Shown here: piece after piece, positions 1 to 45,422 of the stretch | How the letters are laid out: each line of letters starts with the position of its first letter | How positions within the stretch are numbered: the first letter of the stretch is position 1 | From: an uncultured Coriobacteriales bacterium | Lineage (GTDB): Bacteria > Actinomycetota > Coriobacteriia > Coriobacteriales > UMGS124 | Length of the DNA: 45,422 nucleotides | NCBI GenBank assembly: GCA_903789505.1 | Contig: CAIFEU010000003.1 | Coordinates: forward strand, 1-45,422 | Direction of reading: 5' to 3' | Position numbers and translations under genes: made by a program | Notes under the pieces: generated by a model | Told to the model about the DNA's origin: nothing | Databases searched by the model: none | The model's input: only the letters and a program-made list of their open reading frames with translations

Positions 1-21
1 AATAGCAACTCGCCAGAAACC

Positions 22-112
22 GGGGGGGGGGGGGGCGCCGCTGGGGGGCCGCCGGGGCAGGGGGGGCCGCTGGGGGGGGGGGCGCCCGGCTGGGGGCTGG
101 GTTCGCAGGGGG
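22..112. repeat. G-homopolymer-rich low-complexity tract (G14, G6, G4, G7, G11, G5, G3, G5 on + strand)
   Basis: Direct reading: G runs at 22-35, 43-48, 54-57, 60-66, 72-82, 92-96, 99-101, 108-112. The tract lies 3' of the purB stop and is C-rich on the purB sense strand. Confidence 0.9.
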
Positions 113-228
113 CGCCCCGCGACCGTGTCGCCGCGGGACGCCCGACGTGCCCGGACAGGCGCCGGCTCAGCCGCCGGCCTTGCGGGCGCCGGCCCTCATG
201 CAAGCCGACGCCCCCACGCCCGCGCCCG

Positions 229-1572
229 TCAGAACTCGAGGCCCTCCAGGCGGTCGAACACCACGTCGATGCGCGTCAGGAAGTCCCACGGGTCGAAGAT
301 CTCGTCGAGCTTCTCGGCGGGGATGGTGCAGTCGGGGTCCTCCTCCAGGCGCTCGCGCAGGCCCTTGCCCGGGCGCGCCTGCTGGATGTCGTCCCACACC
401 TCCATGGAGTTGCGCTGGACGATCTTGTAGGCGTCCTCGCGCGTGATGCCGGTATCGACCAGCGCGAGCAGCACCTTGCTCGAGAAGATCAGGCCGCGCG
501 TGCGGTTGAGGTTGGCCTCCATGTTCTTGGGGTAGAGCTTCATGCCGTCGAGGATCCACTCGAGCTTGGCGAGCATGTAGTCGAGGGCGATGAAGCTGTC
601 GGCCTGCGCCACGCGCTCCGCCGAGCTGTGCGAGATGTCGCGCTCGTGCCACAGGGCGACGTCGTCGAACGCCACCTGGGCGTTGGCCTTCACGATACGG
701 CTCATGCCGCAGATGCGCTCGGCAGTGATGGGGTTGCGCTTGTGCGGCATCGCGCTGGAGCCCTTCTGGCCCTTCTTGAACGGCTCCTCCGCCTCGAGCG
801 TGTCGGTCTTCTGCAGCGCGCGGACCTCGGTCGCGATCCGCTCGCAGGTCGCGGCGGTCGTGGCGAGCACGCCGGCGAGGTAGGCGTGGTGGTCGCGGCT
901 GATGACCTGCGTCGACAGCGGGTCGTGGTGCAGTCCCAGGTGCTCGCAGACGTACTCCTCGACGAACGGGTCGATGCTCGAGTAGCTGCCCACCGCGCCG
1001 GAGATCGCCCCGTACGACACGTTGTCGCGCGCGTCGAGCAGGCGGTCGTAGTCGCGCTTGAGCTCCCACGCCCAGCTGCCAAACTTCATGCCAAACGTCA
1101 TGGGCTCGGCGTGGATGCCGTGCGTGCGGCCGACGCACAGGGTGTTGCGCTCCTCGAACGCGCGGCGCTTGCAGATCTCGCCCACGCGCTTGACGTCCTC
1201 GATGATGATGTCGCACGCCTGGGTCAGGATGTAGCACAGCGCCGTGTCGCCCAGGTCGGAGCTGGTCATGCCGTAGTGGACCCAACGGCTTGGCTTGGGC
1301 TGCCCCTCGGGCACGTCGGCGTCGATGTAGCGGGCCATGTCGGTGAGGAAGGCGATGACGTCGTGGTTCGTGACCGCCTCGATTTCGTCGACCTCCTCCT
1401 TCTTGAAGTCGGCGTGGTCGCGGATCCAGGCCGCCTCCTCGCGCGTGATGCCGATCTTGCCCAGCTCGGCCTGCGCCTCGCACGCCAGGACCTCGATCTG
1501 CTTCCACACGTCGTACTTGTTTTCCAGGGAGAAGATATGGCCCATCTCGGGACGGGTATAGCGTTCGATCAT
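229..1572 (-). CDS. purB: adenylosuccinate lyase
   Basis: 447-aa ORF with full-length resemblance to PurB of the fumarate-lyase superfamily, including SSAMPHKRNP signature-loop-like motif GSSAMPHKRNP. TGA stop. Confidence 0.92.
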   Translation of the reverse strand: MIERYTRPEMGHIFSLENKYDVWKQIEVLACEAQAELGKIGITREEAAWIRDHADFKKEEVDEIEAVTNHDVIAFLTDMARYIDADVPEGQPKPSRWVHYGMTSSDLGDTALCYILTQACDIIIEDVKRVGEICKRRAFEERNTLCVGRTHGIHAEPMTFGMKFGSWAWELKRDYDRLLDARDNVSYGAISGAVGSYSSIDPFVEEYVCEHLGLHHDPLSTQVISRDHHAYLAGVLATTAATCERIATEVRALQKTDTLEAEEPFKKGQKGSSAMPHKRNPITAERICGMSRIVKANAQVAFDDVALWHERDISHSSAERVAQADSFIALDYMLAKLEWILDGMKLYPKNMEANLNRTRGLIFSSKVLLALVDTGITREDAYKIVQRNSMEVWDDIQQARPGKGLRERLEEDPDCTIPAEKLDEIFDPWDFLTRIDVVFDRLEGLEF

Positions 1573-1817
1573 GTTGGCGTCTCTTTCCTCGTAGCCCCTC
1601 GCGGCAGTTGCGGCATGTCGTCCCAGTCGACCCAGGTGGCAGGCCCGTCATCCCTTGTAGAGTCTACCGTGTCGTGTGGGCAATCTGTAGCGGAACGACG
1701 CGTTTTCGCACCCTGCCGTCAGGACACCCCTTCGCTGACCGCATGGCATCAGCCCGCGCGTGGCATCGGCCCGCACTGCGCCTCGATTGCCCGGCGATCA
1801 CACCCATGGGCCCGCAG

Positions 1818-2390
1818 TCATGCGGCCCCGTCCCCGCGAATGCCGCGAGCGAGGGTCTCCGCCTGTTCGTCGATGATGCCCATGAGTTGATTGACCGACT
1901 CCCTGCGCCCATGGCTCGCCCAGGTGAGCAGGATGCTCAGCGTGAACCCGGTGCGCACCGCCATGAAGAAGTCACCTCGGTCGCCCTCGGTTCTCGGAAG
2001 GGTACCGAAGCGCTCGCGCAGCTCCTCACCGACGCGCCGATGGCTCGCATAGACGATGTCTGCCCTGTTGTTGCGGACGAGCAGCTCGAGAATCTCCCCG
2101 TTCTCCATCCAGTACGAGAAGTACGTGCGAAGCAGCCTGCGCTCGTTGCGGAACTCCCTCGGCCCGAGGCCGCCGAGCGCGGCGCGAAACCCTTCGTCGC
2201 AGCGCCACGCGAGGACGTCGGACAGGTTATCGAAGCACCGGTAGAAGGTCGTCCTCGCGACCCTGCTGCGCCTCTGGACCTCGCTGACCGTCACCCGGTC
2301 GAATGACTCGAGGTCCAGGCACGCAATCAGACCGTCGTAAATCCTCTCCGCGGACCTGCGGCTTCGTCGGTCGTCGCTGATGTGGTACAT
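1818..2390 (-). CDS. TetR/AcrR-family transcriptional regulator
   Basis: 190 aa. The N-terminal HTH region (VTVSEVQRRSRVARTTFYRCFDNL) is typical of TetR_N. Divergent from a membrane-protein gene. Confidence 0.8.
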   Translation of the reverse strand: MYHISDDRRSRRSAERIYDGLIACLDLESFDRVTVSEVQRRSRVARTTFYRCFDNLSDVLAWRCDEGFRAALGGLGPREFRNERRLLRTYFSYWMENGEILELLVRNNRADIVYASHRRVGEELRERFGTLPRTEGDRGDFFMAVRTGFTLSILLTWASHGRRESVNQLMGIIDEQAETLARGIRGDGAA

Positions 2391-2418
2391 GTGGCACCCC
2401 CATCCCCGTCCGACGCCG

Positions 2419-2476
2419 TTTCGCTACGAGTTTGTAGTGTCCTGTAGCGCTACGTTTCGAAACGATTGTAGCGAAA
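2419..2476. promoter_or_regulatory. operator-like palindrome cluster in the TetR / membrane-protein divergent intergenic region
   Basis: TTTCGCTAC (2419-2427) is inverted to TGTAGCGAAA (2467-2476). Between them lie the perfect palindromes GTAGCGCTAC (2444-2453) and CGTTTCGAAACG (2453-2464). Confidence 0.55.
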
Positions 2477-2535
2477 TGCTCCTCGCAGTACAGATGGACA
2501 GACATAAGGTGTCCCGTTTGAGAGGAGCATGAGAG

Positions 2536-3246
2536 ATGTTCGAGGTGTGGCGGTGGTTTGTAGGGTGGGGGTGGCTGTACGCGATGGTCGCGATGAGCAT
2601 CACGCTCGTCGTCCAGATGGTCGTCGCCAAAGCAAGGGGAAGGGGCTGGGACGCCCTGAGGGTCTTGGGCGCCCTGACGGTCGTCGTGCTAACCCTGCAC
2701 GTCTGGGAGGAATGGGTAATCCCCGGGGGCTTCCACTACATCTACAACGCCGGTTCCGACGCCCTCCTACGCGACCGATACCCCATGAACGAGGTCACCG
2801 ACATGATCACGAACCTGGGCGGCGCACTCGTGTGGCTCGTACTGGTCGAACTTGACAGGTACGGGCGAAAGATGGGCTTCGCGGTGATGCTGTTCGGATA
2901 CTTTGAGTTCGCGGTGCACAACCTGCTCGCATATGAATCGATGACCATGCTGTATGAGGCCGACGTCTATTCGGGGTTCTATGCTCCCGGCCTGTTCACT
3001 GCCGTCGCTTGCTGGCTACCGCTGTCTGCCGCCCACACCGCGTGGTTCGCCAAGAATGGCGTCGGATGGAAGGACGCCGTGGGAGGTGTCGTGATCCTCG
3101 TGGTGCTGAGTCAGCTTCTGGTGACCGCCCCGGAGAGTCTCATCAAGAGCGAGGACAATCCCTACGCGTTCCCCAACGCCGGCTGGTACGAGCGGTTCAT
3201 CGACCCCGCGACGCAGGAGATTACGACCGAGGTAGAACGGGGGTAG
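2536..3246 (+). CDS. HXXEE-domain integral membrane protein
   Basis: 236 aa with multiple hydrophobic helices and the motif LHVWEEW (H-x-x-E-E). RBS GAGAGGAG upstream. TAG stop. Confidence 0.7.
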   Translation: MFEVWRWFVGWGWLYAMVAMSITLVVQMVVAKARGRGWDALRVLGALTVVVLTLHVWEEWVIPGGFHYIYNAGSDALLRDRYPMNEVTDMITNLGGALVWLVLVELDRYGRKMGFAVMLFGYFEFAVHNLLAYESMTMLYEADVYSGFYAPGLFTAVACWLPLSAAHTAWFAKNGVGWKDAVGGVVILVVLSQLLVTAPESLIKSEDNPYAFPNAGWYERFIDPATQEITTEVERG

Positions 3247-3439
3247 GGGAGCCGTGGGCTCTCCCCGCCCTCAACGGCCCCGTGCCCCCGCCGTGCCCTC
3301 GCCCACCCCACGCCTGCGCGCCGCGTTCGCGCACCCCGCGCGAGCGCCCGGGCACCTCAAACGCCGAGCGGCCCCGCCAGCGCAATCGCACCGGCGAGGC
3401 CGCTCGTCCCTGCCCCGTGATTCTCGAACCTGTGCCTGC

Positions 3440-5302
3440 CTACCCCTGCTGCGCGGCGGCAGCGGCGGCGGACTGACGGCGCACGAAGTCCTTCTTGCGG
3501 TCGGTGGCCGAGAGCAGGCGCTTGCGCATGCGGATGTGCTTGGGCGTAATCTCGACCAGCTCGTCGTCGGCGATGTACTCCATTGCCTCCTCGAGGGTGA
3601 AGGTGCGCGGCGGGGTCAGCTGGACCGCGATGTCGGCGGTGGAGGAGCGCTGGTTGCCCAGGTTCTTGGTGCGCGCGACGTTGACGACCATGTCCCCCTC
3701 GCGCTGGCGCTCGCCCACGATCATGCCCTCGTAGCACTCGTCACCGGGGCCGACGAACAGCGTGCCGCGCTCCTGCAGCGTGCCCAGGGCGTACGCCACC
3801 GCCTTGTCGGTCGACATCGAGATCATCAGGCCGTTCTTGCGCGCGTTGATCTCGCCGGCGTAGGGGCCGTACTCCAGGAAGTTGTGGTACATCATGGCCT
3901 CGCCGTGGCTCACGTTGAGCACGCGGGTCTTCAGGCCCATCAGGCCGCGCGTCGGGATCTTGAACTTGACCTGGGCGCGGTCGTCGTAGGTCTCCATGTT
4001 CGTCATCAGGCCATCGACGTTGCCGAACAGCTCGATGACCTTGCCGGCGTACTCGGACGGCGTCTCGACGACGGCCTCCTCGTACGGCTCGAGCTTCTCG
4101 CCGTTGTCGCCCCGCTTGTAGATGACGTGCGGACGGCCGACCTGGAACTCGAAGCCCTCGCGGCGCATGGTCTCCATCAGGACGGTCAGGTGGAGCACGC
4201 CGCGACCCGACACCACGACGCCGGAGTGGTCCTCGGTCTCGTGGATCTCCATCGTGATGTTGGATTCCTTCTCCTGCATCAGGCGCTCCTTGAGCTGGCG
4301 GGCGCCCACGATGTCCTTCTGGTCCTCGCGGCCGACCAGCGGCGAGGTCGAAGCCTCGAACACGACCGACAGGGTCGGCGGGTCGACGATGATCGGGTCA
4401 AGGTGCTGCGGGTCGTCGGGCGAGGTGTAGACGTCGCCGATGTCGGTGCCCTCCACGCCCACCACGGCGCAGATGTCGCCGGCGACGGCCTGGTCGCACT
4501 CCTTGCGGCCCAGGTAGTCGAACGTGTACAGCTGGCGGACGGTCGAGGTGGACAGGTCGCCGTTGTTCTTGATGACAGCGATCGTGTCACCGGTGTGGAT
4601 GGTGCCGGAGTAGATGCGGCCGACGCCGATGCGCCCGACGAACGTGGAGTGGTCGACGTTGACGACCTGCATCGCGAGCGGGGCGTCGGGCTCGACGTCG
4701 GGCGCGGGCATCTCGTCGACGATCATGTCGAGCAGCGGGTACATGTCCATGTTGCCGTCGGAGGGGTCCAGGCGCGCGTAGCCGTTCATCGCCGAGGCGT
4801 ACACGACGTGGCCCATCGTGAACTCGAGCTGCTCGTCGGTGGCGCCCAGGTCGCACATCAGGTCGAAGACGTCGTTGACGACCTCCTCCGGGCGCGCGCC
4901 CGGGCGGTCGATCTTGTTCACGACCAGCATGATCGCAAGTGACGCCTCGATCGCGTGCTGCAGGACGAAGCGCGTCTGGGGCATCGGGCCCTCGAACGCG
5001 TCAACCAGCAGCAGCGCGCCGTCGGCCATGCGCAGAACGCGCTCGACCTCGCCGCCGAAGTCCGCGTGGCCGGGGGTGTCGATGACGTTGATCTTGATGC
5101 CCTTGTACTCGATCGAGATGTTCTTGGCGAGGATCGTGATGCCGCGCTCGCGCTCCTGGTCGTTGGAGTCGAGGATGCGGTCCTGCACCTCCTGGTTGTC
5201 GCGGAACGCATCGGTCGCCCTCAGGAGCTTGTCGCACAGCGTGGTCTTGCCGTGGTCAACGTGAGCGATGATGGCGATGTTGCGAATTGAGTCCTGACGC
5301 AT
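3440..5302 (-). CDS. typA: translational GTPase TypA/BipA
   Basis: G1 motif AHVDHGKTT, DTPGHADF and NKID motifs, with BipA-like domains throughout. Start moved to the internal ATG (MRQDSIRNIAII) at 5302, rather than the 5383 start in the ORF track. TAG stop. Confidence 0.9.
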   Translation of the reverse strand: MRQDSIRNIAIIAHVDHGKTTLCDKLLRATDAFRDNQEVQDRILDSNDQERERGITILAKNISIEYKGIKINVIDTPGHADFGGEVERVLRMADGALLLVDAFEGPMPQTRFVLQHAIEASLAIMLVVNKIDRPGARPEEVVNDVFDLMCDLGATDEQLEFTMGHVVYASAMNGYARLDPSDGNMDMYPLLDMIVDEMPAPDVEPDAPLAMQVVNVDHSTFVGRIGVGRIYSGTIHTGDTIAVIKNNGDLSTSTVRQLYTFDYLGRKECDQAVAGDICAVVGVEGTDIGDVYTSPDDPQHLDPIIVDPPTLSVVFEASTSPLVGREDQKDIVGARQLKERLMQEKESNITMEIHETEDHSGVVVSGRGVLHLTVLMETMRREGFEFQVGRPHVIYKRGDNGEKLEPYEEAVVETPSEYAGKVIELFGNVDGLMTNMETYDDRAQVKFKIPTRGLMGLKTRVLNVSHGEAMMYHNFLEYGPYAGEINARKNGLMISMSTDKAVAYALGTLQERGTLFVGPGDECYEGMIVGERQREGDMVVNVARTKNLGNQRSSTADIAVQLTPPRTFTLEEAMEYIADDELVEITPKHIRMRKRLLSATDRKKDFVRRQSAAAAAAQQG

Positions 5303-5429
5303 TCGAGCTGTACCTTTCAACGGTTTTGGCGCACCTGCGCGGGCCACGGACGTGTCTTCCGCGCGGCGCCGTGATACGGCCATGTGTTAGAGGATGGGTG
5401 ATTTTGAGCGTAGCGCCATGTTACGACCG

Positions 5430-5924
5430 CTAGACGAGCAGTTCCATCTGACCGGCCGCGGCGGGGTCCGTCCACACAAAATCTTTTGGGTGACCTGCCT
5501 TTTTGTAGAGAAGATATGCCGAGTACGCACTCGACAGCCCCTGCTCGCCGTACTCGACGATCAGGGCGTTCTTGTACGGCTGGCCCTCCTCCTCGCGGAT
5601 GGCCCCGTCGTAGGCGATCGCGTAGCGGACCGGCCGTCCCGAGAGGCCCTCGACCCTGCCGCTCTTGTGCGCGGCGCGGCGCAGGGTGTCGCGCGCCTCC
5701 CTCACGCACTCATCGACCATGTCGTCGTCGAACGAGAGCATCGCGCGGTTGCCCGACGCGTCCTCCATCGCGAGGACCGTGGTGAACCTGCCCGTCTGCC
5801 CCAAGCTCTCCAGGCCCTGGTCGACCATCTCGTTGGCGAGGTCCTCGAGCGCGCGCGAGATGGGCTCGACGTCGTCGGCGGGCTTGCCGTTGCCGGACGC
5901 GCGCCTGTTGTTACTGCCGCTCAT
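5430..5924 (-). CDS. hypothetical cytoplasmic protein (164 aa)
   Basis: Codon usage looks coding. Start chosen at MSGSNN, which is preceded by GGGAAGGAAG. It overlaps the upstream gene's stop by 14 nt. I recognise no family. Confidence 0.55.
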   Translation of the reverse strand: MSGSNNRRASGNGKPADDVEPISRALEDLANEMVDQGLESLGQTGRFTTVLAMEDASGNRAMLSFDDDMVDECVREARDTLRRAAHKSGRVEGLSGRPVRYAIAYDGAIREEEGQPYKNALIVEYGEQGLSSAYSAYLLYKKAGHPKDFVWTDPAAAGQMELLV

Positions 5925-6774
5925 CTGAGTCTTCCTTCCCATCTGCGACCGCGCCCGCGCGCGTCGCGCCCGTGATGTCCTCGTGCCCGGCGCCGCTGCC
6001 CTTAGCCTTGGCGATCGCCGTCCGCTTCCCTCGCGAGGCCCCGTCGGCTCCCCTTGCCTCTCCTCGTCGCCTTCGGCGTTCGCGCACCTTGGCGGCAAGC
6101 CTCGAGAACGCCGCGCGCACCCTCCCCCAGAAGCGCGTGAACGCGTTGCCCTCCACGCGCTGCTCCGGCGGGACGTAGTCGGGGTCGTCGATGCCGAGCT
6201 TCTCCTTGAGGGCGTGCACGCGGTCGTCGATGTCGGTGACGTGCGCCTTCACGATCTTCGACCACTTCTGGGCATCGGTGAGCACGACCGACGCGAAGAT
6301 GATGATTGCCAGCAGCACGCCCTCCACGACGAAGCGCGGGGTGGCGCGCAGGAACCGGATCGTGATGAAGCTGACGACGACACAGAGCACCAGCGCGACG
6401 ATGCAGCTGCGGATCTTGCTCAGCTCGTTCTCGCGCATCGAGAGCAGGCGGCCGCGCAGCAGGTCGAAGCCGCTCAGCCGCGCCCAGGCATCATCGGCGG
6501 CCGACACCTTGAGCTTCTCCGTCTTGACCTTCTTGCGGAATACCCTGTCGACCATCCCGTCGTTGCCATCGGCGTCGATGCCGTTGGCAAGCAGGAAGTC
6601 CCGAGCGTCGAGCGAGTATGCCTTGAAGTTGTCGACAAGGGTCGTGACCTTGCCCTCGTCCTCGAACGACTGCGACGATATCGCCTTGTCGATCCCGTAA
6701 TAGGCGAGGCGGACGTCCTGCTCGTTGGCAGTCTCGTCCAGGTCAAGGGCGCGCAGAGCCTCGTACTTGTTCAA
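5911..6774 (-). CDS. hypothetical two-TM membrane protein with a J-domain-like N-terminus lacking HPD
   Basis: Two hydrophobic helices (CIVALVLCVVVSFITIRFL and VVEGVLLAIIIFASVVLT). Likely TTG start at 6774 preceded by GGGAG. N-terminus reads NKYEALRALDLDETANEQDVRLAYYG. Basic C-terminal tail. Confidence 0.55.
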   Translation of the reverse strand: MNKYEALRALDLDETANEQDVRLAYYGIDKAISSQSFEDEGKVTTLVDNFKAYSLDARDFLLANGIDADGNDGMVDRVFRKKVKTEKLKVSAADDAWARLSGFDLLRGRLLSMRENELSKIRSCIVALVLCVVVSFITIRFLRATPRFVVEGVLLAIIIFASVVLTDAQKWSKIVKAHVTDIDDRVHALKEKLGIDDPDYVPPEQRVEGNAFTRFWGRVRAAFSRLAAKVRERRRRRGEARGADGASRGKRTAIAKAKGSGAGHEDITGATRAGAVADGKEDSDERQ

Positions 6775-7076
6775 TCTTGGTCTCCCTGCCTCGCTCGTCC
6801 GCTGACGCCGTGACGGGCTCGTCCTAACGTTGGAATCATCGTCGCATCTCTCGTGAGCGAAACCGCATAGGTTAGCCCACATCGCCATGTGCGATTCTAT
6901 CGCACGCGTTAGGACAAAGGATGGTCGGTCATCGTGACCTGAAGCGGAAGCGGGACTTCCGATGATGCCACGGCGTCTGCTCTGCACCATCCCCCATAGC
7001 AGGACCGCACGCCCATATATTATCGATGGACATGCGGTCTTTCTTTAGTGGTATTCTATTATAAAAAATAATATTT

Positions 7077-8354
7077 TTAATTATTCTCTATATCATTAGC
7101 AATTTCTTTACCAATGAGATGAGGAATGCCAACTACGAGTGCGTTGCCCATGCAGAAGGCGCGTTGTGAATCGGTCATTCCCGTATCTGTCCACCCTGCG
7201 GGAAATCCCTGAAGGCTGTCGAGCTCGTCGGGAACGAGGCGCCTCAGGCGACCGTCATCACACCTCACCACGTGCTTGAAGCGCGAGGGACCCGAACCTC
7301 CTTCACCGGTGAGAATCGTCCGAGAGGGTTTGTCAGTCGAATCGGGAAACGACATCGACCCTTCTGAATACCGATAGGCGAATCCGGTCGACTTGTTAAC
7401 GCGCTCCTCGCTTTTGGCGCCCTTGAGATACTCCCAGCGGCCCACCTGGTCTTCAGGCACGAAGTACTCCTGCGGCACGTCGTCCTCAGGAACGAGAACG
7501 TCACCGAGGTTTCTGCGAGGCCCATGGTATGCCTCCTCAATCCGGCATGTCAGCGCGGAGTTCCCCACCATGACGCCCGCCTCCATGAAGGGAGACACCT
7601 TTCCGCCACGATTGAAGGATTCGGAAGCGTCATACGGGTCGGTCGGAATCTGCACCGTCATAACCTCTTGTGGCACCTCGATTGGAAGGGCCCGCGCCAT
7701 CACACCATGGCACAGCCTCTCTCGTGCGTCCCAGCTGACATTGCGCTCCGCAAAGATGTACGTGCGCTTCCTGCGCTGCGGAAAGCCATATTCAGCACTG
7801 TTGACCACGCGCCATTCGACCGAGTAGCCCAGCGAAGCCAGGCAAGAGAGAATGATTGCGAAGTCCCGCCCCCGCTGCTTTGCCGGGGACTTCAGAAGCC
7901 TGTCCACGTTCTCGAACAGACACCATCTGACGTTGTCCTGCGATTTATCGAGTTGGATTCGGAGGAATCGATAGATGTCCCACCACAGGACGCCCTTCTT
8001 CCCCTCGATTCCCGCCGCTTGAGACAAAGGGCGCGCCACCGAGTAGTCCTGGCAGGGGAATCCACCGACGACCATGTCGACCGATGGGATGTCGCGCTTC
8101 CCCGCGTCGTATTCGTCCAGCACGAGGTCAATGTCCTCGTTGACAACCGAGTCATCCCCAAAGCGCATTTTGTAGCACCTTGCCGCGAACTGCCTTCTGT
8201 CGCTTCCCGGCTCCCATTGGTTCGCCCAAATCGTTTCGAACGGTCCGGCGGCGGGCAGCCTCCATCCCCTGTCCGCGTCGACGTAACCGTCAAGGCCCAG
8301 ACGAAAGCCCCCGACGCCCGCAAAGAGCTCGGCCACTGTAATCCTGTTGTCCAC
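7077..8354 (-). CDS. DNA (cytosine-5)-methyltransferase
   Basis: Canonical C5-MTase motifs: I ELFAGVGGF, IV GFPCQDYS, VI FENV, VIII QRRKR, X GNALVV. GTG start with a GGAG RBS. Lower GC than neighbouring genes. Confidence 0.92.
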   Translation of the reverse strand: MDNRITVAELFAGVGGFRLGLDGYVDADRGWRLPAAGPFETIWANQWEPGSDRRQFAARCYKMRFGDDSVVNEDIDLVLDEYDAGKRDIPSVDMVVGGFPCQDYSVARPLSQAAGIEGKKGVLWWDIYRFLRIQLDKSQDNVRWCLFENVDRLLKSPAKQRGRDFAIILSCLASLGYSVEWRVVNSAEYGFPQRRKRTYIFAERNVSWDARERLCHGVMARALPIEVPQEVMTVQIPTDPYDASESFNRGGKVSPFMEAGVMVGNSALTCRIEEAYHGPRRNLGDVLVPEDDVPQEYFVPEDQVGRWEYLKGAKSEERVNKSTGFAYRYSEGSMSFPDSTDKPSRTILTGEGGSGPSRFKHVVRCDDGRLRRLVPDELDSLQGFPAGWTDTGMTDSQRAFCMGNALVVGIPHLIGKEIANDIENN

Positions 8355-8435
8355 GTTTCTCCAATCGCTGACTGTGGACCAGTTCAGCCAGTAATAGTAG
8401 CCAAATCCTATTGAATGATCAATACTGTTGTTGAA

Positions 8436-9797
8436 CTACATTTTTGAATCATTTTCTTTCAATATTCTCTCTATCTCATCCTGTAAATAACTTTGATTGA
8501 GCCAGAAGCACTTCTTGGTCACTGGCATGCCGTGTGGCTGGGGGAGGACGTCGGCAGAGTCCCTGCCATGAGGCCGCACATGGCAGCAGCGATTTTCGCT
8601 CGATTTGACGGAAACGTCCGCCCTGCCGAGCTCGACGTTTCTGCGCATCTGGTCGTAACAGCGCTTGGCCTCGGGGATGTCCCGCTCGGGCATCTGCCAA
8701 AAGCAGAGGTCGGAGAGGCGGTAGAAGCCCCACTCATCTTCACGGTAGATGACGAAGAGCCAGAGCTGCTGAAGGTTTCCGTAGAAGTCCGATTGTTCGA
8801 ACGGCGTCGATTCGAGCTTAAAATAGTCAAATGCCGGGAAGGACACGGCCTCCTTCGGTCGGCCGGTTCTCTTGAGGCGTATCGTTTTAGTCTTCGCCCC
8901 CGCCTTGACGAACTCCTCTATGTCCGCGTCGTCGTCAACGCCGAGAATCCTCCTCGTTACCAGCGCAGCGGCATTCTTCGGGAGGCGCCTCCCGGACACG
9001 GCAACACCAAACCTCTCGCATAGCTGACCCAAAGTCATTCCAAAGAACGGCTGGAATCTCTTCCGCAGCAACGAGAGGAGGTCAAGTTCTCTTTCGTCTT
9101 CACTGCGTTCAATTTTCTGACTGCCGCTCAGCAGCTTGTTCTCTATTACCGTCATATATGACGCCTTGATTGCCCAGGCTCGGGGCTTGGCAGGGACGTC
9201 GGAATACGGCTGCGAACGTCTTACGGAGGAGTTTGCGGCCTTCGTGCATGCCTCGAGGTAGAGTGTGTCGGAACCGGAGATGTCCTCCGCGTGACCCGCC
9301 CTGACCTTGTTTACTATCTTTTCCCAGTCGGCCTTGAACTGGGCGCGGTCCTCTTCGCTGGGGTCCCATTCCTCAGCGAACAGAACTTCATAATCGATTG
9401 GGTTTAGATTCTCTTCCCACAGATACACGATGAGCAGAATCGAGGAAGCCTTCTTCATGAAATGGCTCGTCTCGAAGCTCTCCTTCACGACCTTGTTGTA
9501 ATCGATCATCGTGATTACGAGTCGCTCTTTTGCGACAAGTGACCCTTTGGGATTCCTCTTCATGGGAGTTGTTTTTAGCTCAAGACCTGCTTCAGAAAAA
9601 TCAGGCTCTTGGTTGCTGTTTATGTCATACTTGAAATAATATTCTTCAATGGCATTTCCGAATGACCCTCGCCTTACCTTTGGGTCATCGATTTGCTCGA
9701 TGTGCACTTTTTCTCTCAGCGTATGGCCCACAAGAAATTTGGCGTAATGGATGATGGACTCTCTCGAAGTGATGTCGTAGGGAGGTTCGTTCGCCAT
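8436..9797 (-). CDS. type II restriction endonuclease, MutH/Sau3AI family (probable GATC specificity)
   Basis: 453 aa. N-terminal D...E-x-K catalytic signature PDFSEAGLELKT, as in MutH/Sau3AI. Further segments (PIDYE..., QPYSD..KP..A, CHVRPH near the C-terminus) match my recollection of Sau3AI. Sits immediately upstream of the C5-MTase. Confidence 0.7.
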   Translation of the reverse strand: MANEPPYDITSRESIIHYAKFLVGHTLREKVHIEQIDDPKVRRGSFGNAIEEYYFKYDINSNQEPDFSEAGLELKTTPMKRNPKGSLVAKERLVITMIDYNKVVKESFETSHFMKKASSILLIVYLWEENLNPIDYEVLFAEEWDPSEEDRAQFKADWEKIVNKVRAGHAEDISGSDTLYLEACTKAANSSVRRSQPYSDVPAKPRAWAIKASYMTVIENKLLSGSQKIERSEDERELDLLSLLRKRFQPFFGMTLGQLCERFGVAVSGRRLPKNAAALVTRRILGVDDDADIEEFVKAGAKTKTIRLKRTGRPKEAVSFPAFDYFKLESTPFEQSDFYGNLQQLWLFVIYREDEWGFYRLSDLCFWQMPERDIPEAKRCYDQMRRNVELGRADVSVKSSENRCCHVRPHGRDSADVLPQPHGMPVTKKCFWLNQSYLQDEIERILKENDSKM

Positions 9798-9899
9798 CTC
9801 ACTCCTCCAGTGCCATTAGGGCAGGTTTCATCCCGACCGGGAGCGTATTTCCGCACGTCGTACGCACTCAGAAAAGATAGAAGACAACCAGCAGTCTTC

Positions 9900-10562
9900 T
9901 CATGCCACGTCGATAAACCTGTCGAGAGCCGCAAGCGCCAGCCGCATGCGAAGACCAGCGTTCTGAACATGGTTACCGGGCGTCTTTTCGAAGTGCGTCT
10001 TACAGCCAGCTCCGGAAAGGATGTCCAAGGTCAGGCGCGTCTGCCCCTCAATCGCACGAAGGCGAGGGATTGAGGCGCGCCGTTCACGAGACCCCAAGCT
10101 GACGTAGACAAATCCGCCAGGATTCTCGCACTCGTCAAGTTGAGAGGCGAGCCATTCATTCCAGCCATCGTACCAAAGCGAGCCAGAGACGCTCGCCGCA
10201 GCCCCAAACATCGACGTGCAAACGAATGAATACAGCGAGAAAAGGCCAGCAAGCGAATAGCCTGCTATTGCGCGGCAAGATGGGGTAGGAGACAACCCCA
10301 TGCTTTGCTCGCACGCCGAAGCGTCACCGATAAGGCTCTTAAGGAATGAAGGTGCGCCCCCGGCAAAGGAACCACCCTTCGGACTGAGAGGTTGCGCGGG
10401 CCACGGACTAAGCTTGGCGTTCCATTCATTCACGTAAATTTGCAGTACCGAGCTCGAGAGGTCGTGAGCGACTTCGTCGAGGTCAAACGGCCGCTCGGCA
10501 GAATCGATGAGCCAGATACACTCGTTGTTTGATGCGTGCCCTCGATGAAACGCAAATTCCAT
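9900..10562 (-). CDS. esterase-family alpha/beta hydrolase
   Basis: 220 aa. Nucleophile elbow GYSLAG and a downstream SGSLWY motif typical of the putative esterase family. Confidence 0.65.
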   Translation of the reverse strand: MEFAFHRGHASNNECIWLIDSAERPFDLDEVAHDLSSSVLQIYVNEWNAKLSPWPAQPLSPKGGSFAGGAPSFLKSLIGDASACEQSMGLSPTPSCRAIAGYSLAGLFSLYSFVCTSMFGAAASVSGSLWYDGWNEWLASQLDECENPGGFVYVSLGSRERRASIPRLRAIEGQTRLTLDILSGAGCKTHFEKTPGNHVQNAGLRMRLALAALDRFIDVA

Positions 10563-10596
10563 GGCCCTCCTTCGAGGTGCCCCGTGCCCGACCCAC

Positions 10597-11367
10597 CTAT
10601 CTCGGCCTGTTGGGCGCCAGGAACTTCACCACCTCGCCGATTGCGAAGTCCATCGTGTCGGGGTTGGAGAACGGGTGGTCGGCATGCTCCACCTCGACCA
10701 GCTCGATCACGTTGTCGTCGGCGAACTTGCGCGTGTCCTCGATGGGCACGACCTCGTCGCGCGTGCCGTGCAGCAAGAGAATACGGTCGGCATGGTCGAA
10801 GTACTCGTACTGCCGGACGTCGTGCTCGCGCAGGTCGTCCAGGAACGCCTGGTCGAGCTCGACCTTGCGGTCGTAGCCCTTGAGCACCTTCTTGCCGCGC
10901 GCCATCGCGTCGAGCTCCGCCTGGTCAAAGTTGTCAAGCATGACGTGATACATGTCGATGGCGGGGCAGCGCAGGGCGATTGCCTCGAACGGGTCGTCCA
11001 CCTCGATGATATAGCGCAGGGCAATGTAGCCGCCGTAGCTGGTCGAGTACAGGTAGAGGTGCTCGGCCCCCAGTTCCCGCCGGGCATGGTCGATTGCCAG
11101 CGTGAGGTAGGTCATGCTCTCGGTCGCGGAGAGTCGCTTGCGACCGTCGTTGCCGTGACCAGGCCAGTCGAAGGTCAGCACCGCGTAGCCCGGGTACTTG
11201 GCGGTGAGACGCTCGGCGAACTTCTGCACGGCGTGGTTGTCCTTGTTGCCGCCGAAGCCGTAGGTCGCCAGCGCGACGTGCGAGAACGCGCGGGCGTCCT
11301 TCTGGCAGTACAGTTTGCACCGAACGCTCAGGCCCTGCTCGTTGATGTTGAAGTACTTGTCCCTCAT
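10597..11367 (-). CDS. alpha/beta hydrolase
   Basis: 256 aa. Contains DWPGHGNDG, then the nucleophile region YSTSYGG, then the C-terminal HADHPF histidine motif. Confidence 0.7.
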   Translation of the reverse strand: MRDKYFNINEQGLSVRCKLYCQKDARAFSHVALATYGFGGNKDNHAVQKFAERLTAKYPGYAVLTFDWPGHGNDGRKRLSATESMTYLTLAIDHARRELGAEHLYLYSTSYGGYIALRYIIEVDDPFEAIALRCPAIDMYHVMLDNFDQAELDAMARGKKVLKGYDRKVELDQAFLDDLREHDVRQYEYFDHADRILLLHGTRDEVVPIEDTRKFADDNVIELVEVEHADHPFSNPDTMDFAIGEVVKFLAPNRPR

Positions 11368-11377
11368 GGCGGAGTCG

Positions 11378-11899
11378 CTAGTCCTCGACCTCGAGCAGCT
11401 CGATGTTGAAGTTCAGCGGCTTGCCCGCCAGGCGATGGTTCAGGTCGAAGTCGACGGTGTCGTTGCGCGCCTTCACGACCTCGAGCTCGGCCTTGCCGCG
11501 CCGATGCGCGATGATCTTGTGCTTCTCGCCCACAGCGACCTCGATGACGCGGCTCTTGTCCTTGGTGCCCACAAAGCTAGCCTTGCCGTGCTGGGCGGTC
11601 TTGATGGTCATCGGGACGGGCTTGTCGTTCTCGTCATAGAAGTAGAGCGTCTCGCCAAACCGCACGTGCATGACGTTCGATGGGTCGGGCATGCCATAGG
11701 CGTCCTTGGGTTCGAGGTGCACATCGCGCACCTCGCCGACCTTCATCTCATCGACGGCGCGGTCGAACCCGGGAATCATCTGCCCCTTCATGCAGGTGAA
11801 CTCTATCGGCTTGTCGCGGTCGCGCGAGCTGTCGAACACGGTGCCGTCGTCCAGGGTGCCGACGTAGTGGACCTTTACCTTCTTGCCAGCGTTGCTCAT
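11378..11899 (-). CDS. FKBP-type peptidyl-prolyl cis-trans isomerase (SlyD-like)
   Basis: VKVHYVGTLDDGTVFDSS...IPGFD...M.VGE FKBP signature. Start moved to MSNAGKK (ATG at 11899), preceded by GGGAGGA. Confidence 0.85.
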   Translation of the reverse strand: MSNAGKKVKVHYVGTLDDGTVFDSSRDRDKPIEFTCMKGQMIPGFDRAVDEMKVGEVRDVHLEPKDAYGMPDPSNVMHVRFGETLYFYDENDKPVPMTIKTAQHGKASFVGTKDKSRVIEVAVGEKHKIIAHRRGKAELEVVKARNDTVDFDLNHRLAGKPLNFNIELLEVED

Positions 11900-11989
11900 A
11901 AATATCCTCCCGAATCGATTCCTCGCGACAGAGCGGGGCAACAGGGCGGGCAAGGCCCGACCCTAGGAGCCCCAGCCCCCAAACGCGAA

Positions 11990-12018
11990 CAGGCCAGAAG
12001 CATAACGCTTCTGGCCTG
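11990..12018 (-). terminator. 12-bp perfect stem-loop just outside the partial tRNA-Ala copy
   Basis: CAGGCCAGAAGC-ataac-GCTTCTGGCCTG. On the minus strand it is followed by TTCGCGTTTGGGGG. Confidence 0.6.
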
Positions 12019-12031
12019 CACAATTCTCTAA

Positions 12032-12073
12032 TCTGGTGGAGATGATGGGGTTCGAACCCACGACCTCAGGCTT
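12032..12073. repeat. 42-bp direct repeat: partial copy of the tRNA-Ala 3' end (att-like, distal copy)
   Basis: Identical base-for-base to 14604-14645 (tctggtggagatgatggggttcgaacccacgacctcaggctt). There is no 5' acceptor strand or D-arm beyond it. Confidence 0.9.
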
Positions 12074-12144
12074 TCAGGAGGTCCGCGCTGTATCGCCCGA
12101 AGTGGGACGAGCGCCACGGCTCTGACGGACGGACCTACGGCCAG

Positions 12145-13419
12145 ATGTGCATAGGGCGCGCGACGTCGGACGTCACGAGCACGGCGGCAGACGGCGGCAC
12201 CCTCCCCACGGCGCGAGGGGCCGCGTCCCGGCCCGCCCAGCCGCCCAGGCCGGAGCCGCTGACCCTGACCAACGTCGCCGACGCGCTGCGGGACGGGCCG
12301 CCGACGCCGGACCCGGAGCTCATATCGGGCGTGCTGCGCGTCGGCCAGAAGATGCTCCTCAGCGCGCCGCCGAAGGTCGGCAAGACGTGGCTCGCAATCG
12401 ACCTGGCGACGGCGCTCGCGACGGGCGGGGCGTGGCTCGGCTTCCGTTGCAGGCGATGCCAGGTCGTCTACGCGAACCTGGAAGTCTCGGAGACGTCATT
12501 CCTCATCCGATGCGACAAGGTGCTCAGGTCCCGGGCGTTCGACCCCGGCGACGCGGAGCCGATGCTGGCGTTCGAGGGGCGCGGCATGGGGCTCGACGCC
12601 CAGCAGTTCGCGGACCGGCTCATAGCGACGTGGCGGGGCATGGGCGGGCCTTCGTGGGGGTGCGTCATCGTCGACTGCGTCTACCAGCTGGAGACGGGCG
12701 ACGAGAACGCGGTGAAGGACGTGCGGCCGCTCGTCGCCCAGCTCGACCGGATAGGGCGCACCATCGGGTGCGCGCTCATCGCGATTCACCACCACAGCAA
12801 GGGCGCGTCAGGCTCCAAGGCTTCGATAGACCGCGCGGCGGGGAGCTCGGTCTTCGCGCGCTGGCCCGACGCGCTCATAGACGTGTCGCCCCTCGACTTC
12901 GAGGGCGCCGCGGACGACCCGGGGCGCTCGGAGGCTTGCCGCGAAGCCTGTCGCGAGATTGAGGGCCGCCAGGGCGCCGGGGCGTACCGGATGGAGTTCG
13001 ACCTGCGGGAGTTCCCCGGGCGGAGGCCGCTCGACCTGTTCTTCACGGACGGCCACTTCGTGCCCGACGTGCGCGGCGCCCTGGCGGAGCTCGCAGAGGT
13101 GGGTTCGTTCGAGGCCGCGGGACGTCGCGGGGGCGCGGCAAGCAGGGCCAGGGGCGAGGAGCAGCGCCAGGCAAAGGCGGGGCTCATCGGGGAGTGCGTC
13201 GCCAGGTGCCGCCAGGCCGGGGAGCCCGCGACCATCGCAGCCGTGCTCAGCCAGTACAACGACCTGGCTGCCGGGGCCGGGCTGGCGAGGGTGCAGAGGG
13301 CGACGCTCGGCGCGTGGCTCAAGCCCACCGGCGCGATGCCGTTCCACCTTGAGCCGGGGCCGGGGGGCAGCGTCGTGACGCCCGACGGGGCGGCGGGGTC
13401 CGACGCGGACGGGGCTTAG
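12145..13419 (+). CDS. RepA / AAA_25-like (RecA-fold) ATPase of mobile-element type
   Basis: Walker A APPKVGKT, Walker B CVIVDC, and IAIHHHSKG, which is typical of the RepA/AAA_25 family. The reading frame stays open upstream to 12046, through the att repeat, so the start is uncertain. Confidence 0.7.
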   Translation: MCIGRATSDVTSTAADGGTLPTARGAASRPAQPPRPEPLTLTNVADALRDGPPTPDPELISGVLRVGQKMLLSAPPKVGKTWLAIDLATALATGGAWLGFRCRRCQVVYANLEVSETSFLIRCDKVLRSRAFDPGDAEPMLAFEGRGMGLDAQQFADRLIATWRGMGGPSWGCVIVDCVYQLETGDENAVKDVRPLVAQLDRIGRTIGCALIAIHHHSKGASGSKASIDRAAGSSVFARWPDALIDVSPLDFEGAADDPGRSEACREACREIEGRQGAGAYRMEFDLREFPGRRPLDLFFTDGHFVPDVRGALAELAEVGSFEAAGRRGGAASRARGEEQRQAKAGLIGECVARCRQAGEPATIAAVLSQYNDLAAGAGLARVQRATLGAWLKPTGAMPFHLEPGPGGSVVTPDGAAGSDADGA

Positions 13420-13421
13420 CC

Positions 13422-13702
13422 GTGGTGGATGGGCGAAGGCCCTAAGGGGGTCCCGTTCCATCCACCACGCCCAGGGCCACGTCTGGTGGATGGGCGGAAG
13501 CCTTAAGGGGGTCCCATGCCGCCCACCACGCGGCGGGGCACGATGGAGCGTCTCTCTGTCCACAGGATGGAGGAGGCCACTATTTGGCGGTGGCGGATGG
13601 GCGGGACCCCTTTATCGCTCCCACCCACGCCCAAGGCTTCGGGCGGTCGACCCGTGGGCGTGGTGGATGGGTGCGACCCCCTAAAGGCTCCCACCCACGC
13701 CC
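13422..13702. repeat. four iteron-like imperfect palindromic units (about 47-52 bp each)
   Basis: 5' arms GGTGGATGGGCG at 13424, 13485, 13592 (GGCGGATGGGCG) and 13662 (GGTGGATGGGTG). Each is paired with a complementary arm (CCATCCACCAC 13458, CCGCCCACCAC 13519, CTCCCACCCACGCC 13618 and 13688). Confidence 0.85.
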
Positions 13703-13806
13703 AAGCCTGTGGACAGAAAGGGACGTGGGCGGCGAGGACGACGAGACGATTGGAGAGCGACGTGTACTTCGACGACAAGGGACCGGGCCCGATTGAGAGG
13801 GCAATC

Positions 13807-14031
13807 ATGGATGGCGACGAGCGCGAGGCGACGTACCAGGCGCTTCTGAAGACGGCGCGTCTGCTGGACGAGTGCGAGAGCGACCGCGACGCCCGGCCGC
13901 TCGCCACCACCATGGAGGAGCTTACGGACAAGCTGAAGGCGCTCGACGCGGAGGCGGCGACGAAGACGAAGCGCAAGGACAGCGTGCTCGCCCAGGTGGC
14001 GGCCCAGTACCGTCGCACCGTGAACGAATGA
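13807..14031 (+). CDS. small helical hypothetical protein (74 aa) of the islet
   Basis: ATG preceded by GAGAGGG. Followed by a strong terminator. The longer 13516 start in the ORF track runs through the repeat cluster and is not credible. Confidence 0.45.
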   Translation: MDGDEREATYQALLKTARLLDECESDRDARPLATTMEELTDKLKALDAEAATKTKRKDSVLAQVAAQYRRTVNE

Positions 14032-14066
14032 ACGACATGCGAGCCGAGGGGCGCGGAGGCGCCGAG

Positions 14067-14107
14067 GGGGTCGCGCGGGGAGTCTCGCGCGGCCCCTGTC
14101 TTTTTTT
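14067..14107 (+). terminator. rho-independent terminator
   Basis: GGGGTCGCGCG-loop-CGCGCGGCCCC stem followed by TGTCTTTTTTT. Confidence 0.75.
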
Positions 14108-14494
14108 GGGCGCGGGGGGATTTCGGCCCTGGCCGCCGAGACGGGCCGGGGCGGCCGAATAAAAAGACCCCCCTACCCCCCGCCCGCCGGTCACCGGCCA
14201 CGCCACACGCCGCGCGAAGGCACGCGAGACCGCAGACGAGCCGCCACGAGGCGGGAACATCGCGACGAGGGGACGTCCGGCATCGGGGCGGAGCCCCCGG
14301 CAGGTGTCGCCGGACGCGGCGGCGCGTTAGGCGGATGGTTGGCGCGGGCACGGGGGCGACGGGCAGGAGGTCGTCGGGGACTTCTCGACTCACGACGCCC
14401 ACGACCGACTGAAAAACGCTCCCTCACTGTGGAGAGCAAAGGCGGCCCAGGCACGGCCACGGCGGCGGGAATCGTCCCGAAAATCGGGAAAGTT

Positions 14495-14546
14495 TTATCC
14501 CAGCGTTATCCCAGCCGTTATCCCAAGGCCGATTTTCTTGGGATAA
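14495..14546. promoter_or_regulatory. TTATCCCA repeat set (three direct copies plus one inverted) next to the att core
   Basis: TTATCCCAG at 14495 and 14506, TTATCCCAA at 14518 (11-12 bp phasing), and inverted TTGGGATAA at 14538. Confidence 0.6.
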
Positions 14547-14561
14547 AACGCCCAAAACGCA

Positions 14562-14600
14562 AGCAGGCCAGGGGTCTTGATGCCCCTGACCTGCTGTTTT
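14562..14600. terminator. stem-loop with flanking T/A runs immediately 3' of tRNA-Ala
   Basis: AGCAGGCCAGGGG-loop-CCCCTGACCTGCT (one mismatch) followed by GTTTT on the + strand. On the minus strand it is followed by TTGCGTTTTGGG. Confidence 0.6.
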
Positions 14601-14603
14601 GCG

Positions 14604-14645
14604 TCTGGTGGAGATGATGGGGTTCGAACCCACGACCTCAGGCTT
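14604..14645. repeat. 42-bp direct repeat, tRNA-proximal copy
   Basis: Identical to 12032-12073. Covers the 3' 39 nt of tRNA-Ala plus 3 nt downstream. Confidence 0.9.
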
Positions 14646-14681
14646 GCAAAGCCCGCGCTCTCCCAGCTGAGCTACATCCCC
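14606..14681 (-). tRNA. tRNA-Ala (anticodon TGC)
   Basis: The reverse complement folds as a cloverleaf: acceptor GGGGATG/CATCTCC with the G3:U70 identity pair, anticodon loop TTTGCAA, T-loop GGTTCGAAC, encoded CCA. Confidence 0.93.
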
Positions 14682-14741
14682 AGATAGAATAAACGCCTCA
14701 GCGGCGACTCGGCTCACGCTGGGGCGTTTATTTGTGAAAAA

Positions 14742-14818
14742 TGGTGGGCCCGACAAGGTTTGAACTTGTGACCTCACGGTTATCAGCCGTGCGCTCTGAC
14801 CAACTGAGCTACGGGCCC
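14742..14818 (-). tRNA. tRNA-Ile (anticodon GAT)
   Basis: Reverse complement GGGCCCGTAGCTCAGTTGGTCAGAGCGCACGGCTGATAACCGTG...GGGCCCACCA. Clean cloverleaf with anticodon loop CTGATAA. Confidence 0.93.
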
Positions 14819-14831
14819 GAACAGCTAAGTT

Positions 14832-14860
14832 AATATAAGTAAAGCCAGGGTCAGCGTCAA
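14832..14860 (-). promoter_or_regulatory. sigma-70-type promoter for the tRNA-Ile/tRNA-Ala pair
   Basis: On the minus strand: TTGACG, 17 nt, TATATT. The -10 element ends 13 nt upstream of the tRNA-Ile 5' end. Confidence 0.7.
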
Positions 14861-15254
14861 CTCCCATCTTCGATTGGGTCGCATCGCTCGTGGTTCACCA
14901 TTTTTCATCCACAAGTCCGCGCTGAGCTGGCCGCGGGCCATCTCGGTAGTTCAGTGGTTACCCCACGAAGGAAGGGAAGGCAGGAGAGGCGGGCGCACCA
15001 GCCTCCGAGACGGATCGACGCCTGCCCCAAAAGGCCAACGGTATGGGAACGGCACACGACCTCGCCATCCCCACGCCGCCCATTCGCGCTGCGGCTCTTC
15101 GCTCCTCCCACTCGCATGCGCGCGGGGGATTTCACCACCGTATGCCATTGAGAGTAGAATGCTGGTTATCGGTGTCGCCCGCGGGACCCCATCCACGCAG
15201 GGCGCCATCGCTCAGGACGCTTACGCAGTCATGAACTGGAGAGGGGAGGCCAGC

Positions 15255-15788
15255 GTGATTCGCGTTGCACTCGAGACGCTCGTCATGGGCAACGTCCCCG
15301 GGGCGTCCCTGCTCATCCTCAGACCGCTGGTCGACGAGCCGATGAACAACCGCATCCTGCCCATCTGCATCGGCCCGGTCGAGGCGGCCGCCATCGGCAA
15401 GGCGCTTTCGGACGAGAAGGACTCCCGTCCGATGACCCACAGCCTGATCTGCACCGTCATCGGGACGCTCGGCGGCAAGCTGCTGCGCGTCTGCATCCCC
15501 CGCGTCAAGGGCACCATCTTCTACGCGTCACTGCACATCCAGCAGGGGGACTCCCTGCTCAAGGTCGACGCACGGCCCAGCGACGCGATCGCGATCGCGC
15601 TACGCATGGACGTCCCCATGTACGTGAGCGAGTCGGTCATGGAGTCGGCCGGCTACCCGGCATGGGTCAACATCAAGAGCGAGCAGGACAGGGCCGAGAT
15701 GGAGCAGTTTCACAAGTTCGTCGAGACGGTCACGCCCGACGACTTCCGCACGGAGAGCATGCGCCACAACGGCGAGGACGGCGAGTAG
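15255..15788 (+). CDS. bifunctional nuclease (BFN / DUF151) family protein
   Basis: ILPICIGPVEAAAI...RPMTH...ARPSDAIAIALR motifs typical of PF02577. GTG start after GGAGAGGGGAGG, with ATG 15231 as an alternative. The 14874 start in the ORF track is not credible. Confidence 0.75.
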   Translation: MIRVALETLVMGNVPGASLLILRPLVDEPMNNRILPICIGPVEAAAIGKALSDEKDSRPMTHSLICTVIGTLGGKLLRVCIPRVKGTIFYASLHIQQGDSLLKVDARPSDAIAIALRMDVPMYVSESVMESAGYPAWVNIKSEQDRAEMEQFHKFVETVTPDDFRTESMRHNGEDGE

Positions 15789-15886
15789 GGGAGGCCTCTC
15801 GCCGAAAACAGAGAGGGGACGGACGCAGGTCAGCTCACCTGACCGCGCCCGCCCCCTCTCGCACGTTCCACACCCGTGTCGGTGTC

Positions 15887-18727
<2,841 letters not shown>

Positions 18728-18825
18728 TTCAGGCCCTTCTCGTCATGTGAACGCGCGGGCGCCCCACCTGCGGGCTCCCGCGCCCTTCGCGCCGACCCCG
18801 TCGGCCGGCGTCGCGCCGCTACCGC

Positions 18826-20901
<2,076 letters not shown>

Positions 20902-21146
20902 TTCTCAGCAAGGCTGACGGCGCTTGAGAGGTCGATTCATCCGATTCGTCGGAGGTGAGGAGACGAGAGGCTTCGCCCGGCACGCCCGACGTCCCGCCCG
21001 GCCGCTCCGACACGGCGGGAGGCGGGCACGCGAGGGACCGTCGGGCGCGGGCCCCTATACATGCCATCCATTATAGGGGAGAGTCTTTACAACATGACCC
21101 AAAAAATGCCCTCTCACAGTTGCCACAATCGTTTTCAAGGCCCTTT

Positions 21147-21707
21147 TTAGGACCTCGATGACTTTTTCCATTCCTTGACGGAAATTAGGGCGTTCAGGAC
21201 GTGTTCGCGAAGCGTCGGGTCGGTGATTCCCGACACCATGTCGACGGCTTCCCGACGCTCCTCGGGCGACAGCGGCACGGACTGGGGAGGCACCGCCTCG
21301 TCGTGGTTGGAGTAGCCCTCCGAGAATCCTCCCTCCCGCGCCCGGCGCGAGAGCCTGAACGTGACCTTGTCGACGACGAGGTCCTCCTGGTTCGTGCGCT
21401 CGCAGCGCGCCCTCCACTCGCGCAGAATCTCGAACGAGCGCATCTGGAACTCGTACATCCAGATGTTCGAGTCCACGTAGACGACCATCTCCACGCTGTT
21501 GCGGTGCGAGCGAAACGACAGCCCATTGCAGTGGTCCCGCAGCGTGGGGTCGCCCATCGTCGCCCACAGGCGCAGCGCGCGGGCGACCTTGGCCATGGTC
21601 GGCGTGGCGCGGAACAGCCCGCCCATCACCCCGTCGGCGAGCTCGCCCACCCCCCTCTCGGCGTAGGAGGTGCCCAGGTAGGTCCTGACCTCTTCGTCCA
21701 GGCTCAT
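21147..21707 (-). CDS. DUF721 / DciA-like protein
   Basis: Position between recF and gyrB is conserved in Actinomycetota. The pattern LW...G..L..H......R...L.V.VDS..W..E......IL matches DUF721. Overlaps the recF stop by 4 nt. Confidence 0.7.
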   Translation of the reverse strand: MSLDEEVRTYLGTSYAERGVGELADGVMGGLFRATPTMAKVARALRLWATMGDPTLRDHCNGLSFRSHRNSVEMVVYVDSNIWMYEFQMRSFEILREWRARCERTNQEDLVVDKVTFRLSRRAREGGFSEGYSNHDEAVPPQSVPLSPEERREAVDMVSGITDPTLREHVLNALISVKEWKKSSRS

Positions 21708-22816
21708 GATGCGGACCCTCCCCGCGCCTTGAGATCGACGATCGAAAGGACCTTGGCGCGGTCGCGCTCGCCCTGCGTGAAGTAATCGAGGTTCGCGGTC
21801 GTCACGATCGTCTGCATGCCGGTGTCTATCAGGGAGAACAGCGCCCTGCGCCGGTCATTGTCAAGCTCGCTCATCACGTCGTCGAGCAAAAACACCGGGT
21901 AGTACCCGAGCATGTCCTTGACCAGGGCCGCGTTGGCCATCTTGATCGCGAGGATCGTCGTGCGCTGCTGCCCCTGCGAGCCGAAGTTGCGCACCGCCCT
22001 GCCGTCGATCGTCATCGCGATGTCGTCGTGGTGCGGCCCCGCCACCGTCGTGCGCCGGGCGACCTCCTCCTGGCGCCTCTCACGCAGGATGTCGTGGAAT
22101 GCCTCGACGACCCTCTGCCTGTCGTCGGTGAGCACCCCGCAGAACGGGCGGTACTCCACCACGATGCTCTCGTCGTGGGAGAGCTGGCGGTACGCGTCGT
22201 CGACGTACGGGACGAGGCGCCTGACGAGCGCCTGACGGTACAGGTACAGCGTCGAGCCTGCCGCCACGAGCGCGTTGGTCCAGCTTTCGAACACGTCCCC
22301 GTCGAAGACCTCCCCCTTGAGCAGGGAGTTGCGCTGCGTGACGGCACGCGTGTAGTCGCGCAGGACCTTGCGGTACGCGTCGCTGAGCTGCACGCCGATC
22401 GCGTCGACCAGGTCGCGCCGGCCCGATGCCGGCCCCTTCACCACAAGCAGGTCGTCAGGGTTGAACAGCACCGAGGGGAGGATCTTGGGGCACTCGCTCG
22501 CCCTTCTGTTCTTGCCGTTGATCACGAACGTCTTCTTGGACGGGGCTATGACACACTCCTCGTCGATCAGTCGCTTCTCGCCCACCAGACGCTGCCGCAC
22601 CCTCGCCGCCTCGCCGTCTGGCCCGATCATGTCGGACCCGCCCGCGAGGTGGCGGAAGCTGGCACCGTTCGTCAGCAGCGATATCCCCTCGACGCAGTTG
22701 GTCTTCCCCGCCGCGTTGGGCCCGTGGATGATCGTGAAGCTCTCGGAGGGCTCGAACTCCACCTTCCTTAAGTTCCTGAAGTTCGCGTACGAGACGCTCT
22801 GGATTATCAAGGGCAT
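21704..22816 (-). CDS. recF: DNA replication and repair protein RecF
   Basis: Walker A GPNAAGKTN, SMC-like signature SQGQQRT, Walker B FLLDDVMSELD. Confidence 0.93.
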   Translation of the reverse strand: MPLIIQSVSYANFRNLRKVEFEPSESFTIIHGPNAAGKTNCVEGISLLTNGASFRHLAGGSDMIGPDGEAARVRQRLVGEKRLIDEECVIAPSKKTFVINGKNRRASECPKILPSVLFNPDDLLVVKGPASGRRDLVDAIGVQLSDAYRKVLRDYTRAVTQRNSLLKGEVFDGDVFESWTNALVAAGSTLYLYRQALVRRLVPYVDDAYRQLSHDESIVVEYRPFCGVLTDDRQRVVEAFHDILRERRQEEVARRTTVAGPHHDDIAMTIDGRAVRNFGSQGQQRTTILAIKMANAALVKDMLGYYPVFLLDDVMSELDNDRRRALFSLIDTGMQTIVTTANLDYFTQGERDRAKVLSIVDLKARGGSAS

Positions 22817-22818
22817 CC

Positions 22819-23922
22819 CTAGTAGTTGGGACGGACGGGCATCACGAGGTACAGGAAGTCGATGTCGCCGGTCGTGCGGAACGTCCCGGGCTTGAACGCG
22901 CTCTCGGCCTCGAACGTGATCATGACGTCATCGTCGGTCTTCTGCAGGCAGTCATAGATGAACCGCGAGTTGAAAGAGATCGACATGTCCTCGCCGTCGA
23001 CCTCGACCGGAAGCTCCTCGCGCGCGCGGCCCTGGTCGGGGATCTTCGAGGTGATGACGAGGACGCCCTGGTCGGCGACAATCTGAAAGTTCACCTCGGA
23101 GTTGTTGACCGTCATCGTCCTGACGCGCTGCATCGACTCATACAGGTCGTTCATCTTGAGCGCGATCTTGGTGGTGTACGACGTGGGGATGAGCTTCTGG
23201 TAGTTGGGGTAGTTGCCCTCGATGCGCCTAGTCACGTACGTCACGTCGCCGAACATGAAGATGATCTGCGACTGGTTGCTCGCGATCGTGATCGTGCGCT
23301 GGTCGCTTGCCAGGGACAGGGCGTTGCGCAGGCTTCTCGACGGGACGATGACCTGGAAGTTCTCGACCTCCGAGACGATCTTCGCGTCGGCGACTGCCAG
23401 GCGCACCGAGTCGGTGGTGACCAGGCGAATCCTGTCGGGCGTCACGTTGAGCAGAATGCCGTTGAGGATGGCGCGGTTCTTATCAGCCGAGGCGGCCACG
23501 ACGACCCTGCTCACCATGTCATTGAGCGTCGAGGCTGGGAGCTCCACCGTCGAGTCGACCGAGAACTCCGGGAATGAGGGATAGTCCTGCGGGGCGAAGG
23601 TGTTGATGCTGAAGTAGCTCGTCCCGCTCGTGACGTTGATGGAGCTCCCGTCGGTCTCGAACGAGACGACGCCCTCCCCGAGATGGCCGATCACGTCGTT
23701 GAGAAGCTTGGTGGGAACGACGACCTGACCCGGCTCTTCGATGTTCGCGATGACCTTCTGGCGAAGGCTCACGTCCATGTTCGTGTTCTCGAGGATGAGC
23801 TGGTCCTCGGTTGCCGTGATGAGAACGCCCGTGAGGATGGAGAGGGTCGAGTTCATCTCAACGCCCTTGAGGGCCTTGTTGAGTGCGGTCTTGATCGTGT
23901 CCCTCTCGACGATGAACTTCAT
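22819..23922 (-). CDS. dnaN: DNA polymerase III beta sliding clamp
   Basis: Canonical N-terminus MKFIVERD (ATG at 23922; the ORF track starts 3 codons earlier at a GTG). Three-domain length. TAG stop. Confidence 0.93.
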   Translation of the reverse strand: MKFIVERDTIKTALNKALKGVEMNSTLSILTGVLITATEDQLILENTNMDVSLRQKVIANIEEPGQVVVPTKLLNDVIGHLGEGVVSFETDGSSINVTSGTSYFSINTFAPQDYPSFPEFSVDSTVELPASTLNDMVSRVVVAASADKNRAILNGILLNVTPDRIRLVTTDSVRLAVADAKIVSEVENFQVIVPSRSLRNALSLASDQRTITIASNQSQIIFMFGDVTYVTRRIEGNYPNYQKLIPTSYTTKIALKMNDLYESMQRVRTMTVNNSEVNFQIVADQGVLVITSKIPDQGRAREELPVEVDGEDMSISFNSRFIYDCLQKTDDDVMITFEAESAFKPGTFRTTGDIDFLYLVMPVRPNY

Positions 23923-23954
23923 CCGTCCCACCCCATCCGCTTAATAAGGTTTTG

Positions 23955-24315
23955 GTAGCTGTAGCTGTAGTGTCTGTTAGGATTGTTGGAAAGCCGAATT
24001 CCTGCAGCTCAGGGATAAGAAATCTTATCACATGGCTCTGTTGGCAAACCTTTCGAATGGGGCCCGCCAAACCAATCGACATCTCTCCTACCGCATCGGC
24101 TTTCAACCGGCTTTCAAACGCAGACTCACCGCAGACGAACAACCTTTCATCGGTGCTTCCAACGGGGTTTTCCACATCGGTCGATGGTGATGATCCACGT
24201 GGGCGGACTTTTCCACCTTTTGCACCCTCCTGTGGAAAACCAGGTTGAAAATGTGCGCAAAGGGCCTCCCGATCAGCGTCCCTAGCAGCGCGATGGCGCC
24301 TCCGCGGGTTTCCAA
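23955..24315. promoter_or_regulatory. DnaA-box cluster in the dnaA-dnaN spacer (oriC part 2)
   Basis: TTTTCCACA at 24168, TGATCCACG at 24191, TTTTCCACC at 24209, inverted TGTGGAAAA at 24231, and CTTTCAAC/GTTGAAAA at 24100, 24111 and 24244. Also the palindrome GATAAGAAATCTTATC (24013-24028) and the hexamer-periodic GTAGCTGTAGCTGTAGTG (23955-23972). Confidence 0.7.
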
Positions 24316-24352
24316 CGTTCCCGTGACGGCCCCGCACGGCGCCCCGTGTGCC

Positions 24353-26242
24353 CTATCGGTTCTTGATCGCCTTCTGCAGGTGCTCCAGCTTGTACATGAA
24401 CGTGCGGTCGCTCTGCGACATGTGCTCGATCTTGGTGATGGAGCTCAGTGCCGTGGTGTGGTCGCGGTCGAAGAACGAGCCTATCGACGAGTACGTGCCG
24501 TCGGTCATCTGGCGCGCGAGCCACATAGACACCTGCCTGGCCTCGCTGACCTGCTTCGTCCTGCGCTTCCCGCGCATGTCCTGCTCCGAGACCCCGTATT
24601 CCTTGGCCACGACCTTCACGATCGTCGAGAGCTCGACCTTGTGCTCCTCGCGGTACATCTCGTCGTGGATCGCGCGAATCCTGTCCTCGGTCAGCTCGAC
24701 GTTGGGCTTCGTGCTCTCCTTGAGCATGACCGTGTTGAGGAAGCCAAGCATCTCGCGGATGCTGTTGGGAGAGTACTGGGCGATCCAGGTGAGCTCGCGG
24801 TCGCCCAGCTCGCGGTTGTTGGCGTGGAACCACGATATCTGGGCGCGCTTGCGCTCGTAGTAGCTCTTGAGGATTGACAGCTTCAGCTCCAGGCTCGGCT
24901 GCGCGATGCTCAGGACGGTCCCGCTGCTGAACCGCGTCTTCATGCGCTCGTCGAGCTGCAGGTAGTCCGGCGGCTCGTCCGCCGTCAGGACGATCGTCTT
25001 GCCCTGGTAGATGAGCTGGTTGAAGATGTCGAAGAACGTCGTCATCGTCTCTTGCTTGTTGACGAGGAACTGCACGTCGTCGATGAGCAGGATGTCAGTG
25101 TCGCGGTACTTCTTCATGACCTCCTTGCCGCGGCGCTTTCTGTTGATGATGTCCTCGATGTAGTCCTCGGTGAAGTTGTTGGAGCTCGCATAGACCACCT
25201 TCACCTCGCTGTTCCGATACATGTGGATGTAGTTCATGATCGCGAACAGCAGGTGGGTCTTCCCCAGCCCGCTCTTGCTGTAGAAGAAGATGGGGTTCGG
25301 GGGGACCCTGTCGCCCTCAGCCACCTCGCGGGCGACGTCGTAGGCCATGCGGTTCGCCTCGCCCACGACGAAGGTGTCGAACGTGAAGTCCTCGATCGCG
25401 AGCTTGGTGGAAGAACCCGCCGCTTTCGAGGTGGCTCCCGCGCCTGCCCGAGCTGCTGCCGGTGCGGCGGTCGGCGTCCCCGCCTGGGTTCCGGCGCTCT
25501 CCGAGGTCTCGACGATGGTCGCGATGCGCGGTGCCTCCTGGGACGGGGCGCCTGCGGGCACCTCCTCCCGCACGGGCTGGGCCGCGGGCGCCGTCGCCGT
25601 GGGGGTCACGGGGGTCTGCACCATGACGGGGGCCGGCACTCCCTCGGGGATGATGTCTATCTCGCCCGCCTTCTCCGCCCGGGCTTCGGTCGGGGAGCCC
25701 CCGGGCACGACGGAGCCCATCGCCGGAACCTCGGGCGCCGGCGGGGTGAGGGGCTGCGCCGCGGGGGCGACGGTCGGCCAGGCGGCGGGCCTCGGCCCGG
25801 TCGCTGGCATCGGCTCGGGTGTGACGGGCGCGGGCGCGAGGACGACGGGCGTCGCCGCCGGCCGGGCCGGGGCCTGGGGCGCGGGGGTCGGGGAGGTCGC
25901 GGGTGCCGCCTCGGGCGTCTCCTGCCGCTGACCCTGCGGTTCGCCCGTGGCAAGCGTCTGGGGGTCCGCGGTGCTGAACAGCGACGCGTCGACCACGACC
26001 CTGAAGTCCAGGTCCATCAGCGTGATCTGCTTGATCCACCCCTCGATCAGCGACTTGTAGTTGGTCATCACGTTCTGCTCGGTCCACCTGAACTGCGTGA
26101 GCGCGGTGAACGTTCCGTTCTCTATCGAGTAGGGGCGCAGACGCTCCAGCCATGCCGAGATCGACGGGTCCTCCCGGTAGGACTTTGCGAGGTTCTGGAC
26201 GTCGGTCCATATGGTGACGGCATCTTGAAATGAAGACATCAT
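24353..26242 (-). CDS. dnaA: chromosomal replication initiator DnaA (long Pro/Ala-rich domain II)
   Basis: AAA+ Walker A GLGKTHL, Walker B LLIDDVQF, and the C-terminal DnaA signature/HTH region (DHTTALSSITKIE). Confidence 0.95.
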   Translation of the reverse strand: MMSSFQDAVTIWTDVQNLAKSYREDPSISAWLERLRPYSIENGTFTALTQFRWTEQNVMTNYKSLIEGWIKQITLMDLDFRVVVDASLFSTADPQTLATGEPQGQRQETPEAAPATSPTPAPQAPARPAATPVVLAPAPVTPEPMPATGPRPAAWPTVAPAAQPLTPPAPEVPAMGSVVPGGSPTEARAEKAGEIDIIPEGVPAPVMVQTPVTPTATAPAAQPVREEVPAGAPSQEAPRIATIVETSESAGTQAGTPTAAPAAARAGAGATSKAAGSSTKLAIEDFTFDTFVVGEANRMAYDVAREVAEGDRVPPNPIFFYSKSGLGKTHLLFAIMNYIHMYRNSEVKVVYASSNNFTEDYIEDIINRKRRGKEVMKKYRDTDILLIDDVQFLVNKQETMTTFFDIFNQLIYQGKTIVLTADEPPDYLQLDERMKTRFSSGTVLSIAQPSLELKLSILKSYYERKRAQISWFHANNRELGDRELTWIAQYSPNSIREMLGFLNTVMLKESTKPNVELTEDRIRAIHDEMYREEHKVELSTIVKVVAKEYGVSEQDMRGKRRTKQVSEARQVSMWLARQMTDGTYSSIGSFFDRDHTTALSSITKIEHMSQSDRTFMYKLEHLQKAIKNR

Positions 26243-26259
26243 TTTCTAATCCAAACAGA

Positions 26260-27546
26260 CTAAATGTTGGTAATGAACTTCTTGCCCTCGTCGGTCAGGC
26301 AGTACTTCTTGTTGTTGTTTGGCTTGTAGATGAGGCCGATCTTGTTCAGCTCCTGCAATCGCCTCGTCCCCGTCGAGAGGCTCACGCCCAGGCTCTCGTT
26401 GACGTCCGTCGTGCCTACCTGCCTCTGCCTCTTGAAGAGGAGCAGGACCTGCCTGAGGCTCTCGCTTATCGCGCGCGGGGCGTCAGCGGCACCGGCGGAA
26501 GGCGCCGCGTCGCCCGTCCCCTGCGGCTCCGGCATCCCCTGCGGGGCCCGCGTCGCTGCGTGGTCGGGCTGTGCGACGGGGGACGGCGGGAAGTCGCCGT
26601 ACTGCCGCTGCGGCTGCGCGGCGAAGGCCTGCTGGGTGCCCTGCATCGCAGGGAAGCCCTGGGCGTACTGGGGAACGGGGTAGGGAGCGTACTGTCCCGG
26701 TGCGTACTGCTGCTGTCCCGGTGTGACCTGCTGTGGCTGATAGCCGTACGGGTATCCGTAGTAGGGGTAGTACATCGGCTGCTGGCCGTACTGGGGAGGT
26801 GCCGCATAGGGCTGCTGGGGAGATGTCGTCACGGGCATCGCGCCTGCCGCCCCGGGCGTCGGCATGCCCACATAGCCCGAAGCCGCGGGGATTGCGGCGG
26901 GCACCTGCTGTTGTCCCGGCATCGTCGGCGTGGGCTGCGCCTGCGGGGAGCCCGCCTGGGAGGGCATCCCGGCGTCTCCCTCCACGTAACCGGCCCCCTC
27001 GGGGTCGTTGGCGTGAGCGTGGGCCAGGGAGATCGTGACGACCGTCCCATGACCGATGTTGTCCTCGATCGTGATGGTTCCCCCGCGCGCGTGGATGTTC
27101 TGCTCGACCGTCGGGAAGCCGCTGCCCACGCCGCGGATGTACTTCTTCATCTCCCGCGTCGCGGAGGTGAACGACGGCTTGATCGCCGCCTGCTTGTTCG
27201 GTATGCCGGGGCCTTGGTCACTGAAGATGAGCGTCTGTCCCTTGTCGAGGATCGAGATGGTGGGTTCGATGAAGTACGCGTGGATGTAGTTTTCCACCAG
27301 CTCGCGCACCGTCGAGTAGCCGAAGCTCCCTCCCTGCTGCATCATCAGCTGGTAGACGGTGTCCTGGATTTCCTGCAGATAGGTCCTGATGTCCTTGGGC
27401 TCGATGACGACGACGCGCGGCGGCATCGTCGGGTCGTCGTACACCGCTATGCGCGCCGGGTACGATGGTTCCGGCAGCTCATTTTCACCTTCATGATGGT
27501 TATCATCATTTGAACTGTTTTCTACAAACGGATAAAAAGTATCCAT
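26260..27546 (-). CDS. GHKL-type ATPase domain / Q-Y-P-rich low-complexity region / C-terminal winged-HTH protein
   Basis: N box ELVENYIHA, G1 DQGPGIP, G2 GVGSGFP. About 180 aa are Q/P/Y/G/A-rich (QQPMYYPYYGYPYGYQPQQ). The C-terminus VGTTDVNESLGVSLSTGTRRLQELNKIGLIYK is HTH-like. TAG stop 17 nt before the dnaA ATG. Confidence 0.7.
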   Translation of the reverse strand: MDTFYPFVENSSNDDNHHEGENELPEPSYPARIAVYDDPTMPPRVVVIEPKDIRTYLQEIQDTVYQLMMQQGGSFGYSTVRELVENYIHAYFIEPTISILDKGQTLIFSDQGPGIPNKQAAIKPSFTSATREMKKYIRGVGSGFPTVEQNIHARGGTITIEDNIGHGTVVTISLAHAHANDPEGAGYVEGDAGMPSQAGSPQAQPTPTMPGQQQVPAAIPAASGYVGMPTPGAAGAMPVTTSPQQPYAAPPQYGQQPMYYPYYGYPYGYQPQQVTPGQQQYAPGQYAPYPVPQYAQGFPAMQGTQQAFAAQPQRQYGDFPPSPVAQPDHAATRAPQGMPEPQGTGDAAPSAGAADAPRAISESLRQVLLLFKRQRQVGTTDVNESLGVSLSTGTRRLQELNKIGLIYKPNNNKKYCLTDEGKKFITNI

Positions 27547-27721
27547 ATTGAATTACTTTCTATAATGATAGATAACCAACAATCCGAGTAATGAGCATTG
27601 TAGAACAAAGGGTGACGAGAGTCTCTTGCGCCGCCGCTTGCCTTCGGTCCGGGCTGCGCTTGCGCGTCGTGAAAAGAGCAAGTTGGGAAAAGGCCTGCTT
27701 ACAGTGCCCTTACGTGGTTTG

Positions 27722-28041
27722 GTTTTCAACCTATGACAATGGCTTTCAACAGGTATAACACAGTTTTCCACACTCCGTGCTTTCAACAGTGTTGAAAACT
27801 CGCCCCTGAAATTCCGAAATTGTTGAAAACTCGGTGAGAACCGTTGAAAACGGCATTCCAAGGTTTGAAATGTTCAATTGCTCCAAGAATTTGTTATATC
27901 TAATTAAATATTCAAATTAATGATACACATTAAATAATTAATAGTCATATATTGTAGAAATATAGATTTCATTAATCTATATTCAACATATGAAATTCAG
28001 TGCACCTAAGCATCCTTTCGGGTGTCGAAATTGTTTTCAAC
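27722..28041. promoter_or_regulatory. oriC part 1: cluster of TTTTCAAC/GTTGAAAA boxes plus one TTTTCCACA DnaA box, flanking an AT-rich element
   Basis: 8-mers at 27722, 27743, 27780 and 28034 (forward) and 27791, 27822 and 27843 (inverted), with a variant at 27863. TTTTCCACA at 27764. Perfect palindrome TTTCAAC-AGT-GTTGAAA at 27781-27797. Confidence 0.7.
27885..28000. promoter_or_regulatory. strongly AT-rich tract, candidate DNA-unwinding element
   Basis: About 115 bp that are almost all A/T (ttatatctaattaaatattcaaattaatgataca...), in a genome whose genes are mostly GC-rich. Bracketed by the box cluster. Confidence 0.6.
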
Positions 28042-28182
28042 GCCATTCTGTTGTAAGCGGCGGGTGAAAAGGTGAAAGGGGAGGCGGAGGACGGCCGCCG
28101 ACGGGCTTGCGGGGCGAGGGCGCGCATGGTCGAACCCGCTGGTCATCCGTGTGTTCGTTCGGTTGACGCACGGTGATGCCGT

Positions 28183-28211
28183 TTGACGCCTAAAGGTGCT
28201 CTCCTTATACT
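28183..28211 (+). promoter_or_regulatory. rpmH promoter
   Basis: TTGACG, 17 nt, TATACT, located about 55 nt upstream of the rpmH ATG. Confidence 0.6.
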
Positions 28212-28266
28212 CTACTGGCTATTCTGTCTGCATTCGCAGCATATATACGCCAGGAGGATTTGTACT

Positions 28267-28422
28267 ATGAAGCGCACATGGCAGCCCAACAAGCGGAAGC
28301 GTGCCACCACTCACGGCTTCCGTACCCGTATGGCAACGAAGAACGGCCGCAAGGTCCTCGCGCGTCGTCGCGCCAAGGGTCGCAAGAAGCTCACCGTCTC
28401 TGACGAGCGAAACACCAAGTAG
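28267..28422 (+). CDS. rpmH: 50S ribosomal protein L34
   Basis: [44 protein letters not shown] is near-consensus L34. AGGAGG RBS. Short C-terminal extension. Confidence 0.95.
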
Positions 28423-28426
28423 CTCG

Positions 28427-28768
28427 ATGCAGGGCACTATTAAATCGGGCGCCCGGATTGACTTGATGTTTCAACAAGGCGCTCACTTTAATAGTAGAGA
28501 ACTCTCGCTTATTACATTTTCTGACGATGAAATGCAACGCGACCCTGCTCTCTCGGGTCGCGTTGCATTTATTGCAGGTAAGCGACTCGGCAATGCCGTC
28601 ATCAGAAATAGGAGCAAGCGAGTCTTGAGGGCCGCCGCGTACGAGGCAGGCCTGCCCGTTGCTGGGCACGATGTCATCCTGATTGCCAATCGTCGCACGC
28701 GATTCGTTAAGCACGACGAGCTGGTGGCCTCCCTCTGCAGGCTCCTCAAGAAGGCCGGGCTCAGATGA
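28427..28768 (+). CDS. rnpA: ribonuclease P protein component
   Basis: Position after rpmH. RNR motif region [14 protein letters not shown]. 113 aa from the ATG at 28427. Confidence 0.88.
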
Positions 28769-29040
28769 GCAGAGGCGTCGTTGGATGGATTTCGCACATC
28801 CCGAGGTTTGTCCTTCTCACGCTGATTAACTTCTATCGCGCCTGCATTTCTCCTCATTTTCCGGCCTGCTGTAGATATATCCCCACATGCTCGCAGTATG
28901 CTTTGACTGCGGTGGAGCGCTTCGGGGCGCTTCGTGGCGGCTGGCTTACCCTCAAGAGGATTCTTCGCTGCAATCCTTTCCATGCGGGTGGTTTTGACCC
29001 CGTTCCCGACAGCTTCTCGTTTGCAGGCCATTCCAAGTAG
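28765..29040 (+). CDS. yidD: membrane protein insertion efficiency factor YidD
   Basis: [33 protein letters not shown]...RILRCNPF signature. ATGA overlap with rnpA. Confidence 0.9.
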
Positions 29041-29064
29041 CCATCGTTCCGGAGGACTTTCTTT

Positions 29065-29817
29065 ATGTGGGACTGGATAATCAACGCCCTTGCTCAGTGC
29101 ATTGCCTTCTTCGAGGGGTTCATCGGTGACTGGGGACTCGCAATCATCATCCTGACGGTCATCATTCGCCTCCTTCTGCTTCCCCTTACCATTAAGCAGC
29201 AGGATTCGATGGCAGAAATGCAACATGTTCAACCAATACTTAATGAACTTCAGACTAAGTATGCAGATGATCCTCAACGTCTTAACGAAGAGATGATGAA
29301 GTTCTATTCCGAGCACAAGTTCAACCCCCTTGCGGGTTGTCTGCCCATGCTGCTCCAGATGCCAATCTTCTTCGCTCTGTTCTCAGTCCTCCGCTATCAC
29401 GTTCCCGAGGATGCCTCCTTCTACGGGATTCTCCCCAACCTTCCCTCGAGCGCCTCAACGGTGCTCGCCTCGCAGGGGTTCGTCGCTGCCATCCCCTATA
29501 TCATCTTCGTCGTGGCATTCGGCATCCTGACATTCCTGCCCATGATGCTGCAGCAGAACGGCCAGCAGAACAGCATGACCAAGGTCATGGCCGTCGTCAT
29601 GACGATCATGATGCTGTTCGTCGGTTGGTCCTCCCCTGCCGGCGTCGTGCTTTTCTGGGTGACGTCGAGCGCCTGGGCCGTCATCCAGCAGCAGCTCATC
29701 CTCGGGAAGCGCAATCGCGAGTACGAGAAGAAGGAGGAGGCCGAGGAGGTCGTCAAGCCCGTCGAGGTTGACGTCGTCCGTCGCGCCAAGAAGCCTCGCC
29801 CCACCAAGAAGCACTAA
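29065..29817 (+). CDS. yidC: membrane protein insertase YidC (short Gram-positive type)
   Basis: IIILTVIIRLLLLPL...KQ..SM..MQ..QP....LQ.KY......L..E.M.FY....NP..GCLP.L.Q.PIF motif block. Basic C-terminal tail. Confidence 0.9.
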   Translation: MWDWIINALAQCIAFFEGFIGDWGLAIIILTVIIRLLLLPLTIKQQDSMAEMQHVQPILNELQTKYADDPQRLNEEMMKFYSEHKFNPLAGCLPMLLQMPIFFALFSVLRYHVPEDASFYGILPNLPSSASTVLASQGFVAAIPYIIFVVAFGILTFLPMMLQQNGQQNSMTKVMAVVMTIMMLFVGWSSPAGVVLFWVTSSAWAVIQQQLILGKRNREYEKKEEAEEVVKPVEVDVVRRAKKPRPTKKH

Positions 29818-29876
29818 CATTCGGACTGCACGTCGTGCCGGCCGATTTCCTTCAGGGTGTCCTTTAGAGAGACGGG

Positions 29877-30494
29877 ATGTTGATCATGAGCGAAGAGACG
29901 ATCGATGGCCTGACGCAGGGAGACGAGGCCGCTCTCGACGAGCATGAAGCTGAGAGCGCACCCGTCATCCGCGAGGGATTTGAGACCATCGCGGCAAAGA
30001 TGTCCGCCAACGAGGAGCTTAGCGACGAAGAGCTCAATCAGGTGGCGGACGTCGCAATCGAAATCATCCGGAACATTCTCGCGTACTACGACATCTCGGA
30101 TGCCCTCATCGATGAGTATGACGGTGACAATGGGGAGCTCATCTTCAACATCACCGGCAGCGACATGGGTATCCTTATTGGATATCACGGGAAGGTTCTT
30201 GAGTCGTTTAAATATATGTTCTCGACTCTTCTGAACCATTCACTTGGCTTCCGCTTTCCCGCGCGTCTCGACATCGAGGGCTACGAGGACCGTCAGGCTC
30301 AGAAGCTCCAGAACCTTGCCCTCTCTGCCGCCAAGCGTGCCGTTCAGCGTGGGACTGAGGTGCGCATGCGTCCCATGAAGCCCTACGAGCGCAGGATTGT
30401 TCATCTCGCGCTCCGTTCCAATCCGGATGTCGTCACGCATTCCGAGGGCACTGAGCCGAACAGGTGCGTCATCATCAGGCCCGTGCGTCACTAA
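29877..30494 (+). CDS. jag: Jag/KhpB RNA-binding protein (KH + R3H domains)
   Basis: Conserved position after yidC. C-terminal R3H region PMKPYERRIVHLAL....V.T.SEG.EP.R.VII. Confidence 0.85.
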   Translation: MLIMSEETIDGLTQGDEAALDEHEAESAPVIREGFETIAAKMSANEELSDEELNQVADVAIEIIRNILAYYDISDALIDEYDGDNGELIFNITGSDMGILIGYHGKVLESFKYMFSTLLNHSLGFRFPARLDIEGYEDRQAQKLQNLALSAAKRAVQRGTEVRMRPMKPYERRIVHLALRSNPDVVTHSEGTEPNRCVIIRPVRH

Positions 30495-30637
30495 GTTCTC
30501 GAGTGCCTTTCAACTGATTGGAAGATATCATGGGGGAGACAGATGATGTCTCCCCCTTTTTCTGCCAAAAATCGGCGCCTCGCCAATTCTTGGCAGACTG
30601 CGTGTCAACGTTTCCCGTCTTGAAGGAGATGCGTCCC

Positions 30638-31444
30638 ATGCATTTGAATGAAGCGGGGGTTTCCTTTCCGATTAGCGATGAGATCAAGGTCGACGCCGCG
30701 GACAAGCTACTTTCCTTTGTCACCGCCTACGGCATCGACATCTCGGATGATGCATGCAAGAAGGAAATCGATTACCTCGAGATGATGCTCGAGAAGAATC
30801 AGTTTCTCAATCTCACTGCGGTTCGTGACTTTCAGAAGGGAATTATCCTTCATCTCGTCGATTCGTTGCTATATCTCAAAGAGATGAGAAAGTATTGTCC
30901 CTTCCTTGAGTATGACAGCGATGATGACGAAGAAGGCCACTCAAGCTTCGTTGACATGGGCTGTGGTGCAGGCCTCCCCGGAATTCCCCTTGCTATCGCC
31001 GACTCTTCTCTCCGTGGCGTACTATGTGACTCAACCAAAAAGAAGATTGCCGCGGTAGATGAGTTCATCGACAAGCTTTCCCTCGAGTCCCAGCTGTCAA
31101 CGTCCACACTTCGTCTGGAGGACCTCGCTCGGTCTCGAGGCTCTTCGTTTCCCTTCGCGCTCACTCGAGCGCTCTCTTCTCTGCCGACCGTCCTGGAATA
31201 CGGCAAACCCTTCTTGGCTGAGGACGGCGTTCTTATCGTATCCAAGGGAACTCCTGACGAGACCGAGCTTCGGAGGGCAAAGAGAGTCCAGAATCTTCTC
31301 GGGTTTGAGTTGATAGAGGTCGACGAGTTCGAGCTTCCTCTGGACTTTGGGCACAGGTCAATCTTTGTCTACAACAACGTCGGCGAGTCTCATGTCGAAC
31401 TTCCGAGAGCGGTCGGTATGGCGACCTCCTCTCCCCTTGCCTGA
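30638..31444 (+). CDS. rsmG: 16S rRNA (guanine527-N7)-methyltransferase RsmG
   Basis: NLTAVRD, SAM motif VDMGCGAGLPGIPLAI, and DS..KK. Start set at the ATG 9 nt after GAAGGAG; the ORF is open from 30518, so the start is uncertain. Confidence 0.8.
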   Translation: MHLNEAGVSFPISDEIKVDAADKLLSFVTAYGIDISDDACKKEIDYLEMMLEKNQFLNLTAVRDFQKGIILHLVDSLLYLKEMRKYCPFLEYDSDDDEEGHSSFVDMGCGAGLPGIPLAIADSSLRGVLCDSTKKKIAAVDEFIDKLSLESQLSTSTLRLEDLARSRGSSFPFALTRALSSLPTVLEYGKPFLAEDGVLIVSKGTPDETELRRAKRVQNLLGFELIEVDEFELPLDFGHRSIFVYNNVGESHVELPRAVGMATSSPLA

Positions 31445-31473
31445 CCTTCATTCAGCGTAATGCTCTTCTCCTC

Positions 31474-31510
31474 ATCCCCTCGTCAGAGTGAAATCTGATG
31501 AGGGGATTTT
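31474..31510 (+). terminator. rho-independent terminator after rsmG
   Basis: ATCCCCTCGTCAG-loop-CTGATGAGGGGAT followed by TTTT. Confidence 0.75.
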
Positions 31511-31985
31511 GATTTGCATTCAGTGCGAACCCCGTTGAGACCCAGTCGCAGATCTGACTGGAAATGCCGGTGTGGCATGTAAGCGCCATTTCGGTTCTGG
31601 GAGCCACCATCACTTGGGGTCAGAATTTGCGTCATGCTGGTCTTCCCGGATGTGTGACGCCAAATTGTGTCGTATCTGATGCAGAGGCTTTAATGACGGA
31701 ACTGATCTCCTTCATTGCCGATATCTGCTGTTCTTACTCATTGATTCAAGCACTAGGCTGACCATGTGGCGCGCCAAGTCCATAGTCAACTATGTGGTGA
31801 GTTTCGAAACGAATGTTCTTGTTGACTTGTCCCCCTTGCTCTTGACTCCTATCGTGCGATTGAACGTCGTGTTCCTATGGGTTCTTTCGAGATTTCTCTT
31901 TCCATGATGCGCGTTAGTTGTCAACTCTTCCTATGGTTGAATCACATTCTGTCTCACAATTTTTCTAATCTTCGCATTTTCATCT

Positions 31986-33085
31986 GGCGAATCCTCACTC
32001 CGAGCGCAACGACCCCTGAGCAGCGGAAGGCCCACGAGACTCCTACGATGGTGCTTGCGAAGACATCCGTCGGAGGGGGTCCCATGGGCCAGTACCACCA
32101 TCTTAGCCTCGCCGAGCGCGAGGACATCATGTTAATGCGCAGGGAGCGCATGGGCGTCCGCGAGATAGCCCGTGCCATCGGGAGGGACAAGTCCACCGTC
32201 TCCAGGGAGCTCGCCCGCAACTCCTCCCCGACGGGGGCGGTCCCCTACCACGGGGCGTCGACGGCCCAGCGGAAGAGCGAGCGGCGCCGCGCCCGCTGCC
32301 GCAGGCCGAGGCTGATGGACGACCCCGAGAGGAGGGCCCTGGTCGTGTCGAAGGTGCGCGACGACCGCTGGTCGCCCGAGCAGGTGGAGGGCAGGATCCG
32401 CGCGGAGCGCCCGGAGCTCGCCGTGAGCGACTCGACCATCTACCGGGCGATCGCGTCCGGCTCGCTCGACTGCGAGCTGCCGGGCCACCGCAGGATGTCC
32501 CGCATGCTGCGGCACCGTGGCAAGCGGCGCCGTCGCAGGGGGACGGAGGAGCGCAGGGGCAGGATCGAGGTCACGCACGAGCTCTCGGAGCGCCCTCCCG
32601 AGGCGTCGCGCCGCTCGCGGCCGGGCGACTGGGAGGGCGACACGGTCGCGGGGCGCCAGGGCGCCGCCTGCCTCGTGACGCTGGTGGACCGCAGGAGCGG
32701 CTACCTGGCCGGGGGGCTCGCGGCCCGGAAGTCGGCCGCGGAGGTCACCCGCGTCGTCGAGTCCTCGCTCTCCGGGATGCCCGCCGAGACGCTGACGCTG
32801 GACCGCGGCAAGGAGTTCGCCAGGGCCGCGGACATGCAGCGCGACCTGGGGACGCCGGTCTTCTTCTGCCTGCCCCACCATCCCTGGGAGAGGGGCACGA
32901 ACGAGAACACCAACGGGCTTCTGCGTGACTTCTTCCCGAAGGGCGGGAGCCTGGACGCGACGACGGACGAGGAGGTCCAGGCAGTCTATGCTACCCTCAA
33001 CCGCAGACCGCGCAAGCGCCTCGGCTGGAAGTGCCTCGAGGAGGTCTTCCACTCGAAGGCGTTGCACTTGCTATGAGGATTCGCC
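31986..33085 (+). mobile_element. IS30-family insertion sequence (1100 bp) with 3-bp target-site duplication TCT
   Basis: 26-bp imperfect terminal inverted repeats (GGCGAATCCTCA... at 31986-32011, with complement at 33060-33085; 21/26 match). TCT at 31983-31985 and 33086-33088. GC far higher than the flanks. The transposase stop lies inside the right IR. Confidence 0.88.
32084..33076 (+). CDS. IS30-family transposase
   Basis: N-terminal HTH (LSLAEREDIMLMRRERMGVREIARAIGRDKSTVSREL). DDE region GDWEGDTV...TLDRGKEF...PHHPWERGTNENTNGLLR. ATG after GGAGGGGG. Confidence 0.92.
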   Translation: MGQYHHLSLAEREDIMLMRRERMGVREIARAIGRDKSTVSRELARNSSPTGAVPYHGASTAQRKSERRRARCRRPRLMDDPERRALVVSKVRDDRWSPEQVEGRIRAERPELAVSDSTIYRAIASGSLDCELPGHRRMSRMLRHRGKRRRRRGTEERRGRIEVTHELSERPPEASRRSRPGDWEGDTVAGRQGAACLVTLVDRRSGYLAGGLAARKSAAEVTRVVESSLSGMPAETLTLDRGKEFARAADMQRDLGTPVFFCLPHHPWERGTNENTNGLLRDFFPKGGSLDATTDEEVQAVYATLNRRPRKRLGWKCLEEVFHSKALHLL

Positions 33086-33196
33086 TCTTGTATCAATATT
33101 GAATCAATTGATTATCTGTCTAAATTTCTAATTATATTTCATTTATTCATTTCAATTTTGATTGAGTCGAATTCGTTTTCCATTGGTTTTGGCTGT

Positions 33197-33212
33197 TGTT
33201 TCACGTGAAACA
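33197..33212. promoter_or_regulatory. parS site 1
   Basis: Perfect 16-bp palindrome TGTTTCACGTGAAACA, the canonical ParB/Spo0J binding site. Confidence 0.9.
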
Positions 33213-33239
33213 GTGTGTCATCCAGTATGCAACCCCTCC

Positions 33240-33255
33240 TGTTTCACGTGAAACA
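33240..33255. promoter_or_regulatory. parS site 2
   Basis: Perfect TGTTTCACGTGAAACA. Confidence 0.9.
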
Positions 33256-33273
33256 AACCGGAAGAGACAAACG

Positions 33274-33289
33274 TGTTTCACGTGAAACA
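33274..33289. promoter_or_regulatory. parS site 3
   Basis: Perfect TGTTTCACGTGAAACA. Confidence 0.9.
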
Positions 33290-33489
33290 AGAAGATAGGA
33301 AGCAAGCAAAGATAACAATAGGTTAGAGAAAGAACGAGAGAAGAACTAAAGTAGATGCAAATTGTCAGGGGAAGAGAAATAGGGACAAAAAGCAAAAAGA
33401 GGCTTAGGAGTGTTGGGAGATAATAGGACGACTCCGTGAAATGCAGCTGAGCAGAAGCAGGAATCAAATACCACAGGAGAAATTACAAG

Positions 33490-34272
33490 ATGAAAAAGAG
33501 AAAAAACGAAGGACCATCACGAGTCATTGTGATAATGAATCAAAAAGGCGGTGTAGGGAAGTCAACAACGGCAGTAAATTTGGCAGCAGCATTAGGAAAG
33601 AAATATAAAGTACTTGTCGTTGACTTTGACCCGCAGGGGAATGCCACCTCTGGTCTGGGAATAGACAAAAACACGGTAGTCGGAAGCATATACGACGTGA
33701 TTTTGGGCGATTTAAGCGCCTCAGAGGTCGTAGTGAAGTCGGGAACAACTGACGTATACGTGATTCCCTCAACCATACAACTTGCCGGCGCAGAGATTGA
33801 ACTGGTACCAGTCGAGAAGAGGGAATTCGTTCTCAAGAACAGTCTGAATGAGATTGAGGATGACTATGACTTCATCCTGATAGACTGTCCGCCCTCTCTG
33901 GGGATATTGACTCTGAACGCAATGGCAGCGGGAAATGAACTTCTCATCCCAATCCAGTGCGAATACTATGCGCTTGAAGGCGTGAGTAAACTACTTGAGT
34001 CACTGAAAATGGTTCAAGCAAAGATAAATCCAGACATTCACATCCTCGGGATACTAATGACGATGTATGACTCGCGAACTTCGCTGTCAAAGCAGGTGGT
34101 GAAGGAAGTGCAGTCGTACTTTGGCAATCAAGTGTTCAAGACCATAATCCCGAGGAGCGTAAGACTGAGCGAGGCTCCAAGCTACGGGCAGTCCGTCCTT
34201 GACTTTGCGCCTCATAGCAAAGGGGCGACAGCCTACAAGAACCTCGCGAAGGAAGTGATTAAGCGTGGCTAA
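33490..34272 (+). CDS. parA: chromosome partitioning ATPase ParA/Soj
   Basis: Deviant Walker A NQKGGVGKSTT, then DFDPQGN and IDCPPSLG motifs. Confidence 0.93.
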   Translation: MKKRKNEGPSRVIVIMNQKGGVGKSTTAVNLAAALGKKYKVLVVDFDPQGNATSGLGIDKNTVVGSIYDVILGDLSASEVVVKSGTTDVYVIPSTIQLAGAEIELVPVEKREFVLKNSLNEIEDDYDFILIDCPPSLGILTLNAMAAGNELLIPIQCEYYALEGVSKLLESLKMVQAKINPDIHILGILMTMYDSRTSLSKQVVKEVQSYFGNQVFKTIIPRSVRLSEAPSYGQSVLDFAPHSKGATAYKNLAKEVIKRG

Positions 34273-35155
34273 AAAAACGGGTCTCGGAAGAGGACTGGGT
34301 TCATTAATCAGTGAAACGACGCTTGAGGCAAACACCGAGGAGATGCTTAAAGGTCAGGATGCAACGCCGACTGCGGAGCTAAACATTGAGATGATTCACC
34401 GGAACATCCATCAGCCGCGCACGCAGTTCGATGAGGATGAGCTCCAGGAGTTGGCGGACTCTATCAAGCAGGTTGGAATTCTGCAGCCAATTATTGTCCG
34501 TCCGGATGGTGAGAAATTTCAAATCATCGCGGGCGAGAGAAGATATCAGGCGGCGGTGAAAGCGGGACTCAAGAAAGTACCCGTCATTATCAGAGATGTT
34601 CAAGACAAGGAAATGCTTGAACTGGCTTTGATAGAGAATATCCAAAGAAGTAATCTTAATAGCATCGAAGAAGCACGAGCATATCGTGAGCTCATGAGTT
34701 CGACTCAAGTCACGCAGGAAGAGCTCTCAAAGATGCTATCCAAGTCCCGGTCTGCGGTCGCGAATACGTTGCGCCTGCTTGAACTACCCGACGAGGTGCA
34801 AGACCTGGTATTTGACGGGAAACTTACGGCGGGCCATGCGCGCGCTCTCCTCTCTCTGAAGGATGAAGAGACCCAAATCAAAATGGCATACAAGATTGTG
34901 AAGGAGAAGATGTCAGTCAGGCAGGTCGAGGAGAGCGTGAAGCGTCTGCTTGAAGATAAGCCGGCACGCACCAGAGCGAAGAAGCCTGCAGAGTATGTGT
35001 CACTCGAGAAGCAGCTGTCCGCCCATTTCGGAACTAAGGTAAAGCTGAAGCTGGGCAAGGACAGTGCTGCGTCAAAGATTGAAATTTCATTCTCGAACGA
35101 AGAACAGTTGGAGCGAATACTCAACATAATGAACCAGGGGATGGATGAGGGATGA
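34265..35155 (+). CDS. parB: chromosome partitioning protein ParB/Spo0J
   Basis: GLGRGLGSLI N-terminus, the ParB box IIAGERRYQAA (GERR arginine patch), and an HTH. GTG start overlapping the parA stop. Confidence 0.93.
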   Translation: MAKKTGLGRGLGSLISETTLEANTEEMLKGQDATPTAELNIEMIHRNIHQPRTQFDEDELQELADSIKQVGILQPIIVRPDGEKFQIIAGERRYQAAVKAGLKKVPVIIRDVQDKEMLELALIENIQRSNLNSIEEARAYRELMSSTQVTQEELSKMLSKSRSAVANTLRLLELPDEVQDLVFDGKLTAGHARALLSLKDEETQIKMAYKIVKEKMSVRQVEESVKRLLEDKPARTRAKKPAEYVSLEKQLSAHFGTKVKLKLGKDSAASKIEISFSNEEQLERILNIMNQGMDEG

Positions 35156-35403
35156 ACAGAGGAGTAAAGATTGCCGGATTGGTAGCCGGATGCTCTATGG
35201 TGTGCATGTTTGTGAACATGTATCAGAAAGATGAGAGAGTAAAGGAAGCAGTTGATACATCGGTACAAAAGGTAACTGACCTTATAAGTATTGTTCAAGG
35301 GAAGGTAAAACAAAAAGAGATGGACAGAGAGGAACAGCTCGCAGAGGATACGGCGAGAAACCAACGTTGGGTTGACCAGCAATGGGATTCGCTAGGAATC
35401 TAA
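35152..35403 (+). CDS. small membrane-anchored hypothetical protein (83 aa), translationally coupled to parB
   Basis: ATGA overlap with the parB stop. One N-terminal hydrophobic helix, then a charged helical tail. Followed by a strong terminator. Confidence 0.5.
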   Translation: MNRGVKIAGLVAGCSMVCMFVNMYQKDERVKEAVDTSVQKVTDLISIVQGKVKQKEMDREEQLAEDTARNQRWVDQQWDSLGI

Positions 35404-35412
35404 AGAAGAAAG

Positions 35413-35452
35413 AAAGCCCCTAATCAATCCATTTGGTTGATTAGGGGCTTTT
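35413..35452. terminator. bidirectional rho-independent terminator between convergent parB-operon and rlmN
   Basis: AAAGCCCCTAATCAA-loop-TTGATTAGGGGCTTTT, with an A-run on one side and a T-run on the other. Confidence 0.8.
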
Positions 35453-35475
35453 GCATCAGGGAGACGACGTGTGCG

Positions 35476-36522
35476 CTACTTGCGAGAGGCCTTCTGCTTG
35501 AGCTGGCCGCAAGCGGCGTCGATGTCAGAGCCGCGGGACTCGCGAACGGTGACTTCGACACCGGCGCGCTCGAGTCCGATCTTGAAGGCGTTGAGCCTTT
35601 CGTCGGTGGAGGGATGGTACGAGCTTCCCTTAACCTCGTTGAGCTGGATGAGGTTCACATGGCAGAGGGTGCGTCGCGTGAAGGCGACGAGGGCCTTCAA
35701 CTCAGCATCGGAATCGTTGATGCCTGCCATCAAGGCATATTCATACGTGGGACGACGACCGGTTGCCTCGGCATAAGAGGCAATGGAATCATGTAGCCTC
35801 TCAAGCGGATAGGAGCGCACGCCTGGCATGATGCGGTCCCTGGTTTCCTGCACCGCGGAATGAAGCGAGACGGCAAGAGTGAACTGCTCGGGCTCCTGGG
35901 CAAAGCGGCGAATCTGTGGGAGGATGCCACAAGTGGAGACGGTGATGTGACGGGCGCCGATTCCCAGCCCGTCCTTCGAGTTGAAGATGCGCATCGCCTC
36001 GATCGAAGCGTCATAGTTCAGGAAAGGCTCACCCTGTCCCATGAGGACGACGTTGGTTACGCGCTGACCGAAGTCCTGTGCGATGACGGTCGCCTGGTCG
36101 ACGATCTCGCCGCAGCCAAGGCTACGCGTATAGCCGTTGCGCCCAGTGGCGCAGAACTGGCAGCGCATGGGGCATCCTGCCTGAGTGGAGACGCACGCGC
36201 TCAGACGAGTCTTGGTGGGCATGGCAACCGACTCCACGAGTGCGCCGTCGCCAAGGCGAAGCAGATACTTCCGCGTGCCGTCCTGCGAGACCTGTTTGCG
36301 CACGATTTCGGGGAAGTGCAGGGGGAGACTCTCCGAGAGCTGCTCTCGAAGGGCGAGGGGAAGGTTCGTCATCTCGTCATACGAGTGGGCTCCCTTCTGG
36401 TAGAGCCACTGGATGACCTGTTTGGCACGAAAAGCAGGAAGCCCGACTTCGGCGAACTGACTCGTGATTTCGTCGCGGGATAGTGCCTTGATGCCTATCA
36501 GGTCGGCGGTTGCCCTCTGCAT
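35476..36522 (-). CDS. rlmN: 23S rRNA/tRNA (adenine-C2)-methyltransferase RlmN (radical SAM)
   Basis: CVSTQAGCPMRCQFCATG radical-SAM cluster, GMGEP-like MGQGEPFLNY, and a C-terminal CGQL motif. Confidence 0.9.
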   Translation of the reverse strand: MQRATADLIGIKALSRDEITSQFAEVGLPAFRAKQVIQWLYQKGAHSYDEMTNLPLALREQLSESLPLHFPEIVRKQVSQDGTRKYLLRLGDGALVESVAMPTKTRLSACVSTQAGCPMRCQFCATGRNGYTRSLGCGEIVDQATVIAQDFGQRVTNVVLMGQGEPFLNYDASIEAMRIFNSKDGLGIGARHITVSTCGILPQIRRFAQEPEQFTLAVSLHSAVQETRDRIMPGVRSYPLERLHDSIASYAEATGRRPTYEYALMAGINDSDAELKALVAFTRRTLCHVNLIQLNEVKGSSYHPSTDERLNAFKIGLERAGVEVTVRESRGSDIDAACGQLKQKASRK

Positions 36523-36614
36523 GAGCGATGCTCCAAACTTCTCGCAGGACGCGGTAGGAACGCACGGATGGTCGACGACACCGAGCGTCGACCATGACCG
36601 TGCTAGGGGACAGC

Positions 36615-37163
36615 TTACACGTGATTGCGCGCGGCATCGACGATGTCTTGGGCGGCGTCTACATTGAAGCGGTCCTGGTCGGGACGTTCACCGTCCGCGA
36701 TAGCGAGGGCAATCATGTCGCCGCGCGTGAGCGTCTTGCCCTCGTCGCGCTTCTCGCGATAGAAGGCGACCTTCTTTCCCATGATTGCCCCTTCAAGCGT
36801 GTCCTTGCGGGCGAGACCGCCGGGCAAAGCCTTGTAGAAGACGGACTCCTGCAGGAAGTCGGGAAGATTGCGATGCTTGATGTCGCGGATGATGTCATCG
36901 TTGACGGAGGAGAGTCCCGCGGAGAAGACGATGAGCGTCTGGTCGCCAAGGTACTCGTAGCCATCGATGAGACCTTTGATGCCCTCGATCTTGTTGTGGT
37001 GCAGCCCTCCCCCGTATATCACCACGGGATAGCACGACACCCTGAAGAGGTTTGCCTTGCGAACGGGCTTGATGTCGTAGTTGAGCGTCTCGGCGAGATA
37101 CTCGGCGTATCGCTTCGAGTACCCGGTCTGAGAGGAGTAGATGATGATGCCGTCCTTTGCCAC
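36615..37163 (-). CDS. flavodoxin-domain protein
   Basis: N-terminus IIIYSSQTGYSKRYAEYLA resembles a flavodoxin FMN-binding loop. 182 aa. Confidence 0.6.
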   Translation of the reverse strand: MAKDGIIIYSSQTGYSKRYAEYLAETLNYDIKPVRKANLFRVSCYPVVIYGGGLHHNKIEGIKGLIDGYEYLGDQTLIVFSAGLSSVNDDIIRDIKHRNLPDFLQESVFYKALPGGLARKDTLEGAIMGKKVAFYREKRDEGKTLTRGDMIALAIADGERPDQDRFNVDAAQDIVDAARNHV

Positions 37164-37315
37164 GATGCCTCCTTATATGACTGTCGCGTATGCATGCGAG
37201 CAATCATGAAGTAATTTGTGATTAAAAAAATCATAAATTTAAATAAATCAAATATTGAAATCACGTATTAAAGAAAATTATGTGACAGGTGTTTCGTACA
37301 AGGCATATTCCCCAA

Positions 37316-37978
37316 TCAGGACCCCGAGACGCAGGAGTGGATCAAAAAGACTATCAGGACCACGATGACGACGAGGACGACGACGGTGAAGATGATGGGG
37401 CCGGGACGCCCCTCGACCACCCCGGCGGCGAGCTTGTCGGTTGCCGACATCTTGCGCTTGAAGACGACCGTGTTGGAGCCGCGCTTGGTGGAGATGGGCA
37501 GGGGTTCCTGCTCGGTCGCGCGCCATTGCCCCTTGGAGTTGAGGACCTCTTCGTACTGCGTGCCGGTCAGAGAGAGCTTGGGGCGCTTGCCGGACCTAAT
37601 GGCCTGGGCGACGCCCTCGATGTAGCCGTCAAACGCCTTGATCTGCTCGGTCATGTCAGGCTTGAGGTTGTACAGGACGTAAGCCACCTCGCCCCGATAC
37701 AGCTTTTTCTTGCCGTCGTAGTACACCAGCGTGAGCCAGGCGCGATACGTCCAGTGGTTCTCGAGCGCCTCCTGGATGCGGAGCTTGTTCTTGGGGCGCA
37801 CGATGCCGAGGGAGTTGCCGTTCTTCTCCAGGACCCTGAAGCCGCCCTGGTCCTGCATCGGGCTGAAGGTGACGGGCATGCCGATGACCGCCTCCGCGGA
37901 CGAGAGGCGGTCGCTCTCCTCTTTGGTCTCCTCTTCGATTGTGAGGTACTCGCCTGCGTACACGTCGACCTTGCTCAT
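37316..37978 (-). CDS. hypothetical C-terminally membrane-anchored protein (220 aa)
   Basis: ATG at 37978 preceded by AGGAGG. C-terminal helix IIFTVVVLVVIVVLIVFLI. I recognise no family. Confidence 0.55.
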   Translation of the reverse strand: MSKVDVYAGEYLTIEEETKEESDRLSSAEAVIGMPVTFSPMQDQGGFRVLEKNGNSLGIVRPKNKLRIQEALENHWTYRAWLTLVYYDGKKKLYRGEVAYVLYNLKPDMTEQIKAFDGYIEGVAQAIRSGKRPKLSLTGTQYEEVLNSKGQWRATEQEPLPISTKRGSNTVVFKRKMSATDKLAAGVVEGRPGPIIFTVVVLVVIVVLIVFLIHSCVSGS

Positions 37979-38032
37979 GCGGCCTCCTGACGAAAATCCG
38001 ACTGACTCGCGGCTCGCGCGCCGACTGCAATC

Positions 38033-38074
38033 GCCCACATTAGACAGTAGATAACCCACATTAGACAGTAGATA
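38033..38074. repeat. perfect tandem duplication of a 21-bp unit (CCCACATTAGACAGTAGATAA x2)
   Basis: Units at 38033-38053 and 38054-38074 are identical. They lie about 55 nt upstream of the 37978 start codon on the minus strand. Confidence 0.9.
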
Positions 38075-38328
38075 ATAATGAAGCGCGCGACGTGCGCCAT
38101 GACCTGCGCAAAGAATTCTCCCCACCATACCATTCAATCACTTGCGCATCGAGGCACAATCGCAGGTGGCGGAGTCCGGACGCCCGGTAGCTGCGAGGGG
38201 TCGCGGGGCCGCGCGGGACATCGGAGAACCGCCACATTCTGGCGAGAATAAATTCAATCGCAACCGCGATGCGGTAGCATTGTCCCAAAGCAACCAGCCT
38301 GCTCGTCGTGGGCGCGAAGGAGGGCCTC

Positions 38329-38913
38329 ATGGTGATGAAGTCATTTGAGGATAAGCCGCCGAAGGGATTCGGGGATTTCTTCGACAAGAACGGCAGCGCG
38401 CACGCGGGCGACCTGGAGATTCGCTGCACCACGCTCGACCAGCTAACCGACAAGGACGTCGAGCAGATCGACGCGGTGAGGGAACGCGCGCTGGACTCAT
38501 TCGAGCACGACACGGGAAACCGCGTGAGCCGCGTGCCGATTAGCGAGGAGCTCCGGATGCTCCCCGAGGGGCTGACCCCCCTCGACAAGCTCGTGCTGCG
38601 TGCCTACGAGGGCGACCAGCTGGTCGCGTACGCCCACGTGCTGTGCGGCTGGCCGCACTCCACGGAGTGGACGATAGAGCAGCTGATCCTGAACCCGGAC
38701 TACCGCCTCAAGGGAATCGGGACGCGGGTGGTCTCGGCCATCGAGGAGCTCGCGAACCACGCCGAGATTCGCGCGACTGCGATCATGTCGATGCCGTCGC
38801 GCCCGGGTGCGGCGTCGTTCTGGAACAAGCTGGGGTACGAGACCGAGGAGAAGCCGGCGCAGGAGAAGTTCGGCGACGCGAGCGTGAACATCCTGCGCAA
38901 GAGCCTGTACTGA
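38329..38913 (+). CDS. GNAT-family N-acetyltransferase
   Basis: Acetyl-CoA motif-A-like IEQLILNPDYRLKGIGTRVVSAIEE. ATG after GAAGGAGG. Confidence 0.7.
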   Translation: MVMKSFEDKPPKGFGDFFDKNGSAHAGDLEIRCTTLDQLTDKDVEQIDAVRERALDSFEHDTGNRVSRVPISEELRMLPEGLTPLDKLVLRAYEGDQLVAYAHVLCGWPHSTEWTIEQLILNPDYRLKGIGTRVVSAIEELANHAEIRATAIMSMPSRPGAASFWNKLGYETEEKPAQEKFGDASVNILRKSLY

Positions 38914-38963
38914 GCGATTGGGCTCGAGACCGGGCACCGCGGAGCATAAGGAGCCAGTTCGGC

Positions 38964-41945
38964 GTGAATCACAGCGACAACCACCCGACGCTCTCCGAAA
39001 TCATCGTTCCGGGAACGGACGACGACGTGAGGGAGCGCTACTCCACCCTCGCCAGCCGCGCGAGGGTGGCGCAGTTCGGCCTGCTCGAGGACGACGTCAT
39101 CGTCCTGGACACCGAGACGACCGGCTTGGACTTCAAGACGTGCGAGCTCATCGAGGTGGCCGCGGCGCGCCTGCGCGGCGGCGAGATCGTCGATGAGTTC
39201 GACCGGTTCGTGCGGCCGGCGAGCCCCATCCCGTCGGAGATCGAGGGGCTCACGGGCATCACCAACGAGATGGTGGCGGACGCCGACGACGCGGCGACGG
39301 TGATGGGCGACTTCATCGAGTTCGTGGGTGACGCGCCGATGATCGCGCATAACGTGACGTTCGACCACCACTTCCTCAAGAAGGGCGCGGGACACGACTT
39401 CGGCGAGGTGTGGATTGACTCCCTCGAGCTCTCCCGCATCGTCCTCCCCTGCCTCAAGACGCACAAGCTCACCGACCTCTCGCGCGCGTTCGGGCTGTAC
39501 CAGTCGACGCACCGGGCGATAGACGACGTCCGCGCGCTGTGCGGGCTGTGGCGCGTGCTGCTGGTGGCGGCGTCCGACCTGCCCGCGGGGCTGGCGGGGT
39601 ACCTCGCCGACTTCTACCCCGAGGTGCCGTGGACGTACCGCCCCGTCTTCGCGCAGGTCGCGGCGCAGAGCCCGCAGGCCCCGTTCTCCCTGGTGGACGA
39701 GCGCGGGAGGAGGTGCGCGCGCAAGGACACGACCCCGCGCGAGGACGCGCGCGACCTGGACGAGCAGGGCCAGATGCGCTTCCCGAGCGCGCAGGAGGTC
39801 GAGGCCGAGTTCGGCCGCGGGGGCGTGGTGCGCAGGATGTACGCCGACGAGGGCTTCGAGCCGCGCGCGGAGCAGGTCAAGATGGCGCGCGCCGTGGCCC
39901 AGGCGTTCTCGAGCTCGCGGCACGCGGCGATCGAGGCGGGCACGGGCGTCGGTAAGTCGATTGCCTACCTGCTGCCCGCGGCGCTTCTCGCACAGCGCAA
40001 CGCGATCACCGTGGGGGTGGCGACCAAGTCCAACGCACTGGCCGACCAGCTCGTGAACCACGAGCTGCCCCTGCTGAGCTCGGCGATGGACAAGCCCCTG
40101 TCGTACGTGGTGCTCAAGGGGTACGAGAACTACCCCTGCCTGCGCAAGGTGCAGCACCTCGCGAGTCTGGGGAGGCGGACGGTGGCGGGCGACGAGGCGC
40201 GCCGGATGCCGCCGGGGATGCGCGAGCCGGACGAGTCGCTGCTCAACGCCATCGCGGCAATCATGTCGTTCGCGACGCAGAGCGCCGACGGCGACATCAA
40301 CTCGCTCGGCATCCAGTGGGGCAGGGTCTCGCGCTCCGACCTGACGACGTCGGTGGGCGAGTGCCTCAAGCGCCGCTGCCCGTTCTTCCCGCACCTGTGC
40401 TTCCTGCACGGCGCGCGCCGCAGGGCCGCCGCCGCGGACGTCGTCGTCACCAACCACTCCCTGCTGTTCCGGGACATGGAGGGCGACTACAACGTGCTGC
40501 CGCCCATACGCTACTGGGTCATCGACGAGGCCCACTCGACCGAGGAGGAGGCGCGCCGCCAGTGGGCGCTGCACGTCAACTCGCATGACGTCTCCGTCGC
40601 GCTGGAGCGGCTCGGCGGCACGGCCTCGGGTGCGGTGGGGATGCTGTTCCGCTCGGTCGCGGGCCTGGCGGGCAACGAGCTGATGGTCCGCTGTCTGAGC
40701 CAGGTGTCCGCGGAGGCGACCCGCGCGTCTGCCGCCGCCGCCGACTTCTTCGACCGGCTCAGGGGCATCCTTCCCGCCCAGAGGCGGCGGGGCGGGTACG
40801 ACACCGAGACCGTCTGGATCTCGCAGCAGATGCGCACCACGGAGAGCTTCTCCGCGCTCGCCCAGGCGGGTGAGGCGTTCGCCGAGCGGCTCGACATGCT
40901 GGTGAAGTTCATACGCGCGGCGGCCAACTCGATGGAGGAGGACGTCTCGAGGACCGACGACATGGAGTTCGCGGCGCGCTACGACGAGCTCGCGCACGTC
41001 GGGGACTCGCTCGAGCAGACGCTGGGGGCGCTGCGCCTGATCATCGAGGGCACGGACGACCACAACGCGTACTCGGCGTCCGTCAACCAGCAGCGGGGCT
41101 TCGAGAGCTACGAGCTGACGGCGGAGCCACTCGATGTGGGCGCGATGATGGCGCAGAGGTGGTACCCGGAGGTCAAGAGCGTCGTGTTCTCGTCGGCGAC
41201 GATAGCGGTGGGCAACGAGTTCGGCCACTTCAACCACGAGGTGGGCCTGGACAAGCTGCCGGCATCCTCCTACACCGACCTGCAACTCGACTCCAGCTAC
41301 GACTTCGACCGCAACATGCACGTCGTCGTCGCCAAGGACATCCCCGACCCGCGCGACCCGGGCTACCTCGAGGCCCTCGAGCGCGTTCTGGTGGACGTGC
41401 ACCTGGCCATGGGAGGCTCGGTGCTCACGCTGTTCACGAACAGGCGCGAGATGGACCAGGTGTACGCCGCCGTCGAGCCGCAGCTCGCGGCGCACGGCCA
41501 GCAGCTCCTGTGCCAGAAGTCGGGCTCGAACGTGCGCAACCTGCGCGAGCACTTCATCAGCGAGCGCGACGCGTCGCTGTTCGCGCTGAGGTCGTTCTGG
41601 GAGGGGTTCGATGCGTCGGGCGACACGCTGCGCTGCGTCGTCATCCCCAAGCTGCCCTTCAGGCCGCCGAGCGACCCGGTCTCCCAGGAACGCGACCTGC
41701 GGGAGGAGCACGCGTGGGTGCGCTACGCGCTGCCCGAGGCCGTCATCACGATGAAGCAGGCGGCCGGCAGGCTGATTCGCTCGTCGAACGACCGCGGCTG
41801 CCTGGTCCTGGCGGACCGGCGCCTGCTGACGAAGGGGTACGGCAAGACCTTCCTGAAGGCGCTCCCCAAGCGCGAGTATGCGGCGGTGCCCTGCGCCGAG
41901 ATCGGCGCCGAGCTCGCCGGCTGGCGCGCGAAGGCAGAGGGATAG
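38964..41945 (+). CDS. dinG: bifunctional DnaQ-like 3'-5' exonuclease / DinG-family ATP-dependent helicase
   Basis: Exo motifs VLDTETTG, AHNVTFDHHFL and HRAIDDV. Helicase Walker A EAGTGVGKS and DEAH box VIDEAHS. Cys cluster C..C..C..C for Fe-S. GTG start after AAGGAG; the 38643 start in the ORF track overlaps the GNAT gene. Confidence 0.85.
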   Translation: MNHSDNHPTLSEIIVPGTDDDVRERYSTLASRARVAQFGLLEDDVIVLDTETTGLDFKTCELIEVAAARLRGGEIVDEFDRFVRPASPIPSEIEGLTGITNEMVADADDAATVMGDFIEFVGDAPMIAHNVTFDHHFLKKGAGHDFGEVWIDSLELSRIVLPCLKTHKLTDLSRAFGLYQSTHRAIDDVRALCGLWRVLLVAASDLPAGLAGYLADFYPEVPWTYRPVFAQVAAQSPQAPFSLVDERGRRCARKDTTPREDARDLDEQGQMRFPSAQEVEAEFGRGGVVRRMYADEGFEPRAEQVKMARAVAQAFSSSRHAAIEAGTGVGKSIAYLLPAALLAQRNAITVGVATKSNALADQLVNHELPLLSSAMDKPLSYVVLKGYENYPCLRKVQHLASLGRRTVAGDEARRMPPGMREPDESLLNAIAAIMSFATQSADGDINSLGIQWGRVSRSDLTTSVGECLKRRCPFFPHLCFLHGARRRAAAADVVVTNHSLLFRDMEGDYNVLPPIRYWVIDEAHSTEEEARRQWALHVNSHDVSVALERLGGTASGAVGMLFRSVAGLAGNELMVRCLSQVSAEATRASAAAADFFDRLRGILPAQRRRGGYDTETVWISQQMRTTESFSALAQAGEAFAERLDMLVKFIRAAANSMEEDVSRTDDMEFAARYDELAHVGDSLEQTLGALRLIIEGTDDHNAYSASVNQQRGFESYELTAEPLDVGAMMAQRWYPEVKSVVFSSATIAVGNEFGHFNHEVGLDKLPASSYTDLQLDSSYDFDRNMHVVVAKDIPDPRDPGYLEALERVLVDVHLAMGGSVLTLFTNRREMDQVYAAVEPQLAAHGQQLLCQKSGSNVRNLREHFISERDASLFALRSFWEGFDASGDTLRCVVIPKLPFRPPSDPVSQERDLREEHAWVRYALPEAVITMKQAAGRLIRSSNDRGCLVLADRRLLTKGYGKTFLKALPKREYAAVPCAEIGAELAGWRAKAEG

Positions 41946-42051
41946 GCGACCGAGGGCGGTGCCTCCTCGCGACGGGGACAACGCGTGCAGTGTCGCGGTA
42001 GCGTGGGAGTGCGGATACGCCACGATGATGAAAAGTCGCTGGCAATACCGT

Positions 42052-42170
42052 ATAGACATGATGGAGTTAGGTTAGTAGAATAATCGAAGCATGCTGAAAG
42101 CATGCCAAACGGGGGATGTGGCGTATTTTTGGGGAAGGGCGATCGACCTTCGAGGTCGGTCGCCCATTTT
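42052..42170 (+). ncRNA. candidate small RNA unit: promoter + about 85-nt transcript + intrinsic terminator
   Basis: TAGACA, 17 nt, TAGAAT (42052-42080). Hairpin GCATGC-tgaaa-GCATGC at 42088-42104. 12-bp-stem terminator at 42136-42170. No convincing ORF or RBS inside. Confidence 0.3.
42136..42170 (+). terminator. rho-independent terminator
   Basis: GGGCGATCGACC-ttcga-GGTCGGTCGCCC followed by ATTTTT. Confidence 0.8.
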
Positions 42171-42387
42171 TGTGTCCTCACCCACCGCGCTTGTTGCCGT
42201 TTATGATGTATCTGCCGTGCGTACGGCGCATATTGGGCGAGTGGTATAAAATCTTCAATTTAACTATGTGAGTGTTGCTTTTTGTGCCCGACTCGTCAGT
42301 GTCGTCGATTCGCGTCGCCCACCTGCGGCGTCGTCGCGCGTTCACGACGGGGACGGCAGCTGCGGAGCACGGGAAAGGACCATAGGT

Positions 42388-44025
42388 ATGAGCGCGGATA
42401 ACACCTCAAACGAATACCAGCCGCGACCGACCTCGACATCCAACTCGGACACCGAGCAGTTCCTCGCGCTGCTTTCCTCCAGCTATCCGAACGGAGGCGG
42501 CACGGGCGCTTCGGCCGGCGCCGGCCAGCACGCTGCCCAGCCCGACGCCGGCCTCGACAGGACGGCGGTCCTCACGCCCCAGCAGGGCGGCGGCTCCGCC
42601 GCCGGCACGCCGATCAACCCCCTCGTCGCAGCGCGCGAGGCGACCGAGGCGGGAAGGGTCGCGGGAGCAACGGCGCCGACGGGCGCGGCGGCGGGTGACG
42701 CCGCCAAGGGCGTGCCCCCGATGCCCCGGCCCAACGACTCCGACCTGTTCCCGATCGCCGAGCAGGCAAAGAGCAAGGAGATCGACATATCCTTCAACGA
42801 GCGCCGCCATGCGGGCCGCATCGTCGCGCGCGTGCTGATCATCGTTGCCGTCATCGTCGTGGTCGCCGTCGGTGCGCTCCTCTTCATGCAGCACCGCGTG
42901 CGCACGCAGGTCGATGCGGGCATCTCCAGCGCGTGGTCGAGCATCTCGACCGCCGACGAGGTCATCACGCCGATGTCCGAGGCGATGTACAACGAGATCG
43001 CCAACGGCGTGGTCGACAGCGACGTCTCCAATCAGCTCGTCCAGTCGCAGACCGCCAGCAACGCGCTCAACGACGCTCAGAGCGCCGTCGCGTTCGGCGC
43101 GCTGCAGAACGCGCTGATGTCCAGCACCCAGAAGGACGCCGTCAGCGCGGTCAACTCCTCGATTGAGGGCCGCCGCAACATCATCTCCGTCGCCCGGACG
43201 CTTCTGGTGAACGACAACGCGGCGAGCAAAGCGGTCACTGACGTCAACAACGCCCTCAGCAGCATCTCCCAGGCGCTCGACCAGTACTCCTTCACGGCCG
43301 GAGAGCGCGAGAACAACGCCAACGGCGTGGAAGTCGACCTGTGGAACGTCGTGAACGCCGACAACATCGCGATCGGGCACATCAACGACGCGACGACCAG
43401 CATCGAGAGCGCCAAGTCGGAGTACTCGAGCGCCGACTACTCGGTGATCAGCACCTACCTGACTGACGCGCTCAGCTCGTACAACCTGCAGGTGCAGTAT
43501 GACACCGCGGTCGCCAACGGCGACACGGACACCGCCGACAGCCTTAGCGACCAGCTGGGCGCCTCGATCGACCTGATGTTCTCTGACGGCACGCTCCTGC
43601 CCGCCGACGGGACGGCGCTGGTCTCGAGTGCATACGCCGCCGAGGCTGCCAAGAGCGCCACCTCCTACAACGCGGCCGTGTCGATGATCGAGAAGGGGGA
43701 CGCCGCCGTCGCCTCCTACCTGAGGGACAGCGGGACGAGCGCCTCGACCTCGAGCTTCTCCGCGAACACGGTCGACGCGTCGGCCAAGGCCGACTCGGCT
43801 GCAAAGGCGGGGTCCGCCTCCGCGGACGCCGCCGCCTCCGTCGTGGCGGACGCCGCGACCGGGGAGGTGGGCGCCGCGACCCAGGCCACGACCGAGGCCG
43901 GAGGCGCGGCGGCCGACGGCGCGGCGCAGCAGGAGGCGACCGGGACGACCGAGCAGGCGACGGGCACGGATGAGCAGGCCGCGGCCGAGCCCCAGGACAC
44001 GACGACCGAGACGGCAGCGGCGTAG
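42388..44025 (+). CDS. single-pass membrane protein with disordered N-terminus and Ser/Ala/Thr-rich helical ectodomain
   Basis: ATG after GGAAAGGA. TM helix IVARVLIIVAVIVVVAVGALLF. No enzymatic motifs. Confidence 0.55.
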   Translation: MSADNTSNEYQPRPTSTSNSDTEQFLALLSSSYPNGGGTGASAGAGQHAAQPDAGLDRTAVLTPQQGGGSAAGTPINPLVAAREATEAGRVAGATAPTGAAAGDAAKGVPPMPRPNDSDLFPIAEQAKSKEIDISFNERRHAGRIVARVLIIVAVIVVVAVGALLFMQHRVRTQVDAGISSAWSSISTADEVITPMSEAMYNEIANGVVDSDVSNQLVQSQTASNALNDAQSAVAFGALQNALMSSTQKDAVSAVNSSIEGRRNIISVARTLLVNDNAASKAVTDVNNALSSISQALDQYSFTAGERENNANGVEVDLWNVVNADNIAIGHINDATTSIESAKSEYSSADYSVISTYLTDALSSYNLQVQYDTAVANGDTDTADSLSDQLGASIDLMFSDGTLLPADGTALVSSAYAAEAAKSATSYNAAVSMIEKGDAAVASYLRDSGTSASTSSFSANTVDASAKADSAAKAGSASADAAASVVADAATGEVGAATQATTEAGGAAADGAAQQEATGTTEQATGTDEQAAAEPQDTTTETAAA

Positions 44026-44142
44026 GCTGCCGCCAGACCTGCCCGCGCCCGCGCGAGGTGAGGCGTTGGCGCGGCTCGTGGCATCGACGATGACGATCCG
44101 ATGGGTCGAGGATTCGACCGTGACAGAAAGAAAGGGCCTACA

Positions 44143-45422
44143 GATGGCTGACGCGTCCGAGACGATGGAACGCCTCATGAAGGAGAACGACAGCGTGCTC
44201 GCGGGTTCCCGCCAGGAGGGGGCCATGTCCGAGTCGCTGTCCAAGACCATACACATGCATGGTCTGGAAACGATCATCCAGGACTTCAGCTACGCCGGAT
44301 CGGCGCACGTCGTCGTCGCGGCGGCGCTGGCGCTGACCACCGTGTTCTCCATCGTCAGCTGCGCGACGTCGGGCGCCGTCTCGGTCGTGATGTTCGTTCT
44401 GGCGCTCGCGTGCGCCGCGGTGGGCATCCTCGAGGCGACCGGCAGGCAGACCGTGTCGCGCCTGCTCCCGACGATGTATAGCCAGAACGTCATCGCGCGC
44501 CATCCCGCGACGCCGCACGCGGGCGGTGGGGCGCAGAAGGCGCGCCCGATCGTCATCATCGCCCACTACGACACGCCGTGTGCCGACTTCATGGCCCGGC
44601 CGGGCCTGCGCAAGCTCATCCCCTATGCCGGGAGGGCCACGCTGGTGGCCGTCGCGGTGGCGATGGCGTGCAGCCTGCTGCAGCTCCTGCCGCTCCCCCG
44701 CGTGCTCGCGTCGATTCTGTTCGCGTGCACGATCGTCGCCGGCATCATCATGGTGTTCACCGCCGCGCGCATCGTGTACAACCGCGTGCTGGCGCGCGTG
44801 ACCTCCGGCGCCAACGACAACATGTCGGGCGTGACGGCGCTGCTCGGCGTGCTTGACCGCGTCCACCCTGCAGTCGACTCGGAGTTCGTCTCTGCGGCCA
44901 TCAGGGCCCAGGGGCAGACGGGCGAGGGTGCCCCGGTGGACGGCTCTGCCCCCGCCGAGGGGGGCACCCGCGAGGGTTCCGCTGCGCCCGAGGAGGCCAT
45001 GGTGCGCGACGACGCGGAGCGCCGCAGCCGCATGCGCAGCACCCGCATCGCCAACGCTCCCGTCCGCCGCGACGCGGGCGTGCTCAGGTCGCTCGGGATG
45101 GTCCCCGAGAGCTGCGAGATCGTGTATGAGGTCAGCCCCGAGGCGCGCGAGACGGTCCTGTCCGCCCCGCTCACGCCCGCTCAGGTGAGCGCCGACAAGG
45201 CGAGCAGGGCATCGTCCGAGCAGCAGGCGGAGGAGCGTGCTGCCGAGGCTCCCGCCCCCGCCACCAGGACCGCCGCGCCCGCCGCCGAGGCCGAGGCTCC
45301 CGCTCCCGCGGCGCAGGTGCAGGCGAGCGCCGGCGACCGGCAGGGCCTCCCCTCCCAGGACCAGCGCCCCGCGCCTGCCCCCCAGCCGGCGCGCGCCCCG
45401 CAGGCCGCTCCCGCACCGAGCC
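44143..45422 (+). CDS. membrane-associated M28-like metallopeptidase (partial; runs off the window)
   Basis: Not in the ORF track because it has no stop in the window. I translated it from the ATG at 44143: several TM helices, IVIIAHYDT and GANDNMSGV motifs reminiscent of the M28 family, and a Pro/Ala-rich C-terminal region. Confidence 0.55.

Follow-up and report, generated by a model that had tools for sequence, protein, structure and literature searches.

The islet at positions 12,032 to 14,645 of the DNA analysed here (the window, a stretch of 45,422 nucleotides from an uncultured Coriobacteriales bacterium) is very probably a stranded remnant, left by a deletion in a ~7-kb element of integrative, self-replicating type whose target is the anticodon-loop region of tRNA-Ala(TGC). 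It is most likely the leftover right-hand third of such an element, and a fossil rather than a minimal satellite. A preliminary description had proposed a decayed remnant of a larger integrative element as one of two readings, and this one is borne out by full elements and an empty site in conspecific strains, by the junction and by the parts that are missing. One locus in one species presents the parent architecture, the empty site, the complete element, a crippled remnant and a base-exact junction together: a clean textbook case of integrative elements becoming fixed.

The tRNA-Ala site in the window and in conspecific strains

The islet is bracketed by a 42-bp perfect direct repeat (12,032-12,073 and 14,604-14,645), which can alternatively be drawn as 45 bp with one mismatch, the last three matches being due to chance. 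The 39-nt core pattern of this att repeat occurs exactly twice in the window, a count reached in 0 of 100 shuffles. ARAGORN calls tRNA-Ala(tgc) at 14,606-14,681 and tRNA-Ile(gat) at 14,742-14,818, both on the reverse strand; Rfam agrees and returned nothing besides these two tRNAs (E ≤ 1). By the ARAGORN coordinates the repeat therefore spans the 3′ end of tRNA-Ala, 40 nt including CCA, plus 2 nt downstream, so the duplication reported in the preliminary description stands while its split into 39 and 3 nt is off by one. Comparison with the strain locus L001 extends attL to 14,604-14,655, a full 52-bp identity block within the functional tRNA-Ala gene that matches L001 5,799-5,850 at 100%. The displaced tRNA-Ala 3′ fragment, here called attR* (12,032-12,073), retains 42 of the 52 bp of the block found in intact siblings; missing from it are the 5′ half of the anticodon stem and the greater part of the anticodon loop. 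Foreign DNA thus lies between an intact tRNA-Ala gene and a displaced piece of it, both in direct orientation.

Across the window, with its remnant, and contigs from strains of the same species (uncultured Coriobacteriales, flanks 97-99% identical to the window), the site occurs in three states: remnant, empty and occupied by a complete element. For L001, identity is 99.0% between its positions 1-5,843 and window 6,234-12,076, and 97.5% between its positions 12,025-21,620 and window 13,784-23,387. L158 and L164 have an empty attB, the target site being unoccupied and the region upstream of the FKBP gene joined directly to an intact tRNA-Ala. L001 and L002 carry a complete ~7.0-kb element (7,038 bp with an integrase in L001), and L160 and L161 show attR and the integrase end of another element variant. 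Integrase-bearing elements at the exact site in conspecific strains, together with the empty attB, confirm the signature of site-specific integration into a tRNA 3′ end.

The L001 element encodes, in order and all on one strand, a tyrosine integrase, an HTH regulator, an HTH_17 excisionase, three small ORFs, a primase-polymerase and a helicase with an NrS-1-type helix-bundle domain (HBD) and a RepA-like domain, followed by iterons, an 88-aa ORF and arm-type repeats. No FtsK-like domain and no recognisable conjugation or mobilisation gene were found among its genes. The window lacks the front part of this set: tblastn detected no homologs of the sibling integrase, excisionase or primase-polymerase in the whole 45 kb, and the only recombinase among the window ORFs by Pfam is an IS30-type transposase far from the islet. 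The earlier statement that the islet contains no recombinase holds in both searches; neither islet nor window has an island-borne integrase, while the siblings L001, L160 and L161 each have one.

Read from the sequence, a host hairpin just outside attR (11,990-12,018, reverse strand) is the same one that lies directly 3′ of the intact tRNA-Ala in the empty sites of L158 and L164, where it presumably serves the tRNA-Ile/tRNA-Ala operon as native terminator. A terminator search found an element-supplied terminator for the regenerated tRNA-Ala at 14,562-14,595 (reverse strand), kept in L001 and L157 with only the loop differing.

Searches around the left flank returned little beyond the species. 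Exact copies of the window's FKBP and hydrolase proteins are not on record, and an exact 58-nt pattern of left flank plus att had no match in metagenome contigs; the other strains differ from the window by 2 nt in the left flank. None of the 11 closest loci with FKBP relatives (L003-L013, of 80 loci in GTDB species representatives) has a tRNA nearby, and the FKBP/tRNA-Ala adjacency is therefore species-specific; on an empty site the loci are uninformative. An alignment scan of IMG/VR with the helicase returned no sibling elements, only distant phage primases that share the LYRPKWD/GRTYGQM motif of the HBD. The window's gyrB has an in-frame stop; with at least this one probable sequence error, the assembly quality is imperfect.

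The deletion junction

We located the junction by comparing the window with attR and the helicase gene of L001. It lies at 12,067-12,073 (forward strand) in a 7-bp microhomology, CAGGCTT, which corresponds to the 3′ strand of the anticodon stem plus two loop nucleotides and also to helicase codons 99-101. The window reads ...ACGACCT CAGGCTT tcaggaggtccgcg, L001 attR reads ...ACGACCT CAGGCTT gcaaagcccg, and the L001 helicase gene reads ...CATCGAC CAGGCTT tcaggaggtccgcg. The att identity block is 52 bp long (35+17 bp) in L001, ending at the anticodon stem, on its 5′ side, as in complete elements generally, and is also 52 bp in the attR copies of L160 and L161, compared with 42 bp (35+7 bp) in the window. 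Beyond CAGGCTT the window continues as helicase sequence, the next 50 nt matching L001 at 49 of 50. Since the block stops at CAGGCTT and runs directly into helicase codon 99, we infer one ~4.5-kb deletion. How large the deleted segment was and what it carried would follow from the gene order conserved in L001, L002 and L157: a direct ancestor with TTATCCCA arms and the window's helicase allele was not found, and L001 is a cousin.

Read from attR, the parent would have had arm repeats, then genes for the tyrosine integrase, the HTH regulator and the excisionase, three small ORFs, the primase-polymerase and HBD-helicase genes, an iteron origin, the 88-aa ORF and a non-coding arm that again bears arm repeats, up to attL in the tRNA. 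One ~4.5-kb deletion would have joined the CAGGCTT copy at the anticodon-loop edge of attR to the one at helicase codon 99, removing the 10 innermost bp of the attR block, all of the arm on the integrase side including its arm-type repeats, the genes int and xis, another four ORFs, the primase-polymerase gene and the first 98 helicase codons. Still present are attL, intact and carrying a functional tRNA-Ala that has the element's own terminator, the origin-like iterons, the small ORF and a helicase ORF for which no promoter is evident. Both arms are presumably required for excision, and the remnant is predicted to be unable to excise via attL × attR even with an integrase in trans; it could disappear through homologous recombination between the two 42-bp copies, and in no other way, or be reshuffled with incoming siblings.

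The deletion was probably, at slightly better than even chances, begun by the element's own integrase at attR. Among 1222 pairs of repeats of at least 7 bp that could delete int yet spare attR, 10 (0.8%) touch the anticodon loop, which favours integrase involvement. Integrase-promoted recombination at secondary (pseudo-) att sites is known for lambda, and here too one deletion endpoint falls at the edge of attR's inferred overlap region. Unlike in lambda, however, the partner in the helicase gene has no recognisable second half-site: this pseudo-site, CAGGCTTTCAGG, shares with the att core one core half-site (CAGGC) and 4 of 7 overlap (loop) positions, a resemblance that makes it at best a weak candidate for a true secondary att site. 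Slippage between the two 7-bp direct repeats would account for the same junction without any integrase, and we consider it only a little short of an even prospect.

Contents of the islet

The gene that crosses the junction (12,067-13,419, forward strand, with homology from codon 99) is a 5′-truncated helicase gene of the type with an NrS-1-like HBD and a RepA/AAA_25 domain. Its AAA_25 ATPase ORF (12,145-13,419) has a P-loop domain that passes the Pfam threshold (E = 7.8e-29; 101 bits, cut-off 27), and both the frame and the Walker motifs are intact. As described previously, the frame is open upstream through the att repeat to 12,046. The suspicion of a truncated 5′ end was also correct: full-length homologs have 539 aa, and the window gene aligns to them from residue 99 only (residues 99-538, 68% identity), the alignment beginning within the att repeat. 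The first usable start is ATG 12,145, corresponding to M125 of the 539-aa homolog, and no promoter-like site was found upstream of the truncated ORF.

Pfam assigns the L001 helicase PF22763 (the HBD, residues 75-136) and PF13481. The window copy is cut within the HBD and its ORF has no Pfam match to PF22763; it thus lacks a complete N-terminal HBD. With the full-length homolog as query, residues 27-137 match the helix-bundle domain of NrS-1 primase (PDB codes 6A9W, 6K9A, 7RR3) and residues 167-384 match the hexameric helicase RepA of RSF1010 (PDB code 1G8Y). The homolog has the HBD in common with the NrS-1 primase-polymerase, with the catalytic domain encoded here as a separate 170-aa gene upstream; the window copy is without this gene and most of the HBD. 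What remains of the helicase gene has neither a frameshift nor a stop, and its dN is not raised (0.11 on its branch, compared with 0.14 and 0.18). This lack of degradation would fit either a recent deletion or a truncated protein that is still under selection. The window and L001 helicase genes are 71% identical in nucleotide sequence; the allele downstream of the junction occurs only in the window contig, and a homolog search found the truncated form on one contig of a single assembly.

Directly 3′ of the helicase gene, repeat analysis identified an origin-like iteron cluster (13,412-13,720) of four ~50-bp palindromic units (TGGTGGATGGG...CCATCCACCA), arranged as two pairs and flanked by an inverted TGTGGACAG motif. 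The clusters of L001 (11,628-11,966) and L157 have the same architecture with another repeat sequence, and the cluster is a putative replication origin. It is followed by a small ORF (13,762-14,031, forward strand), identified by homology to siblings, whose 88- or 89-aa homologs come after the iterons in L001, L002 and L157. The preliminary description had recognised this ORF as one of 74 aa; it is more likely 89 aa long, starting from GTG at 13,762, given its 88-aa homolog in L001 (85% identity, E = 1e-43). It has no match in Pfam, PHROG or NCBIfam. An intrinsic terminator, a 14-bp stem and then a T run, lies behind it at 14,066-14,107 (forward strand).

Comparison with L001 delimits a non-coding arm at 14,108-14,493, in which 14,108-14,330 and 14,421-14,493 are ~90-100% identical between the two and a variable patch (14,331-14,420) lies between. 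The stretch 13,791-14,330 is ~90-100% identical between elements whose helicases are only ~70% identical. Neither Pfam nor PHROG supports an ORF in the ~570 bp of the islet that had been described as lacking a credible one. For a 299-aa reverse ORF (13,503-14,402), as for the other long ORFs that overlap the islet, there is no family match, and they look like high-GC artefacts. Evidence for a structured RNA in the arm is unconvincing (no Rfam match; fold z = -0.18 on the forward and -2.3 on the reverse strand).

The arm ends in arm-type repeats (14,495-14,546), three direct copies of TTATCCCA and one inverted. A pattern count gives four copies in the window, all of them here, and 0 of 100 shuffles reach four. 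The lost integrase is predicted to have bound these repeats through its N-terminal domain. The equivalent L001 motif, KTTCCCCC, occurs in the two att arms only; arm repeats are in both arms of L001, compared with the attL arm alone in the window. Sibling integrases are 34% identical in their N-terminal 80 residues and 95% identical in the remainder, and between L001 and L160 the arm motif and the integrase N-domain change in parallel (TTCCCCC to TTTTGTCA). Because N-domains co-vary with arm repeats in this way, a foreign sibling integrase would not match TTATCCCA arms. At least four arm-repeat types were seen: TTATCCCA, TTATCCCG, TTCCCCC and TTTTGTCA. A search for three TTATCCC arm repeats listed at least 169 loci from metagenome and viral collections, none of which was element-related by tblastn or blastn; no donor of a cognate integrase was among the matches listed.

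Alternative explanations and relation to known systems

The second reading in the preliminary description was a minimal non-autonomous element, CIME-like or a satellite of a satellite, moved in trans by a sibling integrase. Its attL, arm repeats, iterons and helicase ORF are intact, the sibling elements that circulate in the species have integrases with the same core specificity, and CIMEs are a recognised category, decay products of integrative elements that have lost their recombination genes (PMC5704250). We nevertheless regard it as very improbable: attR is short by 10 of 52 bp, a loss that takes in the second stem half and most of the anticodon loop, the attR arm with its repeats is wholly gone, the primase-polymerase is absent and the helicase HBD mostly cut, the N-domains of known sibling integrases fit other arm motifs, and the truncated form is on one contig only. 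The reading is unsupported because attR is broken and the replication module incomplete. No better are the chances of a remnant kept for a function, for example with its iterons and truncated helicase as an incompatibility decoy against siblings, or against phages whose replication modules are related, or for a selected module of small ORF and non-coding arm. An intact helicase frame and motifs with no excess dN would agree with this, as would the conservation of 13,791-14,330 across elements with divergent helicases; against it, the truncated ORF has no promoter-like site upstream, the form is known from one assembly, there is no defence or other family match, and recent homologous exchange at the common site explains the attL-proximal conservation equally well.

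Even less credence can be given to a chimeric join in a metagenome-assembled contig. The stop in gyrB, an essential gene, indicates that the contig has errors, and several element variants coexist in the species. However, the join has 7 bp in common, far under any assembler k-mer, collapse over a 42-52-bp att repeat would yield an empty site, which is a different structure, and the downstream helicase allele is peculiar to this contig (71% to L001) and so was not borrowed from a known co-assembled variant. In a more elaborate reading, which is unlikely on the whole, the element's own integrase would have joined attR to the helicase pseudo-site, and the remnant would persist as a resident partner for siblings, offering them iterons, an attL that is still intact and a 0.5-kb module that is nearly identical, and driving mosaicism, perhaps with iteron-based exclusion. 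Sibling elements would compete for one tRNA-Ala attB and diversify by swapping cassettes of N-domain and arm repeats.

As a deletion remnant, the islet by itself is an ordinary mobile-element fossil, a known kind of biology, and annotating it as such prevents it from being taken for a new integrase-less satellite. It resembles islands in tRNA genes of the Islander type in its regenerated tRNA, displaced 3′ fragment and conspecific empty site. The anticodon loop is one of three crossover subsites for such islands (PMC4383910); the identity block of intact siblings extends from the 3′ end of the tRNA across the anticodon stem-loop, as for the "A" subsite, and the crossover would lie in the anticodon loop. 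The window copy differs in being damaged, with the integrase gone and the displaced fragment clipped. Like a CIME, it derives by decay and has lost integration and transfer genes; a CIME, however, keeps both att sites usable, whereas the window attR, with 42 of 52 bp and no arm, would not appear to be so.

The complete L001 element is like PICI, SaPI and P4 satellites in being small (7 kb), without structural genes, and in having int, an HTH_17 excisionase, a primase-polymerase and iterons directly 3′ of the helicase. Its replication proteins resemble those of temperate phages. The trio of int, AlpA/Xis and primase would count for SatelliteFinder only as a "Type C" candidate (PMC10085698); L001 has all three, and the window has only the truncated helicase. 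Unlike PICI and P4, L001 is all on one strand with no divergent stl/str pair, and no helper is known. Helper-hijacking genes (terS, ppi, cpm, sid/psu, capsid) had no Pfam or PHROG match in the window or the L001 element, the small ORFs being unassigned. We also considered an AICE and rejected it because L001 has no FtsK/SpoIIIE-type Tra gene.

The parent family has no name in any library searched. The islet is a lead to this family of ~7-kb elements, integrative and replicative, which adjoin gyrA near the replication origin in uncultured Coriobacteriales. Its integrases combine a common core and catalytic part with swapped arm-binding domains and matching repeats, a testable diversification of specificity.

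The tRNA-Ala site in the window and in other strains

The window spans the part of the chromosome around the replication origin in an actinobacterium of high GC content; among named organisms, MAGs of uncultured Coriobacteriales and Coriobacteriaceae come closest to it. The islet follows dnaA, dnaN, recF, gyrB, gyrA, a bifunctional-nuclease-domain gene and two tRNA genes, tRNA-Ile(gat) (14742-14818) and tRNA-Ala(tgc) (14606-14681), both on the minus strand and both in agreement with Rfam. Beyond it lie genes for an FKBP isomerase, a hydrolase and a restriction-modification pair, while yidC, jag, rsmG, an IS30-type transposase gene, parA and parB occupy the opposite side of dnaA.

The final 40 nt of tRNA-Ala, including CCA, and 2 nt downstream (14604-14645) recur exactly at 12032-12073. 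The 42-bp duplication of the preliminary description is thus exact, but divides as 40 + 2 and not as 39 + 3 nt. A 39-nt core pattern of this repeat has two matches in the window and none in 100 shuffled sequences. The bracketed DNA likewise matches its earlier description: an AAA_25 ATPase ORF (12145-13419; Pfam E=7.8e-29), four palindromic repeat units of ~50 bp (13412-13720), a small ORF with its end at 14031, ~570 bp in which no ORF has support, and four TTATCCCA repeats (14495-14546) absent elsewhere in the 45 kb. Only the small ORF is revised, an 89-aa product from a GTG at 13762 being more likely than one of 74 aa.

The site was compared across contigs that encode the helicase homolog P0003 or near-identical FKBP proteins (clustered at ≥98% identity). 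The JGI metagenome contig L001, whose protein is also encoded by an NCBI Coriobacteriales MAG, shares 99.0% identity with the window in the left flank and 97.5% in the right. Its FKBP gene and tRNA-Ala, the same two as in the window, are separated by a 7,038-bp element encoding a tyrosine integrase (456 aa), a 238-aa HTH protein, an HTH_17 excisionase, three small ORFs, a 170-aa primase-polymerase and a 539-aa HBD-helicase, followed by an iteron cluster and an 88-aa ORF. Contig L002 has the same element, and L160 and L161 carry a different variant with a 463-aa integrase adjoining attR. Two contigs, L158 (141.7 kb) and L164, have an empty attB, with the FKBP upstream region and a hairpin joined directly to an intact tRNA-Ala. 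The site is therefore polymorphic within the species, being empty, filled by a complete element or holding the short form of the window. The refuting case of a duplication with no empty site in related strains does not apply, and the proposed site-specific integration into tRNA-Ala is confirmed.

One metagenome (JGI 3300063116) yielded both the occupied L001 (40-kb contig) and the empty L164 (1.7-kb contig): either the sample mixes carriers of the element with strains lacking it, or excision takes place in that population. Upstream of FKBP, three short contigs of this species (L159, L162 and L163) break off ~85-175 nt from the gene, at the att repeat or just short of it, as heterogeneity of the site in those samples would predict.

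A deletion junction within the helicase gene

The att direct repeat of L001 is 52 bp long, and the identical block is present in the attR copies of L160 and L161. Starting 2 nt past the 3' end of the tRNA, it reaches the 5' side of the anticodon stem (...CAGGC TTGCAAA GCCCG). In Williams' classification, islands that cross over in the anticodon loop show an identity block that stops exactly at this stem. In the window the repeat ends at ...CAGGCTT and continues with tcaggaggtccgcgctgtatcgcc..., the sequence that follows CAGGCTT at codons 99-101 of the L001 helicase gene (10295-10301); the next 50 nt match at 49 positions. Because the window passes from CAGGCTT straight into helicase codon 99, a single deletion between two 7-bp copies of CAGGCTT, 4,461 bp in L001 coordinates, explains the entire structure. 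Such a deletion would have removed the inner 10 bp of attR and the integrase-side arm, together with int, the regulator, xis, three small ORFs, the primase-polymerase gene and 98 helicase codons. A tblastn search of the window with all L001 element proteins found counterparts only for helicase residues 99-538 (68% identity) and the small ORF (85%), which upholds the reported lack of a recombinase.

The ATPase gene records the same event. In PHROG profiles its product corresponds to the C-terminal half of ~750-aa phage 'DNA primase' proteins, and its only close homologs, P0002 and P0003 (539 aa each, 68-69% identity), have an NrS-1-type helix-bundle domain (HBD; PF22763) preceding AAA_25. Among solved structures, homolog residues 27-137 match the NrS-1 primase HBD and 167-384 the RSF1010 RepA helicase. 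The window aligns to these proteins from residue 99 onward only (QAFRRSALYRPKWDERHG...), so that the HBD, which spans residues 75-136, is cut. This homology begins upstream of the first ATG, within the open frame that crosses the att repeat, and the suspected truncation of the 5' end is thereby supported. Beyond this loss the gene is not degraded as the preliminary description had envisaged for a pure remnant, since its frame is free of stops and frameshifts, its dN branch (0.11) does not exceed those of the homologs (0.14 and 0.18), and both Walker motifs, A and B, are kept; dN/dS is 0.31-0.37 in comparison with the two full-length homologs. A recent date for the deletion is probable. The first usable start corresponds to residue 125, with no promoter-like site found upstream of it, and we regard residual function of the gene as improbable.

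The generic route to such a deletion would be slippage or illegitimate recombination between the 7-bp direct repeats. An L001-like element offers 1222 maximal direct-repeat pairs (≥7 bp) able to delete or truncate int while sparing at least 20 bp of attR, of which 10 (0.8%) touch the anticodon loop, a count made after the junction had been seen and in a cousin of the element, not its ancestor. The left endpoint sits in the anticodon loop region, which favours involvement of the integrase, and the helicase pseudo-site shares with the att core the half-site CAGGC and 4 of 7 loop positions, without a second half-site. We lean slightly towards an integrase-initiated deletion, by recombination at a secondary site or by abortive attR cleavage repaired through microhomology.

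A probable decayed remnant and its presumed loss of mobility

Two readings had been offered for the islet: a decayed remnant, or a minimal satellite-type element using an integrase supplied in trans. The empty sites, the complete siblings and the junction speak for the former. The islet is a damaged tRNA-integrated island, a known kind of feature, and very probably descends by decay from a larger element; the reconstruction is unusually clean and does not challenge current understanding.

The missing 10 bp comprise most of the anticodon loop, one recognised crossover subsite for islands in tRNA genes (PMC4383910), and the second strand of the anticodon stem. The motif KTTCCCCC occurs seven times in L001, always within the two att arms (three copies directly upstream of int, four adjoining attL), a number reached in 0 of 100 shuffles. 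The equivalent TTATCCCA set of the window adjoins attL only, the other arm being deleted. From residue 81 on, the integrases of L001 and L160, two siblings at one attB, share 95% identity, compared with 34% over their first 80 residues, and the repeats just upstream of int switch from TTCCCCC in L001 to TTTTGTCA in L160, while the remaining arm is ~92% identical (segments concerned: L001 5973-6001 and 6058-6300; L160 2130-2215, reverse strand). From this pattern, the KTTCCCCC and TTATCCCA motifs appear to behave as arm-type sites, and the arm-binding domain with its sites looks like a swappable cassette, an exchange worth noting among the siblings. Since arm repeats change with the integrase N-terminal part, a sibling integrase acting in trans would probably fail to match even the surviving arm. 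The replication module is also incomplete, with the primase-polymerase absent and the HBD cut. Together, the loss of the inner 10 bp of attR and of one arm, the mismatched integrases and the incomplete replication module argue against the satellite-type reading. Strict CIME status is ruled out with it: a CIME retains both att sites (PMC5704250), and the remnant has lost the inner 10 bp of attR and its arm.

The parent family and neighbouring variation

Identity between the remnant and L001 is mosaic. Identity amounts to 60-85% in the helicase, and the iterons are different, varying in step with it; 13791-14330 is ~90-100% identical; identity then falls at a variable patch (14331-14420) and again at the arm repeats. 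The non-coding segment 3' of the small ORF (14032-14330) is ~94-100% identical between sibling elements, compared with ~89% for the small ORF, and contains nested GC-rich hairpins and facing terminators; Rfam gave no match, and folding no clear signal. The segment may serve as a cis site for packaging, transfer or regulation, or be simply DNA exchanged recently. Judging from this mosaic, elements sharing one site evidently swap modules, and a remnant that stays there with its attL intact gives such exchange a homologous partner.

A third relative, L157, keeps the gene order but differs in its iterons and has TTATCCCG arm repeats. Together with the same element-borne terminator as in its relatives, it adjoins the 3' end of a different tRNA (L157 3690-3831; ...GGATTCGAAC / GGGGGCACCA end), so that more than one tRNA serves the family as a target. 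This contig terminates inside the tRNA.

With int, excisionase, primase-polymerase and helicase in 7 kb and no structural genes, the parent element resembles the core of P4-like and PICI/SaPI satellites, and its iteron origin directly 3' of the helicase is comparable to the SaPI rep-ori layout. Its replication proteins have their nearest counterparts in temperate phages of Gram-positive hosts, and no packaging or capsid-redirection gene was recognisable in it. An int, AlpA and primase trio alone is considered an unreliable 'Type C' call by the SatelliteFinder authors (PMC10085698). Identity as an AICE was rejected, the family having no FtsK-type transfer gene; its members may be satellites, mobilisable elements or simply integrative plasmids.

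Elsewhere in the window, the essential gene gyrB (18826-20901, minus strand) has an in-frame stop at codon 200 (20302-20304). The L001 ortholog is 99% identical, with Glu at that codon and otherwise nearly unchanged; the stop is probably a sequencing or consensus error of the contig, or a minority variant. The IS30-type transposase gene (HTH_38 + rve; 31877-33076), between rsmG and parA, has 72% GC within a stretch of 44-53% GC that adjoins the genes of the replication origin. The hydrolase-bipA segment varies by strain (window 5911-10562, L158 11325-16098): the window, L001 and apparently L160 and L161 encode a C5 cytosine methylase and a MutH/Sau3AI-like endonuclease (51-57% GC), in place of which L158 and L159 encode a 1065-aa PLD-nuclease/helicase/DUF3427 protein. 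This segment looks like a spot at which defence genes are swapped.

Follow-up and report, generated by a model that had tools for sequence, protein, structure and literature searches.

Gene organization of the dnaA region

The window (the whole 45,422-nucleotide stretch of DNA that was analysed, from an uncultured Coriobacteriales bacterium) contains a genuine, uncharacterised gene, here designated gene X, on the minus strand at 26260..27546, which was assigned from the ORF listing, homologues and synteny. It starts with ATG, encodes 428 aa followed by TAG, and heads an X-dnaA-dnaN array in which dnaA (24353..26242, minus strand; 629 aa, with a P/A/T-rich domain II of about 190 aa) was identified by Pfam matches to Bac_DnaA (5e-48) and Bac_DnaA_C (1e-23), and dnaN (22819..23931, ORF listing) comes next. 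As stated in the preliminary description and in agreement with the ORF listing, the 428-aa ORF is co-directional with dnaA, and the 17 nt that separate the stop codon of X (TAG) from the dnaA start codon (ATG) (26243..26259, minus strand) contain no hairpin. On the divergent side are rpmH (28267..28422, plus strand, with a promoter-like site at 28183-28211), rnpA, yidD, yidC, jag and rsmG, and the other side has the order dnaA-dnaN-recF-gyrB; the related loci examined have the neighbours of the window on both sides. ParA and ParB are also encoded near the X locus. Since more than 1,900 homologues of X were found at 90% clustering, in a family of thousands of sequences, the gene is considered real. 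The opposite strand carries an ORF of 427 aa (26230..27513) that is a GC-rich shadow, and an Rfam scan found no known RNAs in the region 23000-29000.

Allowing at most one mismatch, the DnaA box TTTTCAACA occurs 18 times in the window versus 2.9 expected, and 13 of the 18 boxes fall in the two intergenic regions that bracket X-dnaA. Seven form a cluster upstream of X (27723..27850), which likely also controls the X-dnaA promoter, two more are located at 27980-27988 and 28034-28042, and a second cluster of 4 boxes lies in the dnaA-dnaN spacer (23984..24251). An AT-rich stretch (27880..27999) is, by its GC content, a candidate DNA-unwinding element; positions 27900-27999 have 16% GC, compared with 62.6% for the window overall. 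The 8-mer TTTTCAACA was also the top motif in 29 of 33 dereplicated rpmH-X spacers, DnaA boxes come to within about 140 nt of where X starts, and in Coriobacteriaceae the -35 element TTGAAA sits inside a DnaA box. Because the promoter region of X is packed with DnaA boxes, expression of X should follow DnaA. Neither a separate operator for the winged helix of protein X (see below) nor a palindrome was found by k-mer enrichment in the 33 dereplicated spacers or in 15 aligned Coriobacteriaceae upstream regions, and the conserved upstream elements in these spacers were exclusively DnaA-box-like, promoter or ribosome-binding sites.

Between the start of X and dnaA, the minus strand of the window contains no terminator-like and no promoter-like sites. 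Co-transcription of the two genes, proposed earlier as likely, is plausible here. In many Atopobiaceae-type relatives, however, the X-dnaA gap measures 73-322 nt and contains a separate TATAAT promoter for dnaA, with DnaA boxes on either side, so that the two genes need not be transcribed together.

Domain organization of protein X

Protein X consists of i) a short N-terminal peptide, ii) an ATP-binding domain, iii) a disordered tether and iv) a C-terminal winged helix. The ATP-binding domain (aa ~30-175; 27022..27459, minus strand), identified by the HATPase_c profile, invariant motifs, AF2 and Foldseek, contains the N box (E82/E85-N86-H89), G1 (D110-G112-G114), G2 (G139-G141-G143) and G3 (G167) motifs. 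The motifs on which a GHKL assignment had originally been based were located at aa 82-90 (ELVENYIHA), 110-116 (DQGPGIP), 139-145 (GVGSGFP) and 155-172 (GGTITIEDNIGHGTVVTI). The assignment was borne out by Pfam HATPase_c, which scores 36.2 bits over aa 79-175 (GA 26.4) and matches 33 of 33 homologues tested, and by Foldseek, which gives a probability of 1.0 against both histidine-kinase CA domains and PDK/BCKDK. Residues E85, N86, D110, G112, G114, G139, G141 and G143 show no variation in three alignments that contain the window protein and together span all three subfamilies (A1, A2 and A3), the equivalent N-box, G1 and G2 residues are likewise invariant in a fourth alignment (A4), and the N, G1, G2 and G3 motif residues are invariant across the three divergent subfamilies. 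The AF2 model has the alpha/beta sandwich of a Bergerat fold, with pLDDT of about 90 over aa 30-175; ahead of the N-box helix it shows two strands and just one helix (aa 53-70). These data support the assignment of aa ~30-175 as a stand-alone Bergerat domain of the histidine kinase/anti-sigma type, predicted to bind ATP.

The domain is preceded by a conserved peptide, M-D-T-F-Y-P-F-V (aa 1-8; 27523..27546, minus strand), and a variable spacer (aa 9-29). Residues F4, P6 and F7 do not vary among 115 sequences; in Collinsella-type proteins the peptide reads DDFYPFVDSGDPAPDNxH(L/I)TG and in the environmental subfamily MKxFY. Neither the AF2 monomer model of the window protein nor that of a homologue with a short linker docks the peptide on the domain (pLDDT ~50).

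The tether (aa ~176-362; 26461..27021, minus strand) was delimited by composition and by AF2 pLDDT below 50. Residues 181-362 comprise 19% P, 17% A, 16% Q, 12% G and 9% Y, with 7% charged residues; the richest 60-aa stretch is 80% Q/P/Y/G with 22% Tyr and no charged residues, and a Q/P/Y run occupies aa 244-273. No other long ORF of the window has a comparable stretch. As Asn is absent and Pro and Ala are plentiful, the tether is of a Y/Q/P type and not of the Q/N type of yeast prions. The linker length in the family is 28-276 aa with a median of 142, and the widest range observed runs from 28 to about 380 aa. Tethers of gut lineages keep their composition (aromatic 10%, Q 16%, charged 6%; 28/28 loci) while their sequence is not conserved, with Trp substituting for Tyr in some lineages, and aromatic residues make up 10.3% of the tether versus 1.7% of DnaA domain II from the same genomes, a difference seen in 28 of 28 pairs. 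The composition is therefore a property of X, not of genome bias, and compositional selection acts on the aromatic/Q-rich tether of gut lineages. The tether shrinks to 28-50 ordinary, charged residues in the environmental subfamily and some Atopobiaceae; a short tether of 28-50 ordinary residues is also listed for P0084, P0092 and P0120. Since it is so reduced in environmental members, the long aromatic tether appears to be an elaboration and not part of the core. The earlier description of a prion-like linker fits the window protein, in which this region is disordered, charge-poor and Q/P/Y-rich, but such a linker is not a constant of the family, since the environmental subfamily lacks it.

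The C-terminal region (aa ~363-428; 26263..26460, minus strand) was recognized by AF2 and family profiles as a basic winged helix-turn-helix (wHTH). Its net charge of +7 is suggestive of the predicted DNA-binding function. AF2 gives the order H-E-H-H-E-H (H362-373, E376-378, H379-386, H390-403, E414-417 and H419-427; pLDDT 92-98), with the recognition helix around S391-T-G-T-R-R-L397, and a homologue is modelled with this topology too, its wing having two strands. Alone, the window protein scores 18.9 bits against PF25213, below the threshold of 35; 29 of 33 homologues match PF25213 at E<=1e-3, and the family profile finds the MarR-family protein AdcR in the PDB (E 8e-4). A winged helix, proposed earlier as MarR/ArsR-type, is thus upheld by the AF2 confidence (>92), PF25213 and AdcR, but its closest relatives are of the Csa3/HVO_A0261/MarR/IclR type. 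PADLOC likewise matched the wHTH to Csa3/CasR-type regulators; because the wHTH alone matched, membership of X in a defence system was dropped. The recognition helix reads STAYRDL, PTWSREL, STGTRRL or STVHxxL, depending on the subfamily, and since it varies in this way while the DnaA-box motif is similar across the rpmH-X spacers compared, a single shared specific site is unlikely.

Distribution of X and its linkage to dnaA

At E<1e-30 an exhaustive search retrieved 379 clusters, a number that rose to 1,208 with the limit at E<1e-3, and among the best 150 of these clusters every one examined was Coriobacteriia-like. The family ranges over Coriobacteriales, Eggerthellales and environmental Coriobacteriia. 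Its members are named in databases solely as "ATP-binding protein" or "HTH domain-containing protein"; JGI calls some of them "anti-sigma regulatory factor (Ser/Thr protein kinase)".

The linkage to dnaA seen in the window holds in related genomes, where X directly precedes dnaA and is co-directional with it in 86 of 86 evaluable loci, i.e. in all 78 evaluable GTDB loci and in 8 more (from environmental Coriobacteriia, Arabiibacter, Gordonibacter and others). The minimum gap between the two genes in relatives has a median of 15 nt (-22 to 322), lying between -22 and 30 nt in 64 of 78 loci and between 4 and 24 nt in 4 of 5 environmental loci (L083 and L087-L089). In Parvibacter, dnaN-recF-gyrB has been inverted away and rpmH is now downstream of dnaA, yet X and dnaA are still joined.

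Comparison with known systems

Both in sequence and in structure, aa ~80-175 are matched best by the CA domains of histidine kinases (such as HK853, CpxA, ZraS and WalK/YycG), which have the fold and the N, G1, G2 and G3 motifs in common with X. Unlike these kinases, X lacks a DHp/HisKA domain, a phospho-acceptor His, a sensor, a membrane part and a response regulator, carries a wHTH and precedes dnaA. A classical two-component kinase was ruled out, as there was no HisKA-type Pfam match at E<=1 and no response regulator gene among the neighbours in the window and the related loci examined; the Pfam scan and the neighbouring genes agree in this with the preliminary description.

The only solved structure matching both X domains in order is that of DIP2311 from Corynebacterium diphtheriae (PDB 3lmm), which we take to be a COG2865-type AlbA_2/HATPase_c_4/wHTH protein of unknown function. 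Foldseek aligned a short-linker homologue to 3lmm over 280-296 columns (E 9e-7, TMq 0.43-0.45), and for the window protein, too, the TM is highest with 3lmm. In contrast to DIP2311, X has no AlbA_2/Schlafen-like N-terminal domain, only about 30 residues preceding its ATP-binding domain; sequence similarity between the two was not detected, and no Pfam match to AlbA_2 or HATPase_c_4 (PF13749) was obtained at E<=1. We know of neither a long disordered tether nor linkage to dnaA for DIP2311.

SpoIIAB and RsbW, which bind partner proteins in an ATP-dependent manner, resemble X in having a Bergerat domain without DHp. The N-box context E-x-x-x-N-x-x-H-A of X and the Arg before G2 also resemble those of anti-sigma kinases such as SpoIIAB. 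The NCBIfam model of SpoIIAB (TIGR01925) matches aa 83-173 (E 6e-4) with 19.7 bits, far under its cut-off of 135, and membership of X in this family was rejected. X differs from SpoIIAB and RsbW in its tether and wHTH, and genes for STAS proteins or sigma factors are absent from its immediate neighbourhood in all loci that have gene calls. The Csa3/CasR and MarR/IclR regulators have, like X, a C-terminal wHTH of similar profile behind a ligand- or nucleotide-binding N-domain, but that of X is a Bergerat domain, where those regulators have a CARF or MarR dimerisation domain, and its two parts are held apart by a long disordered tether.

Regulators of initiation that act on DnaA or oriC include YabA, SirA, Soj, Hda, DiaA/HobA and SeqA, the response regulators Spo0A, CtrA, MtrA and HP1021, and AdpA. 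The role proposed for X below is alike, and X, like dnaA, lies under DnaA boxes. Homology of X to these regulators was not found, Pfam and NCBIfam giving HATPase and wHTH families only, and to our knowledge none of them has a GHKL domain or is a class-wide fixed neighbour in the dnaA operon. X is made of known parts, varied and placed in a new context. Full-text literature searches found no paper on the X family, and the view that no initiation regulator of this architecture had been described still stands after them; the dnaA and oriC passages of a review (PMC4255298) are silent on the family.

Possible function of protein X

With an ATP-binding, kinase-like domain fused to a putative DNA-binding domain by a floppy tether, X is a strong candidate for a new regulator of chromosome replication. 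Its position as a fixed neighbour of dnaA in all evaluable loci, maintained despite a rearrangement of the origin, is about the strongest genomic pointer to a DnaA partner that could be expected. The reading we prefer, with a probability of roughly 0.5, is that X may be a DNA-anchored, ATP-dependent partner of DnaA whose expression is controlled by DnaA boxes; binding to origin DNA, binding of ATP and any action on DnaA are inferred from sequence and context. The ATP-gated, multivalent binder of DNA at oriC put forward in the preliminary description is likewise a hypothesis. The winged helix would fix X to DNA in or beside the origin or the dnaA promoter, and the tethered ATP-binding head would switch state with ATP, probably by dimerisation, for which the N-terminal peptide may provide a strap of the kind found in other GHKL proteins. 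The switched protein would then have a local effect, either on DnaA or on how the dnaA operon is transcribed, and so couple initiation, or the supply of DnaA, to nucleotide status. As the tether is so long and disordered, it would transmit tethering and avidity only, not allostery; in gut lineages, Tyr/Trp "stickers" within Q/P "spacers" could add multivalent self-association. A bolder version, in which X represents a new class of regulator with an ATP-gated GHKL head on origin DNA that, once dimerised by the strap, bridges the two flanking box clusters or captures DnaA and times origin firing, with condensate-like origin clustering added by the gut tether, seems unlikely to us.

A role in replication and one confined to transcription are indistinguishable from the gene neighbourhood alone. 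X might be a one-component transcription factor whose N-domain senses ATP/ADP or another ligand and whose wHTH regulates the dnaA operon or other genes, X having no direct role in origin firing and lying beside dnaA only through a shared, autoregulated promoter. The order of sensor and wHTH matches that of Csa3/CasR-type and MarR-like regulators, X is the promoter-proximal gene of a promoter controlled by DnaA boxes, and a recognition helix that varies among lineages is expected of a regulator co-evolving with its own operator. Several points speak against this explanation, which we regard as doubtful: 28-380 aa of disordered tether between sensor and wHTH would be ill suited to control of DNA binding by a ligand, the rpmH-X spacers compared contain no palindromic operator, the X-dnaA pair outlasts rearrangement of the origin, and X is retained even where dnaA owns a promoter.

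It is improbable that X is a serine kinase or ATP-dependent sequestering factor like SpoIIAB/RsbW, delivered to the origin by its wHTH, which phosphorylates or holds DnaA or a sigma factor for the dnaA promoter. Such a protein would account for the lone HATPase domain without DHp, the likeness to SpoIIAB in the N box and Arg, the E-value of the SpoIIAB model and the anti-sigma names given by JGI, whereas the bit score far below cut-off, the absence of a Pfam HATPase_c_2 match, the lack of STAS or sigma neighbours in loci with gene calls, and the nearest structures (histidine-kinase CA domains and DIP2311) argue against it. We consider it very improbable that X is a scaffold for origin organization or segregation, binding origin-proximal DNA by a wHTH of low specificity and positioning or insulating the origin through tether-driven self-association or condensates whose assembly is tuned by ATP. 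Although the sticker-and-spacer composition of the tether, as compared with the DnaA linker in 28 of 28 lineages, and the exchange of Tyr for Trp in some lineages would suit a scaffold, the ordinary tethers of 28-50 residues in the environmental subfamily and some Atopobiaceae indicate that this was not the ancestral function, and ParA and ParB are encoded nearby.

Control of DnaA has been worked out in detail for a few model phyla only, with unrelated proteins in each. Among the Coriobacteriia are gut genera that are abundant and of medical relevance (Collinsella, Eggerthella, Gordonibacter and Olsenella, for example), and we know of no initiation regulator described in the class. Should X prove to act on initiation, it would be the first ATPase of the GHKL type in such a role, would provide a direct route by which nucleotide status could reach the origin, and would offer a natural example of an enzyme-like head held on DNA by a tunable disordered linker. 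Orthologues of X are carried by cultured species, so its function is directly testable, given genetic tools.

Gene organization and origin context

X is an ORF of 428 aa (26260..27546, - strand) that opens with ATG and closes with TAG; it ends 17 nt before the start of dnaA (24353..26242, -; Bac_DnaA 5e-48, Bac_DnaA_C 1e-23) on the same strand, with dnaN (22819..23931, -) downstream of dnaA; rpmH (28267..28422, +) and, on the same side, rnpA, yidD, yidC, jag and rsmG are divergent from it. The 427-aa ORF opposite X (26230..27513, +), which an ORF caller could take for a gene, was rejected as a shadow ORF such as GC-rich DNA often carries; family matches and thousands of homologues mark X as the real gene.

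The preliminary description had placed X inside the origin, directly upstream of dnaA, and this proved accurate, since clusters of DnaA boxes occupy the flanking spacers and GC content is 16% at 27900-27999 vs 62.6% for the window. The window contains 18 copies of the box variant TTTTCAACA when ≤1 mismatch is allowed (2.9 expected; none of 100 shuffles gave as many); 9 of the 18 lie in the X-rpmH spacer and 4 in the dnaA-dnaN spacer. All six copies of the exact 8-mer TTTTCAAC fall within these two spacers.

Distribution and linkage to dnaA

Word-indexed searches with three queries, each limited to 8,000 scored candidates, gave at least ~2,000 to 3,400 clusters (90% identity) per query, and an exhaustive search gave 379 clusters at 50% identity (E<1e-30). 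The source databases call these relatives by generic names ("ATP-binding protein", "helix-turn-helix domain-containing protein", "histidine kinase", "MarR family transcriptional regulator", "anti-sigma regulatory factor"). They occur in Coriobacteriales (Olsenella, Parafannyhessea, Tractidigestivibacter, Collinsella, Enorma), in Eggerthellaceae (Adlercreutzia, Gordonibacter, Arabiibacter, Rubneribacter; NCBI taxonomy assigns Gordonibacter to Eggerthellales) and in "Coriobacteriia bacterium" MAGs, and screening one genome per GTDB species verified them at no fewer than 549 genomic stretches.

At 78 of 80 retrieved loci, dnaA-dnaN lies directly downstream of X on the same strand and rnpA-yidC-jag is divergent upstream; at the other two the contig stops short of the dnaA position. 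The X-dnaA arrangement is repeated at 8 further loci from divergent members, and a ninth, truncated, has a DnaA_N-like start downstream. Parvibacter caecicola (GCA_910576135.1, 1-13077) differs from the other Coriobacteriia examined in having a rearranged origin, with gyrA-gyrB-recF-dnaN inverted and upstream of X and rpmH-yidC-jag-gidB-parA downstream of dnaA, yet X and dnaA are still adjacent and co-directional. Linkage to dnaA in related genomes, the first point on which the preliminary description had staked its reading, is thus class-wide, being found at all 78 evaluable loci and the 8 further ones.

Promoters and co-transcription

A consensus scan of the - strand from the X start to dnaA detected neither a terminator-like hairpin nor a sigma-70-like promoter, and co-transcription of the two genes is likely in the window, because the 17-nt gap carries no such signals. 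The minimum gap, with a median value of 15 nt at 78 loci (19 nt at 29 dereplicated loci), ranges from -22 to 322 nt, five loci overlapping; in the environmental subfamily, i.e. the short-linker relatives of environmental Coriobacteriia, it is 4–24 nt at four of five loci (L083, L087-L089) and 156 nt at L086.

In Coriobacteriaceae, X is preceded by a block of four or five DnaA boxes that ends in TTGTTGAAAG, whose TTGAAA acts as the -35 element ~17 nt ahead of a TACTAT -10 element, roughly 45–60 nt ahead of the X start codon. Since this block of boxes with its -35 and -10 elements precedes the X start codon, X appears to be the first gene driven by the classic autoregulated promoter of dnaA. At the Atopobiaceae-type loci L010, L013, L014, L021, L025, L048, L050, L056 and L065, the X-dnaA spacer is 73–322 nt long and contains a conserved TATAAT amid DnaA boxes (e.g. 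TTTTCAACATATAATG...TTTTCAACA), a predicted second, dnaA-proximal autoregulated promoter that would give dnaA its own and that the window lacks. The co-transcription proposed earlier therefore holds as likely for the window and is not universal in the family.

Domains, conserved residues and fold

Pfam HATPase_c matches aa 79–175 of X (36.2 bits vs a gathering score of 26.4), and NCBIfam and PDB sequence searches returned histidine-kinase catalytic domains, a weak SpoIIAB match and nothing else. An AF2 model built on a 115-sequence alignment has a confident domain at aa 30–175, a segment with pLDDT <50 at aa 180–356 and a very confident winged helix at aa 360–428 (pLDDT 92–98). Foldseek groups the N-terminal domain with HK CA domains and PDK/BCKDK (probability 1.0). 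By itself the winged helix of the window protein falls under Pfam thresholds; PF25213 matches it in 29 of 33 homologues, several homologues match MarR, IclR or ArsR models, the family profile matches the MarR-type AdcR (E 8e-4), and in PADLOC this region matches models for regulators of the Csa3/CasR type. The three-part reading (GHKL domain, Q/Y/P-rich linker, winged HTH) is thereby upheld. Among solved proteins, DIP2311 (3lmm) alone matches the two domains in their order; it is the top Foldseek hit of a short-linker homologue (E 9e-7, 280–296 aligned columns).

Conservation was assessed from four alignments (33, 115, 19 and 130 sequences), the fourth without the window protein. E85, N86, H89, D110, G112, G114, G139, G141, G143 and G167 are invariant wherever window X was aligned, and the equivalents of the nucleotide-binding residues are likewise invariant in the fourth alignment, which argues that ATP binding has been kept in the family.

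Conservation extends to an N-terminal peptide, which reads F4-Y-P6-F7-V in the group of the window protein, DDFYPFVDSGDPAPDNxH(L/I)TG in proteins of the Collinsella type and MKxFY in environmental members; a spacer variable in length and sequence follows before the folded domain, and AF2 monomer models gave the peptide no placement. A recurrent feature of GHKL proteins such as GyrB, MutL and Hsp90 is an N-terminal strap that reaches across to the ATP site of the partner upon dimerisation, and the comparison offers a lead that this peptide may be such a strap. A DnaA-box-like 9-mer, TTTTCTACA (one mismatch; 27518-27526, +), lies within codons 7–10 (F-V-E-N) and overlaps the codons of the peptide; it may be a coincidence or a box extending into the coding start.

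The disordered linker

The linker of X (aa 181–362) consists of 19% P, 17% A, 16% Q, 12% G and 9% Y, with 7% charged residues, and one 60-aa stretch is 80% Q/P/Y/G with 22% Tyr and zero charge; no comparable stretch occurs in the other long ORFs of the window. Among 115 relatives its length is 28–276 aa (median 142; ~380 aa at one GTDB locus), and its composition is conserved while its sequence is not. For comparison we used DnaA domain II, the other long disordered segment, encoded by the adjoining gene. The X linker is far more aromatic in 28 of 28 dereplicated genomes (medians, 10.3% vs 1.7% aromatic, 15.7% vs 4.1% Gln and 6% vs 17% charged; paired Wilcoxon p = 7e-9, which overstates independence as the lineages are related). 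Some lineages have Trp where others have Tyr, an interchange that speaks for selection acting on composition, not for GC bias.

A few Atopobiaceae-type members (P0084, P0092, P0120) have linkers of 28–50 ordinary charged residues, as does the large environmental subfamily, whose proteins total ~280–320 aa. Because of these members, the "prion-like" segment is an elaboration of host-associated lineages and not the family core; the preliminary description was right about the charge-poor Q/P/Y composition in the window protein, which short-linker members do not share. The window DnaA reaches 629 aa owing to a ~190-aa Pro/Ala/Thr-rich domain II (aa ~95–280; 0.5% aromatic), a domain of about 30 to 270 aa across related genomes, so that X and DnaA each carry a long disordered segment, of opposite flavour.

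Proposed function

Taken singly, the parts of X are of known kinds (a CA domain like that of histidine kinases, a wHTH resembling MarR/Csa3 and a Y/Q/P-rich actinobacterial linker); what is new is the architecture and the highly conserved context of a regulator predicted to bind both nucleotide and DNA. X is not a histidine kinase, as no HisKA/DHp family matched at E≤1 (Pfam), in agreement with the earlier view that it is not a classical two-component kinase. It also falls short on a defining feature of DIP2311/COG2865 (no AlbA_2 or HATPase_c_4 Pfam match at E≤1) and on one of SpoIIAB (19.7 bits vs a cut-off of 135).

X would combine an anchor on DNA with a flexible tether and a head that binds ATP. 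So long and disordered a tether could not transmit conformational signals; all it could do is keep the head close to the anchor and contribute avidity. No catalytic partner domain accompanies the head, which might serve in ATP-dependent dimerisation, in protein binding or as a serine kinase. Since the tether would only hold, the head lacks a partner domain and dnaA is the sole gene consistently linked to X, we favour X as a DnaA-box-controlled, DNA-anchored, ATP-dependent partner of DnaA, modulating initiation and/or dnaA-operon transcription; a role in DnaA/origin control has a probability of about 0.5, any specific step of its action is far less certain, and binding to DNA, ATP or DnaA is putative. 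Against this reading, no operator apart from DnaA-box-like motifs was found upstream of X, and the recognition helix is unlike between subfamilies.

Among the rival readings, a plain one-component transcription factor is unlikely. Somewhat less likely still is a SpoIIAB-like kinase or sequestering factor, and a scaffold that organises the origin by means of the tether is improbable. No homology to known DnaA or oriC regulators was found, and a full-text literature search found no published description of the protein, in line with the earlier statement that no initiation regulator of this architecture had been described; that X represents a new class of such regulators is possible but not likely. 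Overall, the analysis confirms the original observation and supports part of its interpretation, namely what it says on domains and synteny, the function still being hypothetical.

Other features of the region

The predicted rpmH product (L34; 28267-28422, +) has 51 aa, with a 7-residue extension (SDERNTK) beyond ...KGRKKLTV, presumably the usual end of L34. In gyrB (18826..20901, -), an in-frame TAG at 20302-20304 separates the HATPase part (20302..20901) from the DNA_gyraseB/Toprim/C-terminal part (18826..20283), both in one common frame; possible explanations are an error in the assembly, a pseudogene allele and the recoding of an essential gene. The environmental loci L087-L089 have a DciA (PF05258) gene after recF in the same array (about 9680-10260); the 186-aa ORF at the equivalent position of the window (21147-21707, -) had no Pfam match at 1e-5 and may be a divergent DciA. 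An IS30-like transposase gene (HTH_38 + rve; 31877-33076, +) lies between rsmG (30518..31444) and parA/parB (33490..35155), breaking up the jag-rsmG-parA-parB array usual at related loci.
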